Shown: in pieces, positions 1 through 64,000 of the stretch
Numbering within the stretch: position 1 is the stretch's first letter
How the letters are laid out: each line of letters begins with the position of its first letter
Source of the DNA: Actinomycetes bacterium
Lineage (GTDB): Bacteria > Planctomycetota > Phycisphaerae > JAACET01
Assembly (NCBI GenBank): GCA_030614915.1
Contig: JAUXAG010000006.1
Coordinates: forward strand, 1,263-65,262
Direction of reading: 5' to 3'
Length of the DNA stretch: 64,000 bases
Position numbers and translations under genes: made by a program
The notes under the pieces: generated by a model
What the model saw: only the letters and a program-made list of their open reading frames with translations
Told to the model about the DNA's origin: nothing
Database searches by the model: none

Positions 1-1322
1 GTACAAACGTTAGGCGAATAAGGGAGATTTTCACGGGCGTTGAAAATGACCCACTGATCCTGGGGCTCAGTCCAAGAAACCAGGGTCCGAAGGGCTTCTA
101 GATTATGTCTGTCGGAGAACTTCTTCTGGGGCTGAGCGATATCACGAACTATGCCGCCTATGGCAATGGTAGCCATTACGGCTGTGGCAATATAGAACCC
201 TCTGATCAGTCGGCGGCGATCGAGCCAGAAGCGCAGAGCTGAGGATAAACCCACTCCGGCCAAGAGGCAAAAGGCCGGGGCTAGGTGCTGGGAAATGCGG
301 GCACTGGTACCGTAGGGATATTTGTGCATAGCCGCAGCGACCAACATCAAAGGCAGGGGGCCCAAAAGCAAAAGCAATAACGGTTTTTGTCGATTCCGCC
401 ACAAAGCTACGACACCGACTACTACCAGCAGGAATGTCAGTGTGCTGCCGAAGTTTTTGCCGCCGAGGGGATAGGCCATCATGTTGCCGGTGTGAACATC
501 CAGGAACCAGAACGGCAAACGCCAGGGCTGAGAAAAAGGAGGAAAAGAGATTGTCCAAGTGCGGATTTCCCGTATTCCCGCGGCTGAGGCTTCGTGGGCC
601 CGGATGTAAAACAGATACATAGCCAGAAAACTGGCCCCCAAGATGAGGGCATACAGCAAGAGCCATAGAAGGAGTTTTGCTGAGCGTTTCGGCCAAAGGC
701 TCCAGGCTAAGAACATGGCCACAGCGCCAGCGATGAACACCGCGGGATAGGAACACCAAACACCCAGGGCTGCGGCAAGAATAAGCCCAAGCCAGCGAAT
801 GACACTATCGCTTCGACGATATACCGCCCACCCCAGCCAGAGCAAAACGAGCGAAACTGCCAAATCCTGGGCGTAGGGTTTGACTTCGGTAGAGTGGCGG
901 ACTACGTAAAATGAGGCAGCGAATATGGCAATAGCCAGCAGGGCAGCGTGTTTATCTAAGACGCGCCGCCCAAAGCGCCAGAACAGGAGCATGGAAAACA
1001 GTCCACACAAAAAGGCAGGTGTGCGGAGGGCCAATACCGAAAAACCCAAGAGTCGTGAGACGGCGAGCTCGGCCCACATGAAAGCCAAGGGGGCAATTTG
1101 GGCGTGCTCGAGGGGTTTGAACATATCGGCAAAGCCGCGGTCGTAGAGGCTGGCAACGATGAAGGCTTCGTCGCCCCAGAGGGGGAAATGCACGGCGAAA
1201 CGAACGATTCGCCAGGCCAGGCCGAGGATGACCATGGCCAAGGTTAGGCGAATAATGGTCCGCGGGGCTGAATTCCGGCGAAGATCAGCCGGTTGAGCCG
1301 AGCTAGGTTTTAGTGAGGTCAT
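1..1322 (-). CDS. GT-C superfamily glycosyltransferase (GT39/GT83, ArnT/PMT-like) polytopic membrane protein; C-terminus runs off the window edge
   Basis: Reverse-strand frame translated by hand from the ATG at 1320-1322 (MTSLKPSS...MVILGLAWRIVRFAVHFPLWGDEAFIVASLYD...) is open all the way to position 1. It has multiple hydrophobic helices and the DE motif typical of PMT/ArnT first periplasmic loop. The ORF-track entry 142..759(-) is a different frame with no recognisable features. Confidence 0.55.
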   Translation of the reverse strand, partial: MTSLKPSSAQPADLRRNSAPRTIIRLTLAMVILGLAWRIVRFAVHFPLWGDEAFIVASLYDRGFADMFKPLEHAQIAPLAFMWAELAVSRLLGFSVLALRTPAFLCGLFSMLLFWRFGRRVLDKHAALLAIAIFAASFYVVRHSTEVKPYAQDLAVSLVLLWLGWAVYRRSDSVIRWLGLILAAALGVWCSYPAVFIAGAVAMFLAWSLWPKRSAKLLLWLLLYALILGASFLAMYLFYIRAHEASAAGIREIRTWTISFPPFSQPWRLPFWFLDVHTGNMMAYPLGGKNFGSTLTFLLVVVGVVALWRNRQKPLLLLLLGPLPLMLVAAAMHKYPYGTSARISQHLAPAFCLLAGVGLSSALRFWLDRRRLIRGFYIATAVMATIAIGGIVRDIAQPQKKFSDRHNLEALRTLVSWTEPQDQWVIFNARENLPYSPNVC

Positions 1323-1526
1323 ACGCCAGGCACGCCAGCAGCAAAGGTCCGGTTTGGATAATTGCGGCCCATCACAGGCAGATTATTTATACCCGTAATT
1401 GTCTCCAAGACAAGACTTTTCCAAAAGGCGAGGTTTTTTTAGGTCAAGTGGGGAACCACATGAAGGGGTTGGAGTCTAAACAAGTAGCCGGACGAGAGCA
1501 TGGGACCTTTTCGCGGAGGACTAGCG

Positions 1527-3809
1527 ATGAACAAGGCGATGACAGTAACGGTAATGGTGGCGATTCTGGCGGGGGCGGCGCTGACGGCACTGGCGGACGG
1601 GATGATCGTGCCGACACGGGAGGACCTGCGGGTACGGGGCATGTGGGCGGTCAAATATCACCACGTGAAGATGATCGTGCGCGACCAGGTAGCTTCGGTG
1701 AACATAACCCAGGAGTTTTACAATACTTCCAAGCAGGCCATCGAGGTGGAGTATATGTTTCCGGTTCCACCGGGCGCGGCCATCGACGCCATGACCATGA
1801 TAGTGGACGGCAAGGAATTCAGCGGAAGACTTCTGCCCGCGGACGAGGCCCGGAAGATTTATGAGGATATCGTCCGGCGCAAAAAGGACCCCGCCCTGCT
1901 GGAGTATGTGGGCTTCGGGCTCTACCGCACCAGGGCCTTTCCACTGGAGCCCGGCAAACCGGTGCAGGTGATTGTCCACTACAATCAGGTATGCAAAAAA
2001 GACAACGATCTGGTGGAGGTGTTTTATCCGCTGAATACGGAAAAGTTCTCGGCCAAGGAGATCGACGAGGTGAAAGTAACGGTGGACATCAAGAGCCAAG
2101 CGGACATTACGGCGGTTTACAGTCCCACCCATGATTTAAAGACTGAACGCAAGGGACCCGCCCATGTGATTGTAAGCTACGAAGTGAAAAAGGCGATTCC
2201 CAACACAGATTTCGTGGTGTTTTACAAGGCCAAGAATGAGCAGATTGGGGCGACGCTGCTGAGTTATCAACCGGATTCGAAAAAGGATGGGTATTTTTTG
2301 CTGTTGGCCAGTCCAAATCCCAAGACCGGGCAACAGGTGGTGCAGCCCAAAGATATTGTTCTGGTGATCGACCGGTCGGGCTCGATGAGCGCTAATGACA
2401 AGATCGAGCAGGCTAAAGATGCGTTGAGCTTTATTCTGAAAAACCTTAATGCCGAAGATCGTTTCGAGGTGGTCATGTTCAACGATTCGATTGAGAGTTT
2501 CTTCGACGATCTTACGGCCTGTGATCCGGAGCATATAAAGCAAGCCCTGGACATGGTTGACAGGATCGAGGCCCGGGGAGGCACAAATATCCATAAGGCT
2601 CTGGAAAGAGCGTTCCAGACGCTGACGGCCTCGGCGGCTGATCGGCCCAAGTACATAATTTTCCTGACGGACGGTCTGCCAACGGTGGGCCAAACCAATG
2701 AAGGCAAGATAATTGCGGCCTCGGTCAAGGACAATACGGCCAAGGCTCGGCTTTTCGCCTTGGGTGTGGGCTATGATGTCAATGTTCGACTGCTGGACAA
2801 GCTGGTAGCTGAAAATCAGGGCTTGAGCGACTACGTCAAGCCAGGCGAGCCGCTGGAGGCCAAGGTGTCCAATATGTATGCCAAGATAAAGAACCCGGTG
2901 ATGACCAACATAGCGATTAGCCTCGAAGGGGTGAAGCTCAAGCAGATTTACCCGAGGGTGATTCCGGATTTGTTCGACGGGTCGGAATTGCTGTTAGTGG
3001 GGCGTTACGACGCGGCTGACGTGCAAGAATTGCCCAGGGGCTCGGCGATGCGCAAAAGCACTCTGGTAATTACGGGCAAATATCATGGGCAAGAGCGGGG
3101 CTTTGAGTATCCGGTGGCAATAAAGCCGGGGCAAAGGAACCGGATGTATAGTTTCGTCGAACGGCTCTGGGCTGTGCGCCGAGTCGGATTCCTGCTAGAT
3201 GAGATTCAACTGCACGGCAAGAACAAGGAAGTAATCGACGAGATCGTCCGCCTCTCCCGCGATTACGGGATTATGACACCCTACACCAGCTTCCTGGCGG
3301 ATGAGGACACAAAACTGACAAGCACGGAGGAACTACGTGTGCGGGGCATGCGGTCGTCCAGTAGGCTGAGTAAAGAGGTCGCCAATGTAATGGGGCAAAC
3401 GCATGCCATGAATCGGCAGGCGTTTAATACGGCCCTACGAGTTGCCCCGCAGTCCGAGGCCGTGCCGGTGGACAAGGCTGGCAAACCGCTTAGAGACGCA
3501 GGAGTGAGGAGTCTGGGCTACAAGACGGCAGATGCTTACGAGGCTGGTGAGCGGGAGGTGTACACCACAGTCCGCAACGTAGGCAACCAAGCTTTCTATC
3601 GGCGGGGGCGGGTGTGGGTAACGCCCAAGACCTCCCAGCTTGATCTGAAAAAGGACAAGGACAAGATCAGGGTCATCCAGCGATACTCCGAGGAGTATTT
3701 CGAGCTGGCGCTGGCCAATACGGTGGAGGAAAACCAGATATTGGCCAGCCAGGGGCCGGACGAGGAGCTTCTGGTGAACTTCCGCTCGCAGGTGTATCTG
3801 ATTCAATAG
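1527..3809 (+). CDS. Secreted VIT (vault/inter-alpha-trypsin) + von Willebrand factor A domain protein
   Basis: N-terminal signal-like MNKAMTVTVMVAILAGAALTALA. VIT-like N-terminal region. vWA MIDAS motif DRSGSMS followed by ...FNDS... and ...FLTDGLPTVG. The ORF could also start at 1500. Confidence 0.85.
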   Translation: MNKAMTVTVMVAILAGAALTALADGMIVPTREDLRVRGMWAVKYHHVKMIVRDQVASVNITQEFYNTSKQAIEVEYMFPVPPGAAIDAMTMIVDGKEFSGRLLPADEARKIYEDIVRRKKDPALLEYVGFGLYRTRAFPLEPGKPVQVIVHYNQVCKKDNDLVEVFYPLNTEKFSAKEIDEVKVTVDIKSQADITAVYSPTHDLKTERKGPAHVIVSYEVKKAIPNTDFVVFYKAKNEQIGATLLSYQPDSKKDGYFLLLASPNPKTGQQVVQPKDIVLVIDRSGSMSANDKIEQAKDALSFILKNLNAEDRFEVVMFNDSIESFFDDLTACDPEHIKQALDMVDRIEARGGTNIHKALERAFQTLTASAADRPKYIIFLTDGLPTVGQTNEGKIIAASVKDNTAKARLFALGVGYDVNVRLLDKLVAENQGLSDYVKPGEPLEAKVSNMYAKIKNPVMTNIAISLEGVKLKQIYPRVIPDLFDGSELLLVGRYDAADVQELPRGSAMRKSTLVITGKYHGQERGFEYPVAIKPGQRNRMYSFVERLWAVRRVGFLLDEIQLHGKNKEVIDEIVRLSRDYGIMTPYTSFLADEDTKLTSTEELRVRGMRSSSRLSKEVANVMGQTHAMNRQAFNTALRVAPQSEAVPVDKAGKPLRDAGVRSLGYKTADAYEAGEREVYTTVRNVGNQAFYRRGRVWVTPKTSQLDLKKDKDKIRVIQRYSEEYFELALANTVEENQILASQGPDEELLVNFRSQVYLIQ

Positions 3810-3838
3810 GCACCGACTGGGGAGTCGGCACGGCTGAC

Positions 3839-3862
3839 GGGGGCCTTGAAATACAGGCCCCC
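3839..3862 (+). terminator. Conserved GC hairpin motif (GGGGGCC-N10-GGCCCCC) 3' of VIT-vWA gene, preceded by a second hairpin (3813-3828); no U-tract
   Basis: Stems 3839-3845 and 3856-3862, loop ttgaaataca. Near-identical copy at 5787-5810. Upstream hairpin ccgact-gggg-agtcgg at 3813-3828. Confidence 0.5.
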
Positions 3863-3931
3863 TCAGCGTAACATCCGGGGTAAGTATTTTGCCAAGCAAT
3901 TATTGTTAGAGCTTTTTGGAAGGAGCGAAAA

Positions 3932-5743
3932 ATGAAAACGAGAACACAAATCTTCGTCCTGGCTGCGGTGCTGTCTTATCTGCTGACGGCAAGTGCTCTT
4001 GCTGAAGTGTCCGCGATAACCGGCACGATCTCAAAGGTAACGGCCTATCGTGGTCAGGCCTTAGTCACACGTACAATTAGTGTTGAGCTGGCCCCAGGCA
4101 CTTCTGAGCTGATAGTCGGAAACTTGCCCGCCAAGATCATCCCTGAAAGTCTATACGCCCAGACTTCCGAGAATCTTACCGTACTTAGCGTACGTTACCG
4201 TGAGCGGGCAGTCCGAGCCGACACCAGAGAAGAAGTCAAGGCCCTTGATGCTCAGATCAAAACCGTCAGGAATCAGCTTCGCTATGCCGAGAGAGATCAC
4301 AAGCATGGCGGTAATCTTTGGGCTAAGTATGACAATATATGGAAACTGGCTGTTGATGCAAGCCATGTCGATTTGAACAGGGGTCTTCTGGCATCCGAAC
4401 AGATCCAGTCGCTGGCAGAGTACCTGCAGAGCAAATGGAATACATTGCATCAAAATGCCTTGAAACTGGAAGACCAGATGGCCGAACTGAAGGAGCAGTT
4501 GGAACTGCTCAATCGCAAGCGCAAGGCGCTTGATACGGGCAGATCTCGTACCGAGCGTGAGGCTGTATTATTTATCAGAAAAGATGGGAACAAGAAGGCC
4601 GCCATAGAGCTGAGCTACTTAGTGAACGGAGCCAATTGGCTGCCACAATATAACCTTCGAGCCAATCCCGACAAGTCAACCGTTCTGATTGAATACAACG
4701 CTGTAGTCAATCAGACCAGTGGTGAAGACTGGAACGGAGTGGCCTTGAGCCTTTCAACTGCCGAGCCGGCTATGGTGGCTGGAGCTCCGGTCTTGGAGCC
4801 AATGGCAGTCGTTCTTGCCAGCCGACGGCCTACCGAAAAACCAAGCTCACAAATATCTGCCGGCGTGCCGATGCAAGTAGACAGGCCTGGCGGGCTTAAT
4901 GGAAGGTATATCGATCGATCCAAACATTTTAGAGAGCTGATTAAATCTCGTCGTACACAAAGCACAAAAGGCGCTGCAGCTCAAAAGCAACTTGGACAGA
5001 TTGCTATTACTAACCAAGCCTTGGAGTTCGGTGCTACGCGGAAAGATTTAGAGAGGATGAAAGAACAGATAAGTGAGATTGCCCGCATCGAGGGTGTCAG
5101 TGTTACCTATAACTTGCCCGGCAAGCTGAGTCTGCCCAGCCGAACCGACCAGCAACTGGTAACCGTAGCGGCAGTTTCAGCAGAGGCCGACTTCACGCTT
5201 GTAGCTACACCTTTGCTGACTGATTACGTGTATTTGCAGGCAGAGCTGCTCAATGACAGCAAGACCATTTTCCTGCCAGGACCGGCCAGCATGTTTAGAA
5301 ACGGCGAATTCGTCGGCAAGAGCAACCTGCCAATAGTCACCGTGGGCGAGAAGTTCACCGCCGGCTTCGGCATTGATTCTCAGATTCAAGCAGTACGCGA
5401 GCTTGAAGATAAGAAGACACGGATCCAAGGCGGTAATCGCATAGATACATACCACTATCGTATTGCCTTGAGCAATTATAGGGGTACACCGGCTGAACTG
5501 CGGCTGTTGGATCGCTTGCCATCCACGGATGATAATTCCATCAAGATAGAACTGCTCAAAACTGCCCCCGAACTAAGTAAGAACGCTGAGTATCTACGCA
5601 CCTTGAGGAAAAAGGGAATTCTCCGCTGGGATATGAATCTCAAGCCGAATTCTGTTGATCAAAACGCGACGGTGGTGAACTACAGTTTCACAATGGAGTA
5701 TGACAAGAATATGCAAATTCGACCAAGTCGAGCAGGCAATTGA
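3932..5743 (+). CDS. DUF4139/DUF4140 (TIGR02231, mucoidy-inhibitor MuiA-like) secreted protein
   Basis: Signal peptide MKTRTQIFVLAAVLSYLLTASALA. Length and coiled-coil-rich middle region typical of the family. RBS ggaagga upstream of the start codon. Confidence 0.75.
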   Translation: MKTRTQIFVLAAVLSYLLTASALAEVSAITGTISKVTAYRGQALVTRTISVELAPGTSELIVGNLPAKIIPESLYAQTSENLTVLSVRYRERAVRADTREEVKALDAQIKTVRNQLRYAERDHKHGGNLWAKYDNIWKLAVDASHVDLNRGLLASEQIQSLAEYLQSKWNTLHQNALKLEDQMAELKEQLELLNRKRKALDTGRSRTEREAVLFIRKDGNKKAAIELSYLVNGANWLPQYNLRANPDKSTVLIEYNAVVNQTSGEDWNGVALSLSTAEPAMVAGAPVLEPMAVVLASRRPTEKPSSQISAGVPMQVDRPGGLNGRYIDRSKHFRELIKSRRTQSTKGAAAQKQLGQIAITNQALEFGATRKDLERMKEQISEIARIEGVSVTYNLPGKLSLPSRTDQQLVTVAAVSAEADFTLVATPLLTDYVYLQAELLNDSKTIFLPGPASMFRNGEFVGKSNLPIVTVGEKFTAGFGIDSQIQAVRELEDKKTRIQGGNRIDTYHYRIALSNYRGTPAELRLLDRLPSTDDNSIKIELLKTAPELSKNAEYLRTLRKKGILRWDMNLKPNSVDQNATVVNYSFTMEYDKNMQIRPSRAGN

Positions 5744-5786
5744 TTCAATAAACGCTCTAGGGAATCCGCACAGCTGGCAGGGCCAA

Positions 5787-5810
5787 GGGGGCCTGGAAAC
5801 ACAGGCCCCC
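5787..5810 (+). terminator. Second copy of the conserved GGGGGCC-N10-GGCCCCC hairpin motif, 3' of the DUF4139 gene
   Basis: gggggcc tggaaacaca ggccccc tcag. It differs from the 3839-3862 copy by about 3 substitutions over 28 nt, and the loop is conserved. Confidence 0.5.
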
Positions 5811-5938
5811 TCAGTGCGAGGGGCGAGATAGGGCGAAGCTATTTGCCAATAATATATGATGTTGGCGGCAGTATTCCTGTCATAACTGACTGGATTATAG
5901 GAGGCTAGAACCAATCAAGAATTCTTTTTATTTTCTTG

Positions 5939-5992
5939 TTGACGTGTTGTACAAATGTACGATAATAATACTCGTACACACGTAAAAGGAGG
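5939..5992 (+). promoter_or_regulatory. Sigma70-like promoter with BlaI/MecI-type TACA/TGTA operator dyad upstream of blaI
   Basis: TTGACG (5939-5944), then 16 nt, then GATAAT (5961-5966). Palindrome GTACAAATGTAC (5949-5960) lies between -35 and -10. Weaker TAC-N4-GTA dyad at 5975-5984. RBS aaaggagg sits 6 nt before the ATG at 5998. Confidence 0.55.
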
Positions 5993-5997
5993 CCATT

Positions 5998-6378
5998 ATG
6001 TCCAGAAAGCGCTTACCGGCCTTGAGTCCCGCCGAAACCGAGATTCTCAGACTGGTCTGGCTGCTGGGCAGAGGAACCGTGCAGCAGGTGTGCGACAAAC
6101 TGCCCCCCAGACGCCGGATCGCCTATGCGACGGTACAGACGCTTCTGCGCCGGCTGGAAAAGAAGGGCTACGTCAGGCACGAGTCCCAAGGCAAAGCCCA
6201 TGTATTTTCCCCAGCCGCCGAGCGTGAGGAAGTAATTAGAAGAACCGTGGGAGATTTTGTAGATCGGCTCTTTGGCGGCGACCCGCTGCCGCTGATGCTG
6301 CATCTGGCCGATCACAGCAAGCTCGACGCTGATAATCTCAAACGGCTCAAGAAATTCTTCGCTAAAAAAAAACCTTAA
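5998..6378 (+). CDS. blaI: BlaI/MecI/CopY-family transcriptional repressor (penicillinase repressor fold)
   Basis: 126 aa. Winged-helix N-terminal region (LSPAETEILRLVWLLGRGTVQQVCDKL...ATVQTLLRRLEKKGYV) with C-terminal dimerisation helix. Immediately upstream of an M56 peptidase gene. Confidence 0.85.
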   Translation: MSRKRLPALSPAETEILRLVWLLGRGTVQQVCDKLPPRRRIAYATVQTLLRRLEKKGYVRHESQGKAHVFSPAAEREEVIRRTVGDFVDRLFGGDPLPLMLHLADHSKLDADNLKRLKKFFAKKKP

Positions 6379-6393
6379 TCAGAGAGTCGGACA

Positions 6394-9300
6394 ATGCAAA
6401 ACGCTCTAAACGAAATAGCAAGTTATCTTTTGGGCCAAAGTTGGCAGATTGCTGCGGTTTTTCTCGTGGTGGCTGGGGCCTGTTGGGTATTGCGCAAGTC
6501 CAGCGCCCATTGGCGGTATCTGCTCTGGCTGATTGTGCTGGCTAAGTGCCTTGTTCCACCGCTTCTCAGCGTGCCCGTGGCTGTCCTGCCTGCATTACCA
6601 ACAGCAGCCCAGAAGAGTCTATCGGCCCAAGCGCCCGCAGCCACAGTTGTGCTTCCTGAAGCCAGCGTACTGCCCTTGGCCGTAGCACCGAGCGAAGTGC
6701 CTGTTGCTGAGCCTCTCGAGATACCGCCGCAACCAACGTTCGAGCCGACAATACAGCCGAGCCTTACCTTTGCCCAGTGGCTCTGTGTAGCTTGGATGGC
6801 TGGGGCAGCAGCTTTTCTCTTATTCTGCTTATTCAAAGCCTGGCGGACGCAGGACCGACTCAGGCGGACTCGGCGAGCTGCAAACGCTGACTTGCAAGCT
6901 GAAGTGGCCCAGTTGGCTGCTCGGCTGGGCTTTGGCATGGTTCCTAAGATATGGCTGGTAGACGGAATCAGCCAGCCGTTCGTTTGGGGGCTGCTTAGAG
7001 GGGGCATTTACTTGCCGGGCAATTTCGAGGGCATCTGCAAGGCTGAGGATCGCCGGGGAATATTGATGCACGAGTTGGCTCACGTATCGCGCTGGGACGC
7101 GGCTGTCAACAGTTTGCAAGTCCTGGTTCAGGCGGCCTTTTTCTTTCATCCGCTGGTATGGTGGGCCAATAGGAAAATCCGGCAGGAACGGGAAAAGTGC
7201 TGCGACGAAGTAGCTATTGCCAGCCTGGCCGCCAAGCCCAAGCAGTACGGCAGTGCCATCGTCGAGGTTCTGGTCAACGAATACGAATCAAGCAAGCCCG
7301 TGCCCTCTTTGGCTGTGGCTGGGCCGGTGAAGAACATTGAAGAAAGGATAAAGACCATGATGAGGCCCAACAAGAAATTCTACAAGCGGCCCACATGGTT
7401 AGCCGTGATTAGCGTCTTGATCGTGGCTGCTCTGGTCATCCCAACAGCTCTGACGCTTACCGCCCGGGCGGAACAAACAGCGCAAAAGCGTCATTTCGAA
7501 ATCAGCGGCATAATGCTTCCGAAGAATCTGTGGGATCAGCTCCTTTTGTACTATTCATTTGACCAGATAATAGACAAATCAAAAGTCATCGACCTCTCCG
7601 GTGAGGGCCATCACGGGCAAGTGTATGGTGCAAAGCACAGAGTAGATGAGCAGCGGGCTGGTGCAATGAGCTTCGACGGACAGGACGATTATATAAGTAT
7701 ACCCGAATTGGAGCTCAGAGAGTATAGCTTCACAGCGTGGGTAAAAACATCACAGACAGGACGCTCGCTCAACAACCGTAGGATATTCATGCTGGATGCA
7801 GGCAAACATTTCTACAGCATAGAGGGCAACGTCGGTGGAGGATTAAGTACATACGCAACCCAGCAGATGGAGGTTAACGAGTACGACTGGCAGTTTGCAC
7901 CGAACTTATGGACGCATATAACAGTTACCTTCGACGGTTCGACGATAAAGATATACATAAATGGAGAGCTTACGGAAAGCGGAGGGGAGAGCATCTTTAG
8001 CATCAACCGAGCCCTCAAGGGTGAAGCCCGCCTCGGTGGCAACGCCAGTTTCAACGGCGGTTTTTGGCAGGGGGTGATAGATGAAGTAATGTTGTTCAAC
8101 CGGGCTCTGACCAAAGCCGAAGTGGCCCAGCTTCTTAAGGCGACCGGCGGTACGTCAGAATCGGCTGTTGTCGGCCAGCCGGCTGAGCGGCTCAGCGAGG
8201 GATTGGTTGCCTATTACCCCTTTGAGGGTGATGCTAAGGACGCGAGCGGCAAGGACAACCACGGCACGCCCCGTGACCAAGTTGACTACGTCCAGGGGAG
8301 ATTCGGCAAAGCTGCCCATTTTGATAGTTCCAAAGGCAGCCATATCGACCTGGGACATTATGGGGGCTTCGATGTTAATTATCTGACTCAAACCGTTGTC
8401 GTATCTGCTTGGGTAAAGGGAAGCAACGGTGTACTGTTCTCAGACAACACAGCAACGGGGTGGTATGACTTTGGATTAGAAGAAGGTAAGGCTGCCTTGT
8501 GGTACAGACCGAGTGCTTGGGGTGCTCGTGAAAAACTACTGTCATCACGAAGAATTGACGACGACAAATTTCATCATATCCTTGGCGTAATTGATGGATA
8601 CAAATTTTCCTTATACATCGATGGCGTTTTGGATAAGTCCCATACATTTTCGGTGCCAAAGCTTCTCTGGAGTGGGACCACACCCAACGGCTCAAGTGGC
8701 GTATCCATCGGCGCATGCGGTTTCAAAAAGCCAAACGGTAAGCCTGAATGGGGTTATTTCGACGGAACGGTGGATGAATTGCGCATTTATAACCGCGAGC
8801 TGGCCGCAGAAGAGATCCGCAGCCTTTGCAACTTAAAAGCAACAGCCGGCAGCGCAACACCACAGCCCGCCGCGCAGACGGCTGAGCGGTTCAGCGAGCA
8901 AACGCAAAAGGTTGTCGGGCAACTCAAGGCTTATGAAACGGACCTAAAGATGAAACTGGCGGAGCAGCGAACAAGGTTGGGGCCAGACCACGTGCTCATT
9001 AAAGGACTCGAAGAACGGCTCAGGATTGTTCGCAGGGACATAGCCAGTCTAACTGCCAAAACCGCCGGATCTCCCGCCACGCAGCCAAACAACGCGACAG
9101 AGCAGGCTGAAACCATGTACGGATTGTTCAGCCTGCTCGCGGCCGAGGACGATTTCCGGGAACAAGGAAGAGAGGTAGTCATTGGTTGGACCGGACAAAA
9201 GGTGGCTATTCCGGGCCCTCCGGCTTTCCCTGAATGGATTAAGGACACCTCGGAGTGGCAAAGTTGGAGGAGGAAAAAGAATGTTAGAACACTGACAACA

Positions 9301-10137
9301 CATGACCCCCAAGGTCGCAAGTTTGTCATCAACGGACTTGGCTGGGAACGTGGCGAGGTACCTAAGCCAAACTTCTCCGGCATGATGGTGTACAGGCCTG
9401 ACGGGAGCAAGCTTGCCGCGGTGCTTTACTCAGTCGGGACCGCACCGATCGAGTGGAGTGAGTTTGATCCTGATGGCCAGGTGCTACTCAGGGCGACAAT
9501 CGGTAAAGGCCGACGTTTGAGTTCTGCTTCCTTCCTGGGGGCTGACGGAGCCAGGCGGAAATGGGCCGTGAACGACCAGGGCATCGTACACCTTGAACAG
9601 GTCAAGACCTCAGCTGGTGACATAGTCAGCCACAAGGTACCCACGACCCCTCCGGTTGAATCCCTCACCTTCGGGCCGGTGATCGAGCGGGTACTAGACG
9701 GGAGGGACCAGAAGGAGTTTTTGGACTTGGACTCTGGCAAGGTTTTCACTCGACCGTCTGTGCTAAAAACAGATGCAGTCACTACCCGCAATTGGCTTCG
9801 GAGTTTGGGTATAGATCTCAATGCGTGGGCACGGCGGACCTCAGATGGCTATGAGTGGTCGATCTTTGGGTTTGACCTTGCGTTGCTACCGGTCTCAGAA
9901 ACGGATTGGGATGGCCTATCAGCTACACAAGTTTCCAAATCTCTGGCGAAAGCCGAGGGAGCCGAGGGGGCTCGTATCTCCGATCTTAAGCAGGATACGA
10001 CTGTCTTACTCAGAACCCGCGAAGGCGGTATGGGCATCCTCCAGATCGTCGGCTTCACTGAAAGGCCCAAAGGCGGCGTCAAGATCCGCTACAAGATGGT
10101 GCAGCAGGCTCAGCCGGGCAAGCCCGCCACGCACTGA
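6394..10137 (+). CDS. BlaR1/MecR1-family M56 peptidase signal transducer with long extracytoplasmic extension: two LamG-type (concanavalin-A-like, Laminin_G_3) domains, coiled coil and ~400-aa C-terminal region of unknown type
   Basis: N-terminal TM helices. HEXXH zinc motif HELAHVSRWD. Two LVAYYPFEGDAKDASGKDNHGT / WQFAPNLWTHITVTFDGSTIKIYINGEL-type segments typical of LamG_3. No penicillin-binding sensor domain. Confidence 0.8.
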   Translation: MQNALNEIASYLLGQSWQIAAVFLVVAGACWVLRKSSAHWRYLLWLIVLAKCLVPPLLSVPVAVLPALPTAAQKSLSAQAPAATVVLPEASVLPLAVAPSEVPVAEPLEIPPQPTFEPTIQPSLTFAQWLCVAWMAGAAAFLLFCLFKAWRTQDRLRRTRRAANADLQAEVAQLAARLGFGMVPKIWLVDGISQPFVWGLLRGGIYLPGNFEGICKAEDRRGILMHELAHVSRWDAAVNSLQVLVQAAFFFHPLVWWANRKIRQEREKCCDEVAIASLAAKPKQYGSAIVEVLVNEYESSKPVPSLAVAGPVKNIEERIKTMMRPNKKFYKRPTWLAVISVLIVAALVIPTALTLTARAEQTAQKRHFEISGIMLPKNLWDQLLLYYSFDQIIDKSKVIDLSGEGHHGQVYGAKHRVDEQRAGAMSFDGQDDYISIPELELREYSFTAWVKTSQTGRSLNNRRIFMLDAGKHFYSIEGNVGGGLSTYATQQMEVNEYDWQFAPNLWTHITVTFDGSTIKIYINGELTESGGESIFSINRALKGEARLGGNASFNGGFWQGVIDEVMLFNRALTKAEVAQLLKATGGTSESAVVGQPAERLSEGLVAYYPFEGDAKDASGKDNHGTPRDQVDYVQGRFGKAAHFDSSKGSHIDLGHYGGFDVNYLTQTVVVSAWVKGSNGVLFSDNTATGWYDFGLEEGKAALWYRPSAWGAREKLLSSRRIDDDKFHHILGVIDGYKFSLYIDGVLDKSHTFSVPKLLWSGTTPNGSSGVSIGACGFKKPNGKPEWGYFDGTVDELRIYNRELAAEEIRSLCNLKATAGSATPQPAAQTAERFSEQTQKVVGQLKAYETDLKMKLAEQRTRLGPDHVLIKGLEERLRIVRRDIASLTAKTAGSPATQPNNATEQAETMYGLFSLLAAEDDFREQGREVVIGWTGQKVAIPGPPAFPEWIKDTSEWQSWRRKKNVRTLTTHDPQGRKFVINGLGWERGEVPKPNFSGMMVYRPDGSKLAAVLYSVGTAPIEWSEFDPDGQVLLRATIGKGRRLSSASFLGADGARRKWAVNDQGIVHLEQVKTSAGDIVSHKVPTTPPVESLTFGPVIERVLDGRDQKEFLDLDSGKVFTRPSVLKTDAVTTRNWLRSLGIDLNAWARRTSDGYEWSIFGFDLALLPVSETDWDGLSATQVSKSLAKAEGAEGARISDLKQDTTVLLRTREGGMGILQIVGFTERPKGGVKIRYKMVQQAQPGKPATH

Positions 10138-10178
10138 CGATCAGCCAATTGGTTAGCGTAGTGAGGGGGGGGGGATGT

Positions 10179-10598
10179 TCAGTCGATCTTTCTGTAGCCC
10201 AGGGCCTGGATGACTTCGAGGATTTCAGTGAGGGTGGGGAAGGGCCTATTGTTAGCCCGCTTGTAGTGATCCACGGCCATGACGAACTCAAACTGCTCGT
10301 CGGTCATTTCGCCCTCTTCGGCAGCCCTGCGGTCTTCCTCACGGCGGATACCAGGCCCTCGCCTTCGGTCGAGGCTCGAGCGGCGATCGACGGCTACGGG
10401 GATGTTGTTCTTCCTGCGGTCGGATCCCGCGCGGCGCTCGACGGGCACCTGGACAGTCTTTCTCCTGCGATCCAGGCCGGTACGACGGTCAAGGACGCTT
10501 CGCCTTCGGTCCGCATCGGAACGTCTCTCATCAGCGGGCCGGCTAGACTCGGGAACCTGGGTATTAGAATTCTGCTCGGTCATGTTTAGTTCCCCCAA
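10179..10598 (-). CDS. Hypothetical protein with N-terminal Arg/Asp-rich (L/S/V)DRR(R) repeats and a conserved-looking C-terminal ~40-aa helical domain
   Basis: At least seven DRR-containing 6-9 aa repeats (DADRRRSV, LDRRTG, LDRRRKTV, SDRRKNN, VDRRSS, LDRRRGPG, EDRRAAEE) followed by EQFEFVMAVDHYKRANNRPFPTLTEILEVIQALGYRK. Confidence 0.5.
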   Translation of the reverse strand: MGELNMTEQNSNTQVPESSRPADERRSDADRRRSVLDRRTGLDRRRKTVQVPVERRAGSDRRKNNIPVAVDRRSSLDRRRGPGIRREEDRRAAEEGEMTDEQFEFVMAVDHYKRANNRPFPTLTEILEVIQALGYRKID

Positions 10599-10660
10599 TG
10601 AGGGTTAGCCAACCAAACCGGCAAACGTGGACCAGAAACGCAAAAGAGCTGGTGCAGCGA

Positions 10661-11098
10661 CTAATCTCCGTCTTCGTCCATAAAAGGGTCGCGACGGAAG
10701 AGGAAGTCTTCTTCATCCTCAATGTTATCGTCATCCACGCGCGGGGGGGTTAGCTCTTCTTCATCTTCGTCATCTTCTTTATCGTGGCCATCGGGCCCGG
10801 CGAGGATGTGGGCTTCCATTTCCTCGCGGACGGTGATGACATCGGTGGCGTCGTCGAGCAACTCGGCGGGGACCAAGACGGCAACGCCTTTGCCAGATCG
10901 GCCGCTTTGCTGGTCCGCGTCGGTGTCAATGGCGGCCTGGATGTCGGCGTCGGCCAGGAGGGTCTGATAAAACTCGGCCTCGGCCCTGTTGGCGGCGAAG
11001 ATGACCGGCACAAGGCCTGAGGATTCCCGGCCGGGCTCGCAGGGCTGTTCAGATTCCTTGTAGGTCACGGCTAACTCCGCAGAGAATAAGACGCCCAA
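10661..11098 (-). CDS. DUF2007-like protein with extremely acidic C-terminal tail
   Basis: VPVIFAANRAEAEFYQTLLADADIQAAI...GKGVAVLVPAELLDDA matches the DUF2007 pattern. C-terminal DGHDKEDDEDEEELTPPRVDDDNIEDEEDFLFRRDPFMDEDGD. True start may be internal. Confidence 0.5.
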   Translation of the reverse strand: MGVLFSAELAVTYKESEQPCEPGRESSGLVPVIFAANRAEAEFYQTLLADADIQAAIDTDADQQSGRSGKGVAVLVPAELLDDATDVITVREEMEAHILAGPDGHDKEDDEDEEELTPPRVDDDNIEDEEDFLFRRDPFMDEDGD

Positions 11099-11548
11099 GT
11101 GTTTTTGATAATTTTATGCTTGAAGCGAGCTTTGGCAAGAGGTTCATAGGGGGGGCAGGAAATTTTTTTTGGGGGTCCGGAAGCTGCCGCTGAGAAGGTT
11201 GCGGGGGGGGCCGGGCTGAGCTCAGAGGAGGGCAGGTCGGGAAAAAAGCTCCTCCAGGGGGTGATAATATGGCCCCAGAGGAGCTAGGCAGGGCTTGGGT
11301 GGGTATTCCGGGCAAGGGGTGCAGGGGCTTGGGCCCCAAAGGCAGGTCCAAGGGAGGGGCAGAGGGGGTCCGCTGAGCAAAGGGTGCCAGGGAGAAAAAG
11401 TTCTTGTTTTGACGGTATCTGGCGTTATAATAGTAGCTTGAATTGTGGTGCCAGGGGCCGAGCATAAGCACCACCAACGGGCTGGGGGGCAAGGCCCGGA
11501 ACAGAGGGCCGCAGCGTCGGCGGACCTCAAAGGCCAACAGCGGCCAGT

Positions 11549-12913
11549 TTGCCAGGCCCCCAGCAGGAGAAAACCTTCGAGGTGGATACTCCGGTGCTAT
11601 GGCTGTGCATACTGTGCACGGCCCTTGGCCTGTTCTTTTCTATCAACAACTATACCCTGCGACATCTAACGTCGAGCGAGTTGGAGGCTATTCTGCGCCA
11701 GCGTCAGCCGGCCAAGTCCAGACGATGGGCAGTGGTAGATATCCAAGAGCTATTTTTGACCACCGCCTGCATGCGTTTTGCCTGCATTGTTGGTACAGTG
11801 CTGTGTATCGTCTATATGCTCATGAGCAAGGGTCTGTTCGCCGGCAGTCTCAAGGCTCAAGATGATCAACTGCTGCTCAGTCCGCAAGCCTTTGGCTGGG
11901 CACTGCTGGCTATTCTATTGATATCCAGCCCTATCGTGGCCCTGTTTTTCGTTGGTTTGCCGGTGGCCTGGTCGCGCTATGGTGGCCAAGCCGCTCTGGT
12001 AAAGAGCCTGCCCATCCTGCGTATTTTTTATGTGCTACTTTGGCCGGTGGTCCGCTTGCTGAGATCGTTCGAGCGGCTGGTACAGATTTTTCACCGTGAA
12101 AGGCCGGACGCGGCGGCCAAAGAACTGGAGCAGGATATTATGTCGGCAGTTGATGAAGGCACGCGGGAAGGGCTGTTGGGCCGCGATGAACGCAGCATGA
12201 TTAAAAGACTCATCGATTTTCACGACACTCAGGCGAGCAGTATAATGACGCCGCGCACGGAGATAGTGGCCGTCGAAGCCGGAGCCAGTCTGAAAGACAT
12301 AGAGGAACTGACGGCTACGGAGGGGCATTCACGGATTCCGGTCTACGAGCAAAGCCTGGACAACATCGTGGGGATGCTCTACGCCAAGGATGTGCTGCTC
12401 CACCTAGCCAACGGTGGGGAATTGTTTGACGTTCGTAAGATAATGCGGCCACCGATATTTGTGCCCCAGACCAAACGAATTGCAGATTTGCTGCGGGAGC
12501 TCAAGGCCAAGAAGGTGCACATAGTCGTGGTTCTCGACGAGTACGGGGGCACAAGCGGTCTGGTAAGTATAGAAGATATCCTGGAGGAAATCGTGGGGGA
12601 AATCGAGGACGAGTATGAGCCGCCGAGCCCGGAACCTTTGGTCCGGCTGGATGAGCATACGGTGGAAGTGGATGCCAAGGTCCGCGTGGAGCAGTTGGCT
12701 GAAGAGCTGAACGTCCAAGTGAACAACGACCAGGATGTGGATACAGTGGGCGGTCTGGTCTTTTCGCTGCTGGGGTACGTACCCCGGAAGGGCCAAGAGG
12801 TGGAACACCAGCGGTTGCGGTTCACAGTCCTGGATGCTGAGCGTCGGAAGATCAAGCGCTTGAAAGTAGAGGTGCAGTCCACGGTGAACGGTGCACAGAA
12901 CGAGGGAGACTGA
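11549..12913 (+). CDS. CNNM/CorC/HlyC-family protein (DUF21 transmembrane + CBS pair + CorC_HlyC C-terminal domain)
   Basis: DUF21-like TM region, CBS pair (IMTPRTEIVAVEAGASL...; IVVVLDEYGGTSGLVSIEDILEEIVGEIEDE), and C-terminal transporter-associated domain. Start uncertain. Confidence 0.8.
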   Translation: MPGPQQEKTFEVDTPVLWLCILCTALGLFFSINNYTLRHLTSSELEAILRQRQPAKSRRWAVVDIQELFLTTACMRFACIVGTVLCIVYMLMSKGLFAGSLKAQDDQLLLSPQAFGWALLAILLISSPIVALFFVGLPVAWSRYGGQAALVKSLPILRIFYVLLWPVVRLLRSFERLVQIFHRERPDAAAKELEQDIMSAVDEGTREGLLGRDERSMIKRLIDFHDTQASSIMTPRTEIVAVEAGASLKDIEELTATEGHSRIPVYEQSLDNIVGMLYAKDVLLHLANGGELFDVRKIMRPPIFVPQTKRIADLLRELKAKKVHIVVVLDEYGGTSGLVSIEDILEEIVGEIEDEYEPPSPEPLVRLDEHTVEVDAKVRVEQLAEELNVQVNNDQDVDTVGGLVFSLLGYVPRKGQEVEHQRLRFTVLDAERRKIKRLKVEVQSTVNGAQNEGD

Positions 12914-12950
12914 ATTGGGGGGGATCAATAGCCCGGCAAAGAGGCGATAA

Positions 12951-13721
12951 GTGCTGGTAAAAGATATCGGTATCTGCGTGGGGCGTCAGGAGTACTCGGA
13001 AACCTCGCAAATCGCAACGATTTTCACCCGTGGTCAGGGTAAAATCCGTGGGATAGCCAAGGGTGCCCGCCGAGCGAAGAGCAAGTTCGGCGGGGGCATT
13101 GAGCTGCTGAGCCGAGGGCAGGTGGTGTTTAGTCCTGGGCACGGCAGGGGACTTGTTACCCTGACCGAATGGACGGCTCAAGAGAACTACCTGGGACTGA
13201 GGCGCGATTTGCGGCAACTTTATCGAGCGTATTACCTGGCGGAACTGGTCGATCTTTTTACCGAGGAACAGGACCGGCACGAGCAGTTGTACGATTTTTT
13301 CTGCCAAGGGCTCAGCGAGCTTTCTTCGGGGCGGGGCTGGGAGGAGTTTCTTGTCTTTCAGGTGCGGCTGCTGATGGAGGTGGGGCTGAGCCCGCAGTTG
13401 TCCAGCTGCGGGCGTTGCGGGAAGGGTTCCGGGGGCAGGGCGGCTGGGCATATAAGCTTCAGCGAGGGGGGAATATTGTGCCGGGGCTGTGCCGGGGGAG
13501 TGTCGGAAAAGGAGCGGATTTCGCCGGCGGGGCTGGAAATTCTGCGTAAGCTGTCCAGCCATGCTGCAAGAAGCCCGACAAACGAGCCGACATATAAACA
13601 GGGCGAAGCCGGCGGGGCTGTTCTGGAGGATGAGAAAGGCCGACAGGCCCAGAAGCTGCTGAACTATTGGGTTCGGTCGGCCCTGAATCGCGAGCCAAAG
13701 ACCGCTTACCTGCTGTGTTGA
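12951..13721 (+). CDS. recO: DNA repair protein RecO
   Basis: N-terminal OB-fold pattern ...ETSQIATIFTRGQGKIRGIAKGARR. Cys4 zinc finger CGRCG...CRGC. GTG start. Confidence 0.85.
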   Translation: MLVKDIGICVGRQEYSETSQIATIFTRGQGKIRGIAKGARRAKSKFGGGIELLSRGQVVFSPGHGRGLVTLTEWTAQENYLGLRRDLRQLYRAYYLAELVDLFTEEQDRHEQLYDFFCQGLSELSSGRGWEEFLVFQVRLLMEVGLSPQLSSCGRCGKGSGGRAAGHISFSEGGILCRGCAGGVSEKERISPAGLEILRKLSSHAARSPTNEPTYKQGEAGGAVLEDEKGRQAQKLLNYWVRSALNREPKTAYLLC

Positions 13722-13803
13722 AGTCAGCCAAGAAGGGGGTATAATAAGCGGGGCAAACTGCTTATGAGCTGGTGAGAATATTACAAGGTACAGAGGAAAA
13801 CGA

Positions 13804-14814
13804 ATGAAGCTTCGAATAGCCGCTCATCTCGGGATTGCCAGTGCTGTGGGGCTGATTGTGTGCTGGCCGGGTCCGCTGCAGGCCAAGCAGTGGCTATTTA
13901 GACCGCAAGGCGAACAGGAGGTCAAGGCGGGCAAGATAAGTCCGGACCGACAAGAACTGGATGAGGCCCATCGGCTTCTGGTTCAGGGTAAAGCAGGCAA
14001 GGCTCATAAGTTGCTGGGCAAATGGTTTAAGACGTTTCCCGACTCGGCTCTGAATGCGGAGGCGATGTACTATACAGGGCAAAGCCTGGAAGGTTTGGGT
14101 AAGCTGTATAAGGCGTTCGAGAAATACGAAGAACTTCTGCAGGAGTTCGGGGATACGGAATATTTCCACAAGGCTCTGGAGGCTCAGTTCGCAATTGCCC
14201 GAGAGTACCTGAATGGGAGAAAGCGCCCAATACTGGGCATTTTTAGGGTTTCAGCGGATGATGTAGGAGTGAAGATATTAGAGCGGATTCCGGAGCGCCA
14301 GCCGAGCAGTCTCTTGGCAGAACGCTCCTTGATACTGCTGGGTGATTACTACCTGGCAAAGAAGAAATATGACGAGGCTGTATATGCTTACGATCAACTG
14401 ATCGTGAGTTACTCGTCAAGCGCTTTTGTTCGGAAGGCGCGTCTTCAGGCGGCCAAGGCTTATCTGGGAAACTTTAAAGGCTCGGCGTTTGATCCAGCAC
14501 CGCTGATAGAGGCTAAAGAACGTCTGCTGGAATACCAGGCGCTTTACGGACCGAACGCACAGAGCAGCGAAGTGCAAGCGATGCTGGCAAAGATAGAAGA
14601 GTTGCAGGCCCGTCGGGCCTACGAGATCGGGCAATTTTATCAGCGGACCGGCAAAAAGGACTCGGCGAGGGTGAGTTTTGAAGGGGTTATCCGCCGCTGG
14701 CCGAATACCAAATGGGCGTCCAAGGCCCAGAGCAAGCTCAAAAAACTGGGCAAGAAAAGGGCGGATCAGGCGGGGCAGTTTCCGGCAGTGGTGAAATCGC
14801 TCAAAAAGGAATGA
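13804..14814 (+). CDS. bamD: BamD/YfiO-like TPR lipoprotein (outer membrane protein assembly factor-like)
   Basis: Signal peptide. TPR-like repeats. Typical BamD length (336 aa). Lys-rich C-terminus. Confidence 0.65.
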   Translation: MKLRIAAHLGIASAVGLIVCWPGPLQAKQWLFRPQGEQEVKAGKISPDRQELDEAHRLLVQGKAGKAHKLLGKWFKTFPDSALNAEAMYYTGQSLEGLGKLYKAFEKYEELLQEFGDTEYFHKALEAQFAIAREYLNGRKRPILGIFRVSADDVGVKILERIPERQPSSLLAERSLILLGDYYLAKKKYDEAVYAYDQLIVSYSSSAFVRKARLQAAKAYLGNFKGSAFDPAPLIEAKERLLEYQALYGPNAQSSEVQAMLAKIEELQARRAYEIGQFYQRTGKKDSARVSFEGVIRRWPNTKWASKAQSKLKKLGKKRADQAGQFPAVVKSLKKE

Positions 14815-14818
14815 GACG

Positions 14819-15337
14819 ATGAAAAAGTCCTGGACTATGTGTCTGGTGGTCGTTTGGGCGGCAACTATGCCGGGTTGTGGGCGTACCGATCCGAGAGTCG
14901 GATATACCAACCGGAGCCTGTTCGACGAAAGCATCAAGTCGGTAGAGGTGCGAATTTTTTCCACCAAGGAGTTCCGGCGAGGGCTGGAGTTTGAGTTGAC
15001 CGAGGCTCTGGTCAAGCGGATAGAGGCGGACACACCGTACAAGGTTCTAAAGGGGCCCCAGGCGGATACGGTGCTGGAAGGTCAACTGGTGACTGTACCG
15101 CAAGCAGTGCTGGCCGATCTGTATGGGAGCGACCTGCCGGCTGAAAAACAACAGCGGCTGGCGGTGAATTTTACATGGAAGGATCGTCGTAGCGGCCAAA
15201 TATTGGCCAAAGGCAGCAATCTGCGGGTGGTGGCTGAGTATGCCCCGCCGGTGGGCGAGACCTTCTTTACGGGCCAACAGGAACTGATGGACGAGATGGC
15301 TCGTAAGATAGTCGGCCGGATGCGTGAACCTTGGTGA
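14819..15337 (+). CDS. lptE: LptE/RlpB-like LPS-assembly lipoprotein (tentative)
   Basis: 172-aa lipoprotein (signal ...AATMPGC). Size and position right after bamD-like gene. Weak family resemblance only. Confidence 0.45.
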   Translation: MKKSWTMCLVVVWAATMPGCGRTDPRVGYTNRSLFDESIKSVEVRIFSTKEFRRGLEFELTEALVKRIEADTPYKVLKGPQADTVLEGQLVTVPQAVLADLYGSDLPAEKQQRLAVNFTWKDRRSGQILAKGSNLRVVAEYAPPVGETFFTGQQELMDEMARKIVGRMREPW

Positions 15338-15375
15338 GAGCCGGCGAAGCGAGTGTTGAAAAGCGGGAACCATTT

Positions 15376-17322
15376 ATGGCCAATCAAAACGATACGAATA
15401 AGCACAAGGCAAGCGGACCTTCGGGTCCGGGCAAGGGTGGGCCGGCGCCGAAGTTTTCGCGGGGGATTATGGGCTGGCTGGTGGGGATAATGCTGGCGGC
15501 CGTGCTGATCGCGGTGGTCTTTCAGGCAGGAGGGAGAAAAAGCTGGAGCCAGCCGGACTTCTGGCAAGCCAAGCAAGAGGGGCGCATACGGGGGGAGGTT
15601 ACTCTTAAAGATACCTCTATAGAGGGTGAGGGTATCGACGCCAAAGGCGAAGATGTCAACTTTGTGGTTGAGCTTCCGACCGGTCTGGTGGGTGACAATG
15701 ACTTTATCAAGCAATTTAGCGAAGGAGAGAACCCGGTAGAATACACCGTTGTGCGGACGCCGCTGCTGCTGCAAATACTGGCGACTATGCTGCCGTGGAT
15801 ACTGATAGTGGCGGTGGTGTGGTTTTTGGTGTTTCGGCAGATGCGCGGGGCAGCGGGCGGAGGAGGACTTCTGGGCAGCTTCGGGCGCAGCCGGCATCGA
15901 GTGGTTGCCAAGGAGCGGACGGACATTACCTTCCAGGACGTGGCGGGGATTGAAGAGGCCAAGGAAGAGGTTACAGAGCTGATCGAGTTCCTGCGGAACC
16001 CGGGCAAGTTTCAACGGCTGGGCGGACGGATTCCGCGGGGAGTGCTGCTGATCGGGGCGCCGGGGACGGGTAAGACGCTGTTGGCCCGGGCGATAGCCGG
16101 TGAAGCCAATGTGCCGTTTATGCATATCAGCGGGTCGGACTTCGTGGAGATGTTCGTGGGGGTGGGGGCATCGCGAGTCCGGGACCTGTTCAAACAGGCG
16201 AAGGATGCGTCTCCGTGCATTATCTTTCTGGATGAGATCGACGCGGTCGGCCGACGGCGGGGAGCGGGCTTTAACGGCGGCGGTGGCCACGATGAGCGAG
16301 AACAGACCCAGAATGCCATCCTGGTGGAGAGGGACGGGTTCGATAGTAACGACCAGGTAATCGTGATCGCCGCCACGAACCGGGCGGACGTGCTGGACCC
16401 GGCCTTGACCCGCCCGGGAAGGTTCGACAGACAGGTTTATATACCGCTGCCGGATATCAAAGGGCGGCTGGAGATTCTGAAGGTGCATGCCCGGAAGGTT
16501 AAGCTCTCGCCGGATGCGGATCTGGGTCGGCTGGCGCGAGGGACGGGAATGCTGGCGGGGGCAGACCTGGCGGCGATTATCAACGAGGCGGCGATCGGGG
16601 CGACGATGGCGGGCAAGGAGGCAGTGGAGCTGTCGGATTTGGAAGAGGCTCGGGATAAGATGCACTGGGGGCGGGCACGGAAGAGCCAAGTTATAGATGA
16701 GAATGAAAAGAAGGTTACGGCCTATCATGAGGCGGGGCACGCTTTGATAACCCATCTTCTGCCGGAGGCTGAGCCGCTGCATAAAGTTTCGATTATTCCG
16801 CGGGGCCAAGCCTTGGGGGCAACGTTCCAATTGCCCGAGCAGGACAGACACCTGTGGACCAAACGCCGGGCCATGAGCGAGATTCAGGTAGCCCTGGGAG
16901 GAAGGGCGTCCGAGCAGATGTTCTGCGACGATATTTCCTCGGGCGCAGCCGAGGATATCCGCAAGGCCACCGCCCTGGCCAGGTGGATGGTCTGCGATTG
17001 GGGAATGAGCGAGAAGGTGGGCCTAGTGAGGCACACGAAGGAGGCCTCGCAGACCCCCTGGGGCGACGTGCATGCCCCGGGCGAGTACTCGGACGAGACA
17101 GCCCGAATAATTGACGAGGAGATCAAGGCCCTGCTGGATAAGGCCTATAGCAAGGCCGAGGATATGCTCAAAGACCACCGCCAGCAGCTCGAGCATTTAG
17201 CCCAGGCCCTGCTCAAATACGAGACCCTCGACGTTACTGACGTCGAGCGAATCTTCAAGGGCGAGAGCCTCGAAAAATCCACCGTCGCCGATTTGATTGA
17301 GAAGGAAAGCGAGAAGGCGTAG
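15376..17322 (+). CDS. ftsH: ATP-dependent zinc metalloprotease FtsH
   Basis: N-terminal TM. Walker [12 protein letters not shown] region. HEAGHAL zinc motif. ATG at 15376; the ORF track starts at an upstream TTG at 15331. Confidence 0.95.
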
Positions 17323-17586
17323 ACAGCCGCGGGCAACTAGCTTTTTCTGTCAAGTCTATTCAAGTTTAACGCCCTCGCGAGCAAATCCCAACAGAGCCAT
17401 TCTTATTCAAAGGGGAGCGACACAGTTCGTCATTCTTTTCTAATTTCCTTACCTTGACTCCGAGCCTAGAAGCTTCATCCGCATCGATTACCACACCGTG
17501 AGCAAGCGCGCCAAAATCGGGCAAACCAAGGTAAGTCGCGAAAGAGCCGTACTCAGTAAGACAATGCTGAGAAATGACTTACAAAA

Positions 17587-17661
17587 ATGCGCCCGGCAGG
17601 ACTCGAACCTGCGACCTGCGGTTTAGGAAACCGCCGCTCTATCCGGACTGAGCTACGAGCG
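17587..17661 (-). tRNA. tRNA-Arg (anticodon CCT)
   Basis: Reverse complement GCGCTCGTAGCTCAGTCCGGATAGAGCGGCGGTTTCCTAAACCGCAGGTCGCAGGTTCGAGTCCTGCCGGGCGCA folds as a cloverleaf: 7-bp acceptor stem, D arm GCTC/GAGC, anticodon stem GCGGT/ACCGC with loop TTCCTAA, T arm GCAGG-TTCGAGT-CCTGC. CCA is not encoded. Confidence 0.85.
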
Positions 17662-18039
17662 CAACATACTTTTTCATAAAGAGATACAACTCCAACAAAA
17701 ACCACGAATACCTTCTACGACAAGCTTTACGATAACCACGCTGGGGGGTGTACTGACGTCTAAGAGAGCGGATATCTGTGGTCTCTGGTGAGGTCCCTAG
17801 GTATGCATACCCCAGCCGCTTTGCTGTCCCCTGTTATGCCGGACGCTGATGGTTTTGCTCTAAGAAGTCTACCAGAGCTCCAGGAGTCAAGATAGAGTTA
17901 AATGCCAGAGATCTTGTATGATAATGCCCCGGCGGATGCTGAAGCAGCATCTGCCGAGCCAACATACTGTGCGGCCCATGGCGATTATAGTCCGAGCGGC
18001 AGTATTACCTGGACCAACGTTGCCAGCGGGTTGTTGTCC

Positions 18040-19191
18040 CTATCGGAGCATTATCTGACCACCGGTAACAGCAATGGCCTGGCCGGTCTCGTACTTCTGC
18101 TCGATCAGGTAGTACACTGCGTTAATGATGTCGGATACATCGCAGCCGCGTCCCATCGGCACCTTAGCTTCATAGGCCTTGCGAACGTCTTGGACGGTTT
18201 TGGCTCCGGGGACCTTGCCGGCTCGCAGGTATTGGGCGAACAGACCGTTTTGCGGATCAGACCACAGCGGGCCATCGAAAAAATTGCCCGGACAAATGGA
18301 GTTAACCTTGATCCCATCGGAAACCAATTCCAAGGCGAACGACTGAGTCAGTCCGATTCCGCCGAACTTGCTGCCAGCGTAGGCGCTGTTGCAGTTGGAA
18401 CCTACCAGGCCGCTTTTGGAGTTGATCTGGATGATATCAGAAATATAGTCCGGCTTGGCCAGATGTTGGACGGCCAGTATGGGAGCGGCCTTCTGCACAC
18501 ACAGGAAGTAGCCTTTGTAGTTCACGGCGGTGACGAGGTCAAAATCCTCTGTCGGTTGAGTTTTCACACTCTGGGCTTTCAGCACGCCGGCGTTGGATAT
18601 AAGAATGTCCAGTCCGCCGTATGCACGAACGGTCTGATCTATTGCCTTGCCGACAGACTCGCTGTCGGTAACGTCGATGGCCAGACCCTTGGCCCGCCCG
18701 GGGCCATGAATCTTGCACAGCTGCTCGGCCTCGCTGCGGGCACCGTGCTCATCAATGTCTGCCAAGACTACGTAAGCGCCTTGTTCAGCAAGGTCCTGGG
18801 CGATTCCCAGACCGATGCCTTGAGCTGCCCCGCTAACCAAAGCCACCATTGCCCCCACCCGCCCAGCTTGCATATAGTCTTCGACGACGCTAAAGAGCCC
18901 CACGTTCTTGACCCCAACAACTTGCACCGGCTCTGGGGCTGCTTCAATAGCCCCCGTCAGCCGTTCTACCACCTGCTCTGCTGATGCTTTAGCCGGTATC
19001 TCAACTGCTAGAGAACTGGGCGGATCGCTGGCCGACTCGCTGAAACGGACGAGACTGAGCTTATCGACCTGGGCCAAAAGTGCCCTCAGGGCCGGAGCTA
19101 CTATGTTTATCAAGCGGTTTTGCTCATCGACTGTCATGGTCTGCATCGCTCCTGTATTTGGGCTTATCGGTTTGGCAGTAGCCTTTAACAA
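18040..19191 (-). CDS. Short-chain dehydrogenase/reductase (SDR) family oxidoreductase with ~100-aa N-terminal extension
   Basis: Rossmann motif ALVSGAAQGIGLGIA. NAG motif ISNAG. Catalytic YAGSKFG (YxxxK). The extension MLKATAKPISPNT...VVEDYMQAG precedes the SDR core, so an internal start is possible. Confidence 0.8.
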   Translation of the reverse strand: MLKATAKPISPNTGAMQTMTVDEQNRLINIVAPALRALLAQVDKLSLVRFSESASDPPSSLAVEIPAKASAEQVVERLTGAIEAAPEPVQVVGVKNVGLFSVVEDYMQAGRVGAMVALVSGAAQGIGLGIAQDLAEQGAYVVLADIDEHGARSEAEQLCKIHGPGRAKGLAIDVTDSESVGKAIDQTVRAYGGLDILISNAGVLKAQSVKTQPTEDFDLVTAVNYKGYFLCVQKAAPILAVQHLAKPDYISDIIQINSKSGLVGSNCNSAYAGSKFGGIGLTQSFALELVSDGIKVNSICPGNFFDGPLWSDPQNGLFAQYLRAGKVPGAKTVQDVRKAYEAKVPMGRGCDVSDIINAVYYLIEQKYETGQAIAVTGGQIMLR

Positions 19192-19296
19192 CGGCTACAC
19201 CCAGCTTGACAAGGCCAGAGATTCGCGGTTCGGCTGTTTCTTTTGCCCACCATCATACCCGCTTCCGCAGGAATGATCCCTTGGGAGACATTCGGG

Positions 19297-20682
19297 CTAA
19301 AGGCCAACAGCTTCGATGATCTTGTCCAAATCATCGGGGACCACTACGGGGCGATTGGCAAGATTAGCTCGCTTCACACCCACCCGTTGATATTTCTCTA
19401 TCTGGCCGAGATTTACCTCGGTGTGGTAATCCACTGTTACATTCGGGTCCTTCAAGGCGTGTCCTGTCAGGATGCAGACCACCCGCTCGTTTTTGCCGAT
19501 GACCGCTTCGGCCCGTAACTTGCGTAGCCCGGCCACCGAGGCCGCCGAAGCCGGTTCACAGCCCAGGCCGCTGCGCCCGACCATGGCCTTGGCGTCCAGT
19601 ATTTCCTCATCTGTAACTGTGCGCACCAGGCCGCTACACACATCCAAGGCCCGGAGGCACTTGCGCAGGTTCACCGGCCGATTGATTTCAATAGCGCTGG
19701 CCAGAGTCTTGGCCGAGCGGCGCTCGCTGTCCATTTGCTCGAAGAATTTCTTCTCCAGTTCCGGGTCGCACCGCCCGTCGTTCCACTTCATTTTCTCCTG
19801 TTCCACCAGCCGGTAGAGAGTATCAGCCCCGGCGGCATTGATAATTGCCATCCGCGGCACCCGCTCGATGAGCTTGAGTTTTTGCAGTTCCATAAAGGCC
19901 TTGCCGAAGGCGCTGCTGTTGCCCAGGTTACCGCCGGGCACCACTATCCAGTCGGGCACCTGCCAGTTGAGACCTTCGAGCACCCGGTACATGATGGCCT
20001 TTTGCCCTTCCAGCCGGAAGGGATTGATCGAATTCATCATGTACAGGCCCAGCCGCTCGGCCACTTGCTGAACCCGCCGCATACATACGTCGAAATCCCC
20101 TTCGATCTGGATGGTTCTGGCGCCGTAATCCAGGGCCTGGGCAAGTTTGCCGTAAGCGATCTTGCCCGATCCGATAAAGGCCACCGCCTGCATCCCGGCC
20201 GCCGAGGCGAACATGGCCACCGCCGCCGAGGTATTGCCGGTCGAGGCGCAGGCTACGGTCTTGGCCCCCACCATGCGGGCATGGGTGAAGGCCCCAGCCA
20301 TGCCGTTATCCTTGAACGAGCCGCTGGGATTGAGTCCTTCGTATTGCAGAAATATGTTCGGCGGCTCGATATCCACGTAATCAGCCAGGGCCCGGGAGTT
20401 CTGCAAAATAGTTTGGCCCTCTCCCAGGCTCACCATATCCTGCTCCGGGGCGAACTTCAGCAGTTCCCTGAAACGCCAGACCCCCGAAAAGTTCAGCCGC
20501 TCATTGCGTTGGGCCCAGCGTCTGGCAAAGGCCTTCATTCGCCGGGGCACCGGGATGAGCTTCCATTGGTAGCTGATGTCCATCAGCCCTGTGCACTTGG
20601 GGCAGGCGAAGGTTTGATCCTGGATATCCACTCTTGCCCCGCACGTTGGATTGATGCATTCCTGCCAAGCCACTTCACTCAT
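19297..20682 (-). CDS. thrC: Threonine synthase (long form with N-terminal Cys4 zinc-ribbon)
   Basis: CINPTCG...CPKCTG N-terminus. PLP lysine motif GSFKDNGMAG. Overall conserved fold-type II PLP enzyme pattern. Confidence 0.9.
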   Translation of the reverse strand: MSEVAWQECINPTCGARVDIQDQTFACPKCTGLMDISYQWKLIPVPRRMKAFARRWAQRNERLNFSGVWRFRELLKFAPEQDMVSLGEGQTILQNSRALADYVDIEPPNIFLQYEGLNPSGSFKDNGMAGAFTHARMVGAKTVACASTGNTSAAVAMFASAAGMQAVAFIGSGKIAYGKLAQALDYGARTIQIEGDFDVCMRRVQQVAERLGLYMMNSINPFRLEGQKAIMYRVLEGLNWQVPDWIVVPGGNLGNSSAFGKAFMELQKLKLIERVPRMAIINAAGADTLYRLVEQEKMKWNDGRCDPELEKKFFEQMDSERRSAKTLASAIEINRPVNLRKCLRALDVCSGLVRTVTDEEILDAKAMVGRSGLGCEPASAASVAGLRKLRAEAVIGKNERVVCILTGHALKDPNVTVDYHTEVNLGQIEKYQRVGVKRANLANRPVVVPDDLDKIIEAVGL

Positions 20683-20745
20683 GATCTACCTCGCTCTGTT
20701 CAGGTTCTAGGCCTCAGGTCTGAGCCTCAGGGTCGAAGACAAGCC

Positions 20746-21663
20746 TCATGCCTCATTCTTAGATGCCTGTTGCAGAGTTTTCTTTTCCTGCCGACTCAAG
20801 CTGCCTAGGCCTTCTTCGTGGACTTTTTTGAGAATGCGGTCGATCTCGGTCTGCTGGGCACGTTGACGCTTCATTTTTCTTTCCCAGGCTCCCTTGCGAA
20901 TCTTGACCTGCACCCATTTACGCCCCGACGGCCCGACAGCCCCGCCGACCCTGCCCGGCCAACGGATAAGACCCTTGGCCTCCAGCCAGACCCACAATGC
21001 TCCCACGGCCAAGCCGCCCAGATGACAGGCGTCGGCTCCTTCTTGTGAGCCCAATATGTTGAGCAGATATATTGCGCCAATAATTATGGCCAGCGTACGG
21101 ATGCGAATAGGAAGGATGAAAAACAGTAAGATCGTTACCTGCGGTGCTCCTACCGCGCAGGCACCGACCAAACCTAGCACGGAGCCCGACGCACCGATCA
21201 TTAGCTTACTTGGAAAAACTCCGGCTGCTACGGTAATGGCATAGACTATTGCCCCCACTACTCCGAAAAGGCTATACAGAATGAAGAACTTCTTACCCCC
21301 CCAACGCTGCTCCAGCAAAGTCCCCAGAAAATATACCCACAGCATATTCCAAAAAATATGTCCCAGCCCACCATGCAGGTACTGATAGCTTATGAACCGC
21401 CATACTTGCCCTCTCAGTATTGCCCACTCGAGAACGAAACCTCCTGCGTATTCCGGCCAACCCAAGGCCAAATGGAGACCGGGTACGGGCACTAGAAATC
21501 CCAATGCCCTGCATAGGCGCTGGGCGACGAAGACGGCTACGTTGGCAATCAGGAGCTTCTTGACCATGGGTGTTAGCCGTGGCCACATGAAGCCCCCGGC
21601 CATCATCGGACCACCTCGGCCCTCGTAGCCGCTTTGGGCGTAATCCCTGTCTTGCCAGCCCAT
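20746..21663 (-). CDS. Rhomboid-family intramembrane serine protease
   Basis: GASGSVLGL (GxSG) and AHLGGLAVG (catalytic His) within a 6-TM core. Cytoplasmic Lys/Arg-rich C-terminal tail. Confidence 0.85.
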   Translation of the reverse strand: MGWQDRDYAQSGYEGRGGPMMAGGFMWPRLTPMVKKLLIANVAVFVAQRLCRALGFLVPVPGLHLALGWPEYAGGFVLEWAILRGQVWRFISYQYLHGGLGHIFWNMLWVYFLGTLLEQRWGGKKFFILYSLFGVVGAIVYAITVAAGVFPSKLMIGASGSVLGLVGACAVGAPQVTILLFFILPIRIRTLAIIIGAIYLLNILGSQEGADACHLGGLAVGALWVWLEAKGLIRWPGRVGGAVGPSGRKWVQVKIRKGAWERKMKRQRAQQTEIDRILKKVHEEGLGSLSRQEKKTLQQASKNEA

Positions 21664-22765
21664 ATCATTCCCCGTTCAGGCTCTTGGGTTTTCGAATTGC
21701 TGTGATTATAGGTGCTGAGTGAGCCAGCCGCAAGCTGGGTCTAAAGTGACCTTTGTAAGGCTATTATCACTGCTTTCTCAGCTATGGTCCGGCGGGAGGC
21801 CCCGGGCGGGGCGCAGATTTGCTCTGCGGACATTAACTACCCGTAATGTCCTGTAGTATAAGTCGCTACGAGAGGTCAGACACCTTTGTATTTTTATCCT
21901 TTTTACGGGGACCCTGACGGATGCTATGCGCCTGGGCCCAATACTTTTTGGAGCTGGACCCCATAAAAATATCGAGAATTACAGAGAATTTGTCTTGCAA
22001 AGTGGGTAAACTGGGCTTAGTATTTTAGAGAAGGGCTTGGTGTATCGAGCCGCTGATATCGGGCAGGTTGCTCTTGAAGATTTCAGTTTTGGGGATCGCT
22101 TTACAGGCGGTCACACAAAACGACAAGTACGGAGGAGGTATTTTCTTTGCTCTAACACGGGGACTTAGGGGGTAATTTCCGGGTTTTGTACATTGATAGA
22201 TAGAAGCGCCGTTGCGGTCTGCCGTTGTATTATGCTTACCTGCCGGTAGGCAAGGGCATTTCGACCGTCGGCGATATGATCTCCGGGCGCCGGATCCATC
22301 TGGCAACACCTTCCTGTCGGCCGTGCCCCCCCCACGGTCTGACATTGTTGCCTTTTTTCCGGCGCCCTTTTCTTATTCCAACCTCAGTATCCAGCCGGTC
22401 CTGGCTGGCCCTTGCCTCAGGTAGCATCCTTGGGAAACGACAGTTCCGAGAGGCACTACCCGTGAGTATCGGCATTTCTTCAGGCGTCGGCACCTGGTCT
22501 ACTTTTGGGACTTCTGCGGGACCATTTTGGGCAAAAAACACAACAGATACGAGGATTATCGGCCCCCTGCAAGAATTACGATAAATCTAATAAGTCTTTG
22601 TGGCAAATAAAAATAAGAAAATCTGTCAAAGGTCCATTTATCCCCGGACGATACAGTTAAGGGTAGCTCATTTTGCAGATTCTCTGGGGGTTTCCAGTTC
22701 TAGTCGCTATAATCTGGTGTCGGAGCGAACCCCTGGTGAATACCTGACTTTCAGAAAGTTCAGCA

Positions 22766-23383
22766 ATGGTCAATCACAGATATCTTGGTACTTCGGATAT
22801 AGCTCGGGTTTGCCAAGTCACCGCCGTTACCGTGGGCAATTGGATCCGTACCGGCAAACTCAAGGCCTCTCGTGTACCGGGGGGAAACTATCGTGTAACC
22901 ACGGCTGACTTGGCGCACTTCCTGCAGGACGCCGGCATGGTTGTCCCATCCGCGCTGATCAGCGAGCAGCCGCGGGTGCTGATTATCTGCGACGAGCCGG
23001 CCGCCACAGGGCGCTTCGGCAGCATCCTGGCTGATATCGGCGGGCGCTGGCATATCGATACTGCCTGCGACTGCTTGACCGCTGGGGCTAAGGTCGTCCA
23101 GATTGAGCCAGACCTGGTCATCCTGCGGCTGCCTATGGCGGGGATGGATCCGCAGGTTTGTGAGCAAATTTGTCAGACCTCAGCTTGGGCGCGTTGCAAA
23201 CTCCTGGTCATACTCACGACCGGCGAGCCGGCCGAGACGGCCGAAGCAAAACAAATTGGTGCTGACCGCTGTTTGGGCAAGGATTTCACCGCCAATGAGT
23301 TCCGCTCGGCCGTGCTGGAGTTGCTGTTCGAAGGTGCCCTGCCACCCGAAGATTTCCAAAGAACATCGCAGAAAGACCATTGA
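22766..23383 (+). CDS. Excisionase/MerR-type HTH (HTH_17) fused to atypical receiver-like domain lacking the phospho-acceptor Asp
   Basis: N-terminus LGTSDIARVCQVTAVTVGNWIRTGKLKASRVPGGNYRVTTADLAHFL. REC-like region ...RVLIICDEPAAT...DLVILRLPMAGMD, where R replaces the expected Asp. Paralog at 56535-57131. Confidence 0.65.
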   Translation: MVNHRYLGTSDIARVCQVTAVTVGNWIRTGKLKASRVPGGNYRVTTADLAHFLQDAGMVVPSALISEQPRVLIICDEPAATGRFGSILADIGGRWHIDTACDCLTAGAKVVQIEPDLVILRLPMAGMDPQVCEQICQTSAWARCKLLVILTTGEPAETAEAKQIGADRCLGKDFTANEFRSAVLELLFEGALPPEDFQRTSQKDH

Positions 23384-23398
23384 TCCCCCCGCCCAGGC

Positions 23399-23998
23399 TC
23401 ATTCACTTATGCCCAGACGCTTCCGCACGTGTCGCGGCATGTCTTGGGCCTTTACATTTAGCCACAACCCGCGCTTGTTTTTCCGGGCTTGATTTTCTAT
23501 CTGCCCGAAGCGAAAGTAGAACCGGTGCCGCCAACGGCCGTCCGCATAGGCGTGTCCGCTTCGCAGCAGCTCCTCGTTGAGCATCTTACCCGCGTCGGTG
23601 TATACAAATGCCAGCAGCCTGCCGAACTTGCCTCGGGTCTTTTCGCCCTCGAGCTCTATGCTAACCGTTCGAGAAGCGACCATCCTTTCGGTAAAGGTTG
23701 TAGCCTCCCGGCCGAAGTATGCCACTGGCTTGCCCGGAGCCTTGGTTTCGGGGGTATCCACTCCCCACAATCTCACTCGCGTATAGGACTGATTGGCATC
23801 TGGGGTATTCAGATCGATAGTGTCCCCGTCAATCACCCGGTACACCTGGAACTGCTTATTGTTGTATCTGTGAAAATCACCGCTTTGTGGGCTTTGTCGG
23901 TCGCGCCCAATCAGGGCCAGCACTACCAGCAGGCCCAGAAGCACAGCTAGAGCTACTGTCCTGCTCAGCCTGTTGGCCGAGGGCTTGAGCTTTGCCAT
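23399..23998 (-). CDS. Thermonuclease (SNase/staphylococcal nuclease homolog), secreted or membrane-anchored
   Basis: N-terminal hydrophobic anchor. VIDGDTI...RLWGVDTPE...Y......R...E SNase signature. Confidence 0.8.
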   Translation of the reverse strand: MAKLKPSANRLSRTVALAVLLGLLVVLALIGRDRQSPQSGDFHRYNNKQFQVYRVIDGDTIDLNTPDANQSYTRVRLWGVDTPETKAPGKPVAYFGREATTFTERMVASRTVSIELEGEKTRGKFGRLLAFVYTDAGKMLNEELLRSGHAYADGRWRHRFYFRFGQIENQARKNKRGLWLNVKAQDMPRHVRKRLGISE

Positions 23999-24028
23999 CA
24001 GAGCAGTCCGATTATTATGCTATCAAGA

Positions 24029-25264
24029 TCAAAGACCCTGCCGGGTCGGTGCAGATTCCAGATTGAAGGCCTTGTGTACGGCCCGCAAGGCCTGGGGCCC
24101 CTGGTCGCGACTGATCAAGCAGGAGAGCTTGATCTCGCTGGTAGTGATGGCATTGATGTTTATCTTGGCCTGGGCCAAGGCCCTGAACATGCTGTGGGCC
24201 ACACCAGTATGGCTTCGCATTCCTACGCCCACCGCTGAGACTTTAGCCAGTTCATTGTCGTAGGATATTTTACATCCCGGCCAATTTGCCTTTACCTCGG
24301 CCACCACTTTCTGAGCCGCCTTCAATTCCCCCGAATCCACCGTGAAGCTCAGCGTCGCACAGCCGCTTTCGTGCTCAGTTTGGATGATATCATCCACGAT
24401 GATGTTAGCCTTGGCTACCCGGGAGAAGATATCCGCTGCAATACCCGGCGTATTCGGCACGTGGTCCATGGTTATCTGAGCGACGTCCTTTTTCAGAGAC
24501 ACACCCGAAATGACAATTTCTTCCATGGTATCAGCCTCCTGGCAGATTTCGGTGCCCGGTTCATCAGTGGCGCTGGACCGGACGCGAATCAGCACATTAT
24601 ACTTTTTACCGAACTCTACGGCCCGGGAGTGCATTACGCCGGCGCCCAGACTGGCCATCTCGAGCATTTCGTCGTAGCTGATGCGATCGAGTTTGCGGGC
24701 CTCGGACACAATTCGCGGGTCGGCGGTGAAAACTCCCGGCACATCGGTAAAGATATCACAATAATCAGCTCGCAGCACAGCCGCTAGGGCTACGGCGGTG
24801 GTGTCTGAGCCGCCTCGGCCCAGAGTAGTGATATTTGCATTTTCGTCTACCCCTTGGAAGCCGGCTATAATTGCAATCTTCCCCTGGTCCAACTGCGAAG
24901 TGATCCGCTGGGCATTGATCCGCTGGATTCTGGCCTTGGTATGGGCGTTATCGGTTATCAGCCCGACCTGCCCTCCGGTGAAGCTGACCGCCTCATGGCC
25001 GGCCGCCTGGATTGCCATGGCCATCAGCGATATCGATATCTGTTCCCCAGTGCTCAGCAGTTGATCCATTTCCCGTTTGGAAGGATTATCGCTAATCTCG
25101 TAGGCCATTTGCTCCAGTTTATCTGTGGTTTTGCCCGGTGCCGAAACCACCACCACCACCGAGTTGCCTGCCAGCTTGGCGCTGATTGCCCGCTTGGCTG
25201 CCCGGTGTATTTTCTGGGCATCCGCAATGCTCGTACCGCCGAATTTCTGGACTACCAAACCCAT
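24029..25264 (-). CDS. lysC: Aspartate kinase with C-terminal ACT domains
   Basis: MGLVVQKFGGTSIADAQKI N-terminus. Conserved AAK fold motifs. Tandem ACT domains. Confidence 0.9.
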   Translation of the reverse strand: MGLVVQKFGGTSIADAQKIHRAAKRAISAKLAGNSVVVVVSAPGKTTDKLEQMAYEISDNPSKREMDQLLSTGEQISISLMAMAIQAAGHEAVSFTGGQVGLITDNAHTKARIQRINAQRITSQLDQGKIAIIAGFQGVDENANITTLGRGGSDTTAVALAAVLRADYCDIFTDVPGVFTADPRIVSEARKLDRISYDEMLEMASLGAGVMHSRAVEFGKKYNVLIRVRSSATDEPGTEICQEADTMEEIVISGVSLKKDVAQITMDHVPNTPGIAADIFSRVAKANIIVDDIIQTEHESGCATLSFTVDSGELKAAQKVVAEVKANWPGCKISYDNELAKVSAVGVGMRSHTGVAHSMFRALAQAKININAITTSEIKLSCLISRDQGPQALRAVHKAFNLESAPTRQGL

Positions 25265-25277
25265 AGCTTTTCCAACT

Positions 25278-25363
25278 AGGCTTGAGGCTTGAGACTTGAG
25301 GAAGAGCCCGTGGCCAGAGCTAGCTTTTTCTTCCTCGTCCCTCAGGCCTCACGCCTCAGGCCT
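25278..25363 (-). repeat. Intercistronic imperfect inverted repeat built from triplicated CTTGAGG / CCTCAGG heptamers (24-nt arms, ~38-nt spacer) between lysC and the apgM-like gene
   Basis: Left arm aggcttgaggcttgagacttgagg (25278-25301). Right arm cctcaggcctcacgcctcaggcct (25340-25363), whose reverse complement matches the left arm at 20 of 24 positions. The right arm overlaps the stop codon of the upstream gene. Confidence 0.5.
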
Positions 25364-26543
25364 TTAAAAAGTATTCCATCAGTTCCCAGCCACGCTCGAC
25401 ATGCAGGTCCGCCGCCTCGGCGTTGGCTTCGCTGAAGGCATCGGCCAGGACGGCGGTGATGTTCTCACCGGCCAGGGCGAAGGGCACAGCTTTTCCAATG
25501 TGTGTGCGCAGACGCACCGGGGTAGGATGATCCGGGCAGATCAGCATCCGCCAGTGCTTACCTTTGCGCAACTCCTCAAGTACCGGCCCAACGATATGTT
25601 TGTCAATGGCCTCCAGGGCGGCCAACTTGGCCTTGGCATCGCCGTTGTGGCCGGCCTCATCCGGGGCCTCGATGTGCACCACCACCAGGTCATAGTTCTT
25701 CAGGGCCGCAACAGCGGCTTGGCCTTTGGCCTGGTAATCCGTGTCCAGATAACCCGTAGCCCCTGGTACTTGGATGTTCTCCCATCCGGCCAGCCGGGCC
25801 AGGCCCTTGATCAAATCGGTGCCTGCCACCAGTCCCCCCCGAAGCCCGAATCGCTTGCTGAATGGTTCCAGTTCGCAGCGTCTGCCCTGACCCCACAGCC
25901 ATATCTGTGTCGCGGGGTTCTCGTTGAGTTGTCGCCGGACATCGTTGATCTCGTTCTTCTCGAACAGCTCAGCCGACTTGCTCATCATCTCTCGCAGGGC
26001 GGCGCTGCCTTTTCCCTTCGGCAAGTATTTTTGCACCGACTGATCCATAATATCGTGCGGCGCAACGGTCCGCAGCCTTTTAAAGGCCGCTTCCCGGAAC
26101 ACTACCAGGTGGCGATAGGAAACCCCTGGATAGAACTCTATGCTGTCGCTGGCCAGCTCTTCGGCGAGCAGGTTTATCAGGGCCCGGGCTTCCTGTGAAG
26201 AAATGTGTCCGGCCGAATAGTCGATCATCTTCCCGTCGATAATCGTGACCAGGTTCGCCCGCAACGCCCAGTCTTCTTCAGCCAGTTCGATACCTCGTCC
26301 CGCCGCTTCGATCGCTGCCCGGCCGGTGTAGTTGGCCTTGGGATCGTAGCCCATCAGGCTCATGATGGCTATGTCCGAGCCCGGGGGCATTGCCGCCGGT
26401 ACATGCTTGACCGTCCCGGTCCGACCGTGGCTGGCAACCCAGTCGATATTGGGCAGCCGGGCCGCCTCTAGCGGCGTACGGTTGCCGAGTTCACCGATCG
26501 GCTCGTCGGCCGCCCCGTCGGGTATTATTACCGTGTATCGCAC
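25356..26543 (-). CDS. Cofactor-independent phosphoglycerate mutase family protein (archaeal-type ApgM-like); candidate non-orthologous homoserine kinase given context
   Basis: MRYTVIIPDGAADEPI... N-terminus and metalloenzyme/PhosphMutase-type motifs. Sits between lysC and hom. Confidence 0.85.
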   Translation of the reverse strand: MRYTVIIPDGAADEPIGELGNRTPLEAARLPNIDWVASHGRTGTVKHVPAAMPPGSDIAIMSLMGYDPKANYTGRAAIEAAGRGIELAEEDWALRANLVTIIDGKMIDYSAGHISSQEARALINLLAEELASDSIEFYPGVSYRHLVVFREAAFKRLRTVAPHDIMDQSVQKYLPKGKGSAALREMMSKSAELFEKNEINDVRRQLNENPATQIWLWGQGRRCELEPFSKRFGLRGGLVAGTDLIKGLARLAGWENIQVPGATGYLDTDYQAKGQAAVAALKNYDLVVVHIEAPDEAGHNGDAKAKLAALEAIDKHIVGPVLEELRKGKHWRMLICPDHPTPVRLRTHIGKAVPFALAGENITAVLADAFSEANAEAADLHVERGWELMEYFLKA

Positions 26544-26578
26544 TTTACTCTTACCAGTTTAAGATCGAGCTTGAATAT

Positions 26579-27901
26579 TCAGGCGCTTTCTTCTGCCACC
26601 CGGATGCACACTGGAGGCTCGCTAACAACTTCCAGTTGAGCGATTTCCGTCAGGGCCTCTTGCACCGAGCCTTCCCGGGCCAAGTGGGTCATTATGATTA
26701 CAGGCACGGGCTTAGCCGGCTCGCTTTCGTGCTGCAGTATTGCCGAAAGACTGATGTCTTTTCTACCCAGCACCCCGGAGACCTTGGCCATCACTCCGGG
26801 TTCATCCAGAGCCGTGATCCGGATATAGTACCGCGATTCGATGTCTTCTATGGATACAATCGGTAATTTTCGCCCGGTCCATTCACTCAGCGACCGGCAT
26901 CTGCGGCTGTCCGGGCCCTGGGCAAGGGCTATGACGTCGGCTATTACCGCTGAGGCCGTGGGCATTCGGCCGGCCCCCATCCCGTAGTAAAGCGTCTCTC
27001 CGGTGGCATGCCCGTAAACGCTCACCGCATTATAGACTCCACCCACCTGGGCCAGCAGGCTGCCCCGCGGCAGGAAGGTCGGATGCACCCGCAGCGAAAT
27101 CCCTTCAGGATGGACCTCTCCTATGGCTAAGAGTTTCATCACGTAGCCGAGTTCTGCTGCAAAGGCCAGGTCCGTCTGCTCTATCCGGTCGATTCCTTCG
27201 ACGTATATATTGTCCAGACTGACTTGGGTTCCGAAGGCCAGCATAGCCAGGATGGCCAGCTTATGGGCCGAGTCCATCCCGTTAATGTCCAGCGTGGGGT
27301 CAGCCTCTGCGTACCCCGCCTCCTGAGCCTGAGACAGAGCACTGGAGAACGACTCTTGCTTGTCGGTCATATTGGTCAGGATGTAGTTGCAGGTCCCGTT
27401 AACGATTCCTTTTAGTCCGTTTATTCTGTTGGCCACCAGGCCGTCTTCCAGGGCCCCGATAAGCGGGATTCCTCCGGCACAACTGGCCTCGAAACGTATC
27501 TGCTTTCCCACGGACTGGGCCAATTTCAGCAGTTCCGCTCCATGGCTGGCCAGCAGGGCTTTATTGGCCGTAACCACGTCTTTACCCGCCTGGAGCAGTT
27601 TTTCCACCACCGCCCGAGCCCCATCCACCCCGCCGATCAGCTCAATGCCTATGGAGATGTCCTCGTCTTCGAGAATATCTTCCAGTCGGCTGGTCAGTAG
27701 AGCCGACTCTACAGCCACTTCTCTGGGCCGCTCCAGATCCACATCGCAGATACGCACCAGGCGCAGATGGAGGCCTGTTTTTGCCGTTGCCGGACTCCCC
27801 TCGTTGCTCAGTAGGGCTGCTACTCCCTGGCCTACCGTGCCGAAGCCGACCAGTCCCACCCCGATCTTTTTGGGCTTGTTTCTCACCGTAATCCTCCGCA
27901 T
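26579..27901 (-). CDS. hom: Homoserine dehydrogenase with C-terminal ACT domain
   Basis: NAD-binding VGLVGFGTVGQGV. Conserved catalytic region. C-terminal ACT domain. Confidence 0.9.
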   Translation of the reverse strand: MRRITVRNKPKKIGVGLVGFGTVGQGVAALLSNEGSPATAKTGLHLRLVRICDVDLERPREVAVESALLTSRLEDILEDEDISIGIELIGGVDGARAVVEKLLQAGKDVVTANKALLASHGAELLKLAQSVGKQIRFEASCAGGIPLIGALEDGLVANRINGLKGIVNGTCNYILTNMTDKQESFSSALSQAQEAGYAEADPTLDINGMDSAHKLAILAMLAFGTQVSLDNIYVEGIDRIEQTDLAFAAELGYVMKLLAIGEVHPEGISLRVHPTFLPRGSLLAQVGGVYNAVSVYGHATGETLYYGMGAGRMPTASAVIADVIALAQGPDSRRCRSLSEWTGRKLPIVSIEDIESRYYIRITALDEPGVMAKVSGVLGRKDISLSAILQHESEPAKPVPVIIMTHLAREGSVQEALTEIAQLEVVSEPPVCIRVAEESA

Positions 27902-28081
27902 TGCGGGGCGCAGATGCCGACACTGTATAGAGTTACCTTGCTAAGGTCAAGCCAATTAAGAAATGTGTAAGGCTAAGCCACTATAACAAAACCTGACGCA
28001 CCCGCAAAACCGGATATAGCAAATCGGAAAAACCCCTCTGAAGTGTCGGGACCGAAACCGTAGCCTTGAACCGCCTCAAGC

Positions 28082-28738
28082 CTAATTCCGCAGGGCCCGT
28101 TTGTATGTTGCGTATGGGAAATACCGTCCCGGACACTTGGTGCTCTTGAAATCACGATGGAAATAAACCCCTGACGGGGGCAAATGGGTACAGGCCAGCA
28201 ACCCTTTCGTTAGATAAATCAGGGACTTCATCTGGGCGCGAGACGGCCGAGTGTACTCGAAGTTGCCCACCAGACATATACCTATACCATGTTTGTTGTA
28301 TTCGTTGCTGTCGTCAGGAGAAACGCGGCAATGAGCGCCGTGTTTTTGCTGACGCCACCTGGACCCAACCTCGATTTGTCCGTCAGCCGTATCTGTGCCG
28401 TTGCCGATAACGAAGTGATAGCCCATCTCGTCCATTCCGTTGTTTCTGTGTGCTCGGTCGAATCTTCTGGCGCTGCCTTCTTGCGTGGCACTGTGGTGGA
28501 CGATGATGTACTTCCAGCGATTTGACAGGTTTGCTACTGTCCAGGGCCCCCGTGAAGGTCGAGTCGCTTGGGAACGGTTTCTCGACTGGCCGGGCCTATA
28601 CCCTAGTGTTTCGTCAGTTTCCCTGAAGACCGGATCCAGCGGGGGGTCCACCGTCGTTGTCCGCCGGGGCCCGCAGCCCACCAAGACCGGAGCCATTATG
28701 CTCATTACGAACATCACTAAGGGCTTGTGTTTCACCAA
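28082..28738 (-). CDS. N-acetylmuramoyl-L-alanine amidase (Amidase_2/PGRP, AmpD-like) lipoprotein
   Basis: Lipoprotein signal ...APVLVGC. IIVHHSAT...YHFVIGNG...H..C...GIGICLVGNF motifs. Confidence 0.8.
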   Translation of the reverse strand: MVKHKPLVMFVMSIMAPVLVGCGPRRTTTVDPPLDPVFRETDETLGYRPGQSRNRSQATRPSRGPWTVANLSNRWKYIIVHHSATQEGSARRFDRAHRNNGMDEMGYHFVIGNGTDTADGQIEVGSRWRQQKHGAHCRVSPDDSNEYNKHGIGICLVGNFEYTRPSRAQMKSLIYLTKGLLACTHLPPSGVYFHRDFKSTKCPGRYFPYATYKRALRN

Positions 28739-29237
28739 AGTCCTCCTTCAATTACTATAATTACGTCTGATTCACTTGACTCGCTGGACTACTGCCGGGC
28801 CGAGGTTCGACCTGTGAGTCTCCACCTTTTCTGTCTGTCTTCTGTTATGACAATTATCGGACATCTTGGCCTGAATATGTAGAAAAAAATTATATTTCGA
28901 GGGGCGGGCCTAATCCGCACAGCACTTGGCTTGCCCCTGCGTTGTTACCCTGATAATATGCCCGCCAAACGCCTGATTTAGTCTTGTCGGGACTGCTTGG
29001 AGAATGGTCATAGCTTCGAAATGGGATATGACGAGAGAACCTGGCCTTCTCCCCGCGGATTCGGGTATGATGGAAGCTGCCATCTGCCCGGGAGTTGGGG
29101 TATAATGCGGGGAGAAGTCTGTGACGGTTGTGGGCAGAAAATAGTATGGGAAATCCCAAGTAACGTCATGTAGGCCGATGCGTCTAATAGACAGACGTAA
29201 GCCGTTTTGAAGGGATACTTTCGAGTGGGAGACTGAT

Positions 29238-30518
29238 ATGCGAAAAACAAAGCTGATCTGTTTCGCGGCTGTTGTGCTGGCAGTTGGTGTTGGCTGGGCT
29301 GGCGGGGGAGAACTGGCGCCCGTTGCCTGTGAGCCGGATTTGGCGGTATTCCCGGCGGTCATGCTCCAGGGGAGTGTTGCTGACAAAGCCGGTACTGGCG
29401 TTGCCGGCCTCAGTTCAAGGGCCATTACGGGAGAGCTGATCCTGCGGGCCAAGCCCGGGAGCACGAACGAATCCTCCATTCGCTTTGCTCTGGACTACAG
29501 CAAGGAAGACGCAGCCAATCCGGATCTGTTGCTGATCGACTTCAACGGCAGCGGTAAATTCGACCCCGCCAAGGCCATTGCCTTACGCCCGACCAAAACA
29601 CCTCGCAAGAGCATTGATTACCAAGCCGATTTCGGACCGGCCGGCGCCTCAGCCCTGCGCCAAGGCAAAACCTTTCCTCTGCTGCTCCGTGGAGCCGTGT
29701 TGCGTTTGCAGCAAGGTCCGAACACAAAACAATATATGGTCGTCATCTCCATAGCCCCAGCCATACAGGGAAAGTGTCGCTTCGGCCAAACCGAGCACAC
29801 CCTCCGCCTGATCGACAACACCGGCGACTTCCGTTTCGACTGCAAAGGTGCATACGACCGCAAGAAGCCCGGCCCAATGGGGATCGGCACAGGTGATATC
29901 GTTCTCGTTGACACCACTGACAGCTCATTTGCTCGCCCAGCTGCCAAGGCCTTCTATGGCCAACCTGTGCGCCTTGATGGACAGTGGTACAATCTGACCA
30001 TCTCCGCAGACGGCAACAAAGTCGTCGCGGAAAAACTCGACCTCCCCACCGGCCAACTGCAGACTGATGCCGACAAATGGGAACTGATACTGCACCATAA
30101 CGGGCAATTGACTATGTTTGTCGGCGATTCTGCTCCGCTATCGATACCCGCTGGCCAGTACAACATTGTATATTGCCGCCGCTGGTCCACCCCGAACGCC
30201 CAAGGCCAACGGTCGTGGTTGTTAGCGATGGACAGGCAATTTCTCATGGGCAAAGACTCGCCCAGCTCTATCACGATCGCACCGGAAAAGAAACTCCTCC
30301 TGCCTATCGGCGCGCCCTTGAGCACTTCTATGACAGCCACGCCCAAAGGCGGGACCGTGGAGTTTTCTCTCAAAACACCCACGATTCAGCCGGGACTTTC
30401 CGTGGCCACCGTCGTCGGCAATAGCGGCGACCCGTATTCCCAAGCTAATCAGCCCAAGGTGAGGCTGACCGATGCCAACGGCAAGGTTATTGACGAGCTC
30501 ACCATGGAGTACGGGTGA
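29238..30518 (+). CDS. Secreted hypothetical protein
   Basis: Signal peptide MRKTKLICFAAVVLAVGVGWA. 426-aa ORF with coding-like composition. No recognisable domain. Confidence 0.55.
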   Translation: MRKTKLICFAAVVLAVGVGWAGGGELAPVACEPDLAVFPAVMLQGSVADKAGTGVAGLSSRAITGELILRAKPGSTNESSIRFALDYSKEDAANPDLLLIDFNGSGKFDPAKAIALRPTKTPRKSIDYQADFGPAGASALRQGKTFPLLLRGAVLRLQQGPNTKQYMVVISIAPAIQGKCRFGQTEHTLRLIDNTGDFRFDCKGAYDRKKPGPMGIGTGDIVLVDTTDSSFARPAAKAFYGQPVRLDGQWYNLTISADGNKVVAEKLDLPTGQLQTDADKWELILHHNGQLTMFVGDSAPLSIPAGQYNIVYCRRWSTPNAQGQRSWLLAMDRQFLMGKDSPSSITIAPEKKLLLPIGAPLSTSMTATPKGGTVEFSLKTPTIQPGLSVATVVGNSGDPYSQANQPKVRLTDANGKVIDELTMEYG

Positions 30519-30666
30519 GGCTTCACCTGCAGGCGCTCGTGGCGAGTGCCAGAAGGACTGAAAGGGACTTTCACCGCTGAAGTACGGTTTGACATTGGCT
30601 TTCCCGTCCAGTGCGACAAGGTGACGTTCACGCTCGAGTAGCGTAGGTGCGCTTAGACCGATCTGA

Positions 30667-30744
30667 CCCAGCCTGGCGACTGCCGGAGCCTTTATTACCG
30701 GTCAAATCATCTACGTCGACGGGGGATTCCTGGCCAGGCTTTGA
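30667..30744 (+). pseudogene. 3' remnant of a short-chain dehydrogenase gene (C-terminal ~25 codons only)
   Basis: Frame reads ...SLATAGAFITGQIIYVDGGFLARL*, the characteristic SDR C-terminus (ITGQ.i.VDGGf). An upstream in-frame TGA closes the frame and there is no start. Confidence 0.35.
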
Positions 30745-30769
30745 TCAGTCTCTCGAGCAATTCACCGGC

Positions 30770-31084
30770 TTAGACCACGGCCCAGCCGCCGGATAAGTCC
30801 ACCTCAAAAAGGTCGATGGTCTTTTCCCCCAGAGCATCCAGGCGTTTCTTGACCTCTTCTACAGGTTCACCGAGGACAGCTCGTTCGGCCTCCTGCTCTG
30901 AAGCGTACGCTGATTTGCTCATCAGCACCCGGAATTCTTCTCGACCCCAGGTCTCGTTTTTGGCAACGATCAGGTATTCCCAACGGTCCTCGTGGCCCTT
31001 GGTCGGGGGAGCGTTTACCACCCGCAGCGAAAATATCTGCCCTTCGGTGTTGTTGTAATCTAGAAGCTTGGTGTTAATGGCCAT
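30770..31084 (-). CDS. Hypothetical small protein (104 aa)
   Basis: ATG at 31084 is preceded by AGGAGG 7 nt upstream (read on the minus strand). The ORF-track start at 31150 is unlikely. Confidence 0.5.
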   Translation of the reverse strand: MAINTKLLDYNNTEGQIFSLRVVNAPPTKGHEDRWEYLIVAKNETWGREEFRVLMSKSAYASEQEAERAVLGEPVEEVKKRLDALGEKTIDLFEVDLSGGWAVV

Positions 31085-31510
31085 TGCGCTTCCTCCTGAT
31101 TTTGCCGACACCGGGCCACTGGGCCCGAACCTGCCTAGACGCACTTGCACTGCGTGAGCTAGCCATCTTCTTACACACTGGTGTTCTCCTAGGGACCTTT
31201 ATCCACATGCCTTTCCGTCAAGGTCCCCGAGATATGCCGATCACCATGATATCTTCTCAAAGCCTGTGAGGCAATTGCAAAACGGTCCCCCAACGCAGGC
31301 CCAACAGCCCCGAGATAGCCGGGGAAAACACTTGACGGGCCTTTGACCGCATGGTAAGCTGGGGACAGTCCGGTCTGCCTTTGAAATTGCCGGGCCCGAG
31401 CACAGGCTGATATGCATATCCTAACCGCTGAAGATACATCCGCCAGCGATTTTGACGAGCCGCCCGGAGGACCCGGGCGCCATTCCTTGGGGGGTATCTA
31501 AGAAACCCTG

Positions 31511-32884
31511 ATGGGTATCTTTGCCCAAATCTACAGTTTTTTGCCGCACTTCCTGGCTTTGGCGGGCCTGCTGTTTTTGTCTGCCTTCTTTTCCGGCTCA
31601 GAGACGGCCCTGTGTGCTCTGAGCAGAGCCAGAGTACGGCGACTGCGTGATTTGGCCGGGCGCCGCGGCCGGGCTGTGGCTCAGCTGTTATCCACCCCCG
31701 CCCGATTGTTCATGACCGTCCTGGTGGGCAATACCCTGGTGAATGTGACCTTATCCAGTATCGTCGCCGCCTTGGCCTTCAAACTGTTCGATGCGAGCGG
31801 TCTTTATGTAGCTATTCTCATATCCACTTTCCTGCTTCTGGTCTTCGGGGAGATTACCCCCAAGACCTTTGCGGTGCGCAACGCCGAGGGTTTTTCCCTT
31901 TTTGCATCCGGCCCGCTGCTGTGGTTTAGCCGGGTGATTTTCCCGGTTCGCCTGCTGCTGCGGCACTTGAGCAATTTAATCTTGTCCGTTCTGGGACTGG
32001 GCCGTCTCCAGAGCGAAAAACGTTTGAGCTCTGAGGAATTTGAAGCCGTCCTCGAGGCCGGCCGGGCCGACGGAATCCTGGCCGGCCACGAGGTCCGGAT
32101 TGTTCGCCGCATTTCTGAGCTGGGCCGAATTGACGCCAAGGAGATTATGGTTCCCCGCACCGCGATCATTGCTGCCGAGCAGCACTCCAAGATCGCCGAT
32201 CTGATCGAGTTGGCCAAGCGGGTGCGGCGTTGGCGGATCCCCATCTACGATCACAACATCGACAACATCTGGAGCATTTTTTACTTCAAGGATTTGCCCG
32301 CCTGGCGCGCACACAACATCGAGGAAATGACCGTTGAGCAATTCGTGAGGATGCGGGATAACCTGCCCAGCCCACCGGGTTCTGCCCTGATTCGTCCTGT
32401 TTTCCTGGTCCCACAGAGTCAATGGATTGATGTGCTCCTGGGGCAGATGCGCCGGCGCGGGGCACACCTGGCTGTTCTGCTGGATGAATACGGCGGCACC
32501 GCCGGTCTGGTAACCCTGGAGGATATCCTGGAGGAAATTGTCGGCGAGGCCTTTGAAGACTCCCACGGCACCGAAGCAGCACAGCGGCTCAACGCCCAGG
32601 GCCTGCGCCTGCTCGGCCGATCCCGCATTCGCGAGCTCAACCGCCGGTTCGGCCTGGACATTCCCAGCGGCGAGCTCGACACCCTGGGCGGTTACGTTAT
32701 GAGTCTTTTCGGCGATGTCCCCGAACTGGGCGAGCACATCGACGACGGGCAACTGGAGTTTCGGGTGCTCAAGCTGTCCGGCCGACGCATCGACGCCCTG
32801 CTGGTCCGCCGTTTGCCCAGTGCCCTGGGCCCTGACGAGCCCGAGGTAGATAACCCTGAGAAACGCAGCGAAGAACACAGTTGA
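31511..32884 (+). CDS. CNNM/CorC/HlyC-family protein (DUF21 + CBS pair + CorC_HlyC domain)
   Basis: DUF21 start LAGLLFLSAFFSGSETAL. CBS pair. C-terminal CorC_HlyC-like region. Confidence 0.85.
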   Translation: MGIFAQIYSFLPHFLALAGLLFLSAFFSGSETALCALSRARVRRLRDLAGRRGRAVAQLLSTPARLFMTVLVGNTLVNVTLSSIVAALAFKLFDASGLYVAILISTFLLLVFGEITPKTFAVRNAEGFSLFASGPLLWFSRVIFPVRLLLRHLSNLILSVLGLGRLQSEKRLSSEEFEAVLEAGRADGILAGHEVRIVRRISELGRIDAKEIMVPRTAIIAAEQHSKIADLIELAKRVRRWRIPIYDHNIDNIWSIFYFKDLPAWRAHNIEEMTVEQFVRMRDNLPSPPGSALIRPVFLVPQSQWIDVLLGQMRRRGAHLAVLLDEYGGTAGLVTLEDILEEIVGEAFEDSHGTEAAQRLNAQGLRLLGRSRIRELNRRFGLDIPSGELDTLGGYVMSLFGDVPELGEHIDDGQLEFRVLKLSGRRIDALLVRRLPSALGPDEPEVDNPEKRSEEHS

Positions 32885-32899
32885 GGAGGTTTTGTTTTA

Positions 32900-33916
32900 G
32901 TGATTGAGTTGCTGGTCATAATCTTGGTGGTGATCTTTTTGGTTCTGGAGGGTTTGTTCTCCGGTTTAGAGACTGCCATTATTTCCGCCAATCAGGCCAA
33001 GCTGCGGCTTTTGGCCTCGAAGGGGGACCGCCGGGCCAAACTAGCCCTGAAGCTTCTGGGCAAGAGTGAAGAACTCCTGGCCACCACCTTGGTGGGCAGC
33101 AATTTTGCCCTGGTCACCGGCACAACCCTGGCTACTTGGCTCATCGCCCGTTGGGTTCCGCCGCACTGGAACGAAAGTTTGGTTGCTATACTGATCATGA
33201 CCCCCGTAATCCTGGTCTGTTTCGAACTGATACCCAAATGCATATTCCGGGTTCACGCCGACAGCATTGCCTTGCACATTGCCGGGCCCTTGCGACTGGC
33301 TCAAAGATTGCTGTACCCAATAATCGCCATAGCTACCCGGATCACCCGGATGCTGCTTTGGCTGACCCGCAGGCCCAGCAGTACCGTGGACAGCGACGTT
33401 TTCCGCAGAGAGCTCAAGGCCTTGGCCCAGATTGGTGAAGAGCACGGCGTGTTCGCTCCCCAGACCCGGTTGATGCTTCAGAGCGTCTTTGATCTCGGCG
33501 ACCGTCTGGTCGGTACGGTTATGGTCCCTCTCAAGCGAATGGTCGCTGTGCCCTCCCAAGCTACCGTGGAGCAGGTCGAACGGCTCACCGCCCGCACGGG
33601 TTACTCGCATTTTCCGGTTTATCAGGACCGGCCCGACAACATCGTGGGTATTGTCAACTTGACCGATGTAATGTATGGTTCTACTTCGGCCGATGCCCCA
33701 ATCGAGCCCGCTGTCCGCCGTGAAGTTACCAGAATTCCTCCCAACAAGTCGGTTGGTGCTTTGCTGACGGAGTTTCGTTACAGCCAGATTCCCTTGGCTA
33801 TCGTAGTGGGCAAAGACGGTCGTGCTCTGGGATTGCTCAGTCCCCAGGACCTTTTAGAAGAGATAGTTGGTACCATCAGGGACGAGCGTGCACTTGGGCA
33901 GGATGGGGCTGACTGA
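32900..33916 (+). CDS. DUF21 + CBS pair protein (CNNM-like, lacks CorC_HlyC C-terminal domain)
   Basis: GTG start. VLEGLFSGLETAI DUF21 signature. Two CBS motifs. Confidence 0.8.
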   Translation: MIELLVIILVVIFLVLEGLFSGLETAIISANQAKLRLLASKGDRRAKLALKLLGKSEELLATTLVGSNFALVTGTTLATWLIARWVPPHWNESLVAILIMTPVILVCFELIPKCIFRVHADSIALHIAGPLRLAQRLLYPIIAIATRITRMLLWLTRRPSSTVDSDVFRRELKALAQIGEEHGVFAPQTRLMLQSVFDLGDRLVGTVMVPLKRMVAVPSQATVEQVERLTARTGYSHFPVYQDRPDNIVGIVNLTDVMYGSTSADAPIEPAVRREVTRIPPNKSVGALLTEFRYSQIPLAIVVGKDGRALGLLSPQDLLEEIVGTIRDERALGQDGAD

Positions 33917-33919
33917 GCG

Positions 33920-34753
33920 ATGAAACAGATTCGGTATTTTACTACGTTGGTCTTCTGCGCTGTCTTGCTAGTCGGTTGTAGCGAGCAAGAACCCAAGGCC
34001 ATCAAGTTAGCTACGACCACCTCGACCGCCAGTTCCGGCCTTTTGGACGTGGTGGTGTCGGCCTTCCAGGCGAAAACCGGCATCATCGTGCAGGTCATGC
34101 CCATGGGCACGGGCAAGGCCCTGCGAACCGCCCGCGACGGAAATTGCGACCTGGTGCTGGTCCATGCCCCAAAAGCAGAACAGCAGTTCGTCAACGAAGG
34201 CTGGGGCGTAAACCGTCGGCAGGTGATGTACAACGCTTTTGTCGTCCTGGGTCCGCCCAGCGACCCGGCTGAAGTGAGGGGTATGGAATCGGCTGTCGAG
34301 GCCATGAAAAGGATTGCCGCCACTGGAAGTGTTTTCGTTAGCCGTGGAGATAATTCCGGCACCCACAAAAAAGAATTGGAGCTTTGGGAGGCGGTTGGCC
34401 TTGAACCGAGCGGCCCATGGTATCGCTCGGTGGGCAAAGGTATGGGCCAAACGCTGATCATGGCTGACGAAATGGAGGCCTACGTATTGGCTGACCGCGG
34501 CAGCTTCATCAAGTTTCGTAAGAAGATCAACTTGGTAGTGCTGGTCGCCGGCGATAAGATGCTGTATAATCCCTATGGGCTCATCGCGGTTAATCCGAAG
34601 AAGTATCCACAGGTGAAATATGTCCAGGCCATGAAGTTCATCGAATTTTTGAGCTCTGCAGAAGGTCAAAAGCTCATCGGTGATTACAAACTGGATGGAG
34701 AAATCCTCTTCCACCCCCTATTAAGGAAAGGCGAAACTCGCAAGGCCCAATGA
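33920..34753 (+). CDS. tupA: Tungstate/molybdate ABC transporter periplasmic substrate-binding lipoprotein (TupA-like)
   Basis: Lipoprotein signal LLVGCSEQ. ...GTGKALRTARDGNCDLVLVHAPKAE...RGDNSGTH... typical of TupA-type binding proteins. Confidence 0.7.
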   Translation: MKQIRYFTTLVFCAVLLVGCSEQEPKAIKLATTTSTASSGLLDVVVSAFQAKTGIIVQVMPMGTGKALRTARDGNCDLVLVHAPKAEQQFVNEGWGVNRRQVMYNAFVVLGPPSDPAEVRGMESAVEAMKRIAATGSVFVSRGDNSGTHKKELELWEAVGLEPSGPWYRSVGKGMGQTLIMADEMEAYVLADRGSFIKFRKKINLVVLVAGDKMLYNPYGLIAVNPKKYPQVKYVQAMKFIEFLSSAEGQKLIGDYKLDGEILFHPLLRKGETRKAQ

Positions 34754-34813
34754 GCTAGTGGTTGAGTTGAGGGGCATACGTCGGTCCAGACTTACTGATG
34801 AAAGGCGACGAAC

Positions 34814-36244
34814 ATGAACAAGCAAATGCTGGCTTCATTGGTCCTGCTGACAATGGTTCTGTGTTCCTGCGAAGAAGACGAATATCGGATTGAGATGAGG
34901 CCGTGCGGCGAAGGGTTAGAGCGAAAGCTAACTGTGACCCGATACGAGCACGTCACGGGTCCAGATGGAGTAACCGAAAAGGTATATAAAAACGTTCCGG
35001 AGGGAACACTAGCCGCTATTTCCAAACTTTACCCCAAGCGCCTGGATACTTCGAACCCCAAAATCCATAGTTTCATCGGGACCTTCACAGAAAGGATGCC
35101 CAACGATGTCGGAGGGGCCGGGACATACGAATGCCTGCAAACGCCCATGGGCTCAGCTTTCCTCTATGTCGAACGCTTCCGTGGTAACGACCAGCCAGGC
35201 GAAACGCTTCAGGAAACGTTCCGCTCGGCCGACCGGCTGACCGACATGCTGATAGGATGGCTAAAGTCGGAATTCGGCGGCTACAAGGAATTCCCAAAAC
35301 TCCGGCGCTTTATGGACCAGGATTTTCGCAACGATATCAAGAACCTCAGCACATACCTTTGGCTGGGTTCGAACGAATCCCGGCATATCTGGGAGGATGG
35401 AGACAGCCAGGAAAAGGCCCAAATGGAAATCGCTGCCCGTGCATTTCAATGTCTCGTGGAGCGCAATTATTTAGCCGTGGACGAACTGCCTTTGATTATG
35501 AGGGCCGGAGAGCAAGAATTATATTCGAAGCACCTGAAGCCGCTGATCGGGAAGCTTTTGGTCAGAAAGGTGAAGTTAGCTGACCAGAATCTTATTGCGG
35601 AGCTGAGCACGCTTCTAACCGACCCTGAGCAGCTGGCAAGGTCATTGAGGGATTACTTTGCCAGCACAAACGAATACAAGAAACGGCTCAAGGAACACAA
35701 AAAGACAATTCGTGAGACAGAGGTGTCCAACTCAACTCTAGAGCCACCTGATCCGCTAGAATCACTCGAAGAAGCCTTCAGGGGTCTGGTGCACGTGGAA
35801 GTGAGTTTTGGGTCGGACGACCTGCACGTCGAACTGTGGACGACTCAGAAACCGGTAGCGACCAATGGCAAGTGGGAAGAACAACAAAAACGCCTTGTTT
35901 GGTCTACAGAGCTGACGTCCAGAGATACTGACAGTACCCGATTGCCCGAGGTGTGCTACGCTGTATGGTGCGAGCCGAATGAAGAAACCCAGGAAAAGCA
36001 CTTTAACGATACTGTCCTACTTGGCGAGAATCTACTGAAGTATTGTCTCTGGTATAAGAGCCTAAGTGAAGAGGAAGCGGCTGAGTGGGATAGCCTTGTC
36101 GAAACCCTGGGACCAGATGAGGACTCGTTCAAACGTCTAGAAGCGTTCAGATTCTCAGATGAACGAGCAAAGCCAGCTAAGCCGAGCTATGCTCAGCAGG
36201 CGATTGAACTGATCAAAGATGCACTTGAACGTGAGCAGGAGTGA
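34814..36244 (+). CDS. Hypothetical lipoprotein (476 aa) inserted between tupA-like and tupB-like genes
   Basis: Signal/lipobox MVLCSCEED. No recognisable domain. Its stop overlaps the GTG start of the permease gene (36241-36244). Confidence 0.6.
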   Translation: MNKQMLASLVLLTMVLCSCEEDEYRIEMRPCGEGLERKLTVTRYEHVTGPDGVTEKVYKNVPEGTLAAISKLYPKRLDTSNPKIHSFIGTFTERMPNDVGGAGTYECLQTPMGSAFLYVERFRGNDQPGETLQETFRSADRLTDMLIGWLKSEFGGYKEFPKLRRFMDQDFRNDIKNLSTYLWLGSNESRHIWEDGDSQEKAQMEIAARAFQCLVERNYLAVDELPLIMRAGEQELYSKHLKPLIGKLLVRKVKLADQNLIAELSTLLTDPEQLARSLRDYFASTNEYKKRLKEHKKTIRETEVSNSTLEPPDPLESLEEAFRGLVHVEVSFGSDDLHVELWTTQKPVATNGKWEEQQKRLVWSTELTSRDTDSTRLPEVCYAVWCEPNEETQEKHFNDTVLLGENLLKYCLWYKSLSEEEAAEWDSLVETLGPDEDSFKRLEAFRFSDERAKPAKPSYAQQAIELIKDALEREQE

Positions 36245-36951
36245 ACATAATCGAAGCAGTAAGACAAGCCGGCCAACTAATCCGCACGCTCGATCCGAAT
36301 CTATTGGAGTGCGTCCGGACTACGTTGATCTGTTCGCTGACAGCTACAGTAGCAGCGGTATTAGCGGGCGTGCCGTTAGCTGTGCTTTTGGGTCGCAAAA
36401 TTTTTCCAGGCCGAGACGCGCTGGTGCTGGCCGCACACACAGGAATGGCTGTGCCCACGGTGGTGATTGGTCTGGTACTTTATGGGCTGCTCAGCCGCAA
36501 CGGTCCGCTGGAATCTCTGGAGCTTCTGTATACGCGAAAGGCAATCATCATTGGCGAGTTCGCCCTGGCCCTGCCGATAATCGTAGCCTTGTTTTCGTCG
36601 GCCACCGCTGGGCTAGCGCCCAAACTGGAAATGACTGCCCGTACGCTTGGAGCCGGACGCTTGCGTACCTTTTGGACGGTCGTTAGCGAGGCCAAAGTGG
36701 GCCTGATCGCCGCGACGATGTCCGCTTTCGGTCGAGTCTGTTCGGAACTGGGCATTGCCATGATGGTCGGCGGAAATATAAAATACCACACGCGTACCAT
36801 GACCACAGCCATTGCCATGGAGACCGCTGGTGGCCAATTCGCCCTGGCTTTGGCCCTGGGCCTGATTCTGTTACTGATTGCTTTAGGTATTAATGTGGCT
36901 GCCCAGGTTTTTCGCCTGCCGACCCAAAGGCGTCATCCGGATGTTCTGTGA
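36241..36951 (+). CDS. tupB: Tungstate/molybdate ABC transporter permease (TupB/ModB-like)
   Basis: 5-6 TM helices and ABC permease EAA-like loop region (ARTLGAGRLRTFWTV). Confidence 0.8.
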   Translation: MNIIEAVRQAGQLIRTLDPNLLECVRTTLICSLTATVAAVLAGVPLAVLLGRKIFPGRDALVLAAHTGMAVPTVVIGLVLYGLLSRNGPLESLELLYTRKAIIIGEFALALPIIVALFSSATAGLAPKLEMTARTLGAGRLRTFWTVVSEAKVGLIAATMSAFGRVCSELGIAMMVGGNIKYHTRTMTTAIAMETAGGQFALALALGLILLLIALGINVAAQVFRLPTQRRHPDVL

Positions 36952-36964
36952 ATGTTATGATATA

Positions 36965-37606
36965 ATGGTTCGCTACGGCAAGGCAGTTGTGCTCGACGTG
37001 GAGCGCCTGGCTATCCCAGCCGGGCGGATTACCGGCATTGTCGGTCCCAACGGGGCTGGCAAGACCACGCTGCTGGAGGTGATGGCCCTGCTTCGCCGCC
37101 CAACCCGTGGCCAGGTCAGCTTGTGGGGTCAACCCGCTCGTCCAGGCGATCGGAAACTTCAGCGAAAGGTCGTAATGGTAATGCACTCGGGCTATATGTT
37201 CCGCGGCAGCGTGCGGGATAACGTCATATACGGCCTGAAGGCACGCAGGCTCAGGACTCAAAAAGCCAAGATCAGAGCGGCCCAAGCCCTTCAGATAGTG
37301 GACCTGTCCAAATTTACCCGGCACGATGTGGCTGGATTGTCAGCCGGCCAGCGCCAGCGGGTCAACCTGGCCCGGGCAATTGCCATCGCCCCGCGAGCCA
37401 TATTGCTTGATGAACCCTCTGCCAACGTGGATTCCCAGACGGTTGAGATCATCTGCAATCTGCTTTGTCGGCTTCGGGATGAACAAGGAACGACAATCGT
37501 TCATACCTGCCCAGCCAATAGCCGGCTTCGTGAGATCACCGATCAATTCGTTGAACTCACAAATGGGCAAGTGCAAAACAATAACAAACGGGTAAATCGG
37601 CAGTAG
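36965..37606 (+). CDS. tupC: ABC transporter ATP-binding protein (TupC-like)
   Basis: Walker A GPNGAGKTT. Signature LSAGQRQRV. Walker B ILLDEP. Start taken at MVRYGK; alternative ATG at 36941. Confidence 0.8.
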   Translation: MVRYGKAVVLDVERLAIPAGRITGIVGPNGAGKTTLLEVMALLRRPTRGQVSLWGQPARPGDRKLQRKVVMVMHSGYMFRGSVRDNVIYGLKARRLRTQKAKIRAAQALQIVDLSKFTRHDVAGLSAGQRQRVNLARAIAIAPRAILLDEPSANVDSQTVEIICNLLCRLRDEQGTTIVHTCPANSRLREITDQFVELTNGQVQNNNKRVNRQ

Positions 37607-37625
37607 AGTAAAAAGGTACAATATC

Positions 37626-38096
37626 ATGGGGCTAAGTCATACGGATTCAACCGGCAATCCGCGGATGGTGGACGTTTCCGCCAAGGAGCTTACCTCTCGT
37701 TTGGCCCGGGCCCAGGCCATCGTTCGCCTGGGTCCTGCTATCGCTGGGCAACTGGCGGATACGCCGACCACCGCCAAGGGTAATGTGCTGCAGGTAGCCC
37801 GCCTAGCGGGCATCCAGGCCGCCAAGAGGACCGCCGAGCTGATTCCCTTGTGTCATCCGCTGCCCCTGGAGCGTATCGACCTCGAGGCCGAGTTGGCCGG
37901 TAACTGCGTTCGCATCGAGGCCACCGTAGCAGCTCGGGCCCGGACCGGTCTGGAGATGGAAGCCCTTACCGCCGTTTCCGTAGCCGCCTTGAGTGTCTAT
38001 GACATGTGCAAGGCCTTGGGAAAGGATATCGAGATCAGCGACATTCGCCTGCTGGAAAAATCGGGCGGGAAAAGCGGCCGATACCAGCGAAAGTGA
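37626..38096 (+). CDS. moaC: Cyclic pyranopterin monophosphate synthase MoaC
   Basis: MVDVSAKE...GLEMEALTAVSVAALSVYDMCKA conserved MoaC motifs. Confidence 0.9.
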   Translation: MGLSHTDSTGNPRMVDVSAKELTSRLARAQAIVRLGPAIAGQLADTPTTAKGNVLQVARLAGIQAAKRTAELIPLCHPLPLERIDLEAELAGNCVRIEATVAARARTGLEMEALTAVSVAALSVYDMCKALGKDIEISDIRLLEKSGGKSGRYQRK

Positions 38097-38185
38097 TGCT
38101 TGTTCGAGCCCCAGCCCCGGGGTACAATTAGCGCCCTTGGACCTGCTGTGGGAATACTCGCCCGGCAATACTTAAGGATGCAGTC

Positions 38186-38701
38186 ATGGCCCTAATAGTC
38201 AAATCCACCAAGGAACGGGTCGTAAAGTTATTCATCGTCACCGTGTTGTGTTTCGGTTTTGCTGCCTGGTGTCAGTACGACGCTTTATACAAATACGATG
38301 GTCCAGAGAAAGCTAGTAAGCGTCGGTTCAATCAAGGGGCCGTGCCGGTTCTGATTGTCTTGGGAGGCCTTGTCCTTTTTCTAGCTGTCAGGGCAGTCAA
38401 GCTGCGGATTGAGGCCGATGAGCAGACCGGCATCAGTATCAACGGCCGAGCAGCGATTGCTTGGGAGGCGATTGAGGACATCGACACCAGCGCCTTGGCT
38501 AAAAAGGGCTACTTGTACATCAAGTACCGCAAATCGCCGGATGAGTCAGCCACGCTGAAACTGGATGAATATAACCTGGACTTTTTTGACGAACTCTACG
38601 CCATGATCCGAACCAAGCTAGGCCTGCCCGAGTTGGCCGGGGCTCAATCCGAACCATCCGCCAGTGATTCGCCGGCAGACAGCGAAAAACCACCCACCTG
38701 A
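38186..38701 (+). CDS. Hypothetical membrane protein
   Basis: Two predicted TM helices followed by a soluble domain. No recognisable family. Confidence 0.45.
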   Translation: MALIVKSTKERVVKLFIVTVLCFGFAAWCQYDALYKYDGPEKASKRRFNQGAVPVLIVLGGLVLFLAVRAVKLRIEADEQTGISINGRAAIAWEAIEDIDTSALAKKGYLYIKYRKSPDESATLKLDEYNLDFFDELYAMIRTKLGLPELAGAQSEPSASDSPADSEKPPT

Positions 38702-38708
38702 GAGTAAT

Positions 38709-39287
38709 CTATTTTTCCACCAACTGATTGCAGTGATGAACACCGGCGTCAGTGATGATCATCTGCACTCTCCTGTCGTGGCTGAGGACGGGCAGTTCCT
38801 CTACAATCTGCTGGCTAAAGGTGACCCCCACGGTGCTGGCCCGCAGTTGAGGCCGGGCTAGGAACCGGTCGTAGAATCCGCCACCACGGCCCATACGATG
38901 TCCCCGGCGGTCAAATCCCACCGCTGGTACTATGGCCAGGTTAATTTTGCTCAGGCTCAGCTCCTCGCTTCCGGCTGGTTCGCGCAGTCCGTGCCGACTG
39001 ACCATCAGGTCTTCATCCAGGTTGTGGGTAACGATTGGCCTGAGCTCGTGTTGGGCCCAAATAATCCTGGGCATCACCACCACCTTGCCCTGCCCCCAGG
39101 CGGCGCGGATTGCCGGGCTGATGTCCAGCTCATCGGGCAAAGGGATGTAAGCCATCACCGTAGCGGCCCGGCGGAACTCGGGCAAGCTCAGCAGCACCTC
39201 GCAGGCCCGTACCGACAGCTCCTGACGGAGTCCGTCTCTCATAGCCGCGAGGTTTTGGCGAAGTTCTCGGCGAATGGTCTCTTTCAC
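38709..39287 (-). CDS. 5-formyltetrahydrofolate cyclo-ligase
   Basis: GRGGGFYDR motif and overall 5-FCL pattern. Confidence 0.8.
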   Translation of the reverse strand: MKETIRRELRQNLAAMRDGLRQELSVRACEVLLSLPEFRRAATVMAYIPLPDELDISPAIRAAWGQGKVVVMPRIIWAQHELRPIVTHNLDEDLMVSRHGLREPAGSEELSLSKINLAIVPAVGFDRRGHRMGRGGGFYDRFLARPQLRASTVGVTFSQQIVEELPVLSHDRRVQMIITDAGVHHCNQLVEK

Positions 39288-39471
39288 GATTAGCCTTATC
39301 TTTATAACTTTGTACTCTTCGTGGTGACGTCAGATTTTACCCTGCCCTTGCCGAATACGCAATCACTTCCGCATCGCGCCTTTCCTTATCTGCCTTGTGC
39401 CTTTTTGTAGTGACATTTCTCAGCAAATTGGTATGATAGTTACAATTGCTTTTTTATATGAGGACTAGCCA

Positions 39472-40854
39472 ATGAACAAATATGACTGTGCCATAATTGG
39501 TGCCGGACCGGGCGGTTACGTGGCAGCTTTACGGGCCGCCCGTCGCGGCCTCAGTACTGCCCTAATCGAAAAAGAGCAGCTTGGCGGAACCTGCCTGAAC
39601 CGCGGTTGCATACCCACCAAGGCCCTGCTGCATGTTTCCGAGCTGGCTTGGGAAATAAAATCAGCTGGAGAGGTAGGAATCAGCACCGGCAAATTCCAGC
39701 TCGATTACACCAAGGCCTGCTCCTTCAAAGACCGCGTCGTCAGCGAGCTCCGCCAGGGAGTTGCCGGGCTGCTGAAAAATCTCAAAGTGCAGGTCTTCTC
39801 CGGAACCGCCAAGCTTACCAGCCCCAATACCATAGAAGTCACGGATAGAGCCGGCAAAGCCAGCGAAATCCAGGCAGCTAACATAATCATTGCTACCGGC
39901 ACCGAGCCGGCCAAGCTCGGGGGTTTTCCCTTCGACGCTGAAAAGGTCATGAACACCAACGACGTCCTGGCCATGACCGCCCTGCCCAAATCCATACTGA
40001 TTGTCGGCGGCGGTATTGCCGGCTGCGAATTTGCCACCATGTTCGCCGAGTTCGGCCTGGCGGTTACGGTGGTGGAGCTCTTGGATTCACTGCTGCCTGC
40101 CCTGGACGCTGACATCGGCAAACTGATGGGGCGGGTTTTCAAGCAAAAGGGAATCACCGTCCACACTTCCGCCAAGATCGTGGAGATGACCAAATCGGCT
40201 CAAGGGGTCACGGCCAAGCTGGATGATGGGCGCCAGCTCAGCGCCGAGCGGGCCCTGGTATCCATTGGCCGAACCACCGACCTGGCGAATCTGGGATTGG
40301 AAGCTGCGGGCGTGGAGAACGACGGTGGATTTATCAAAGTTGACCAGCATTGCCGCACGAATGTGCCCAATATCTGGGCCATCGGAGAGGTCAGCGGGGC
40401 CTTACCCTTGGCTCACGTGGCCAGCAGGATGGGAGTGGTAGCCGCAGAGAATATCGCCGGCGGCCAGATGAGCGAAGATCTGTCGGTCGTGCCCTTTGGC
40501 ATATTCACCCACCCGGAAATCGGCGTTGTGGGCCTGAACGAAACCCAGGCCGCCGAGAAAGGCCTCGAAGTTAAGACCGCCAAGTTCCCCTTGCAAGCCA
40601 GTGGTATAGCCCGGGCCTACCGCAGCACAACGGGTTTCGTCAAGATTGTAGCCGAGAAAACATCCGGCGAGATCCTCGGGGCCTGCATGGTCGGGGCTCA
40701 CGCCGCCGACGTCATCCAGCAGATAGCCCTGGCCATGAAAACCGAGTGCACCGTCGAGGAAATTGTCGAAACTATCCATACTCATCCGACCTTCTCCGAG
40801 GCCTTGGCTGAGACTGGCGAGGCCTGGTTGGGCCAAGGGCTGCACAGCATATAA
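39472..40854 (+). CDS. lpdA: Dihydrolipoyl dehydrogenase
   Basis: FAD motif GAGPGGY. Redox disulfide GGTCLNRGCIPTK. C-terminal HAHPT(F)SE dimerisation motif. Confidence 0.9.
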   Translation: MNKYDCAIIGAGPGGYVAALRAARRGLSTALIEKEQLGGTCLNRGCIPTKALLHVSELAWEIKSAGEVGISTGKFQLDYTKACSFKDRVVSELRQGVAGLLKNLKVQVFSGTAKLTSPNTIEVTDRAGKASEIQAANIIIATGTEPAKLGGFPFDAEKVMNTNDVLAMTALPKSILIVGGGIAGCEFATMFAEFGLAVTVVELLDSLLPALDADIGKLMGRVFKQKGITVHTSAKIVEMTKSAQGVTAKLDDGRQLSAERALVSIGRTTDLANLGLEAAGVENDGGFIKVDQHCRTNVPNIWAIGEVSGALPLAHVASRMGVVAAENIAGGQMSEDLSVVPFGIFTHPEIGVVGLNETQAAEKGLEVKTAKFPLQASGIARAYRSTTGFVKIVAEKTSGEILGACMVGAHAADVIQQIALAMKTECTVEEIVETIHTHPTFSEALAETGEAWLGQGLHSI

Positions 40855-40862
40855 ATATCAAA

Positions 40863-41768
40863 ATGACCTGTAAAAATGCAAATGTTTCCGATTCTATCCG
40901 CAAGTCGTTGCCGCCCTGGTTGCGAAAACACCTCGTCCTCTCGCCCCGTTTTTCCGGAACCGCGGCCACGCTCAAGTCGCTCGGTGTGGTTACTGTCTGC
41001 AAGGAGGCCAGGTGTCCCAATCTCAATGAGTGCTGGAGTTCCGGCACAGCCACTTTCATGATCATGGGTGATCAGTGTACACGCCATTGCGCCTTTTGCG
41101 CGGTGGCCGGCGATGTCCAGCCGGGTGAGCTCGATGCTTCCGAGCCGGGGCGGATTGCCTTGGCCGTCAAGCGTATGGCTCTGGAATATGCCGTGGTTAC
41201 CTCTGTAACCCGCGACGACTTGCCCGATGGCGGGGCGGAGCATTTCTCCCAAACCATCCGGGCTATTCGGGCTGAGAATCCCAGGTGTAAGGTGGAGGTG
41301 CTTACCCCGGACTTTGCCGGTCGCAGACGAAGCGTCGAGCTCGTCTGCTCCGTCGGCCCGGAGGTGTACAATCATAATCTGGAGACCGTAGAGCGCCTGA
41401 CTCGGCGAGTACGCTCCGGCGCCGACTACAGAAGGTCCCTGCAGATCCTGGCCTGGGCCAAGCAGGCTCGCCCCCAAACCTGGACTAAAAGCGGTCTGAT
41501 GGTCGGCCTGGGCGAAACCGACGAGGAAGTCTTCAAAACCATGCACGACCTGCGAGCGGTCCGCTGCGACCTCTTGACCGTTGGGCAATATCTTCGGCCG
41601 ACCGCGGGGCATGTGAAAGTAGTTCGCTATGTTCGGCCGGAGGTTTTTGAGGAATACGAGCGGATCGGTCGGGAGCTCGGTTTTTTAGCCGTGGCTTCTG
41701 GTCCATTTGTGCGCAGCAGTTATCGAGCCGATGAACTGACCAGCTCTGCGGACAAAACCTCCTCCTAG
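40863..41768 (+). CDS. lipA: Lipoyl synthase
   Basis: CPNLNEC auxiliary cluster motif. Radical-SAM CTRHCAFC. Confidence 0.9.
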   Translation: MTCKNANVSDSIRKSLPPWLRKHLVLSPRFSGTAATLKSLGVVTVCKEARCPNLNECWSSGTATFMIMGDQCTRHCAFCAVAGDVQPGELDASEPGRIALAVKRMALEYAVVTSVTRDDLPDGGAEHFSQTIRAIRAENPRCKVEVLTPDFAGRRRSVELVCSVGPEVYNHNLETVERLTRRVRSGADYRRSLQILAWAKQARPQTWTKSGLMVGLGETDEEVFKTMHDLRAVRCDLLTVGQYLRPTAGHVKVVRYVRPEVFEEYERIGRELGFLAVASGPFVRSSYRADELTSSADKTSS

Positions 41769-41781
41769 AGACTTTGCGTTT

Positions 41782-42426
41782 ATGACCAATCAGACGGCCA
41801 AGAATTCAGAGGGTTCAAGCGGGAGTCGAGCCGGCCGATTCATCGTTATCGACGGGCCCGACGGAGCGGGAAAGAGTACCCACTTGGCCAAGCTGGCCGA
41901 GTACCTTTCCTCCACCGGCAAAACCATTGTCTGCGTCCGGGACCCTGGGGGCACAGAGATAGGTGAAGCCATTCGCCAGATTCTCCTCTCGCCGGCCCAC
42001 GATAAGATGGCTGCCCAAACCGAGCTGCTGTTGTACACTGCTGCCCGGCTGCAGTTGTGGCTGGAAAGAATATCCCCCGCCCTGCAGGCCGGCTCCTGGG
42101 TGCTTTGCGACCGCTGGATTTACAGCACCTGCGCCTATCAGGGCGCCGCCGGGCAGATCGGTCTGGACGCCGTTTTTCAGCTCAGCGAGGCCATGGGCCT
42201 GGGTTGGGCTGACCAGGCAATTATCCTGGATATCGATGCTCAGGCAGGCCTTGACCGGCTGGGCCAAGCCCCCGACCGCATGGAGTCCAAGCCTTTGTCA
42301 TTTCACCGGGCCGTCCGCGATGGCTATTTAGCCTTAGCCAAGCTTCGCCCGGAAGTAACTATCGTCGATGCCGCAGGGACCATCGAGCAGACCCAGCAAG
42401 CCATCCGTCAAGCTATGGGCATATAA
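41782..42426 (+). CDS. tmk: Thymidylate kinase
   Basis: P-loop IDGPDGAGKST. DRW/DRY lid region. Confidence 0.9.
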   Translation: MTNQTAKNSEGSSGSRAGRFIVIDGPDGAGKSTHLAKLAEYLSSTGKTIVCVRDPGGTEIGEAIRQILLSPAHDKMAAQTELLLYTAARLQLWLERISPALQAGSWVLCDRWIYSTCAYQGAAGQIGLDAVFQLSEAMGLGWADQAIILDIDAQAGLDRLGQAPDRMESKPLSFHRAVRDGYLALAKLRPEVTIVDAAGTIEQTQQAIRQAMGI

Positions 42427-42442
42427 TAAGTTTGGTGTAGAT

Positions 42443-43585
42443 ATGTCGATTTTTTCGGTAATTGGCCAGGACCGGGCCCTGGGCCGCCTCCAGCAGGCCC
42501 TGAGAAGCCGACGCGTTCCCCACGGCTATATTTTTCACGGCCAAGCCGGCGTGGGCAAGGAGCTTTGCGCCAGCGAGTTCGCCAAGATTATCTTGTGTGA
42601 GAACCGCCGGAAGCGCCGCCGGGACGGTGAGGACTGTTTCGACTGCTGCGACAGCTGTACCAGTTGCCGGGCCATAGAAGCCGACGTGCACCCGGACTAT
42701 CACCTGGTTTATCGTGAGCAGATCCGGGAATTGCGGCCGGAGCAAAACGACAACGGCTTTGGCAAGAGCAAAGCTCACCGGGCCACGGCCTTGGCCATCG
42801 ATGTCATTCGAGAAAAGCTCAATAAGCCAGCCCAGTTGACCAGCGCCTATGGCCGGGGCAAGGTCTTCGTGGTCCGGGAAATACACTTAGCTAACGTGCA
42901 GGCCCAGAACTGTCTGCTGAAAACCCTGGAAGAGCCGCCTGCTGGTACGGTGCTGATCCTTTTGGCCGATCGCCTTGAGGGCCTGCTGCCGACCGTACTG
43001 AGCCGTAGCCAAATGGTGATGTTCGCTCCTCTGGGGCAGAAGTTCTTGCTAAAAAAACTCAACGAGTCCGGCTGTAAGCAACCTCAAAGTGGTTTCTGGT
43101 CGCGTTTTGCCGACGGAAGTCTGGGCCGAGCTCTATGGCTTGCCGAGCAGGACTGGTACCAGGCCAAGGTTGCCCTGGTCAAACGTTTGGCCCGACTGAC
43201 CGAGCAGGATGCAGTCGAATTGGCCGAGCTATTGATGGACTCGGCCAAGTCCTATGCCGCCGAGGCCCGCAAGCAGGACCCGGCTGTTTCCGACACGGTC
43301 GCCAAGCAGCGGATGTACGGTTTTCTGCTCGGCGTAGTTTCGAACTTTTATCGAGACGTAATGCTTTCCGGCAGCGGCGCCGCCCCTGCCGAGTGGATCA
43401 ATTCCGACCAGGAATCTGCCGTCAAGCAGGCGAGCAAGAGCGTATCGCTGCTCCAGGCCAGCCGGGCCGTTGCCCTAGTCGGGCGGGCAGAGTACTTGAT
43501 AAGCAAGAACGTAAATGCTAATCTGGTGTTCGAGGATTTGTTTGGCGACTTGGCTGTGACCATCCGCAAAACACTTGTGGCCTAG
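42443..43585 (+). CDS. holB: DNA polymerase III delta-prime subunit
   Basis: HGYIFHGQAGVGKE Walker A-like motif. Cys-rich zinc module CFDCCDSCTSC. The ORF-track start at 42368 would overlap tmk, so the ATG at 42443 is preferred. Confidence 0.8.
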   Translation: MSIFSVIGQDRALGRLQQALRSRRVPHGYIFHGQAGVGKELCASEFAKIILCENRRKRRRDGEDCFDCCDSCTSCRAIEADVHPDYHLVYREQIRELRPEQNDNGFGKSKAHRATALAIDVIREKLNKPAQLTSAYGRGKVFVVREIHLANVQAQNCLLKTLEEPPAGTVLILLADRLEGLLPTVLSRSQMVMFAPLGQKFLLKKLNESGCKQPQSGFWSRFADGSLGRALWLAEQDWYQAKVALVKRLARLTEQDAVELAELLMDSAKSYAAEARKQDPAVSDTVAKQRMYGFLLGVVSNFYRDVMLSGSGAAPAEWINSDQESAVKQASKSVSLLQASRAVALVGRAEYLISKNVNANLVFEDLFGDLAVTIRKTLVA

Positions 43586-43620
43586 AGTGTCCTGCCAAGA
43601 TAACTTATAGAGCGTAATTC

Positions 43621-44829
43621 ATGGATAACGAAGAAGTTACGGCCCCCGAGCCTGATAATACCCATCCTGTCCCGCCTGCAGATCCTGCCGCTAAGGACAA
43701 TTCCACCGCCCAAAGCTCCCCAGAGCAAGACGGTCCGGATACCCAGACTCCCCAGCAGATGGACCAGCAACCGTCCGAGCAGGCCCAACCCAGCGAGGAC
43801 GACCAGGAGCGAACGGCACTAGTTTGTTATGGCCGAATGAATCTGCTGGGCGAATTTCGTCGGCCCGACAACGGCGTATTGCCGATCGGCACCAAGGTAG
43901 TCGTGCGAACCGAGCGCGGCATTGAGATAGGACGAATCGTTCTCGGGTACTGTGAGGGATGCGGTGAGAGGGGAATCTCTCGACAAAAATGGCAGGAGTA
44001 CCTCAGCCAAGAAGGTGAGGGCGATATTCTGTCCCGCCAAGGGCGCATAGTCCGTCAGGCCAGCGAGCAGGATCTCATCGACCAGGAGCATCTGGACCGC
44101 AATGCCGCCGAGAAGTTCGAGTTCTGCCAGAAAATCATCGATGAAATGCACCTGGATATGAAGCTCGTGGATGTTGAGCACCTTTTCGGAGGCGATCGCA
44201 TCCTTTTCTATTTCAAGAGTGAAAAACGCGTGGACTTCCGCAAGCTGGTCCGCAGGCTGGCCAAGGAATACCAGACCCGCATCGAGATGCGTCAGGTGGG
44301 TGCCCGTGACGAAGCCAGGCTCTTGGCCGACTACGAGCGCTGTGGCCGGGAGTGTTGTTGCCGCTCTTTTCTAAAGCACTTGGCACCGGTGAATATGCGA
44401 ATGGCCAAAGTGCAGAAGGCTACGCTGGACCCAGCCAAAATTTCCGGACGCTGTGGACGATTGATGTGTTGCTTGCGTTATGAGCATTGCACCTACGACA
44501 AGCTGCGCAGGAAATTACCCCCCCGCAACACCCTGGTGGAAACGCCCGAAGGACAGGGCCTGGCCGTCGATTGCCAGATACTTACTCAGCTGGTTATGGT
44601 CCGTTTGGCCGACGCCAGGAGGGTAGCTTTCCCGCTCTCGGAGATAACTGTGCTTTCGGACAAACCGGACCCGTCCGCCCAGGCCAAGGCCCAGCCGGGG
44701 GCCAAGGAGAATTCGCTCGGTCCCGAGCAACCCTCGCCGCAGTCAACTTCGGACTCTCAGAGTACCTCCGGCGGCCCGAGGAGGCGTCGCCGCAACAAGC
44801 GGCGTAATTCGAATCGTTCCCAGGGCTGA
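43621..44829 (+). CDS. ricT: PSP1 C-terminal domain protein (RicT/YaaT family) with acidic Gln/Pro-rich N-terminus and basic C-terminal tail
   Basis: Conserved ...ILFYFKSEKRVDFRKLVRRLAKEYQTRIEMRQVGARDEAR...CGRECCCRSFL...CGRLMCCLRYEH. Confidence 0.8.
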   Translation: MDNEEVTAPEPDNTHPVPPADPAAKDNSTAQSSPEQDGPDTQTPQQMDQQPSEQAQPSEDDQERTALVCYGRMNLLGEFRRPDNGVLPIGTKVVVRTERGIEIGRIVLGYCEGCGERGISRQKWQEYLSQEGEGDILSRQGRIVRQASEQDLIDQEHLDRNAAEKFEFCQKIIDEMHLDMKLVDVEHLFGGDRILFYFKSEKRVDFRKLVRRLAKEYQTRIEMRQVGARDEARLLADYERCGRECCCRSFLKHLAPVNMRMAKVQKATLDPAKISGRCGRLMCCLRYEHCTYDKLRRKLPPRNTLVETPEGQGLAVDCQILTQLVMVRLADARRVAFPLSEITVLSDKPDPSAQAKAQPGAKENSLGPEQPSPQSTSDSQSTSGGPRRRRRNKRRNSNRSQG

Positions 44830-44904
44830 CGGCTCTATGTTGACTATGCTGGGCCGGTACGGACCCGAAGGCGAGAACCTTGCAAGAACATCTGGAGTAC
44901 CATC

Positions 44905-46446
44905 GTGGCTGAAACATTCTATATCACCACCCCGATTTATTACGTCAACGATGTTCCGCACATTGGCCACGCCTATACCACCATAGCCGCCGATGTATTG
45001 GCTCGCTATCATCGCACTTGCGGCAGGGATGTCCATTTTCTTACCGGAACCGACGAGCATGGGCAGAAGATCGCCCAGGCCGCTCAAGAGCAGAACCTTG
45101 AGCCCATCGAGTTGGCCGATCGGGTCGTCGAGGGTTTTCGCCAGTTGTGGCGAAAACTTCAAATCAGCAACGACGACTTTATCAGGACCTCCCAACCCCG
45201 GCACGAAAAGCAAATGACCCAAATCATCACCAAGTTAATCGAACGCGACGAAATCTACTTGGGCCATTACGAAGGCTGGTACTCGGTTACCCAGGAGCAG
45301 TTTGTCAACGACACCGAGGCCGCCGAGCACGACTACAAGTGTGCGGTTTCGGGCAAGCCTCTCCAGCGGGTCAAGGAGGCCAACTACTTTTTTCGCCTGA
45401 GCCGCTACGGCGATCGTTTGCTGGACCATCTGGACAAGCACAAGGATTTTGTCAAGCCCCAGGCCCGTTTCAATGAGGTCTATTCCCGGGTAAAGGAAGG
45501 GCTGCGGGACTTGGCCATTTCCAGACCCAGCCTGGATTGGGGCATAAGAATGCCTAACGATCCTGGCCACACCATCTACGTCTGGGTGGACGCCTTGTGC
45601 AATTATATTACCGCTCTGAATTACACCGACCAGGCGGACAAATGGCGATATTGGCCTGCTGACTTTCAGTTTATCGGCAAAGACATCCTCTGGTTTCATG
45701 CCGTGATTTGGCCCTGTTTGCTCATGGCCCTGGACGTCGAACTGCCCCGCTGTGTCTTTGCCCACGGCTGGTGGACGCACGACGGGCAGAAGATGAGCAA
45801 ATCCCTGGGGAACTTTGTGGACCCAGCCGAATACCTGGATACCTACGGCCCGGATGCCTTTCGATATTTCCTCTTGCGGGAGGTACCTTTCGGGCGGGAT
45901 GGAGATTTTTCGGACGAATCATTCCTCAGACGCTATAATACAGAGTTGGGTAATGATGTGGGTAATCTGCTCAGCAGAACGACCAACATGATCGAGCGGT
46001 ATTGCCAGGGCAAGGTGCCCAAGCGGGGCCAAATCACCGCCGATGAGAATGCTCTGGAAAAGACAGGGCGGGAGTTGGCCGACCATGTGGACCGGGCCTT
46101 AGCCGAGTGTAAGTTCCATACTGCCCTGGAGGCTATTCTAGGTCTGGCCGCTGCGGCCAACCGTTATATCGACGCCACCGAGCCCTTCAAGCTGGCCAAG
46201 CAGAGCGACTCGGCCAGCCGGGAAAGACTCGAAACGGTTTTGTACCACTGTGCTGAGGCAGTCAGGCTGCTGAGCGTTTTCCTCAGCCCTTTCATGCCCG
46301 CTAGCATGGAAAAGGTGTGGCAGCAGCTTTGCTGGGAACAGGCAGGCCAGATGTCGCTTGACGAGTCGGGAAGGTGGGGTGCCCTGCCCAGTGGAACCGT
46401 CGTTCGCAAGGGTCCGCCGCTGTTCCCGCGAATGGATAAGAAGTAG
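44905..46446 (+). CDS. metG: Methionine--tRNA ligase (short form)
   Basis: HIGH motif (PHIGHAY). KMSKS motif. Class I aaRS fold. Confidence 0.9.
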   Translation: MAETFYITTPIYYVNDVPHIGHAYTTIAADVLARYHRTCGRDVHFLTGTDEHGQKIAQAAQEQNLEPIELADRVVEGFRQLWRKLQISNDDFIRTSQPRHEKQMTQIITKLIERDEIYLGHYEGWYSVTQEQFVNDTEAAEHDYKCAVSGKPLQRVKEANYFFRLSRYGDRLLDHLDKHKDFVKPQARFNEVYSRVKEGLRDLAISRPSLDWGIRMPNDPGHTIYVWVDALCNYITALNYTDQADKWRYWPADFQFIGKDILWFHAVIWPCLLMALDVELPRCVFAHGWWTHDGQKMSKSLGNFVDPAEYLDTYGPDAFRYFLLREVPFGRDGDFSDESFLRRYNTELGNDVGNLLSRTTNMIERYCQGKVPKRGQITADENALEKTGRELADHVDRALAECKFHTALEAILGLAAAANRYIDATEPFKLAKQSDSASRERLETVLYHCAEAVRLLSVFLSPFMPASMEKVWQQLCWEQAGQMSLDESGRWGALPSGTVVRKGPPLFPRMDKK

Positions 46447-46473
46447 AAACCGCCGATTGGACCGGAAAGAACC

Positions 46474-46884
46474 GTGGCAGAGACACCGCTGAAATCTGTT
46501 GTGGACGTAGCCGCCCGGACTCCCTATCCGCCGGAGGCCTTTGCTTTTGTGCGCGAGGGTTTGCATCTGGCAGCCAAGCGGGCGCACGGCCCGGAGCCGG
46601 AAATGGTCAACCCCGCCCTGGCGGGCAAGCGCCACGTCAGCGGCCGACAACTCTGCAAGGCCTTGCACGATCTGGCTATCCGACGCTGGGGACTGATGGC
46701 CAACACCGTGCTGGGCAGTTGGCATATCCACTGCACCTTGGATTTCGGAAAGATCGTCTACGCCATGATTGACAATCAACTCATGCAGAAAACCGATGGA
46801 GACAGCCTGGAAGATTTCCGCGATGTCTTCGATTTTGACCAGGCCTTTAGCCCTAAAAGCTGCCTGCGCGTCAGGCTTGGGTAG
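46474..46884 (+). CDS. Hypothetical protein (136 aa)
   Basis: ORF with coding-like composition in the expected intergenic slot. No recognisable motif. Confidence 0.4.
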   Translation: MAETPLKSVVDVAARTPYPPEAFAFVREGLHLAAKRAHGPEPEMVNPALAGKRHVSGRQLCKALHDLAIRRWGLMANTVLGSWHIHCTLDFGKIVYAMIDNQLMQKTDGDSLEDFRDVFDFDQAFSPKSCLRVRLG

Positions 46885-46941
46885 ATGGCCCCCTCCCTGC
46901 TTTTTTTGCCTTGCCGTTGACTTTGAACCGAGCTTTGCGTG

Positions 46942-47484
46942 TTAGCCAAGTTGCTTGAGGGTCTCAGTGTAGACGCTCAGGGCCTCGGCGGAGAACAAAG
47001 CGAAGACCACCCGTTGAATTGAAGGATACTGCGGCAACTCCTGCAGTGTGGTTTCTAAGGCAATAAGGCTTGCTTCCTCCAGGGGATAGCCATACACACC
47101 GGTGCTGATAGCCGGAAAGGCAATGGATTCCAACTTCTCCTGCCCGGCCAGGGCCAACGAATTCACATAGCAGGACGCCAGCAGCTCCGCGTCCTCCGCC
47201 TTGCCGTGATAGACTGGCCCGACGGTGTGGATCACATACTTAGCCGGCAGCCTGTATCCCTTGGTAATCTTTGCTTGGCCCGTCGGACAGCCGCCCAGCG
47301 TTCGGCATTCTGCCAGTAGTTCTGCTCCAGCCGCCCGGTGAATAGCCCCGTCCACGCCGCCTCCGCCTAAAAGCGACGTATTGGCGGCATTGGCGATGGC
47401 ATCTACCTCCAACGTAGTAATATCCGTCTGCAGCAGCTCTAACTTTGCGATCAGTTCACCCGGATATTTTTTGCCCTTACTCAT
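46942..47484 (-). CDS. Macro domain protein (O-acetyl-ADP-ribose deacetylase-like)
   Basis: [26 protein letters not shown] and ...GYPLEEAS macro-domain motifs. Confidence 0.85.
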
Positions 47485-47514
47485 GTGCCGTCTCTTTACC
47501 TCTCTTGTATTTAG

Positions 47515-47588
47515 CCCCGGGTTTTACCCGGGGTTTCTTCCTCACGCCTTACGCCGGGGTCCCCAATCGCGATGTATCGCGATTGGGG
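47515..47588 (-). terminator. Two GC-rich hairpins 3' of mutL, including a perfect 13-bp-arm palindrome
   Basis: Hairpin 47515-47533: ccccggg tttta cccgggg. Hairpin 47561-47588: ccccaatcgcgat gt atcgcgattgggg. No extended U-tract. Confidence 0.45.
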
Positions 47589-47594
47589 TTTCCC

Positions 47595-49454
47595 TCAAGT
47601 CCTTTTAAACTGTTTTTCAAGTTCTGCCAGGCTCATCTTGAGGATTGTCGGGCGACCATGTGGACAGTTGCTCGAACGCTCAGCGAATTCTGCGTCAGCC
47701 AATAGCTGGGACATTTCCTCTTCGCTTAGTTTATCACCCGCCTTGACTGCCGCCTTGCAGGCCATGCTCGCCAGCACTTCTTCGAGAACCTGCTCAGCGG
47801 CGGAGTCTGTGGGCATTTCCACCAGCCGATCGACTATATCCTGGACCGCTGCCCCCGGATCTGCCCTGTCCAACATGGCCGGGAAGGCCTGTACAGCCAC
47901 GGCTGTCGGGCCGAAGTCCACCAGTTCAATGCCCACCTGCGATAAAATCTCCTGAACCTTATCCAGCATGGCACGCTGTTGATTGGTCAACTCCACCGGC
48001 ATGGGCACCAGCAATTGCTGCGAGGCCACCTGTCCCCGGCCGACCCTCTGGCTCAATTGCTCGTATAGAATCCGCTCGTGGAGGGCATGCTGGTCCACGA
48101 TGATAAGTCCATCGTCCGTCTCGGCTACCAGGTACATCCTGTGTAGCTGCAGGACCGCTCCCGCGGCTGTCGCCCGGATTGTTGGCTCTGCTTGGGCCTC
48201 CAGCCGTTCGCTTTGGGTCGTAGAAGATGAGCCCTGGCGGTCAGCTTCAAAGAGTTTGTTCAGTTCCTCCCTTAGCTCTTGGCCGGTCGGACCTTTATTG
48301 TGCCTGCTCCGGCTGTAGCCGCCGCTGCCTGGGCCAAAGGCCAGCGGAGCTTGGCTCGGAGGCGAGGCCTTGAGGAAATCGGCCACGGCTCGGCGGATCT
48401 GCTCGGTTTTTTCACCGTCAGCCTGGCCGCCCTCGCCCTGTTCTATGCGCATTCGGCTCGAGAGGTCGCTCTTGAGGAACCGCTCCCGAAGCGTCCCCAG
48501 CACTTGGGAGTGCACGGCATTGGAATCCCGGAAGCGGACCTCTATTTTTGTGGGGTGCACATTTACATCCACCATCTCCGGGGCCATCTGCAGATAGAGA
48601 AAGGCCACCGGAAAGCGGTTCGCTTCGATCAGCCCCCGATAGGCCTCGCGCACAGCATGTTGGATGAAACGGTCGCGGATATATCGCCCGTTGAGGAAGA
48701 AATACTGCCATTTGCTCGAAGTCCGGCTCATATCCGGCGGAGCCAGCAGGGCCTGGATTCTTATTCGGCGCTCATCGCTGTCGGCCTCGATTAGTGTCTG
48801 GGCCAGTTCGTCGCCGAAGAGGCCGGTGATTCTCTCCCGCAAGTTGGACGCCGCCGGCAGGTCCAGATTTTTCCTGCCATTGTGGCTGAGGGTAAAGTGC
48901 ACTTGGCTCTGGGCCAGGGCCACTCTGGTCAATTGCTCACAAACGTGCGACGTCTCCGTGGAGGTACCCTTAAGGAATTTTCGCCGGGCTGGCACGTTGA
49001 AAAAGAGGTCTCGCACCCAAACGCTGGTTCCGACAGCCGCGGCCGTCGGCCTGGGCTCATGGCTGTCGCCCCCTTCGCAACTCACTTCGTATCCTGCCTC
49101 GTTGTCAACGGTTCGGCTAACGATTCGGACCCGGCTGACGCTGGCAATGCTCGCCAGGGCCTCTCCTCGAAATCCCATGGTTTTGATGGCCAAGAGGTCT
49201 TCGGCGTTACTGAGCTTGCTTGTGGCATGGGCAGTCCAGGCCAGAGCTATGTCTTCACGGCCCATCCCTGCGCCGTCGTCGGTCACCTGGATGAGGCGTT
49301 TGCCGCCGTCCTCGACAGCCACGTCGATGCGCCCGGCCCCGGCATCAATGGCATTCTCCAGCAGCTCTTTGACCACCGAGGCCGGCCTTTCGACAACTTC
49401 CCCTGCGGCTATCTTGTTGACCAGGAGCTCCGGAAGTATTTGGATTTGTCCCAT
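47595..49454 (-). CDS. mutL: DNA mismatch repair protein MutL
   Basis: GHKL ATPase N-terminus ILPELLVNKIAAGEVVERPASVVKELLENAIDAGA. C-terminal dimerisation domain. Confidence 0.9.
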   Translation of the reverse strand: MGQIQILPELLVNKIAAGEVVERPASVVKELLENAIDAGAGRIDVAVEDGGKRLIQVTDDGAGMGREDIALAWTAHATSKLSNAEDLLAIKTMGFRGEALASIASVSRVRIVSRTVDNEAGYEVSCEGGDSHEPRPTAAAVGTSVWVRDLFFNVPARRKFLKGTSTETSHVCEQLTRVALAQSQVHFTLSHNGRKNLDLPAASNLRERITGLFGDELAQTLIEADSDERRIRIQALLAPPDMSRTSSKWQYFFLNGRYIRDRFIQHAVREAYRGLIEANRFPVAFLYLQMAPEMVDVNVHPTKIEVRFRDSNAVHSQVLGTLRERFLKSDLSSRMRIEQGEGGQADGEKTEQIRRAVADFLKASPPSQAPLAFGPGSGGYSRSRHNKGPTGQELREELNKLFEADRQGSSSTTQSERLEAQAEPTIRATAAGAVLQLHRMYLVAETDDGLIIVDQHALHERILYEQLSQRVGRGQVASQQLLVPMPVELTNQQRAMLDKVQEILSQVGIELVDFGPTAVAVQAFPAMLDRADPGAAVQDIVDRLVEMPTDSAAEQVLEEVLASMACKAAVKAGDKLSEEEMSQLLADAEFAERSSNCPHGRPTILKMSLAELEKQFKRT

Positions 49455-49540
49455 GGCTATCTGCTGCCGAGCAAGTCTTGAATTGTCTGCCTCTGTGAGC
49501 CATAGTATATGCCCGGTTCACCTGTTCGGTCAACGACGGA

Positions 49541-50203
49541 GTGTTTATGGCTGTATTACGTGCAGTTCTTTGTCCAGCCGGCCCGCAGGTTGCTCCGATT
49601 GAGCTAGCCAGTCGGGCAGTCTCCGCCGGTTGTCGGGCCATCGCCTTGGCCGATGGGGCCGAACTTTCCGGCGAAGCTCTGGCTGAGATTCGAGCCCTGG
49701 GAGTTGAAATTGAGTGTTTGAGTTGCCCTAAGCCGCTTTGCGGCGACTCACTGTCCGCCTTGGTCAGCCGAGCTGCCAAGCTGGAGATTCCTCACGTTTT
49801 GGTCCCCGCGGGCCCCGCCGAGTATAGCTACAGCCGGGCATATGACCAACTCTACAGCCTGTTGTACGAGATTGCCCCCCAGGCAGACCAGCTGGCTGTC
49901 AAGCTACTCGTCTGTGCCCCTCAGAAAGCCTTTCTCTTAAGTCCGCTGGAGGTTCGAGGGCTCATCGATGCGCTCAACTCGCCCAACGTCGGCTGCTGCT
50001 TGAGCTTTGACCACTGCTTGGCCCATGAGCTCTCCATTGTCCATTGGATTGGGATTCTCAACGCCCGGCTGTTCGCTTGCCGGATAAATTCGGCTTCTGA
50101 TATGGCTGGGGAGACGTTGGCTCTTTGGGCTAACCTTCCCACAGAGCCCTTTTGTCTTGCGACTGAGGCCTCTGTCGCTGCTGAATTGAGCCGAATGAAT
50201 TAG
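49541..50203 (+). CDS. Hypothetical protein (possible truncated TIM-barrel sugar-phosphate isomerase/epimerase-like)
   Basis: 220-aa ORF between convergent genes. Weak resemblance only. Confidence 0.3.
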   Translation: MFMAVLRAVLCPAGPQVAPIELASRAVSAGCRAIALADGAELSGEALAEIRALGVEIECLSCPKPLCGDSLSALVSRAAKLEIPHVLVPAGPAEYSYSRAYDQLYSLLYEIAPQADQLAVKLLVCAPQKAFLLSPLEVRGLIDALNSPNVGCCLSFDHCLAHELSIVHWIGILNARLFACRINSASDMAGETLALWANLPTEPFCLATEASVAAELSRMN

Positions 50204-50541
50204 CGGGCAAGCACCTGCTGAACCTTAGTTCCCTGGAAGACCACCACGGCATGGGGGTATTGCCAAATCTTGTGCTCGGGGTCCGCCGGCGAGTCCAGTA
50301 TGTATTCGGGTACGCCCCAGGCCAATATGACCTGCGATTGGCTGGCTCCCGGGCTGATCAGTTCAGCGCCAATGCCGGATTCGGCCTGCTCGGCCTCGGT
50401 GTCGGCTGTTACCTCCACCTGCTTGACTCGGCTCCAAGGTATCTTTGCCGCCGAGGTCTTCGAGCCGGCTTTCGTCCCGCAGCCTGTCGGCAGCAGACAG
50501 GCCAAACCAGCAAGAAATATGACAATTGGGTATACTCTCAT
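50200..50541 (-). CDS. Small putative lipoprotein translationally coupled to the secretin gene (pilotin-like position)
   Basis: Signal MRVYPIVIFLAGLACLLPTGC. Start overlaps the secretin stop (ATGA overlap at 50538-50541). Confidence 0.5.
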   Translation of the reverse strand: MRVYPIVIFLAGLACLLPTGCGTKAGSKTSAAKIPWSRVKQVEVTADTEAEQAESGIGAELISPGASQSQVILAWGVPEYILDSPADPEHKIWQYPHAVVVFQGTKVQQVLAR

Positions 50542-53237
50542 GGTTTTTCAAAAGCCCCGAATTCCATGGTTCGCCCAACGCGGCCGGGAAGACTCAGTTG
50601 CCGGGATATAGCCTCGCGCAGCTTGGCCATGGTTTCGCTCAGTTTCTTTTCGAATGCCGCGTAGTAATGCTCGGTATGGTAGAAGTATCTGGCTACTTCC
50701 CAGTCGATCAGATAGGTCCGCTTGGGGTCTATTACCGGGAAGGTCAGTTGGCGTCCGACCTTGAAGTGTTTCAGCCGGAATCCGTCGTCCGTCTTGTTCA
50801 GGTCGACGGTCCGCTTGAGGATCAGGGCAGCCTGGAGCCGTTCGATATCCTTGGCACTATTGATCAGTATAGTCCAGCGGGGCACACCGTTGACCGGCTG
50901 ATTGAGCTGGTAGAGTTTTTCGGCCCATTCGTCGCGGTCCTTCAGTTCCAGTACACGTATTTCAGGGATAGACTGCTTCAGGACATCCTCGGCTCGGGCC
51001 TGCTCGGGCACCTGAAAAGTCAGGGCCAGGGCCTGCTTAGAATGCCGCCTGAAGTACCAGTCCAGATTCCCTTTGCGCCGTCCGCAGAGTTCTTTGGTCA
51101 GGAACTCGACCTCGAACCCGCACGGCTCCGCTGGATTCGGCTTAAAGAGGATCAGGTTCGTGGGAGTAACTTTGTTCATCAATTTCAGTTTCTTGATAAT
51201 CTGATAGACCATCCGCTCGACCAGAATAGTCTCCCCGGGTACTTGGTCCTGGATTACGCTGTCGAACGGTGTCCGCTCCGCGAGTTCGGGCCTGCTTCGG
51301 ATCAACTGCCTGGTCTGGGCCATCAGCTCGTTCAGCTCGGCGTTGCTGCGCAGGAAAGATAGGTCGAAAACATCCTGAATGCGAATGCGGTAGATGGCCC
51401 GGAAGAGCAAAGGATCAATTTCGTCAAACAGAGCACTATCCTTGGGCATGGCTCGATTGACGGCGATTTTTTCCGGCAGAACGTAGGGCGTGAGTACGAT
51501 GATAACTTCCCGCCGTTCCGTGCTGCTTTCCTTGACCTTGAACAACCAGCCGATTATGGGGATCCTGGAGATGAAGGGAATACGGTCGGACTCAGTCGAG
51601 CTTCGTTTGGAGATCAGGCCACCTATGATCAGCGGCGTGTTGTTGCGGATCCGGGCGTAGGTCTGCACCTGACGAGTCAGCACCACCGGAGCCTGGGCCT
51701 GGGCTGCCAGGCTGTTGGGGTCGATCTGTATGCGATACGGCGAAGTAGCATCGATGTCGGAGACGCTGGCGTCTATCTGGAAGGAAACGTCCTCGCTGTC
51801 GGAGCTTATCCGCGGGCGAAGGTTCAGAACAATACCAACAGAGATGTATTGCACCTTCACGTTGGTGGTAAGTTCGGTTATCACCGTCGAAGAAACCGGG
51901 ACCTCCGTGGTCACCCGGATGCGGCATTGCCGATTGTCCAAGGCCAGGATGCTCGGCCGGCTTAGAACCTGGGCCTTACCCTCGCGGATCAGGGCTCGAA
52001 GCGTCGCACGATATGTGCCTATTGCCCGTAACATTACGGGCGTGCTGATGTTATAACTGAGGCCGAAAATCAGCGGACGAACTGTTTCACCCGACGCCGT
52101 TTCAAAGCTGGCAGAATGAGTCGGGTTTGGCCCGCCCCCGGTCCAAGTGTGCTCCAGCCCCAATTGCTTCATGCCAGTTTCAGAGACCTCAAGGACCATT
52201 CCCTCTATAAGTAGCTGCCGGGCGGGCACGTCGATCTGGCCGCTCAGCAGTTCCAGCAGGTGAGCCAGGGCTGCCCTTCCGGACGAGCTGGGATCATAGC
52301 TGATCAAGAGTCTCTCCAGCGGACCGCCCGAGGTGGAGGACGTGAACTCGCTGACCTCCTCTCCCGGAAGCCTAATGCCGAAGGCACCCTTCTTGATCGC
52401 CGCTGTGCCCGCCAGTGAGGCCTTCTGCGGGTCCGGCATCTTGCAGACCATCGGTAGATTCTTGCGCTTTATCAGTTGATCATATTTAAAGCTCTCGGGG
52501 TCGTCGATTACGTAATAGCCCATGACTCTCAGGGTTTGCAGGGCCTTGTCGCCTTCCATATAGTTAAGCTGATATATCCAGGTGGGCAAATCTCGTGGCA
52601 GCATTTCCTGGGGCTGGGCGGCTGCATCCTGCAGGACCGCCTGGACCATCTCCAGCCCAGAGTTGATGTCCGGGTTGGCCTCATACTTGTCCCCAGCTAT
52701 TTGGTAGCCCTGGACGAAGAGTCGATCCGGCTGGGTTTCCAAGAGCTGGATTCCTATTTGCAGGATTCGCTTACCGCTGGGCGTGGCCAGCTCATAGTTG
52801 ATCGCCAGCTCGAAGTCAGCGGCCGCCTCGCTTGCCAGGTCCGGCACTTGATCCCCTCTCAGAAGAACATAGGCTTTGGCGGAGCGGATTTGTTGGCCGA
52901 CGACCCGCAGCAATTCTTCGAGCTGTTGTTCGCTCATATCCGCCGGCAGCACTATGGACTTACCGGTCAAGACCGGCTGACCGTTTGCCGGGCTGGCCGA
53001 GTTCTGCTCGGGTTTATCCAGGCTATCGCCTGGAGCCGGCGAAGCCTTTTGAGCTTTAGCAGTCTGGCCCGGCTGATCGCCGGCGGGCGGGGGTTCGCCT
53101 TGGGCCCCTTTGCCGCAAGGCAGGCACAGAAGCACAGCGAAGAGCCAAACCGCCGGCAGGGCAGCCTTGCCGGGCGCTGGGCTCTCAATAGAAGCCTTTG
53201 GTTCTGCCATAGGATCTCTGTATTTACGCACTGTCAC
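50538..53237 (-). CDS. Secretin-family outer-membrane channel protein (GspD/PilQ-like) with Pro-rich N-terminal linker and ~300-aa C-terminal extension
   Basis: Signal peptide. N-domains. Secretin C-domain motif ...PLIIGGLISKRSSTESDRIPFISRIPIIGWLFK...VIIVLTPYVL. About 300 additional residues follow the secretin core. Confidence 0.8.
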   Translation of the reverse strand: MTVRKYRDPMAEPKASIESPAPGKAALPAVWLFAVLLCLPCGKGAQGEPPPAGDQPGQTAKAQKASPAPGDSLDKPEQNSASPANGQPVLTGKSIVLPADMSEQQLEELLRVVGQQIRSAKAYVLLRGDQVPDLASEAAADFELAINYELATPSGKRILQIGIQLLETQPDRLFVQGYQIAGDKYEANPDINSGLEMVQAVLQDAAAQPQEMLPRDLPTWIYQLNYMEGDKALQTLRVMGYYVIDDPESFKYDQLIKRKNLPMVCKMPDPQKASLAGTAAIKKGAFGIRLPGEEVSEFTSSTSGGPLERLLISYDPSSSGRAALAHLLELLSGQIDVPARQLLIEGMVLEVSETGMKQLGLEHTWTGGGPNPTHSASFETASGETVRPLIFGLSYNISTPVMLRAIGTYRATLRALIREGKAQVLSRPSILALDNRQCRIRVTTEVPVSSTVITELTTNVKVQYISVGIVLNLRPRISSDSEDVSFQIDASVSDIDATSPYRIQIDPNSLAAQAQAPVVLTRQVQTYARIRNNTPLIIGGLISKRSSTESDRIPFISRIPIIGWLFKVKESSTERREVIIVLTPYVLPEKIAVNRAMPKDSALFDEIDPLLFRAIYRIRIQDVFDLSFLRSNAELNELMAQTRQLIRSRPELAERTPFDSVIQDQVPGETILVERMVYQIIKKLKLMNKVTPTNLILFKPNPAEPCGFEVEFLTKELCGRRKGNLDWYFRRHSKQALALTFQVPEQARAEDVLKQSIPEIRVLELKDRDEWAEKLYQLNQPVNGVPRWTILINSAKDIERLQAALILKRTVDLNKTDDGFRLKHFKVGRQLTFPVIDPKRTYLIDWEVARYFYHTEHYYAAFEKKLSETMAKLREAISRQLSLPGRVGRTMEFGAFEKP

Positions 53238-53346
53238 TGTATGGCGATTATCGGTCCAGGCTTGGAATTCGCTTGAGGAAAAGGATTATCGGTCTTTTGC
53301 GAACCGGCCAGTGGCTTTAGAAACTCACACATTGGGAGTCGCCATA

Positions 53347-55095
53347 CTAGCCGGAGCCGTTCGAGCGGTCGAAATATTGGCAGGTAGTGCCCCCGCCGTC
53401 CGGGGCCGGCCCATCGCCCATACGCAGCAGATGCCTCGCCCCGGAGATAATCTCCTGCCGGTGAGTTATCAGCAAGGTCGTGCGGTCGGCCATAATGGGT
53501 TCTATGGCCTTGAGGATGGCTCGTTCGGATTCCGGGTCCACCGAGGCAGTGGCCTCATCCAGGATCAGTATCCTCGGCTCCTTTAGGATGGCCCGGGTCA
53601 GGGTTATCCTCTGTCTTTCTCCCCGGCTCAGTTCGACACCACCTTGCCCGATCACCGTTTGATAGCCGTCCCGCAGACGGCAAATGAAGTCGTGGGCGTT
53701 GGCCCTTTTGGCCGCCGCCTCGATCTGCTCCCGCCTGGCCGTCGGACGAGCGTAACGGATATTCTCCAGGATACTGCGATTGAACAGGAAGCACTCCTGA
53801 AAAGCCACCCCGATCTCCTGGCGGAGCTTAGCCAGTCGAATGTGCCGATAGTCGAGACCATCGATCAGAATGCTGCCCGAAGTCGGATCAAACATTCGCA
53901 GCAACAGGTTGACCAGCGTGCTCTTGCCGCATCCGGACGGACCGGTAATGACCAGGGTCTGGCCGGCAGGTACCCGGAAGCAGACGTCCCGCAGGATTGG
54001 TTGACCATCGCTCGGGTAACAGAACGAGACGTTCCGGAACTCGACATCCCCGCGGATACCTGCGACCTTTGCCAGGGGTTCGGTTTCTTTTGGTGTCGGT
54101 CTAATGTCAAGTATGGCCCAGACCCGCTCCAGGCTGGCTAGGCTGCGTTGAAACTTCGCAGCCTCGCTGATTATGCCCCCCACGCGGGTATAGGCCAATC
54201 CCAAGCATATCCAGAACATAATGAATGTCCCGCTGAAGTCGCGCCAGAGTACTCCCAGGTTGATTACCAGGTGAGCGACGTAGGCGAGGACGATGAGGTA
54301 GCCGAGTCCGATAAGCAGGTCGGAGATAATCTTTTGTCTGACGTGGTAGACTCGCTGGCTGATCTGGGCAGCGCGGGTTTTCTCGATGGACTCTTCGAAC
54401 TTGGCGGCCTCGTGGTCTTCACGTCCAAAGCCTTTGACCACCTCGGCGGCAGTAAAACTCTCCACCAGGTCGCCGTGCACCACGGACAACTGTTCGGCGA
54501 CGGCCCTGCTGGAGAGTTTGATGCCCGCCCGCATCCGGTAGTAGGCTATCACCTGTACGGGAAGTACAGCGCTGGAGACCAGGGCCAGCCGCCAGTCGGT
54601 CAGAAACATAATCAGCAGCAGCAAGCAGACCGTCAGGGCGTCGGCGCCCATGGTACCCAGGCTGTCGCGAAAGAATTCCTGGATACTGGTTACATCGCCC
54701 ATCAATCGGCTGGTGAGTTTTCCCGGTTTGAATCTCCTATAAAATTCCAGGCCCAAACCCTGGATGTGCTCGAAAAGGCTGCGACGCAAATCAAAGGCCA
54801 GCCCTTCGCTTATTTGCACCGACCAATAGCGGGAGGCGAAAAACAACAGGTTCCGGGCGACATACACGCCGCCTACTCCCCCAAGCAGCCAGAGCAGCAA
54901 ATATCCGTTCTTGTTCTCGAAGGCCTCAATAATGTTTTTGATCAGCAGAGGAAGGCATATATTTGCCCCACTGAGCACTATTATGGTCAGGAGGATAACA
55001 GTGATAAGGGCCGAATGCGGCCAAAGATAGGGCAGCAGCCGCCGCACCATCGACCGACTGGTGGATGTAACGTCTTGCCGAGAAGTCACTTGCAA
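53347..55095 (-). CDS. ABC exporter, fused permease-ATPase half-transporter (MsbA-like)
   Basis: Six TM helices. Walker A GPSGCGKST. Signature LSRGERQRI. Walker B ILILDEATS. Confidence 0.85.
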   Translation of the reverse strand: MQVTSRQDVTSTSRSMVRRLLPYLWPHSALITVILLTIIVLSGANICLPLLIKNIIEAFENKNGYLLLWLLGGVGGVYVARNLLFFASRYWSVQISEGLAFDLRRSLFEHIQGLGLEFYRRFKPGKLTSRLMGDVTSIQEFFRDSLGTMGADALTVCLLLLIMFLTDWRLALVSSAVLPVQVIAYYRMRAGIKLSSRAVAEQLSVVHGDLVESFTAAEVVKGFGREDHEAAKFEESIEKTRAAQISQRVYHVRQKIISDLLIGLGYLIVLAYVAHLVINLGVLWRDFSGTFIMFWICLGLAYTRVGGIISEAAKFQRSLASLERVWAILDIRPTPKETEPLAKVAGIRGDVEFRNVSFCYPSDGQPILRDVCFRVPAGQTLVITGPSGCGKSTLVNLLLRMFDPTSGSILIDGLDYRHIRLAKLRQEIGVAFQECFLFNRSILENIRYARPTARREQIEAAAKRANAHDFICRLRDGYQTVIGQGGVELSRGERQRITLTRAILKEPRILILDEATASVDPESERAILKAIEPIMADRTTLLITHRQEIISGARHLLRMGDGPAPDGGGTTCQYFDRSNGSG

Positions 55096-55280
55096 TTCCC
55101 CGTCCGGATATCTACGACTCTTGCGGTCGGTTGGGCCGACTCGCTGAGTTATTTTACCTTAGCTGCGCGGAGATTCAAACCAAACCCCCCCTTTAATTCT
55201 GGGCATTTGGGCTGGCTAAATATAAAAAGCAGTCAGTCAAAGACGCCTGCCTTTGAGATTATTTGTCCTGGCCAGTCGTT

Positions 55281-56150
55281 TCAGCCGTCCAGACCGTTGG
55301 CTCGCGGGGAGAACAGCTGGTCAGTCAGCCCCCGGTTGAAACGCACATCCAGGTATCTGTAGCGGCTGATAAGATTACCAGCAGTATCGAAGCCTTCCGT
55401 TCTGGTCGGCAGGAGATATTCCTTGTCTAAATAGATGTATAATACTGCATACAAGGTATCGTAGCCCTTGTCCATGGGCAGTTTGCGACGCAAGACCAGA
55501 CACTCTCGGCCGTCCAGTACTTTGCTATTCAGGTATTCGATAACCAAGTCACCGTTTTTGTCCGCTTCTTCGTAAGTGCTAACCATATCATCCAGCACTC
55601 GGCCGAAACCGAACCCAGCTGGTGTGCGCAGTGATGATTTCTTCAGTCTCGGATCATCGATGTCCCGACGCACGGTGCGCACCAGCAGGCCGGCAAGCCC
55701 GGCCGGATGCACCAGTATCGTCTTGTTGCCGTCCTTTTCAACGTACAGAAGAGTATCCACCGGACCTTTTGGCTCTTGCCAGTTCATCAATACGGAGAAT
55801 GGGGCTTCCTTGAAGTAAACGCGAATCTTCTCGGGGTCCTTGAAATGCCCGTTGATTCGCTCTTGTTTGATAAAAGTGCAGGTGTAATCCCGTACGGATT
55901 TGTGGTAGCTCTCCTGGGCGAGCCTTAATAGGCCCAAAGGATCTTCCCCGGCCAGGCGCTCGAGTTCAACCTGGATTTGCATTTCTTCACTGTAGAGCGG
56001 AGCCTCTTCTGCAGCAAGCGCCTGGTAGTGATAGCTCCGGTCGACGCAGCGGTTGTTTGAGGCCAATACAATCAAAACCGTGCCAATAGCCAGGCCCAAT
56101 CCGATTCGACAGCACCAGTTGCTTCCTTGCTTACGTAGTTTTCGCCACAT
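55281..56150 (-). CDS. Hypothetical membrane-anchored periplasmic protein (possibly DUF1571/LolA-fold-like)
   Basis: N-terminal TM. About 250-aa soluble domain. Family assignment is tentative. Confidence 0.5.
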   Translation of the reverse strand: MWRKLRKQGSNWCCRIGLGLAIGTVLIVLASNNRCVDRSYHYQALAAEEAPLYSEEMQIQVELERLAGEDPLGLLRLAQESYHKSVRDYTCTFIKQERINGHFKDPEKIRVYFKEAPFSVLMNWQEPKGPVDTLLYVEKDGNKTILVHPAGLAGLLVRTVRRDIDDPRLKKSSLRTPAGFGFGRVLDDMVSTYEEADKNGDLVIEYLNSKVLDGRECLVLRRKLPMDKGYDTLYAVLYIYLDKEYLLPTRTEGFDTAGNLISRYRYLDVRFNRGLTDQLFSPRANGLDG

Positions 56151-56452
56151 CAGTATTTCCCTCAGTTTACGGAAAAAGGGCTGGCAGTTTTTCCTTTTCC
56201 CTGCTCTGGTTTGTGCTGTCGGCCAAGTAGCTTTACCGACTCGATAAAGTGGACCTGGTAAAAATCGACAATTACCACCAAAAAGCTTTAGTCCTTGTAG
56301 TCATGCCCTTTTGTCCTCAGCGGTCAGCAAATTATCAGCACCGGGACTGCTGGGGACAAGTTAATTTCCCAACGGTTGGCAGCGAGAAGGCTCGTCGCCT
56401 GGGACCCACGGCGTCTAACCCGTTGGGACCAAAGCAGCTAGGCGCAAAAGCC

Positions 56453-56483
56453 GGGTCGCCGCAAACCTTGTCCGCGGCGACCC
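56453..56483 (-). terminator. Intrinsic terminator-like hairpin 3' of the HTH-receiver regulator gene
   Basis: gggtcgccgc (56453-56462), 11-nt loop, gcggcgaccc (56474-56483). Minus-strand reading is followed by UUUUG. Confidence 0.55.
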
Positions 56484-56534
56484 TTATCAGAAACAGTACC
56501 GGGCACAATCTGCGTCCGGTGCTGTGGACGTTTA

Positions 56535-57131
56535 TTATGCTAATCTGAGATTGCCGGCAACTCGCTGTCTGGCGAGACTAACCAACTCTACTATGAAGCT
56601 GCTCAACCTGGACTCATCCAGGGCAAGGTTCAGGCAGGCATCGAAGCCGTAATCCTCCAGCTCCCGCTCCTGCTGGCCGTTAGTCAGGGCAACCACTTTG
56701 GTTTTTTGCAAGTCCGCTATGACCCTGATATTCCTGGGAATTTCCCGTCTACTGGGCGAGTCGGCTTCAACCTCCCAGAAGATTATTTGTGGCTTTAGTC
56801 GTTCAGCGAAGATCCCCGCGGCAAAGGCGGAGTCGGCCGATTGAACTTCGAAGTTGTTTTCTGCCAGCGTCTTTTCCAGAGTTGCGTTGTTTGAGGTCCC
56901 CTTGCTGACGATCAGGGCCCGTTGTTTATCGGACTCCAGAACGCCCCGCGGAATTCCGTGTTTATCCATGAAGAGCAGCAGTTCGGCTCGCGGGATTCGC
57001 CGATCTTTGCTGCCGGGAATTCGGTAGCCGCTGAGCTCTCCGGAGTCGAACCACTTGGAGACCGTTCGCGGGGCAACCTTACAAATCCGGGCCACTTCGC
57101 CGGTAGTCAGAATGTCTCTGCTTTTAGCCAT
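56535..57131 (-). CDS. Excisionase/MerR-type HTH (HTH_17) fused to atypical receiver-like domain (paralog of 22766-23383)
   Basis: LTTGEVARICKVAPRTVSKWFDSGELSGYRIPGSKDRRIPRAELLLFM followed by a REC-like region with ...PQIIFWEVEADSP, where no Asp sits at the phospho-acceptor position. Start taken at MAKSRD; the track starts at 57314. Confidence 0.65.
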   Translation of the reverse strand: MAKSRDILTTGEVARICKVAPRTVSKWFDSGELSGYRIPGSKDRRIPRAELLLFMDKHGIPRGVLESDKQRALIVSKGTSNNATLEKTLAENNFEVQSADSAFAAGIFAERLKPQIIFWEVEADSPSRREIPRNIRVIADLQKTKVVALTNGQQERELEDYGFDACLNLALDESRLSSFIVELVSLARQRVAGNLRLA

Positions 57132-57355
57132 TTCCTCTACCGATTCCGCCCCACCTGTATTATCTTTCCTGCAGAGCGTGTTCGCCGGTCGTTGAATCGG
57201 TCTTTGACGGCGGGAATTTAGTAAAAAACTCCGAAAATCGCCCGATCGGTCTGTCCGGGGTCCGGTTTTAGGCAGATACCTGCCCAGACCCGGAGCTTTT
57301 GCCGCGGACTTCAAGATGCTATGGATGGGTTTAGCGTTATAGGACTTGCCTGGGG

Positions 57356-57757
57356 CTAGCGGACCCCCGGCAGCACCAGGACCTGGAACTTGCGCGAGCG
57401 GGGCCCATCGAACTCACAGAAGTAAATGCCTTGCCAGGTACCCAGGACTAACTTGCCGGTCTGAACCGCTACGCTCACGGACGAACCCACCAGCGAGGCC
57501 TTGCAGTGAGCGTCCGAATTGCCCTCGCTGTGCCGGTAGTTCCCGTGTTGGGGTACTAAGCGTTCCAGGTTCTCCAGCAGGTCAGCTACCACCGAGGGGT
57601 CTGCATTTTCATTGATGGTCACCCCGGCTGTGGTATGGGGAACGAAAATCATGGCCAAGCCATTTTCCAACCCGCAGTCCTGAATCGCCTTTTGAACCTC
57701 CCCGGTGATATCCACCAACTCACAGCGACCGTGGGTGCGAAGCGTTATACTCTTCAT
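57356..57757 (-). CDS. YjbQ/UPF0047 family protein (secondary thiamine-phosphate synthase-like)
   Basis: ITLRTHGRCELVDITGEV...GLAMIFVPHTTAGVTINENADP...GTWQGIYFCEFDGPR conserved pattern. Confidence 0.8.
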   Translation of the reverse strand: MKSITLRTHGRCELVDITGEVQKAIQDCGLENGLAMIFVPHTTAGVTINENADPSVVADLLENLERLVPQHGNYRHSEGNSDAHCKASLVGSSVSVAVQTGKLVLGTWQGIYFCEFDGPRSRKFQVLVLPGVR

Positions 57758-57839
57758 TGCTTATTTGCCTGGCCTTGCGCTTTTGAATCCTGACATCCTG
57801 ACCCTTGAGCCTTGCTGTTGGTTATGTTAGCTTGGGGGT

Positions 57840-58763
57840 ATGGTTCAAAGCAAGCAAGAACTGCGGGATTTACTCGACAGGGCCCGGATAGAGCTTCGCT
57901 CCAATCTGGGCCAAAACTTCCTCATCGACCAGAACCTCATGCACCTGCTGGTCAACAGGGCCAACCTCCAGCCGGACGACACCGTCCTGGAGGTCGGCGC
58001 CGCCACCGGGTCACTGACCGAGCTTCTCTCCGAGCAATCCGGAGCCGTCGTGGCTGTGGAGATTGACCGGCGGCTCATGGAAATTGCCAAGCAAAAGCTA
58101 AGCGGCCGGGACAACGTGGACCTGCTCTGTCGTGATGCCTTATTCGAGTCCAAGCTGGACATGACTGTGGCCCTGAGGCTGACCGACAATCTGGCAAGGC
58201 TCGGCGGACGGTTGTTGCTGGTGGCCAATTTGCCCTACAAGCTGGCCAGCCGTCTGCTCATGGAGTGTATCTGCGGGGAATTGCCTTTCACCCAGTTGTA
58301 TTTTACGGTGCAACGCGAAGTGGCCGAACGCATACTTGCCCCCCCCGGAACCAAAACCTATGGCCTGTTGAGCATTGTTTTCCAGGCGTCCGGACGCGTA
58401 AAACGCTTGCGCAAATTACCGCCCTCGGTGTTTTGGCCCCAGCCGGAGGTAGACTCGGCCATGCTGGCCTGGGCCCGGGCCAGCGAAAATACCCCCACTG
58501 TTCTTTCCGGCAGGGGAACCATGGGCTCGAACTTACCTCTGGCCATCGACGATTTGATTACCCTCAAGGAAGTCGTCAAGGTATTGCTCCACTACCGCCG
58601 CAAGAAGATAAGTTCGTGTATTGCTCTTAAGCAGGAATCTCCCCTGCGGGTAACCGATCTGAACCGGGCCTTGGCACTTACCGATATCGACCCCAATCTT
58701 CGCGGCGAGCAGCTTTCTCCCGAGCAATACGTAGCCCTGGCCCAAGCCGTCAACATGCACTAA
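57840..58763 (+). CDS. rsmA: 16S rRNA (adenine1518/1519-N6)-dimethyltransferase
   Basis: LGQNFLIDQNL...VLEVGAATGSLTE SAM motif. LVANLPY motif. Confidence 0.9.
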   Translation: MVQSKQELRDLLDRARIELRSNLGQNFLIDQNLMHLLVNRANLQPDDTVLEVGAATGSLTELLSEQSGAVVAVEIDRRLMEIAKQKLSGRDNVDLLCRDALFESKLDMTVALRLTDNLARLGGRLLLVANLPYKLASRLLMECICGELPFTQLYFTVQREVAERILAPPGTKTYGLLSIVFQASGRVKRLRKLPPSVFWPQPEVDSAMLAWARASENTPTVLSGRGTMGSNLPLAIDDLITLKEVVKVLLHYRRKKISSCIALKQESPLRVTDLNRALALTDIDPNLRGEQLSPEQYVALAQAVNMH

Positions 58764-58821
58764 GAGCCTATCCGAAAACCGGCGCTACTGCGGCCCGTTT
58801 TCGGATAGGCTCTAAAGTTTT
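58764..58821. terminator. Bidirectional intrinsic terminator between convergent rsmA and rubrerythrin genes
   Basis: 16-bp perfect stem gagcctatccgaaaac (58764-58779) / gttttcggataggctc (58797-58812), then T-run 58817-58821. A-run on the other side. Confidence 0.7.
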
Positions 58822-58849
58822 TCACAGAGCGCTCAATACCGCGCCGATT

Positions 58850-59422
58850 TCAATAATTCTCGCACCACAGCTCAAAGTATTTCTGCTCGTGATCGCACAC
58901 CGGGCAGCGAGCCGGGGCTTCTGTAGCCTCTAACACGTGGCCGCAATTACGACACTTCCAATAAACCTTTCCGTCCTTCTTGAAGACGCTGCCTGCGGCT
59001 ACATTGGCCGCCAGCTTGTTGTAGCGGTGTTCGTGGTAGGCTTCCACCTTAGCCACTTGCCGGAAGGTGTTGGCAATCTCCGTGAACCCTTCCTTTTGGG
59101 CCACGTCGCCCGCATTGGGGTAGAGCATGGTAGTCTCCAGGTGCTCACCAGCCGCGGCGGCCTTGAGGTTTTCAAGGGTCTTACCTATCACCCCCGCGGG
59201 ATACTCAGCGGTGATCTGCACATCACCACCTTGAAGATACTTGAAAAACAGCTCACCATGTTCCTTCTCGTTGGCAGCTGTCTCCTCGAAGATCCCCGCA
59301 ATCTGCTCGTAGCCTTCTTTGCGAGCCCGGCCGGCGAAAAACGTATAGCGGTTGCGGGCCTGACTCTCACCGGCAAAAGAGGCCAAAAGATTGTGTTCGG
59401 TTTTGCTTCCTTTCAGTTCCAT
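58850..59422 (-). CDS. Rubrerythrin
   Basis: Di-iron ferritin-like motifs (E..EH pairs). C-terminal rubredoxin CxxC...CPVC. Confidence 0.9.
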   Translation of the reverse strand: MELKGSKTEHNLLASFAGESQARNRYTFFAGRARKEGYEQIAGIFEETAANEKEHGELFFKYLQGGDVQITAEYPAGVIGKTLENLKAAAAGEHLETTMLYPNAGDVAQKEGFTEIANTFRQVAKVEAYHEHRYNKLAANVAAGSVFKKDGKVYWKCRNCGHVLEATEAPARCPVCDHEQKYFELWCENY

Positions 59423-59592
59423 TGTACCTGCTCCTTATTGCAAGAACCCATGTTTACCAGTGGATGCCGGGATCGACTTGGTCCGGCTCTTAGCCATTCG
59501 AGGTTCAAGTCGGATTCAAGCTGAAACCTTCCCGACAGTTGTTTTATCCTAGGCTCGGATCCTTCAAAGTCAAGCATGGGCATGCAAATAAC

Positions 59593-59739
59593 CCACTCGT
59601 TTATTGAAATCCGCTGCCCAGAGCCATAAGGGTTGCTATATAAGCCTTACTTCGATATCCGGAGGATGGGCACTCGTTTATTGAACTTCGCTGCCCAAAA
59701 CCGTAATGGTTACTATATAAGCATTATTTCTATATCCGG
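59593..59739 (+). repeat. Tandem 77-bp direct duplication (2 units, ~85% identity) upstream of the large repeat-protein gene, each unit carrying an ECF-promoter-like motif
   Basis: Unit 1 59593-59662: ccactcgtttattgaaatccgctgcccagagccataagggttgctatataagcc... Unit 2 59670-59739: gcactcgtttattgaacttcgctgcccaaaaccgtaatggttactatataagca... Unit 2 has TGAAC-N15-CGTA. Confidence 0.7.
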
Positions 59740-59850
59740 CCCGGCAAGAAATACTTGGCCAAACCGGGAACCAAATGGGTATCCTGAGCGTCAGTTAGAA
59801 TGGGGACGGTGCAACGTAGCAGTTCATTTTTTCATGGGAGGACCGTAACG

Positions 59851-62800
59851 ATGAAACGCGTAAGAAAATCACTTATGGCGATTGTCCTAGCCGGAGTGGT
59901 CTGTTTAGCCCTGTTTGTCAGCCTTTGGCTGATCGCTAGCAGTGTAGATGACAAGGACAAGGACCGTGGCTGGGTAACAAAATGGCATGGGAAGGAAACG
60001 GAGACCGTTAGTATCGCTGACATGGCAGGTGGCAGTATTGGTGTCGGCCTTGTCAAAGAAGAAAACGGCGTTGTCGAGATTGACATATATGATACTTACT
60101 ACGACGCCTACGAGTGCAGAATTATTGCCATAAGCAAGTGGCGGGGAAAGACTTATACTGGTAAGCTAACAAGTGAAATAAAACCTGATAAGGGGGCAAG
60201 GTTTAATAAGGCAAAATTTGAAGATATAAGCCTTAAGAAAATCAAAGAGTTTAGGTTTCAAATTAGGCCGCAAAGCGACCGCCCGACGCAGCCTGGTATT
60301 GCCTGGGGGCAACCTGTCGGAGGTGTCCAACTAGGCATCGATTTTGATCTTGGTGATCGGCAGTATCGTACTGGGGAATTGGTCACCTTCAAAGTCTACG
60401 TTCGCAATACCGGGGACAAAGAGGTCAAGTTCATACACTATGTACCGGTGGGCGATCCGGCTCGGGAGAGAGTGTACCTCTTAGCGTGGTCTCCCAGCAT
60501 CACAGATGTCACGGGTAAGCGTTTGCCTCTTTTTGACCCTCTGCGGAACTTTCATGCTCAGCGACGTCAGCTAAGGCTGCCGCCCGGCACGACAAGCCTT
60601 GTTGGGATTGTGTCTCTGCAACTCACCTCGCGTCTAGACGAGCGTCCAGACGAGAAATCGAGCGATCCACATATCTATCTTGAGCCCGGCCAATATCGGG
60701 TGAGCCAAACTTATCGGTTTGATGAGGCACCCGAGGCCACATGGCACGGCGAGTTAACCACTGGAGAACTGAGACTATCCGTACAATATGAGCAGCCCGC
60801 CACGCAGCCGGGGGAAGAATGGGGTAGGCCGGTCCAAGGCGTGCGATCCCGCCTGCACGCCGCGAAACCTATCTGGAAGGTCGGTGAAATTCCGGCCTTA
60901 ATCCTGGAGGTCCAGAATCAGAGCGAAATGCCATGGGCTGTTCGTCCACCTGAGGCCGAGGGAAGGCCGCAGGTCCAAGTTGACGGAGTGTGGTACGAGC
61001 GGACGAGGTCGGAGTTCAGCGGGTACAGGAGGGGTATGGTTACGCGCGTTCAGCCCGGCGGAACGTCCCAGGAGATCAACCTAGTGCTCAACAACGCCTG
61101 GCGTTCGCGCAAGGACGGTCAGCGTTTGAGCCTATTCCCCGGCAAACACCTGATCCGGGCGACGTTTAAGGCAGATCAGTTTCCTCCGGGCGAAGACGCT
61201 GGCAAGTCGCCTATTCTAATAACAGGTGCGGACCAAGTACAAGTGGTGAGCAACCCGCTCGAGATCGAAATCCTCGCGGACGGTTGGGACCCCACTCAGG
61301 CCATTCTGGCCATCAACCACTGGGATGGGCTGCGCAGACTGCTTTCCGAAGTGGACCCGGAACGATTGCAGCAGCGATATGCCCAGATGGTTACTCATGA
61401 CAACGTGCTGAAAAATGCCCTCCAGGGTCTTCGCCACACCAGTTGGTATGAGACACATTCTCGAACAGGCCCAAACATTCTTGAGGAACTGCGTAGGGTT
61501 ATCCAAGTCCGTCCGGGTCCGAGAACAGGTCTTCTCACTATCACCGTCACCGGGTCGGACAAGGACGAACTTGCCGAAATCGCCAACGTCATTGCCCAGG
61601 CGGCGGTGGACAATGCCGTAGTTCCAGACGTCCCTGAGTTTCGCCAGGAGATAGAGCGCCTGCAGCAAGAACTGAAGACTCTTGAAACTAGGGTTAAATC
61701 TGCTGAGGACAGCGACCGGAAGGCAGCAAAGGAACAGATTTGTGAGCTTAGAATCCAACTGCTGCCCCTCATGCTGTTTCTCCATAGGCGTCCATTTAGC
61801 ATTCGGCTGCCAGCGGCGCCTCATCTAGCTAACCCAACTTCCATCTCGCTTGAGCATGCGCAGTCCGCTAGCGCGATGAGCAATCCCGTTGACATCGAAA
61901 TCCAGCCCGCCACGCAGTCGGAGTCGAATTGGCTCAGGCGTATCAAAAAGCCGGAAGATCGAGGCACCCTCCAGGACATTTATGAACAAATCAGACAGCC
62001 CCAGAGGCGTAGCAAGGTGGATGAACTCTGGGTAGTTCCAGGCGGACCCCATATCCTTGAATTCCACAGAGAAGGTCGTCTCGATCAATGGCTCGACGCC
62101 CTGGCGATCAAGAAACTGAAGGGTTTCTCCAGCGAAGACGACGTTTGGCTGCTGTTTCGCAGCAAGCAGTTGAACGACAACGATCGCATGTGGATTGAGC
62201 GTATCGAGAAAAAGGCAGACCAGATTGTCGTGTTAACACACCGGGCCCTCTGGCGAGGCGAATATAAGAAAAATGCAACCTGGTATCCGATATTCGGGGT
62301 CAATCTTGGCAAGCTGCCCGCCGGGAACTATCGAGCGAACTGGACAATCCTGCCGTATCATTTCACTGAGTTCGACGCGAAGGGTTGGCCTAGGGGCGCA
62401 AAGTTGACCGAAGAGAAGCCCACAGAGCTGAACGCGGCGTTCACTGTGGAACCGTCACCCGGAGCGGCCGCGCAGGCGGACGAAGAGTGGGGCAAGCCCG
62501 TCGAGGGCGTGCAAGTAAGGTTGCGAGCCGACAAGAAGGTTTGGAAGGCAGGTGAATTTCCAATTGTCAAGGCCGACGTTCGCAATACAGGACGCCGGGA
62601 TCTCTATTTACCATATTGCTACTTCCAAGCCGAGGTCGAAGTAGATGGCAGTTTGTATCGACACACTGGTCCTTCAAATATTCTTAGGCCCGACCATGGT
62701 CCATACGTCAAGCATCGTGAAGATATAGAAATTTATCTTTATCTGCGTTGTTGGACAGCTGTTAATAATCTTCGTCAGGAGCTTCGACTCAAACCGGGTC

Positions 62801-63417
62801 GGAATATGATCCGAGTTGCCTTCTACGCTGAGCCGGATAATGGTCAGCGCATCCGCGTTGTCAGCAACCCCGTCGAGATCGAAATCCAACCCGCTACGCA
62901 GCCGGCGGAAGAGAAGGACAAGTTAGTTTGGGGGGTTGTTGGCGATGGTATCCAATGTGCCGTTCGCCCTGTGAAGCCATCATTTGCACCCAACGAAGAC
63001 ATTGTTGCGGATGTTATGTATCAGAATGTATCGAACGATACGATTACAGTGTGTGTCTACCCTGACCCTTATTACACTTGGCTGCATTTGTACGTAAGAG
63101 ACCCGGTGAACGGTATGATAGTGATGGTCGGACAGCATGCAAACGGGATTCGCCGCCCCTTAAGACTGTCGGATTTCGTAAGACTTCGGCCAGGCCAGAC
63201 GGCTTCATTTCGCCAAGTTATAGCTCACAGTAAGAAGAGCCAGCCTGAGCCCGGCAGCTACTTTTTGCAGGCTGAGATCAACAAGATCAACCGGATGGAC
63301 GTACACCTTCTCGGGCTTGAAGAGTTTTGCAAGACGAATGGTATCCCCAAGCCCTGGTGCAGGGGGATTGAAAGCGGCAAGACCCCTGTAATGATCGCCA
63401 CGCAGCCGCCGGAATAA
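59851..63417 (+). CDS. Large membrane-anchored repeat protein (1188 aa): N-terminal TM, four ~150-aa beta-rich modules joined by (E/Q)PATQP linkers, central Wzz/PCP-like segment + coiled coil + second hydrophobic helix
   Basis: Start MKRVRK with GGAGG RBS 8 nt upstream. Modules begin PTQPGIAWGQPVGGVQLGI / ATQPGEEWGRPVQGVRSRLHA / AAQADEEWGKPVEGVQVRLRA / ATQPAEEKDKLVWGVVGDGIQCAV and end VVSNP(L/V)(E/D)IEI. Central ...LLTITVTGSDKDELAEIANVIAQAAVDNAVVPDVPEFRQEIERLQQELKTLE resembles the chain-length-determinant fold. Confidence 0.8.
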   Translation: MKRVRKSLMAIVLAGVVCLALFVSLWLIASSVDDKDKDRGWVTKWHGKETETVSIADMAGGSIGVGLVKEENGVVEIDIYDTYYDAYECRIIAISKWRGKTYTGKLTSEIKPDKGARFNKAKFEDISLKKIKEFRFQIRPQSDRPTQPGIAWGQPVGGVQLGIDFDLGDRQYRTGELVTFKVYVRNTGDKEVKFIHYVPVGDPARERVYLLAWSPSITDVTGKRLPLFDPLRNFHAQRRQLRLPPGTTSLVGIVSLQLTSRLDERPDEKSSDPHIYLEPGQYRVSQTYRFDEAPEATWHGELTTGELRLSVQYEQPATQPGEEWGRPVQGVRSRLHAAKPIWKVGEIPALILEVQNQSEMPWAVRPPEAEGRPQVQVDGVWYERTRSEFSGYRRGMVTRVQPGGTSQEINLVLNNAWRSRKDGQRLSLFPGKHLIRATFKADQFPPGEDAGKSPILITGADQVQVVSNPLEIEILADGWDPTQAILAINHWDGLRRLLSEVDPERLQQRYAQMVTHDNVLKNALQGLRHTSWYETHSRTGPNILEELRRVIQVRPGPRTGLLTITVTGSDKDELAEIANVIAQAAVDNAVVPDVPEFRQEIERLQQELKTLETRVKSAEDSDRKAAKEQICELRIQLLPLMLFLHRRPFSIRLPAAPHLANPTSISLEHAQSASAMSNPVDIEIQPATQSESNWLRRIKKPEDRGTLQDIYEQIRQPQRRSKVDELWVVPGGPHILEFHREGRLDQWLDALAIKKLKGFSSEDDVWLLFRSKQLNDNDRMWIERIEKKADQIVVLTHRALWRGEYKKNATWYPIFGVNLGKLPAGNYRANWTILPYHFTEFDAKGWPRGAKLTEEKPTELNAAFTVEPSPGAAAQADEEWGKPVEGVQVRLRADKKVWKAGEFPIVKADVRNTGRRDLYLPYCYFQAEVEVDGSLYRHTGPSNILRPDHGPYVKHREDIEIYLYLRCWTAVNNLRQELRLKPGRNMIRVAFYAEPDNGQRIRVVSNPVEIEIQPATQPAEEKDKLVWGVVGDGIQCAVRPVKPSFAPNEDIVADVMYQNVSNDTITVCVYPDPYYTWLHLYVRDPVNGMIVMVGQHANGIRRPLRLSDFVRLRPGQTASFRQVIAHSKKSQPEPGSYFLQAEINKINRMDVHLLGLEEFCKTNGIPKPWCRGIESGKTPVMIATQPPE

Positions 63418-63567
63418 ATCTGCGGATAAAACAGATTTTTTCTGAACTTTTTGTGTTCGAGGCGCCACATAAGAATAGATTCAGGGCTATTTGTCCGGAT
63501 CGAATTAGCGGATGGATGAGTTATCGAGCCGATCGAACGGTTATACCAGGAGCAAGGCCCGGCCATA

Positions 63568-63990
63568 TTGGGATACCTCCGACGCCTTGTTGGAGACTGC
63601 CAATTGGCCCAGGACCTCTTGCAGGAAACATTCATCCAGGCCATCCGATCCAAAGCTAAGCTCGCCGACGTGTCTTCCCCCCGTGCCTGGCTATTTGCTG
63701 TAGCCCGAAATATTGCCATGAACACCATTCGCCGCAGCCCACCGCTTGTTTCATTGCCGGCGAACCTTTCGCAAGATTGTCCCCAGCCGGACCCTAGAAT
63801 CGAACGAATGCGACAAGCCATAACCAAATTGCCGATTGCGCAACAGGAAACGCTCGAACTCAGACTAACTCAGGAGCTTTCTTATCAGGAAATCGCGACC
63901 GTGCTGGAGATTCCCCTCGGCACGGTCCGCTCGCGGCTGCATAATGCCGTGGGCCGCTTGCGCCAAGTTATGCAAAAGGCAGGCGAGTAA
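63568..63990 (+). CDS. ECF (sigma-70 family, group IV) RNA polymerase sigma factor; N-terminal boundary anomalous
   Basis: Region 2 ...LLQETFIQAIRS...AWLFAVARN. Region 4 HTH ...LSYQEIATVLEIPLGTVRSRLHNA. In-frame sigma-like residues (IEPIERLYQEQGPAI) continue upstream of the first canonical start (TTG 63568) back to a TGA. Confidence 0.75.
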   Translation: MGYLRRLVGDCQLAQDLLQETFIQAIRSKAKLADVSSPRAWLFAVARNIAMNTIRRSPPLVSLPANLSQDCPQPDPRIERMRQAITKLPIAQQETLELRLTQELSYQEIATVLEIPLGTVRSRLHNAVGRLRQVMQKAGE

Positions 63991-64000
63991 ATGTCCCAGA

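Follow-up and report, generated by a model that had tools for sequence, protein, structure and literature searches.

Gene content of the locus

In a 64-kb stretch of DNA (hereafter, the window), within a context of housekeeping genes such as MutL, MetG and KsgA, five co-oriented genes lie on the minus strand, and all five ORFs claimed in an earlier sequence-only reading of this DNA were found:

50200..50541, minus strand: small predicted lipoprotein of 113 aa, with a signal peptide ending in LPTGC (ORF)
50538..53237, minus strand: secretin of a distinct family, 899 aa, GTG start (ORF, Pfam, Foldseek, family alignment)
53347..55095, minus strand: ABC half-transporter of 582 aa (ORF, Pfam)
55281..56150, minus strand: membrane-anchored DUF1571 protein of 289 aa (ORF, Pfam)
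56535..57131, minus strand: HTH_17 regulator with a receiver-like C-terminal half (Pfam HTH_17)

In the database protein that is identical to the window secretin (P0001), the start lies 9 codons further downstream, giving 890 aa, and the regulator ORF extends to 57314 if an upstream TTG is the start. Scanning of positions 49400-57900 for promoters and terminators gave no signal delimiting operon boundaries.

The five genes had been taken to form a single unit under the regulator, a grouping that comparison with related loci does not sustain. No homologue of the regulator was found in any of the related loci, and in a relative with 70% identity (L003), an Rrf2 gene is present in the upstream region instead. 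The regulator shows 23% identity over 183 aa to a paralogue with HTH_17 and Response_reg domains encoded at 22766-23383; the C-terminal half of the regulator aligns with this paralogue but has no Response_reg match of its own in Pfam. It is probably not part of the ABC-secretin module. A DUF1571 gene upstream of the ABC gene, as well as homologues of the lipoprotein, were detected only in L003, L004/L008 and L007. Both genes are thus restricted to this narrow clade, in which synteny extends over the whole neighbourhood (MutL, Macro and MetG included), and for this reason it is unproven that they belong to the module.

The start of the lipoprotein gene overlaps the secretin stop by 4 bp (ATGA), an overlap conserved in each of these relatives, and the lipoprotein is predicted to be translationally coupled to the secretin through it. 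Searches of Pfam and of PDB profiles with the lipoprotein, which the earlier reading had placed at a site where pilotins are often encoded, gave no match to a pilotin or to any other family; a BamE-like identity, which rested on a reading of the C-terminal motif, found no support in either and was rejected. The lipoprotein thus far looks like a clade-specific accessory gene. The DUF1571 domain was clearly identified in Pfam (E = 7.7e-31, 107.6 bits), together with a sub-threshold LolA_like match (PF17131, 23.7 bits vs. a cutoff of 30), and this protein could be an accessory of the clade or no more than a neighbour.

In a Pfam scan of roughly 40 other plausible window ORFs of at least 133 aa, T2SSE, T2SSF, PilM/N/O, HlyD and TolC were not found, and neither were Zot or phage families. 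A tblastn search of the window for a T2SSE ATPase gave no match, and the prepilin GFTLIE-type motif is absent from all six frames of the window. The Pfam and tblastn results agree with the earlier statement that no GspE/PilB-type ATPase or platform is encoded in the 64 kb.

Domain organization of the secretin and the ABC half-transporter

From the N-terminus, the secretin consists of a signal peptide, a low-complexity linker, an alpha/beta domain, N1-like and N3-like modules, the core and a C-terminal domain of ~290 aa:

53097..53162, minus strand: predicted signal peptide, about aa 26-47, LPAVWLFAVLLCLPCGKGAQG (read from the translation)
52620..52967, minus strand: N-terminal periplasmic alpha/beta domain, aa 91-206 (AF2 pLDDT 75-86)
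52164..52583, minus strand: two beta-alpha-beta modules, N1/N3-like, aa 219-266 and 308-358 (AF2 secondary structure)
51477..51995, minus strand: secretin core, beta-barrel and gate, aa 415-587 (Pfam PF00263)
50589..51446, minus strand: family-specific C-terminal domain, alpha/beta, aa about 598-883 (alignment, AF2)

The match to PF00263 is strong and confined to aa 415-587 (138.3 bits vs. a cutoff of 27.5, E = 2.4e-40), and the family alignment contains the invariant core motifs LSRPSIL, GIxLNxRP, NNTPxIIGGL and REVIIVLTP. Foldseek matches of the secretin include InvG, GspD, PilQ and pIV (E = 5e-14 to 8e-9), and the core is structurally that of a genuine gated secretin. However, the scores against the GspD and PilQ family models are below the respective cutoffs (158.4 vs. 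351.35 for GspD, TIGR02517; 103 vs. 284.35 for PilQ, TIGR02515), and the GspD alignment starts only at aa 334. The two modules upstream of the core resemble the N1/N3 ring-building modules that precede secretin cores, whereas Secretin_N (PF03958) and PF21305, which canonical secretins among the protein-search matches do carry, gave no match in the window secretin at E <= 0.1. The alpha/beta domain at aa 91-206 matches no Pfam family; weak Foldseek matches to the BamC N-domain (E about 1e-2) were obtained with the secretin model, and we infer that they belong to this domain.

The signal peptide of the window secretin is probably of the SPase I type because the sequence ...LLCLPCGKG does not fit the canonical lipobox [LVI][ASTVI][GAS]C. 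In a scan for hydrophobic segments, which is a heuristic and not a trained predictor of signal peptides or lipoboxes, equivalent N-terminal or internal signal peptides were detected in the secretin homologues, many of which have clear lipoboxes, e.g. WVAGC, FLGC or LLAGC. Pfam identified no AMIN domain in the window secretin; a distant family member (P0126) carries AMIN at the N-terminus, and in some members the C-terminal domain is followed by SPOR. AMIN and SPOR are periplasmic domains that bind the cell wall, and their positions in these members indicate that the C-terminus is periplasmic.

The sequence-only reading had claimed about 300 residues after the secretin core, and this extension was confirmed: about 310 residues follow the end of PF00263 at aa 587. 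The C-terminal domain opens with the invariant motif IPKDS..FD..LFRxxYRIRxxDVFDL, is conserved in 20/20 aligned members, with 22 invariant positions, and is modelled by AF2 with a pLDDT of 83.6 and a pTM of 0.79. It has no match in Pfam or among PDB sequences, and a fold search with Foldseek gave no significant match (best E = 0.12); a known fused pilotin or TPR domain, which the earlier reading had named as contrary to its proposal, was not among the results, and neither was an S-domain. In 1.84 billion proteins, the domain is represented by 403 clusters, and all 403 representatives have it at the C-terminus of a secretin or of an ABC::secretin fusion. By this distribution, the domain is a hallmark of the family.

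The ABC half-transporter consists of a 6-TM ABCB/type IV exporter domain (ABC_membrane, aa 32-295) followed by a nucleotide-binding domain (ABC_tran, aa 368-517) and is the inner-membrane partner in the conserved pair. Its top NCBIfam match is MsbA (TIGR02203), with 358.3 bits, below the cutoff of 602; likewise below cutoff are a second MsbA model (NF008381, 309 vs. 867), the HlyB model TIGR01846 (290 vs. 725.55) and TIGR01842, included as a test for HlyB/PrtD (211 vs. 510). T1SS, TAP and multidrug families score at a level similar to that of MsbA, glucan and HepA-type exporters also score well, and the PDB relatives TM287/288, Sav1866 and MsbA each score about 280-290 bits. In two genomes (L035, L036), a second ABC exporter encoded nearby scores 444-455 bits against MsbA, compared to 314-327 for the linked ABCs. 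With scores this far below the cutoff and better MsbA candidates in two carrier genomes, identification of the transporter as a housekeeping MsbA was rejected.

The window ABC retains intact Walker A and Walker B motifs and an intact H-loop, and its signature, LSRGE, is a variant of LSGGQ. The same three motifs, with DE in Walker B, are conserved across the secretin-linked ABCs, and essentially all 67 have the signature LSRG[EQ]; by these motifs, they are a coherent subfamily that looks active. A search for C39 and similar cargo-recognition domains was negative on the longer linked ABCs, whose N-terminal 'extensions' are possible artefacts of permissive start-codon choice, and the ABCs examined showed no periplasmic or substrate-binding domain.

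Pairing and fusion of the two genes across genomes

Using the family alignment, which spans the full length of the secretin, as the probe, 465 related secretin loci were identified in species-representative genomes. Pairing was counted in 80 species-level genomes, mostly Phycisphaerae and a few Verrucomicrobia, with the ABC and the secretin in one ORF in 33/80 and abutting in 29/80. In 35 loci, ABC_membrane, ABC_tran, Secretin and the C-terminal domain are encoded in a single uninterrupted ORF of about 1,430-1,710 aa, and such fusions are present in complete genomes (CP066225.1, strain ZRK32; CP087563.1; OY771506.1; OY763327.1). At 30 further loci, the ABC gene is located immediately upstream of the secretin gene, with gaps of -27 to +77 bp and many 4-bp overlaps, and at 1 locus it is located immediately downstream. 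The pairing recurs in about 90% of related loci: 62 of the 70 species-level loci with enough upstream DNA are fused or abutting, and the split-fusion-like L052 would make 63. This recurrence is more than chance. In about 8 loci with adequate flanks, there is no adjacent ABC gene (an MscS-type channel gene follows the secretin in one such clade), and thus, the secretin can exist without a neighbouring ABC.

On a tree of secretin similarity, fused and split loci are intermixed and require about 11 changes under parsimony, suggesting that fusion and fission happened repeatedly; the fusions L001 and L002 are in unrelated genomic contexts. In 35/35 fusions, the heuristic scan detected a hydrophobic segment 30-100 aa after the nucleotide-binding domain, ending either in AXA-like sites (AFAQ, ALAQD, ARAQE) or in lipoboxes (LFAGC, LVAGC, LLGGC). 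A segment at this position provides the topology needed for a periplasmic secretin part. The proposal in the sequence-only reading that the ABC exporter is functionally coupled to the secretin is strengthened by these 35 fused and 31 abutting loci and by the interleaving of the two states.

Clustering of the genes around 84 loci revealed no conserved neighbour family, the commonest neighbour being present in 10 loci, and no conserved cargo, accessory, binding-protein, platform or prepilin family by the pair. An S8 subtilase gene upstream (8 loci) and an MscS channel gene downstream (about 7) are each limited to particular clades. A T2SSE-type ATPase gene was found in 4/86 related loci, 3 of these from one clade, so that GspE/PilB-type ATPases are not consistently co-located with the pair, in line with the earlier view that the locus is not a fragment of a T2SS or T4P locus. 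By these comparisons, joint conservation is limited to the ABC exporter and the secretin, which would constitute the core unit. Full-text searches of the literature found no description of an ABC-secretin pairing; a preprint on the TFF superfamily mentions ABC transporters in another context only.

A possible ABC-powered export route, its alternatives and known systems

The conserved, often fused pair points to a hitherto undescribed ABC-powered route across both membranes. All the support for such a machine is genomic. We consider it on balance probable, though far from assured, that the functional unit is a two-component, envelope-spanning export apparatus. In this scheme, the ABCB-type half-transporter, presumably a homodimer in the inner membrane, would use ATP to move cargo out of the cytoplasm or the inner membrane, and the dedicated secretin multimer would form a gated outer-membrane pore. 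The N-terminal periplasmic domains of the secretin would bridge the two, in the way that a membrane-fusion protein does in type I systems or GspC and the platform do in type II systems. In many relatives, both parts would be made as one polyprotein, and its secretin part would enter the periplasm by means of the internal signal peptide or lipobox that follows the ATPase domain, with cleavage there being probable. The 290-aa C-terminal domain would be located in the periplasm, close to the outer membrane or cell wall, probably serving in assembly, anchoring or gating and replacing the S-domain/pilotin arrangement. We infer the docking of the ABC and the secretin, the direction of export, the cleavage of the polyprotein and the role of the C-terminal domain. 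Because of the size of the secretin pore, an unfolded protein or another polymer seems more likely as cargo than a small molecule. Several features fit this scheme less comfortably: ABCB exporters have very small periplasmic loops, which makes docking to the secretin vestibule speculative, and fusion implies equal protomer numbers, an awkward stoichiometry when the ABC acts as a dimer and the secretin ring has about 12-15 subunits. The loci in which the secretin has no adjacent ABC, the lack of a conserved candidate cargo gene beside the pair and the lack of a C39 or similar domain on the ABCs also count against it. More tentatively, and with a little less confidence than in the apparatus itself, we suggest that the pairs represent an unrecognised class of double-membrane secretion system, mainly in Phycisphaerae with some Verrucomicrobia. 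In this class, the ABC would drive cargo directly through the secretin, without a membrane-fusion protein, TolC, a pseudopilus or a GspE-type ATPase, often as a single polyprotein split by an internal signal peptide, and the C-terminal domain, which has no solved structural relative, would be the family-specific assembly or gating module.

Among the other explanations, it appears unlikely that the ABC is a biogenesis or quality-control factor that frees the (lipo)secretin from the inner membrane, by extraction or release, or flips a lipid that secretin assembly requires, while the secretin serves a machine encoded elsewhere (T2SS, T4P or competence) or acts alone. Secretins are toxic when inserted into the inner membrane, many family members are predicted liposecretins, and a fusion with an internal signal peptide keeps both parts together at export; in addition, the LolA-like DUF1571 protein and the small lipoprotein flank the pair in the window clade, and in one clade, a PilT-like ATPase gene is located about 0.8 kb upstream of the pair, all of which would suit such a role. 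However, no other clade has the DUF1571 protein or the lipoprotein, T2SSE ATPases near the pair are as rare as noted above, and for a chaperone role, it seems expensive to keep a complete, catalytically intact transporter linked with a single structural protein in hundreds of species. Furthermore, we know of no ABCB-fold exporter that extracts proteins, the Lol extractor being a MacB-type ABC. Somewhat less probable still is a role in outer-membrane biogenesis or lipid trafficking, whereby an MsbA-like flippase would hand a lipid, glycolipid or lipid-linked polymer to the secretin as the exit, assisted in the window clade by the LolA-like carrier and the lipoprotein. The rank of MsbA as the top named family, the good scores of glucan and HepA-type exporters, the relationship of DUF1571 to LolA_like and the very wide spread of the family in one class, as expected of a core envelope function, are compatible with this role. 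Against it stand the large shortfall from the MsbA cutoff (358 vs. 602), the similar scores of T1SS, TAP and multidrug families and the better MsbA candidate in at least two carrier genomes. Moreover, the Pfam scan of the window ORFs identified LptE and a BamD-like protein, so that standard LPS and OMP pathways appear to be present, and no secretin is, to our knowledge, known to conduct lipids.

The sequence data leave the direction of transport unfixed, and an inward system can be envisaged, in which the secretin would be an entry pore, like PilQ for DNA, and the exporter-fold ABC an importer of a macromolecule or a siderophore-like compound. Exporter-fold ABC importers exist (e.g. YbtPQ and IrtAB), and secretins mediate DNA uptake in competence systems. 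Nevertheless, most ABCB-fold proteins are exporters, no binding domain was detected on the ABCs examined and no conserved binding-protein gene nearby, and known uptake through secretins needs a retracting pilus, of which the window contains no genes, making import an improbable reading, to which we give slightly less weight than to lipid trafficking. Finally, a housekeeping ABC could by chance be next to a stray T2SS or T4P secretin, with the fusions being artefacts of assembly or gene calling. In the window clade, synteny is complete (MutL, Macro, MetG), such that adjacency there proves nothing alone. However, the adjacency is found in both Phycisphaerae and Verrucomicrobia, where the surroundings of the pair are otherwise unrelated, the secretin scores below the GspD and PilQ cutoffs and lacks Secretin_N, and the 35 independent uninterrupted fusion ORFs, some in finished chromosomes, with internal signal peptides consistent across all of them and fused and split states interleaved, effectively refute this explanation.

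If the export reading is correct, the pair represents a further independent recruitment of the secretin pore. The characterised secretins of which we are aware all have as their partner a type IV filament-type machine, a type III injectisome or a filamentous-phage ATPase, and in the classical routes by which an ABC drives passage across the Gram-negative envelope, a membrane-fusion protein and TolC take part. With one or two genes, the pair would be simpler than any envelope-spanning secretion architecture seen so far. It opens a way into the study of export in Phycisphaerae and other PVC bacteria, the fusions provide a natural polyprotein with an internal signal peptide, and a 290-aa domain without a Pfam family, PDB sequence relative or significant fold match is newly supplied. 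The compactness of the system and its presence in cultured strains such as ZRK32 make the hypothesis directly testable.

Of the known systems, T1SS (HlyB, HlyD, TolC) resembles the pair in that an ABCB-fold half-transporter is the only ATPase, in the genetic coupling of the ABC to a dedicated outer-membrane channel and in the small, self-contained gene set; the linked ABCs also score about equally against the HlyB and MsbA models. Unlike T1SS, the pair has no HlyD adaptor or TolC channel, either in the window or conserved in related loci, its outer-membrane part is a secretin, and its ABC has no C39 or C39-like domain and bears the LSRG[EQ] signature. Among named families, MsbA gives the highest score with the ABC and has the same architecture and length, whereas the 358 bits are far from the 602 required, carrier genomes encode a more MsbA-like paralogue, and we know of no MsbA fused to or paired with an outer-membrane protein.

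GspD and PilQ share with the window secretin the core fold, an N3-like module before the core and a Sec-type signal peptide, and some family members resemble PilQ or liposecretins in having AMIN or lipobox features. The window secretin differs in falling far below both family cutoffs and lacking Secretin_N, its locus differs from those of T2SS and T4P in having no GspE/PilB ATPase, GspF/PilC platform or (pseudo)pilins, and in place of the short S-domain of GspD and PilQ, the family has the 290-aa conserved C-terminal domain. No resemblance was found between this domain and the solved pilotins or S-domain (PulS, AspS, MxiM, PilF-type TPR). HxcQ, BfpB and TcpC are liposecretins that self-pilot by lipidation, and like these, many family members and several fusions have a lipobox directly before the mature secretin, which suggests self-piloting by lipidation here as well. 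However, the window secretin has no canonical lipobox, and the known liposecretins belong to T2SS or T4bP machines and have neither the C-terminal domain nor an ABC partner. In filamentous-phage export, the pIV secretin works with the pI/pXI inner-membrane ATPase and without a pilus; the pair is similar to this minimal secretin system in relying on a single membrane-anchored P-loop ATPase and no pilus. In contrast to phage export, the ATPase of the pair is a full ABC transporter and not a member of the Zot/pI family, the locus is without phage genes, and the ABC-secretin family is chromosomal and class-wide.

Gene content of the secretin region

In the ORF list, the five co-oriented minus-strand genes were all found where the sequence-only reading had placed them, as an orphan secretin module under a regulator:

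50200-50541, minus strand, lipoprotein-like ORF, 113 aa
50538-53237, minus strand, secretin, 899 aa
53347-55095, minus strand, ABC half-transporter, 582 aa
55281-56150, minus strand, membrane-anchored protein, 289 aa
56535-57131 (extendable to 57314), minus strand, regulator

The secretin stop and the lipoprotein start overlap by 4 bp. Pfam analysis identified ABC_membrane and ABC_tran in the ABC protein, DUF1571 (with a LolA_like match below threshold) in the 289-aa protein, and HTH_17 in the regulator, the C-terminal half of which can be aligned to an HTH_17 plus receiver paralogue. This second regulator (22766-23383, plus strand; 23% identity) has a recognisable Response_reg domain. The claim that T2SS and T4P machinery is missing from the 64 kb was borne out: Pfam detected no T2SSE, T2SSF, PilM/N/O, HlyD, TolC or Zot among the other plausible window genes, a T2SSE ATPase used as a tblastn query retrieved nothing in the window, and no prepilin motif was present in any of its frames. 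Since LptE and a BamD-like protein are likewise encoded in the window, the standard envelope-biogenesis routes appear to be present.

Several other features were observed. A 220-aa ORF (49541-50203, plus strand) with a weak xylose-isomerase-like TIM-barrel match (AP_endonuc_2, 34.5 bits) occupies the 745 bp that separate the lipoprotein gene from mutL, a distance of only 84 bp in the related locus L003; it is possibly an insertion or a gene remnant. The 1,205-aa protein at 59800-63417 (plus strand), with an N-terminal membrane anchor and internal repeats (...IEIQPATQP..EEWG.PV.GV..RL.A.K..WK.GE.P...), belongs to no Pfam family. Three CNNM/CorC-type (CBS-domain) transporter genes are present (11549-12913, 31511-32884 and 32900-33916), two of them adjacent. 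The closest relatives of the window are MAGs labelled Actinomycetes or Actinomycetota (L007, DAOVKO010000037.1; L004/L008, JAACET010000035.1); the window carries diderm and Planctomycetota-type genes (13804-15337 and 50200-56150: secretin, LptE, BamD-like TPR lipoprotein, DUF1571), and these labels are probably wrong.

Linkage of the ABC exporter and the secretin

Among the first matches to the window secretin, two proteins (P0010 and P0011) combine ABC_membrane, ABC_tran and Secretin in a single chain. A one-genome-per-species scan yielded 465 related loci, of which the best 80 all reach through the C-terminal domain and come almost entirely from Phycisphaerae and other Planctomycetota, with a few from Opitutales and other Verrucomicrobia. 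ORFs were called in 86 loci and searched with the five window proteins; 84 loci passed the tally filter.

Table. Position of the ABC gene relative to the secretin gene in 84 loci.
ABC and secretin fused in a single ORF (1,433-1,707 aa): 35/84
ABC directly upstream (spacing -27 to +77 bp): 30/84
ABC directly downstream: 1/84
No adjacent ABC (including L052, really a split fusion): 9/84
Contig end too near to judge: 9/84

The two genes are fused or abutting in 62 of the 70 species-level loci with sufficient upstream sequence, which supports the central idea of the earlier reading, that an ABC exporter is coupled to the secretin. Fusions occur in finished chromosomes (CP066225.1, CP087563.1, OY771506.1 and OY763327.1). 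Fused and split states alternate across a similarity tree of the secretin part (approximately 11 parsimony changes), indicating that fusion or fission occurred repeatedly while linkage was kept. Comparison of neighbours across the related loci revealed no other gene conserved around the pair, and the two metagenome fusions that were looked up have unrelated neighbourhoods.

The five-gene cluster did not hold up as a unit. The regulator has no counterpart in any related locus, and DUF1571 and the small lipoprotein, the latter without detectable relatives in Pfam or PDB, occur only in L003, L004/L008 and L007 (70-83% identical relatives); there, the entire region, MutL, Macro and MetG included, is syntenic with the window, so that this linkage is uninformative. 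L003 has an Rrf2 gene in its upstream region. The functional unit thus appears to be ABC plus secretin, often merged into one gene, and not the five-gene cluster.

Only 4 of the 86 loci have a T2SSE-type ATPase in the vicinity of the pair, and three of these loci are from one clade. A PilT-like, 354-aa T2SSE-family ATPase gene lies about 0.8 kb upstream of the fusion on the same strand in L001 (2957-4021), L037 (5914-6978) and L044 (5456-6562), with an opposite-strand ferredoxin gene in between, an arrangement seen in no other clade.

The ABC partner is a generic ABCB/type IV-fold exporter that matches TM287/288, Sav1866 and MsbA alike (all ~280-290 bits); the window protein is far below every cutoff for the MsbA, TAP, HlyB, glucan and HepA exporter families, and no C39 or other cargo-recognition domain was detected on the ABCs. 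The 67 secretin-linked ABCs retain the H-loop, Walker A and a Walker B that includes the catalytic Glu; their shared signature is an unusual LSRG[EQ] instead of LSGGQ, which could be diagnostic of a secretin-linked subfamily. Two carrier genomes encode, 6 kb away, a second exporter that is clearly more MsbA-like (444-455 vs. 314-327 bits), so the linked ABC is unlikely to be a housekeeping flippase.

In a clade without an adjacent ABC gene, a gene for a ~353-aa MscS-type mechanosensitive channel directly follows the secretin gene, beginning 0-71 bp after its stop (L045 3189-4262, MS_channel domains confirmed with Pfam; also L057, L062, L067, L072, L084 and possibly L074). This could mean that the secretin has more than one kind of inner-membrane partner, or it could reflect clade synteny only. 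Eight loci (L024, L025, L026, L030, L032, L033, L040 and L042; the list is assumed from the adjacent-ABC cluster, with the representative, L030 4441-7413, alone confirmed directly) encode a ~990-aa subtilase (Peptidase_S8 and P-domain) on the strand of the pair, ~250 bp upstream of it; the protease could be a cargo candidate, or its position could reflect clade synteny.

The secretin family and its C-terminal domain

The Pfam Secretin domain covers only residues 415-587 of the window protein, confirming the long extension noted previously, with ~310 residues beyond the core; Secretin_N gave no match. The core is orthodox (Foldseek E ~1e-13 to InvG and GspD), and none of the GspD, PilQ, MshL and SctC family cutoffs is reached. 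Among 5.8 billion proteins searched, 23 cover 71-99% of the window secretin, extension included, whereas matches to canonical GspD/PilQ are confined to the core (20-29% of the query). An alignment of 20 sequences shows conservation of the extension throughout its length, with the invariant motifs IPKDS..FD..LFRxxYRIRxxDVFDL, VPGE and LN...FxVGR..P. A profile of the extension alone retrieved 403 cluster representatives from 1.84 billion proteins (205 at E <= 1e-30), in which the domain invariably forms the C-terminal end of a ~700-1,000-aa or ~1,420-2,040-aa protein; the short matches inspected are fragments starting within the secretin domain. On these comparisons, the window secretin is a member of a distinct, sizeable family.

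No relative of the C-terminal domain is known: it has neither a Pfam family nor a sequence relative in PDB. It is confidently predicted to adopt a compact alpha/beta fold (pLDDT 83.6, pTM 0.79), and its matches include no solved structure of a pilotin, S-domain or TPR protein. In a few family members, SPOR follows this domain or AMIN occupies the N-terminus, which fits a periplasmic, cell-wall-facing location; extra domains were seen in P0117, P0126, P0130 and P0194 (SPOR, CBM9-like or NTF2-like (Cds6_C) after the C-terminal domain; AMIN N-terminal).

All 35 fusions contain a strongly hydrophobic segment 30-100 residues past the nucleotide-binding domain, as would be required for an additional inner-membrane crossing that brings the secretin part into the periplasm. 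The segment ends in an AXA-like motif (e.g. AEPAFAQ, PALAQD, PARAQE) or a lipobox (LFAGC, LVAGC, LLGGC), cleavage-site-like ends that suggest processing of the polyprotein by signal peptidase I or II. Lipoprotein signal peptides are found on many unfused members, which would be liposecretins; the window secretin, with its non-canonical Cys context, more probably has an ordinary signal peptide.

Possible functions and relation to known systems

The most economical reading, towards which we lean modestly, would be that ABC and secretin form a dedicated export machine. In it, the ABC dimer would provide the energy and the inner-membrane step, and the secretin would form a gated outer-membrane pore, its periplasmic N-terminal domains (predicted to comprise an alpha/beta domain specific to the family, at aa 91-206, followed by two beta-alpha-beta units that resemble ring modules) spanning the periplasm. 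For assembly, anchoring or gating, the C-terminal domain might stand in for the S-domain and pilotin. The stoichiometry is awkward for such a machine; weak points are also that it has no cargo candidate and that one clade has the MscS-type channel gene instead of an adjacent ABC. Among the rivals, a role of the ABC as a secretin-biogenesis factor ranks first, followed by a lipid or glycolipid route and then by an uptake system; chance adjacency is effectively excluded.

A full-text literature search returned no account of either this family of secretins or its pairing with an ABC exporter. In the tests of membership, the pair fell outside each of the type I, type II, type IV-pilus and phage systems, and we rate its architecture as categorically new, on evidence that is all comparative-genomic. 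In its mode of action, the inner-membrane half of the pair would resemble a type I system, and the outer-membrane half a type II, type IV-pilus or phage system.

Follow-up and report, generated by a model that had tools for sequence, protein, structure and literature searches.

In the planctomycetal BlaR1/MecR1-type M56 proteins that go with BlaI, giants of 1200-6000 aa, modules of three kinds (type A, M1-type and M4-type) and a domain X sit C-terminal to the M56 domain. Autoregulation and promoters with AAC at -35 and CGT at -10 are hallmarks of ECF sigma factors (PMC8103513). We analysed a stretch of 64,000 nucleotides (the window) from a member of the Planctomycetota, probably of the Phycisphaerae, in which a gene for an 1188-aa protein with the same modules and domain X is followed by an ECF sigma factor reading frame. 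Because the same cassettes are usual in the extracytoplasmic C-terminal parts of the BlaR1/M56 sensors, we consider the protein an 'ectodomain-only' relative of them. The overall explanation that we favour, with slightly more belief than doubt, is that it is an anchored beta-sandwich mosaic of this kind, probably ECF-promoted as a separate unit.

Architecture and modules of the 1188-aa protein

The coding sequence (59851..63417, plus strand, as are all features below unless noted) was found as predicted, preceded by a GGGAGG Shine-Dalgarno sequence at 59837-59842, and has homologues down to E 6e-131. An alternative upstream ATG at 59800 lacks conservation in the closest relative. A single hydrophobic helix at residues 9-29 (59875..59937), a signal anchor or signal peptide, follows the residues MKRVRKSL. 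With a Kyte-Doolittle value of 2.81 it was the sole 19-residue window at transmembrane level (runners-up, 1.02 and 1.12), which agrees with the N-terminal transmembrane segment of the original prediction; the second hydrophobic helix proposed there, at about residues 636-645, fell below transmembrane hydropathy. The protein would be membrane-anchored and almost wholly extracytoplasmic, with a positively charged cytoplasmic tail of 8 residues, one anchor helix and then a chain of autonomous cassettes outside. The order along the chain is helix, N domain, M1, M2, middle segment, orphan junction, domain X, M3 and M4, in which four related modules of about 150 aa each are combined with a helical middle segment and the unrelated 185-aa domain X. 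The low GC described for the start of the gene was also seen (0.44-0.49 across about 59400-60450, against 0.55-0.61 farther along).

Self-alignment revealed significant internal repeats, as expected from the claim of four modules. M2 (residues 319-478; 60805..61284) and M3 (residues 876-1018; 62476..62904) belong to the type A subfamily, M2 by self-alignment and the type A HMM. In the protein self-comparison the two (319-474 and 875-1012) were 33% identical with E 9e-17, and M1 (residues 146-318; 60286..60804) was weakly similar to M3 (E 9e-6) and to M2 (E 6e-3). M1 and M4 (residues 1019-1188; 62905..63414), of the M1-type and M4-type subfamilies, were brought in by comparison of family profiles using hhalign, where the M1-type profile matched both the M2/M3-type (98.2% probability, E 4e-14) and the M4-type (98.6% probability, E 7.5e-16). 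Judged by these sequence comparisons, all four modules are members of one superfamily of WG beta-sandwiches, with the pattern WG-x4-G-[VL]-Q ... RN-G ... DG-WY ... PG-H-R ... SNPVEIEI and with P/T/Q-rich linkers between modules. The opening and closing motifs that had been ascribed to each module are complete in M2 and M3 only; M1 and M4 retain just WG..G.Q and TQP.

An AF2 model of M3 was all-beta with nine strands (pLDDT 88.9, pTM 0.83), and searching the PDB with it returned nothing at E<=1e-3 and only generic beta-sandwich matches with TM <= 0.44. No match to M1-M4 was detected in Pfam, NCBIfam or the PDB, consistent with the earlier statement that the module is not a named domain. A BsuPI match, seen in M4 alone, reached 16-19 bits where Pfam membership requires 22.9. 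About 20 module positions are at least 90% conserved and many of them are polar (W, G, R, N, D, H, S), which hints at a functional site in the modules rather than a mere spacer.

The family is large. The whole protein matched 1020 representative clusters at E<=1e-3, and 202 full copies of the type A module were found in 99 of 153 proteins. Peptidase_M56 was present in 14 of 23 long homologues. An HExxHxRRxD motif near position 190-290 was found in 34 of the 89 hits of at least 700 aa, and it preceded the mapped modules in every protein for which both were listed. Records of homologues are named 'M56 family metallopeptidase', 'HEAT repeat domain-containing protein', 'Leucine-rich repeat (LRR) protein' or 'hypothetical protein', and those with an organism given come from Phycisphaerae, Planctomycetia or Planctomycetota. 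Where genomic context could be read, we found four BlaR1/M56 genes, each with an adjacent BlaI gene, and no ECF sigma neighbour. The 'shared lineage-specific linker' once proposed to join the protein to the BlaR1-like protein at 6394-10137 in the same window came down to the pentapeptide PATQP, with no further similarity found. Since the 1188-aa protein has neither a protease domain nor a cytoplasmic domain, a role as signal transducer is disfavoured, and it would most likely be a ligand-binding or scaffolding envelope protein.

The middle segment and the mosaic origin of the gene

The middle segment (residues 479-667; 61285..61851), analysed by AlphaFold and profile searches, is made up of helices together with a short beta-alpha motif and, at 595-645, a helical hairpin. 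It had been described as a Wzz-like core, and the protein could accordingly be read as a polysaccharide co-polymerase (PCP) of the Wzz/Wzc/KpsE type, in which the segment oligomerises for chain-length control or surface-polymer export and the modules are accessory. A strand-helix-helix motif of about 75 residues (555-628) aligned with Wzc 225-298 at a sub-threshold E of 0.3 (0.025 when a profile was used); in the PDB, the five top-scoring sequence matches of the segment profile were all Wzc over the same 74 residues, below significance, and NCBIfam gave sub-threshold matches to Wzc and EpsF. The top Foldseek matches of the segment model were mostly WzzE, KpsE, Wzc and FepE (KpsE probability 0.91, TM 0.39), and glycosyltransferases flank the homologue P0001. 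However, none of the structural matches was significant either, and a Pfam search of the protein for Wzz/GNVR (PF02706/PF13807) gave no match even at E<=10. The lone transmembrane helix is about 450 residues away from the segment, the hairpin helices have just about 25 residues, model confidence is low overall (pLDDT 42-75; hairpin, 84-94), and no Wzx/Wzy/Wza-type gene adjoins. The segment is also rare, being shared with a single other protein, P0006, which carries it with M2 at 58% identity. We consider a co-polymerase highly improbable, and describe the segment as having a weak local resemblance to these proteins.

Domain X (residues 690-875; 61918..62475) corresponds to the segment of about 180 aa that had been noted as unrelated to the modules, and proved to be a real, separate conserved family, present in 24 of 153 hits. 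It was predicted confidently as mostly beta with two short helices (pLDDT 85-98), is 37-38% identical to BlaI-linked BlaR1/M56 proteins, was unrelated to the modules by hhalign and has no Pfam match. The low-GC N domain (residues 30-145; 59938..60285) belongs to a rare family, with members in 4 of the 153 mapped proteins, and its DNA is 84-93% identical to stand-alone or otherwise fused copies in L002/3, L009 and L011/12.

Similar relationships were found along the gene, where cassette-sized DNA blocks recur at 74-94% nucleotide identity in proteins of other architecture. M3 DNA is 94% identical to the gene for a one-module 181-aa lipoprotein in L010, and M1 DNA is 80% identical to part of the 728-aa Phycisphaerae protein P0001; the other differently built carriers are a 155-aa protein with a transmembrane helix and N domain and a 391-aa protein with M2 and the middle segment. 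GC changes in steps at cassette boundaries, and DNA repeats of 26-43 nt lie at the junctions. At 61852..61926 there is an orphan type A last strand with its linker (AMSNPVDIEIQPATQS) and no module body; it is 59% identical to residues 996-1017, matches type A HMM positions 126-146 (iE 0.013) and shares a 43-nt DNA repeat at 86%. We interpret this copy as a recombination scar. The gene is a recent mosaic, in which whole cassettes were joined at a conserved junction-coding DNA repeat (SNPVEIEIQPATQP), and this joining may have left the orphan junction behind.

Candidate promoters and the sigma factor gene

Upstream of the gene, the predicted 77-bp tandem duplication was evident at 59594-59739 (TRF: period 77, 1.9 copies, 85% identity), and is unique within the window. 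A repeat search gave a 69-nt core with 86% identity between unit 1 (59594..59670, core 59594-59662) and unit 2 (59671..59747, core 59671-59739). Unit 1 holds a degraded -35/-10-like copy, TGAAATC...CATA, and showed no RNA structure signal (z +0.6) and no Rfam match. Unit 2 holds the distal ECF-like candidate promoter, TGAACTT-N13-CGTA (59682..59705). Within 64 kb, TGAACTT-N13-CG occurs three times: here, at 63443 before the sigma gene and on the minus strand at 20495. In Markov simulations the probability that the two upstream regions share such a site was 3-6.5e-4, with the test designed after the sites had been seen. Thus the unit-2 element originally pointed out as TGAAC-N15-CGTA recurs upstream of the sigma gene, but the bare consensus was unenriched (GAAC-N14-18-CGTA, 8 found against 5.1 +/- 2 expected in the window). 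The proximal candidate, GGAAC-N17-CGTC (59767..59792), fits the ECF consensus better; it is 59 nt away from the start codon, on its upstream side, and is the sole match on both strands of the window; the probability of its falling in the last 150 nt was ~8e-4 by simulation, again post hoc. It is identical in the closest relative, L009, which is unremarkable since the whole block is 93% identical. This block, the only one shared upstream, starts on the 3' edge of unit 2, at position 59736; the duplicated units and the unit-2 site fall outside it, and the 59767 motif inside.

The 1188-aa gene would probably be transcribed from one or both of these candidates. Alternatively, the sigma adjacency and the motifs are coincidental, a housekeeping sigma factor transcribes the gene, and the 77-bp repeats are the divergent rubrerythrin promoter region or a neutral duplication. 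In favour of coincidence are the unenriched consensus, the post hoc tests and the lack of an ECF neighbour in every homologue examined. In addition, a sigma-70-like site for rubrerythrin (TTGACT-16-TAGGAT), on the minus strand from 59573 to 59546, lies directly beside unit 1, and the repeat units have no extended similarity to the upstream region of the sigma gene. It has to be set against this that two independent motifs, each with P <1e-3, occur on the correct strand at sensible distances, and that a promoter scan of the plus strand found no sigma-70-like site ahead of the gene. We regard coincidence as possible but doubtful, and ECF control of the 1188-aa gene as plausible from the sequence.

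Downstream, the ECF sigma reading frame (63520..63990; Sigma70_r2 and r4_2) has the orientation stated in the original prediction. It opens about 100 nt after the stop of the large gene, and its first TTG, at 63568, is 150 nt after. No canonical in-frame start precedes this TTG (an ATG at 63512 is in another frame), so the sigma gene may be defective; region-2 homology reaches upstream of it, as far as the preceding stop codon (63517-63519). Over the stop codon of the large gene lies a weak hairpin with a U tract (63411..63443; -11.5 kcal/mol, z -1.36), an 11-nt inverted repeat with 91% complementarity that was not called in a terminator scan and is possibly an intrinsic terminator. It is directly followed by the candidate TGAACTT-N13-CGCC (63443..63466), which is off-consensus in its 15-nt spacer and CGCC -10 box. 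This arrangement suggests two transcription units.

The original prediction was instead a single ECF-autoregulated operon, starting about 10 nt past the unit-2 CGTA and running through the large gene into the sigma gene. The shared orientation, the gap of just ~100-150 nt and the TGAAC-N15-CGTA in unit 2 are in line with it; the hairpin is weak enough that read-through is possible, and many ECF sigmas are autoregulated (PMC8103513). However, the sigma gene has a promoter-like site of its own directly after the hairpin and a disrupted start, the unit-2 site lies outside the conserved block, and the 5' untranslated region would be ~140 nt although a canonical motif is nearer the gene. A target gene ahead of its sigma is also an unusual order. 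We therefore consider one operon unlikely, and the 1188-aa gene would be transcribed separately; the architecture that the unit-2 and sigma-proximal sites share would place its product in the regulon of that sigma.

The 1188-aa protein, with one membrane span, a large extracytoplasmic portion and a gene next to that of the sigma factor, could also be an anti-sigma factor or membrane co-sensor. Its 8-residue cytoplasmic tail, however, leaves no space for an anti-sigma domain, it has no anti-sigma Pfam match, and its gene is upstream of sigma. Anti-sigma genes usually come right after the sigma stop codon, a position held here by another ORF (ATG at 63991, 63991..64000 being cut by the window end), which by position may be the anti-sigma gene. 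An anti-sigma or co-sensor identity of the 1188-aa protein is close to refuted by this anatomy.

Comparison with known systems

Like ECF units of the sigma-E/sigma-W type, which have AAC/CGT promoters and regulate themselves positively, the locus has a sigma factor limited to regions 2 and 4, candidate GGAAC-N17-CGTC and TGAACTT-N13-CG(T/C) sites before the large gene and sigma, and an ORF right after the sigma stop codon; it differs in the spacer and -10 box of the sigma-proximal site and in the frame's start. With Wzz, FepE, Wzc and KpsE the protein shares the Wzc-like motif, a predicted hairpin and the top structural matches, but these are all non-significant, the hairpin is much shorter, and a second transmembrane helix, a Wzz/GNVR match and surrounding polysaccharide genes are absent. 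The modules resemble Ig-like envelope repeats (BsuPI, ApaG/DUF525, alpha-2-macroglobulin MG and the FnIII-like repeats of GH3 enzymes) in their all-beta sandwich of about nine strands, tandem array and P/T-rich linkers, and differ from them in the sequence, structure and Pfam searches above. Compared with the BlaR1/M56 systems, which share all of its module types and domain X, the 1188-aa protein is without the M56 zinc-protease domain, the multi-pass membrane region and an adjacent BlaI gene, and has instead a single N-terminal helix and a flanking ECF sigma gene. It adds an uncharted family of domains to the record and does not amount to a new type of system.

A protein with a single membrane helix and four related modules

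The large gene lies at 59851-63417 on the plus strand and encodes 1188 residues behind a GGGAGG Shine-Dalgarno sequence at 59837. An alternative ATG at 59800 would encode 1205 residues; because this ATG is missing in the closest relative of the 5' end (locus L009), where a 1-nt indel is found too, 59851 is the better start. Kyte-Doolittle hydropathy of the whole protein reached transmembrane level at residues 9-29 alone (2.81), in agreement with the N-terminal helix of the original prediction. A second hydrophobic helix, placed by that prediction near residues 636-645, was not borne out, since hydropathy there did not exceed 1.0 and stayed short of transmembrane level. The tail ahead of the helix consists of eight residues, MKRVRKSL, and by the established positive-inside rule the remaining ~1160 residues should therefore be extracytoplasmic, which we hold with moderate confidence. 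The helix may serve as an anchor or be cleaved as a signal peptide. A class I anti-sigma domain needs about 80 cytoplasmic residues before the helix, where this protein has eight, and no anti-sigma Pfam match was found in it. The protein is real, intact and modular, with a single probable anchor. Since a protease domain and a cytoplasmic domain are both missing from it, we infer with moderate confidence that it is a binding or scaffolding protein and not a transducer.

Whole-protein self-BLAST returned the diagonal alone, and internal repeats emerged when each segment was searched by BLAST against the masked protein. Module M2 (319-474) aligned with M3 (875-1012) at 33% identity (E 9e-17), so that the self-alignment proposed as a check gave significant repeats. 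M1 (146-318) matched the first 40 residues of M3 (E 9e-6) and matched M2 at 22% identity over 156 columns (E 6e-3), M4 (1019-1188) matched the other modules at the motif level alone, and residues 668-689 were 59% identical to the last strand and linker of M3 (E 6e-5). We then compared pairwise, by hhalign, family alignments made from database relatives. The M1-type family aligned with type A (the family of M2 and M3) over the full length (probability 98.2%, E 4e-14) and with the M4-type family (98.6%, E 7.5e-16), and type A matched M4-type across the first 52 columns (97.2%). The N domain (30-145) and domain X (690-875) showed no relation to the modules or to each other. On these profile comparisons the four modules form three subfamilies of one superfamily. 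The predicted layout of two modules, a core, an unrelated segment and two more modules was thus correct. The signatures attributed to every module, an opening EWGxPVxGVxxRL and a closing VSNPxEIEI-QPATQP, were present in full only in M2 and M3. About 20 positions of the type A alignment, many of them occupied by polar residues, show conservation of 90% or more.

One alignment was discarded. MAFFT of M2, the middle segment and X with fragments mis-stacked type A modules onto X, pairing 'NLGKLPAGxYxxxW' with 'LxLxPGKHxxRV'. By hhalign the resemblance of X to type A has a probability of 2.4%, and it is probably superficial.

Pfam and NCBIfam searches with the whole protein, and segment-wise Pfam scans at E<=10, gave nothing above threshold. 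A BsuPI match in M4 scored 16-19 bits against a cut-off of 22.9, and the other hints were coiled-coil noise; for M1, the N domain and X, the one Pfam match at E<=10 was PhoR in X (E 0.086). No named Ig-like beta-sandwich family (BsuPI, CARDB, Big, FnIII, CarboxypepD_reg) exceeded its Pfam gathering score. An AlphaFold model of M3 (AF2, 44-sequence alignment) was all-beta with nine strands (pLDDT 88.9, pTM 0.83), so the module is predicted to adopt a beta-sandwich fold. Foldseek of this model against the PDB gave no match at E<=1e-3. Probabilities of 0.9-0.99 were obtained for several generic sandwich domains, all at TM <= 0.44, including TRAP subunits, Spo0M, a GH3 FnIII-like domain, BsuPI, ApaG and alpha-2-macroglobulin MG. 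These searches agree with the earlier failure to recognise the module as a named domain. Domain X was also modelled confidently (pLDDT 85-98 in a model of residues 466-880), despite which no PDB or Pfam match was found for it.

Assembly of the gene from cassettes

The families came to light through an exhaustive HMMER scan of 1.84 billion cluster representatives, which returned 1020 homologues at E<=1e-3, 436 at <=1e-10 and 78 at <=1e-30. Word-index searches were near-empty, with three matches for the full protein, one for the type A profile and none for the middle segment (479-667). No close relative of the whole gene was found in the genome and metagenome scans, and searches for identical sequences gave no match for the large protein, with either candidate start, or for the adjacent rubrerythrin-like ORF. 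Among 153 mapped proteins, M3 was found in 97, M1-type modules in 39, M4-type modules in 26, X in 24, M2 in 19, the N domain in four and the middle segment in a single one (P0006); the type A profile gave 202 full-length copies in 99 of them. Homologues reach 6083 residues and contain up to 10 matched stretches. Their organisms, where given, are Phycisphaerae, Planctomycetia or Planctomycetota, and their source names, where present, read 'M56 family metallopeptidase', 'HEAT repeat domain-containing protein', 'Leucine-rich repeat (LRR) protein' or 'hypothetical protein'. No other gene of the 64-kb window contains the module families.

When the fetched homologue loci were compared with the window by blastn, cassette-sized blocks of high nucleotide identity were found in genes of other architecture. 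The 5' untranslated region and N domain (59736-60268) are 93% identical to L009, where the gene ends after the N domain. The N domain is 89% identical (59967-60293) to a gene for a 155-residue protein of a transmembrane helix and N domain, followed by a Ni_insertion gene (L011/L012), and 84% identical (59967-60276) to part of a 1174-residue protein with other domains (P0002). M1 (60342-60810) shares 80% identity with protein P0001, M2 and the middle segment (60793-61686) share 74% with the 391-residue P0006, and M3 (62467-62900) shares 94% with a one-module protein of 181 residues with a lipobox (AIGC; L010). The ends of the identity blocks are the module borders. GC content is 0.44-0.49 over the N domain, 0.55-0.61 over M1-M2 and 0.47-0.52 over M3-M4, with steps (59400-60450; 62550-63300) that match the identity blocks to different relatives; the low GC noted earlier at the 5' end is real. 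Furthermore, the junctions are encoded by direct repeats of 26-43 nt at 77-88% identity, and one junction copy (61852-61926) stands without a module body, which suggests a recombination scar. Collectively, these data show that the gene was assembled recently from cassettes, and that the cassettes are Planctomycetota-specific, without a named family and typical of BlaR1/M56 ectodomains.

Several of the homologous loci deserve description. In L009 (329-759; 93% identical to the 5' end) there is an in-frame TGA at codon 99 and the frame ends just past the N domain (FQFQIKR*), so the N domain there is a short stand-alone gene, possibly decaying. In L010 (1659-2204) the 181-residue protein carries one type A module, 94% identical to M3, along with the lipobox FWAIGCGS, and its gene comes after an unrelated 531-residue ORF; modules thus also exist as one-domain lipoproteins. 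L009, L010 and L012 come from BAEC19-1 metagenomes. P0001 (728 residues, Phycisphaerae; M1-like and type A modules) is encoded in L001 (1-12432) amid glycosyltransferase, radical SAM/SPASM and transketolase-like genes, a context unlike the BlaI/BlaR1 loci and unlike the window.

The sigma gene and candidate promoters

The frame at 63520-63990 (plus strand) matches Sigma70_r2 (E 4e-11), Sigma70_r4_2 (E 1e-13) and TIGR02937 (74.6 bits, cut-off 42.9), and its product has regions 2 and 4 alone, as expected of the ECF sigma factor that was predicted downstream in the same orientation. Its first canonical start in ORF calling is TTG 63568. The frame stays open for 16 codons upstream of this TTG, to a stop at 63517-63519, and reads VIEPIERLYQEQGPAIL, which resembles a typical region 2.1 sequence. 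An ATG at 63512 (ATGGATGA) misses this frame by a single base; with one base added after ATGGATGA, the sigma N-terminus would read MD(E/D)VIEPIERLYQEQ... (MD(E/D)VIEP...). The lack of a canonical start could reflect an assembly error of 1 nt, initiation at a non-canonical codon or genuine damage to the gene. The gap between the two genes contains a weak hairpin with a U tract at 63411-63443 (-11.5 kcal/mol, z -1.36) that the terminator scan did not call, with a promoter-like site at 63443 directly after it. An ATG at 63991 directly follows the sigma stop codon, and the window ends at 64000. Anti-sigma genes usually lie directly after the sigma gene, and by this position the ORF is possibly one. 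Because no other family member with readable context has an ECF neighbour, the sigma link of the large gene is locus-specific.

Upstream of the large gene, the predicted 77-bp tandem duplication is real: unit 1 (59594-59670) and unit 2 (59671-59747) have a period of 77, 1.9 copies and 85% identity, with a 69-nt core at 86%. No further copy was found in the window or in viral contigs, and the units were rejected as an RNA element, with no Rfam match and no structure signal. A 10-nt near-repeat (AGCATGGGCA / AGGATGGGCA) occurs at 59573-59582, 11 nt upstream of unit 1, and at 59663-59672, the junction of units 1 and 2, consistent with microhomology at the duplication junction. Homology to L009 starts at the 3' edge of unit 2 (59736), and the sequence farther upstream is unrelated; this is the sole upstream stretch that the gene has in common with a relative, and the units therefore fall outside it. 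Next to the units, 21 nt from unit 1, the minus strand carries a sigma-70-like site (TTGACT-16-TAGGAT, 59573 to 59546) facing the divergent ORF 58850-59422 (minus strand), whose translation reads like a rubrerythrin. For this reason the units could instead belong to the control region of the rubrerythrin-like gene.

The original prediction placed an ECF-type promoter in unit 2 and proposed an ECF-autoregulated operon. The bare consensus is not enriched, GAAC-N14-18-CGTA occurring eight times in the window with 5.1 +/- 2 expected. The exact architecture of the unit-2 site does recur before the sigma gene: TGAACTT-N13-CG is found only three times in the window, at 59682 (unit 2), 63443 (before the sigma gene) and 20495 (minus strand). 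In first-order Markov trials, both upstream regions shared NGAAC-Nx-CG[TC] with the same N and spacing in 0.03-0.065% of cases; past the 7-mer motif, the units and the sigma upstream region showed no similarity. A further site, GGAAC-N17-CGTC at 59767-59792, lies 59 nt before the start codon, is identical in L009 and is the sole GGAAC-N16-18-CGTC match on either strand of the window, with a simulated P of ~8e-4 for a site within the final 150 nt. For each of the motifs at 59767, 59682 and 63443 the simulated P is <1e-3, in tests that, like all our promoter-motif tests, were framed post hoc after the sites were seen, and comparative support comes from one 93%-identical relative. On the plus strand, the region before the large gene yielded no sigma-70-like site. 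Boxes of AAC (-35) and CGT (-10) together with positive autoregulation are textbook ECF hallmarks (PMC8103513). As far as sequence motifs go, the ECF idea survives in modified form: somewhat short of an even chance, the large gene may be transcribed from one or both candidate ECF-type promoters under the neighbouring sigma factor, as a unit separate from the sigma gene. The three ECF-like sites provide a testable regulon hypothesis.

Comparison with Wzz and BlaR1/M56 proteins

The middle segment had been described as a Wzz-like core. All PDB sequence matches to the whole protein were Wzc (residues ~211-298 against 544-625 of the query, E 0.3-1), improving to E 0.025 with a two-sequence profile of the protein and P0006; NCBIfam scores were 12.8 bits for Wzc (cut-off 1068) and 10.8 for EpsF (cut-off 423). 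In the model of residues 466-880 the segment had a pLDDT of 42-75, with a helical hairpin (595-645) at 84-94, and most of its top Foldseek matches were WzzE, KpsE, Wzc and FepE (E 0.06-0.5, TM <= 0.40); the KpsE match had a probability of 0.91 and TM 0.39, and no match passed E 0.06. The proposed HMM check gave no Pfam match of the segment to Wzz (PF02706) or GNVR (PF13807) at E<=10. In Wzz/PCP proteins two transmembrane helices flank the periplasmic domain, whereas the large protein has one (9-29). Of the PCP fold, an alpha/beta base with a long antiparallel helical hairpin, the base is modelled here at low confidence and the predicted hairpin is short. Reading of the flanking translations found no Wzx/Wzy/Wza or ABC-transporter polysaccharide genes next to the gene; by eye the neighbours look like rubrerythrin and a KsgA-type methyltransferase. 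The Wzz-like core was thus an over-reading. In our reading the segment is a PCP-like motif of local extent (strand-helix-hairpin) that may serve in oligomerisation, and not a Wzz family member.

The kinship with BlaR1/M56 proteins is broader. Peptidase_M56 (BlaR1) was found in 14 of 23 long homologues, the remainder having HEAT, CarboxypepD_reg, LRR, secretin or ExbD domains, and no Pfam family in these 23 covers the modules themselves. An HExxHxRRxD zinc motif near position 190-290 occurs in 34 of the 89 homologues of at least 700 residues, N-terminal to the modules wherever modules were also mapped, and a BlaI/Penicillinase_R gene lies directly upstream of the homologue in four loci (L004, L005, L006, L013). 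Oversized BlaR1/M56 proteins are numerous in Planctomycetota, as are ECF sigma factors. One unnamed beta-sandwich superfamily and the unnamed domain X make up much of the extracytoplasmic region of these M56 proteins, and these confidently modelled units can be named, expressed and screened for ligands by curators and structural biologists.

Two further proteins were observed. In L013 (9615-28252) a BlaR1/M56 protein of 6083 residues carries at least eight superfamily modules with CarboxypepD_reg and SecDF-head-like regions, and its start overlaps the stop codon of a BlaI (Penicillinase_R) gene. The ORF of the window at 6394-10137, described earlier as BlaR1-like, contains one PATQP (nt 9073) and none of the module families. 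The linker once suggested to join it to the large protein was read into this single PATQP; the two have no other similarity, and their kinship was rejected.

In a wider reading, which we regard as unlikely, the WG modules and X would be swappable ligand-recognition cassettes of planctomycetal envelope sensing, hosted by BlaR1/M56 transducers, small lipoproteins and anchored ectodomain-only proteins and recombining at the SNPVEIEIQPATQP-coding junction. The freshly assembled array at this locus would have been captured by the ECF sigma factor via the duplicated promoter element. If true, cassette shuffling would diversify what these bacteria sense.

The anatomy originally predicted was largely right. 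The value of the analysis lies in two uncharted domain families, now delimited, and a clear case of cassette shuffling, in which nucleotide identity across architectures gives a clean example of modular gene assembly in progress. Current concepts are unchanged, and the annotation advance is useful and incremental.

BlaR1/MecR1 transducers have a Peptidase_M56 domain with HExxH in a multi-pass region and an adjacent BlaI/Penicillinase_R gene, whereas the large protein has no PF05569 match and a single transmembrane helix, and no such gene was read among the translations of its flanking ORFs. Common to both are the modules of the extracytoplasmic sensor region. The large protein is a modular beta-sandwich envelope protein, kin of BlaR1-type sensor ectodomains, encoded beside an ECF sigma gene.
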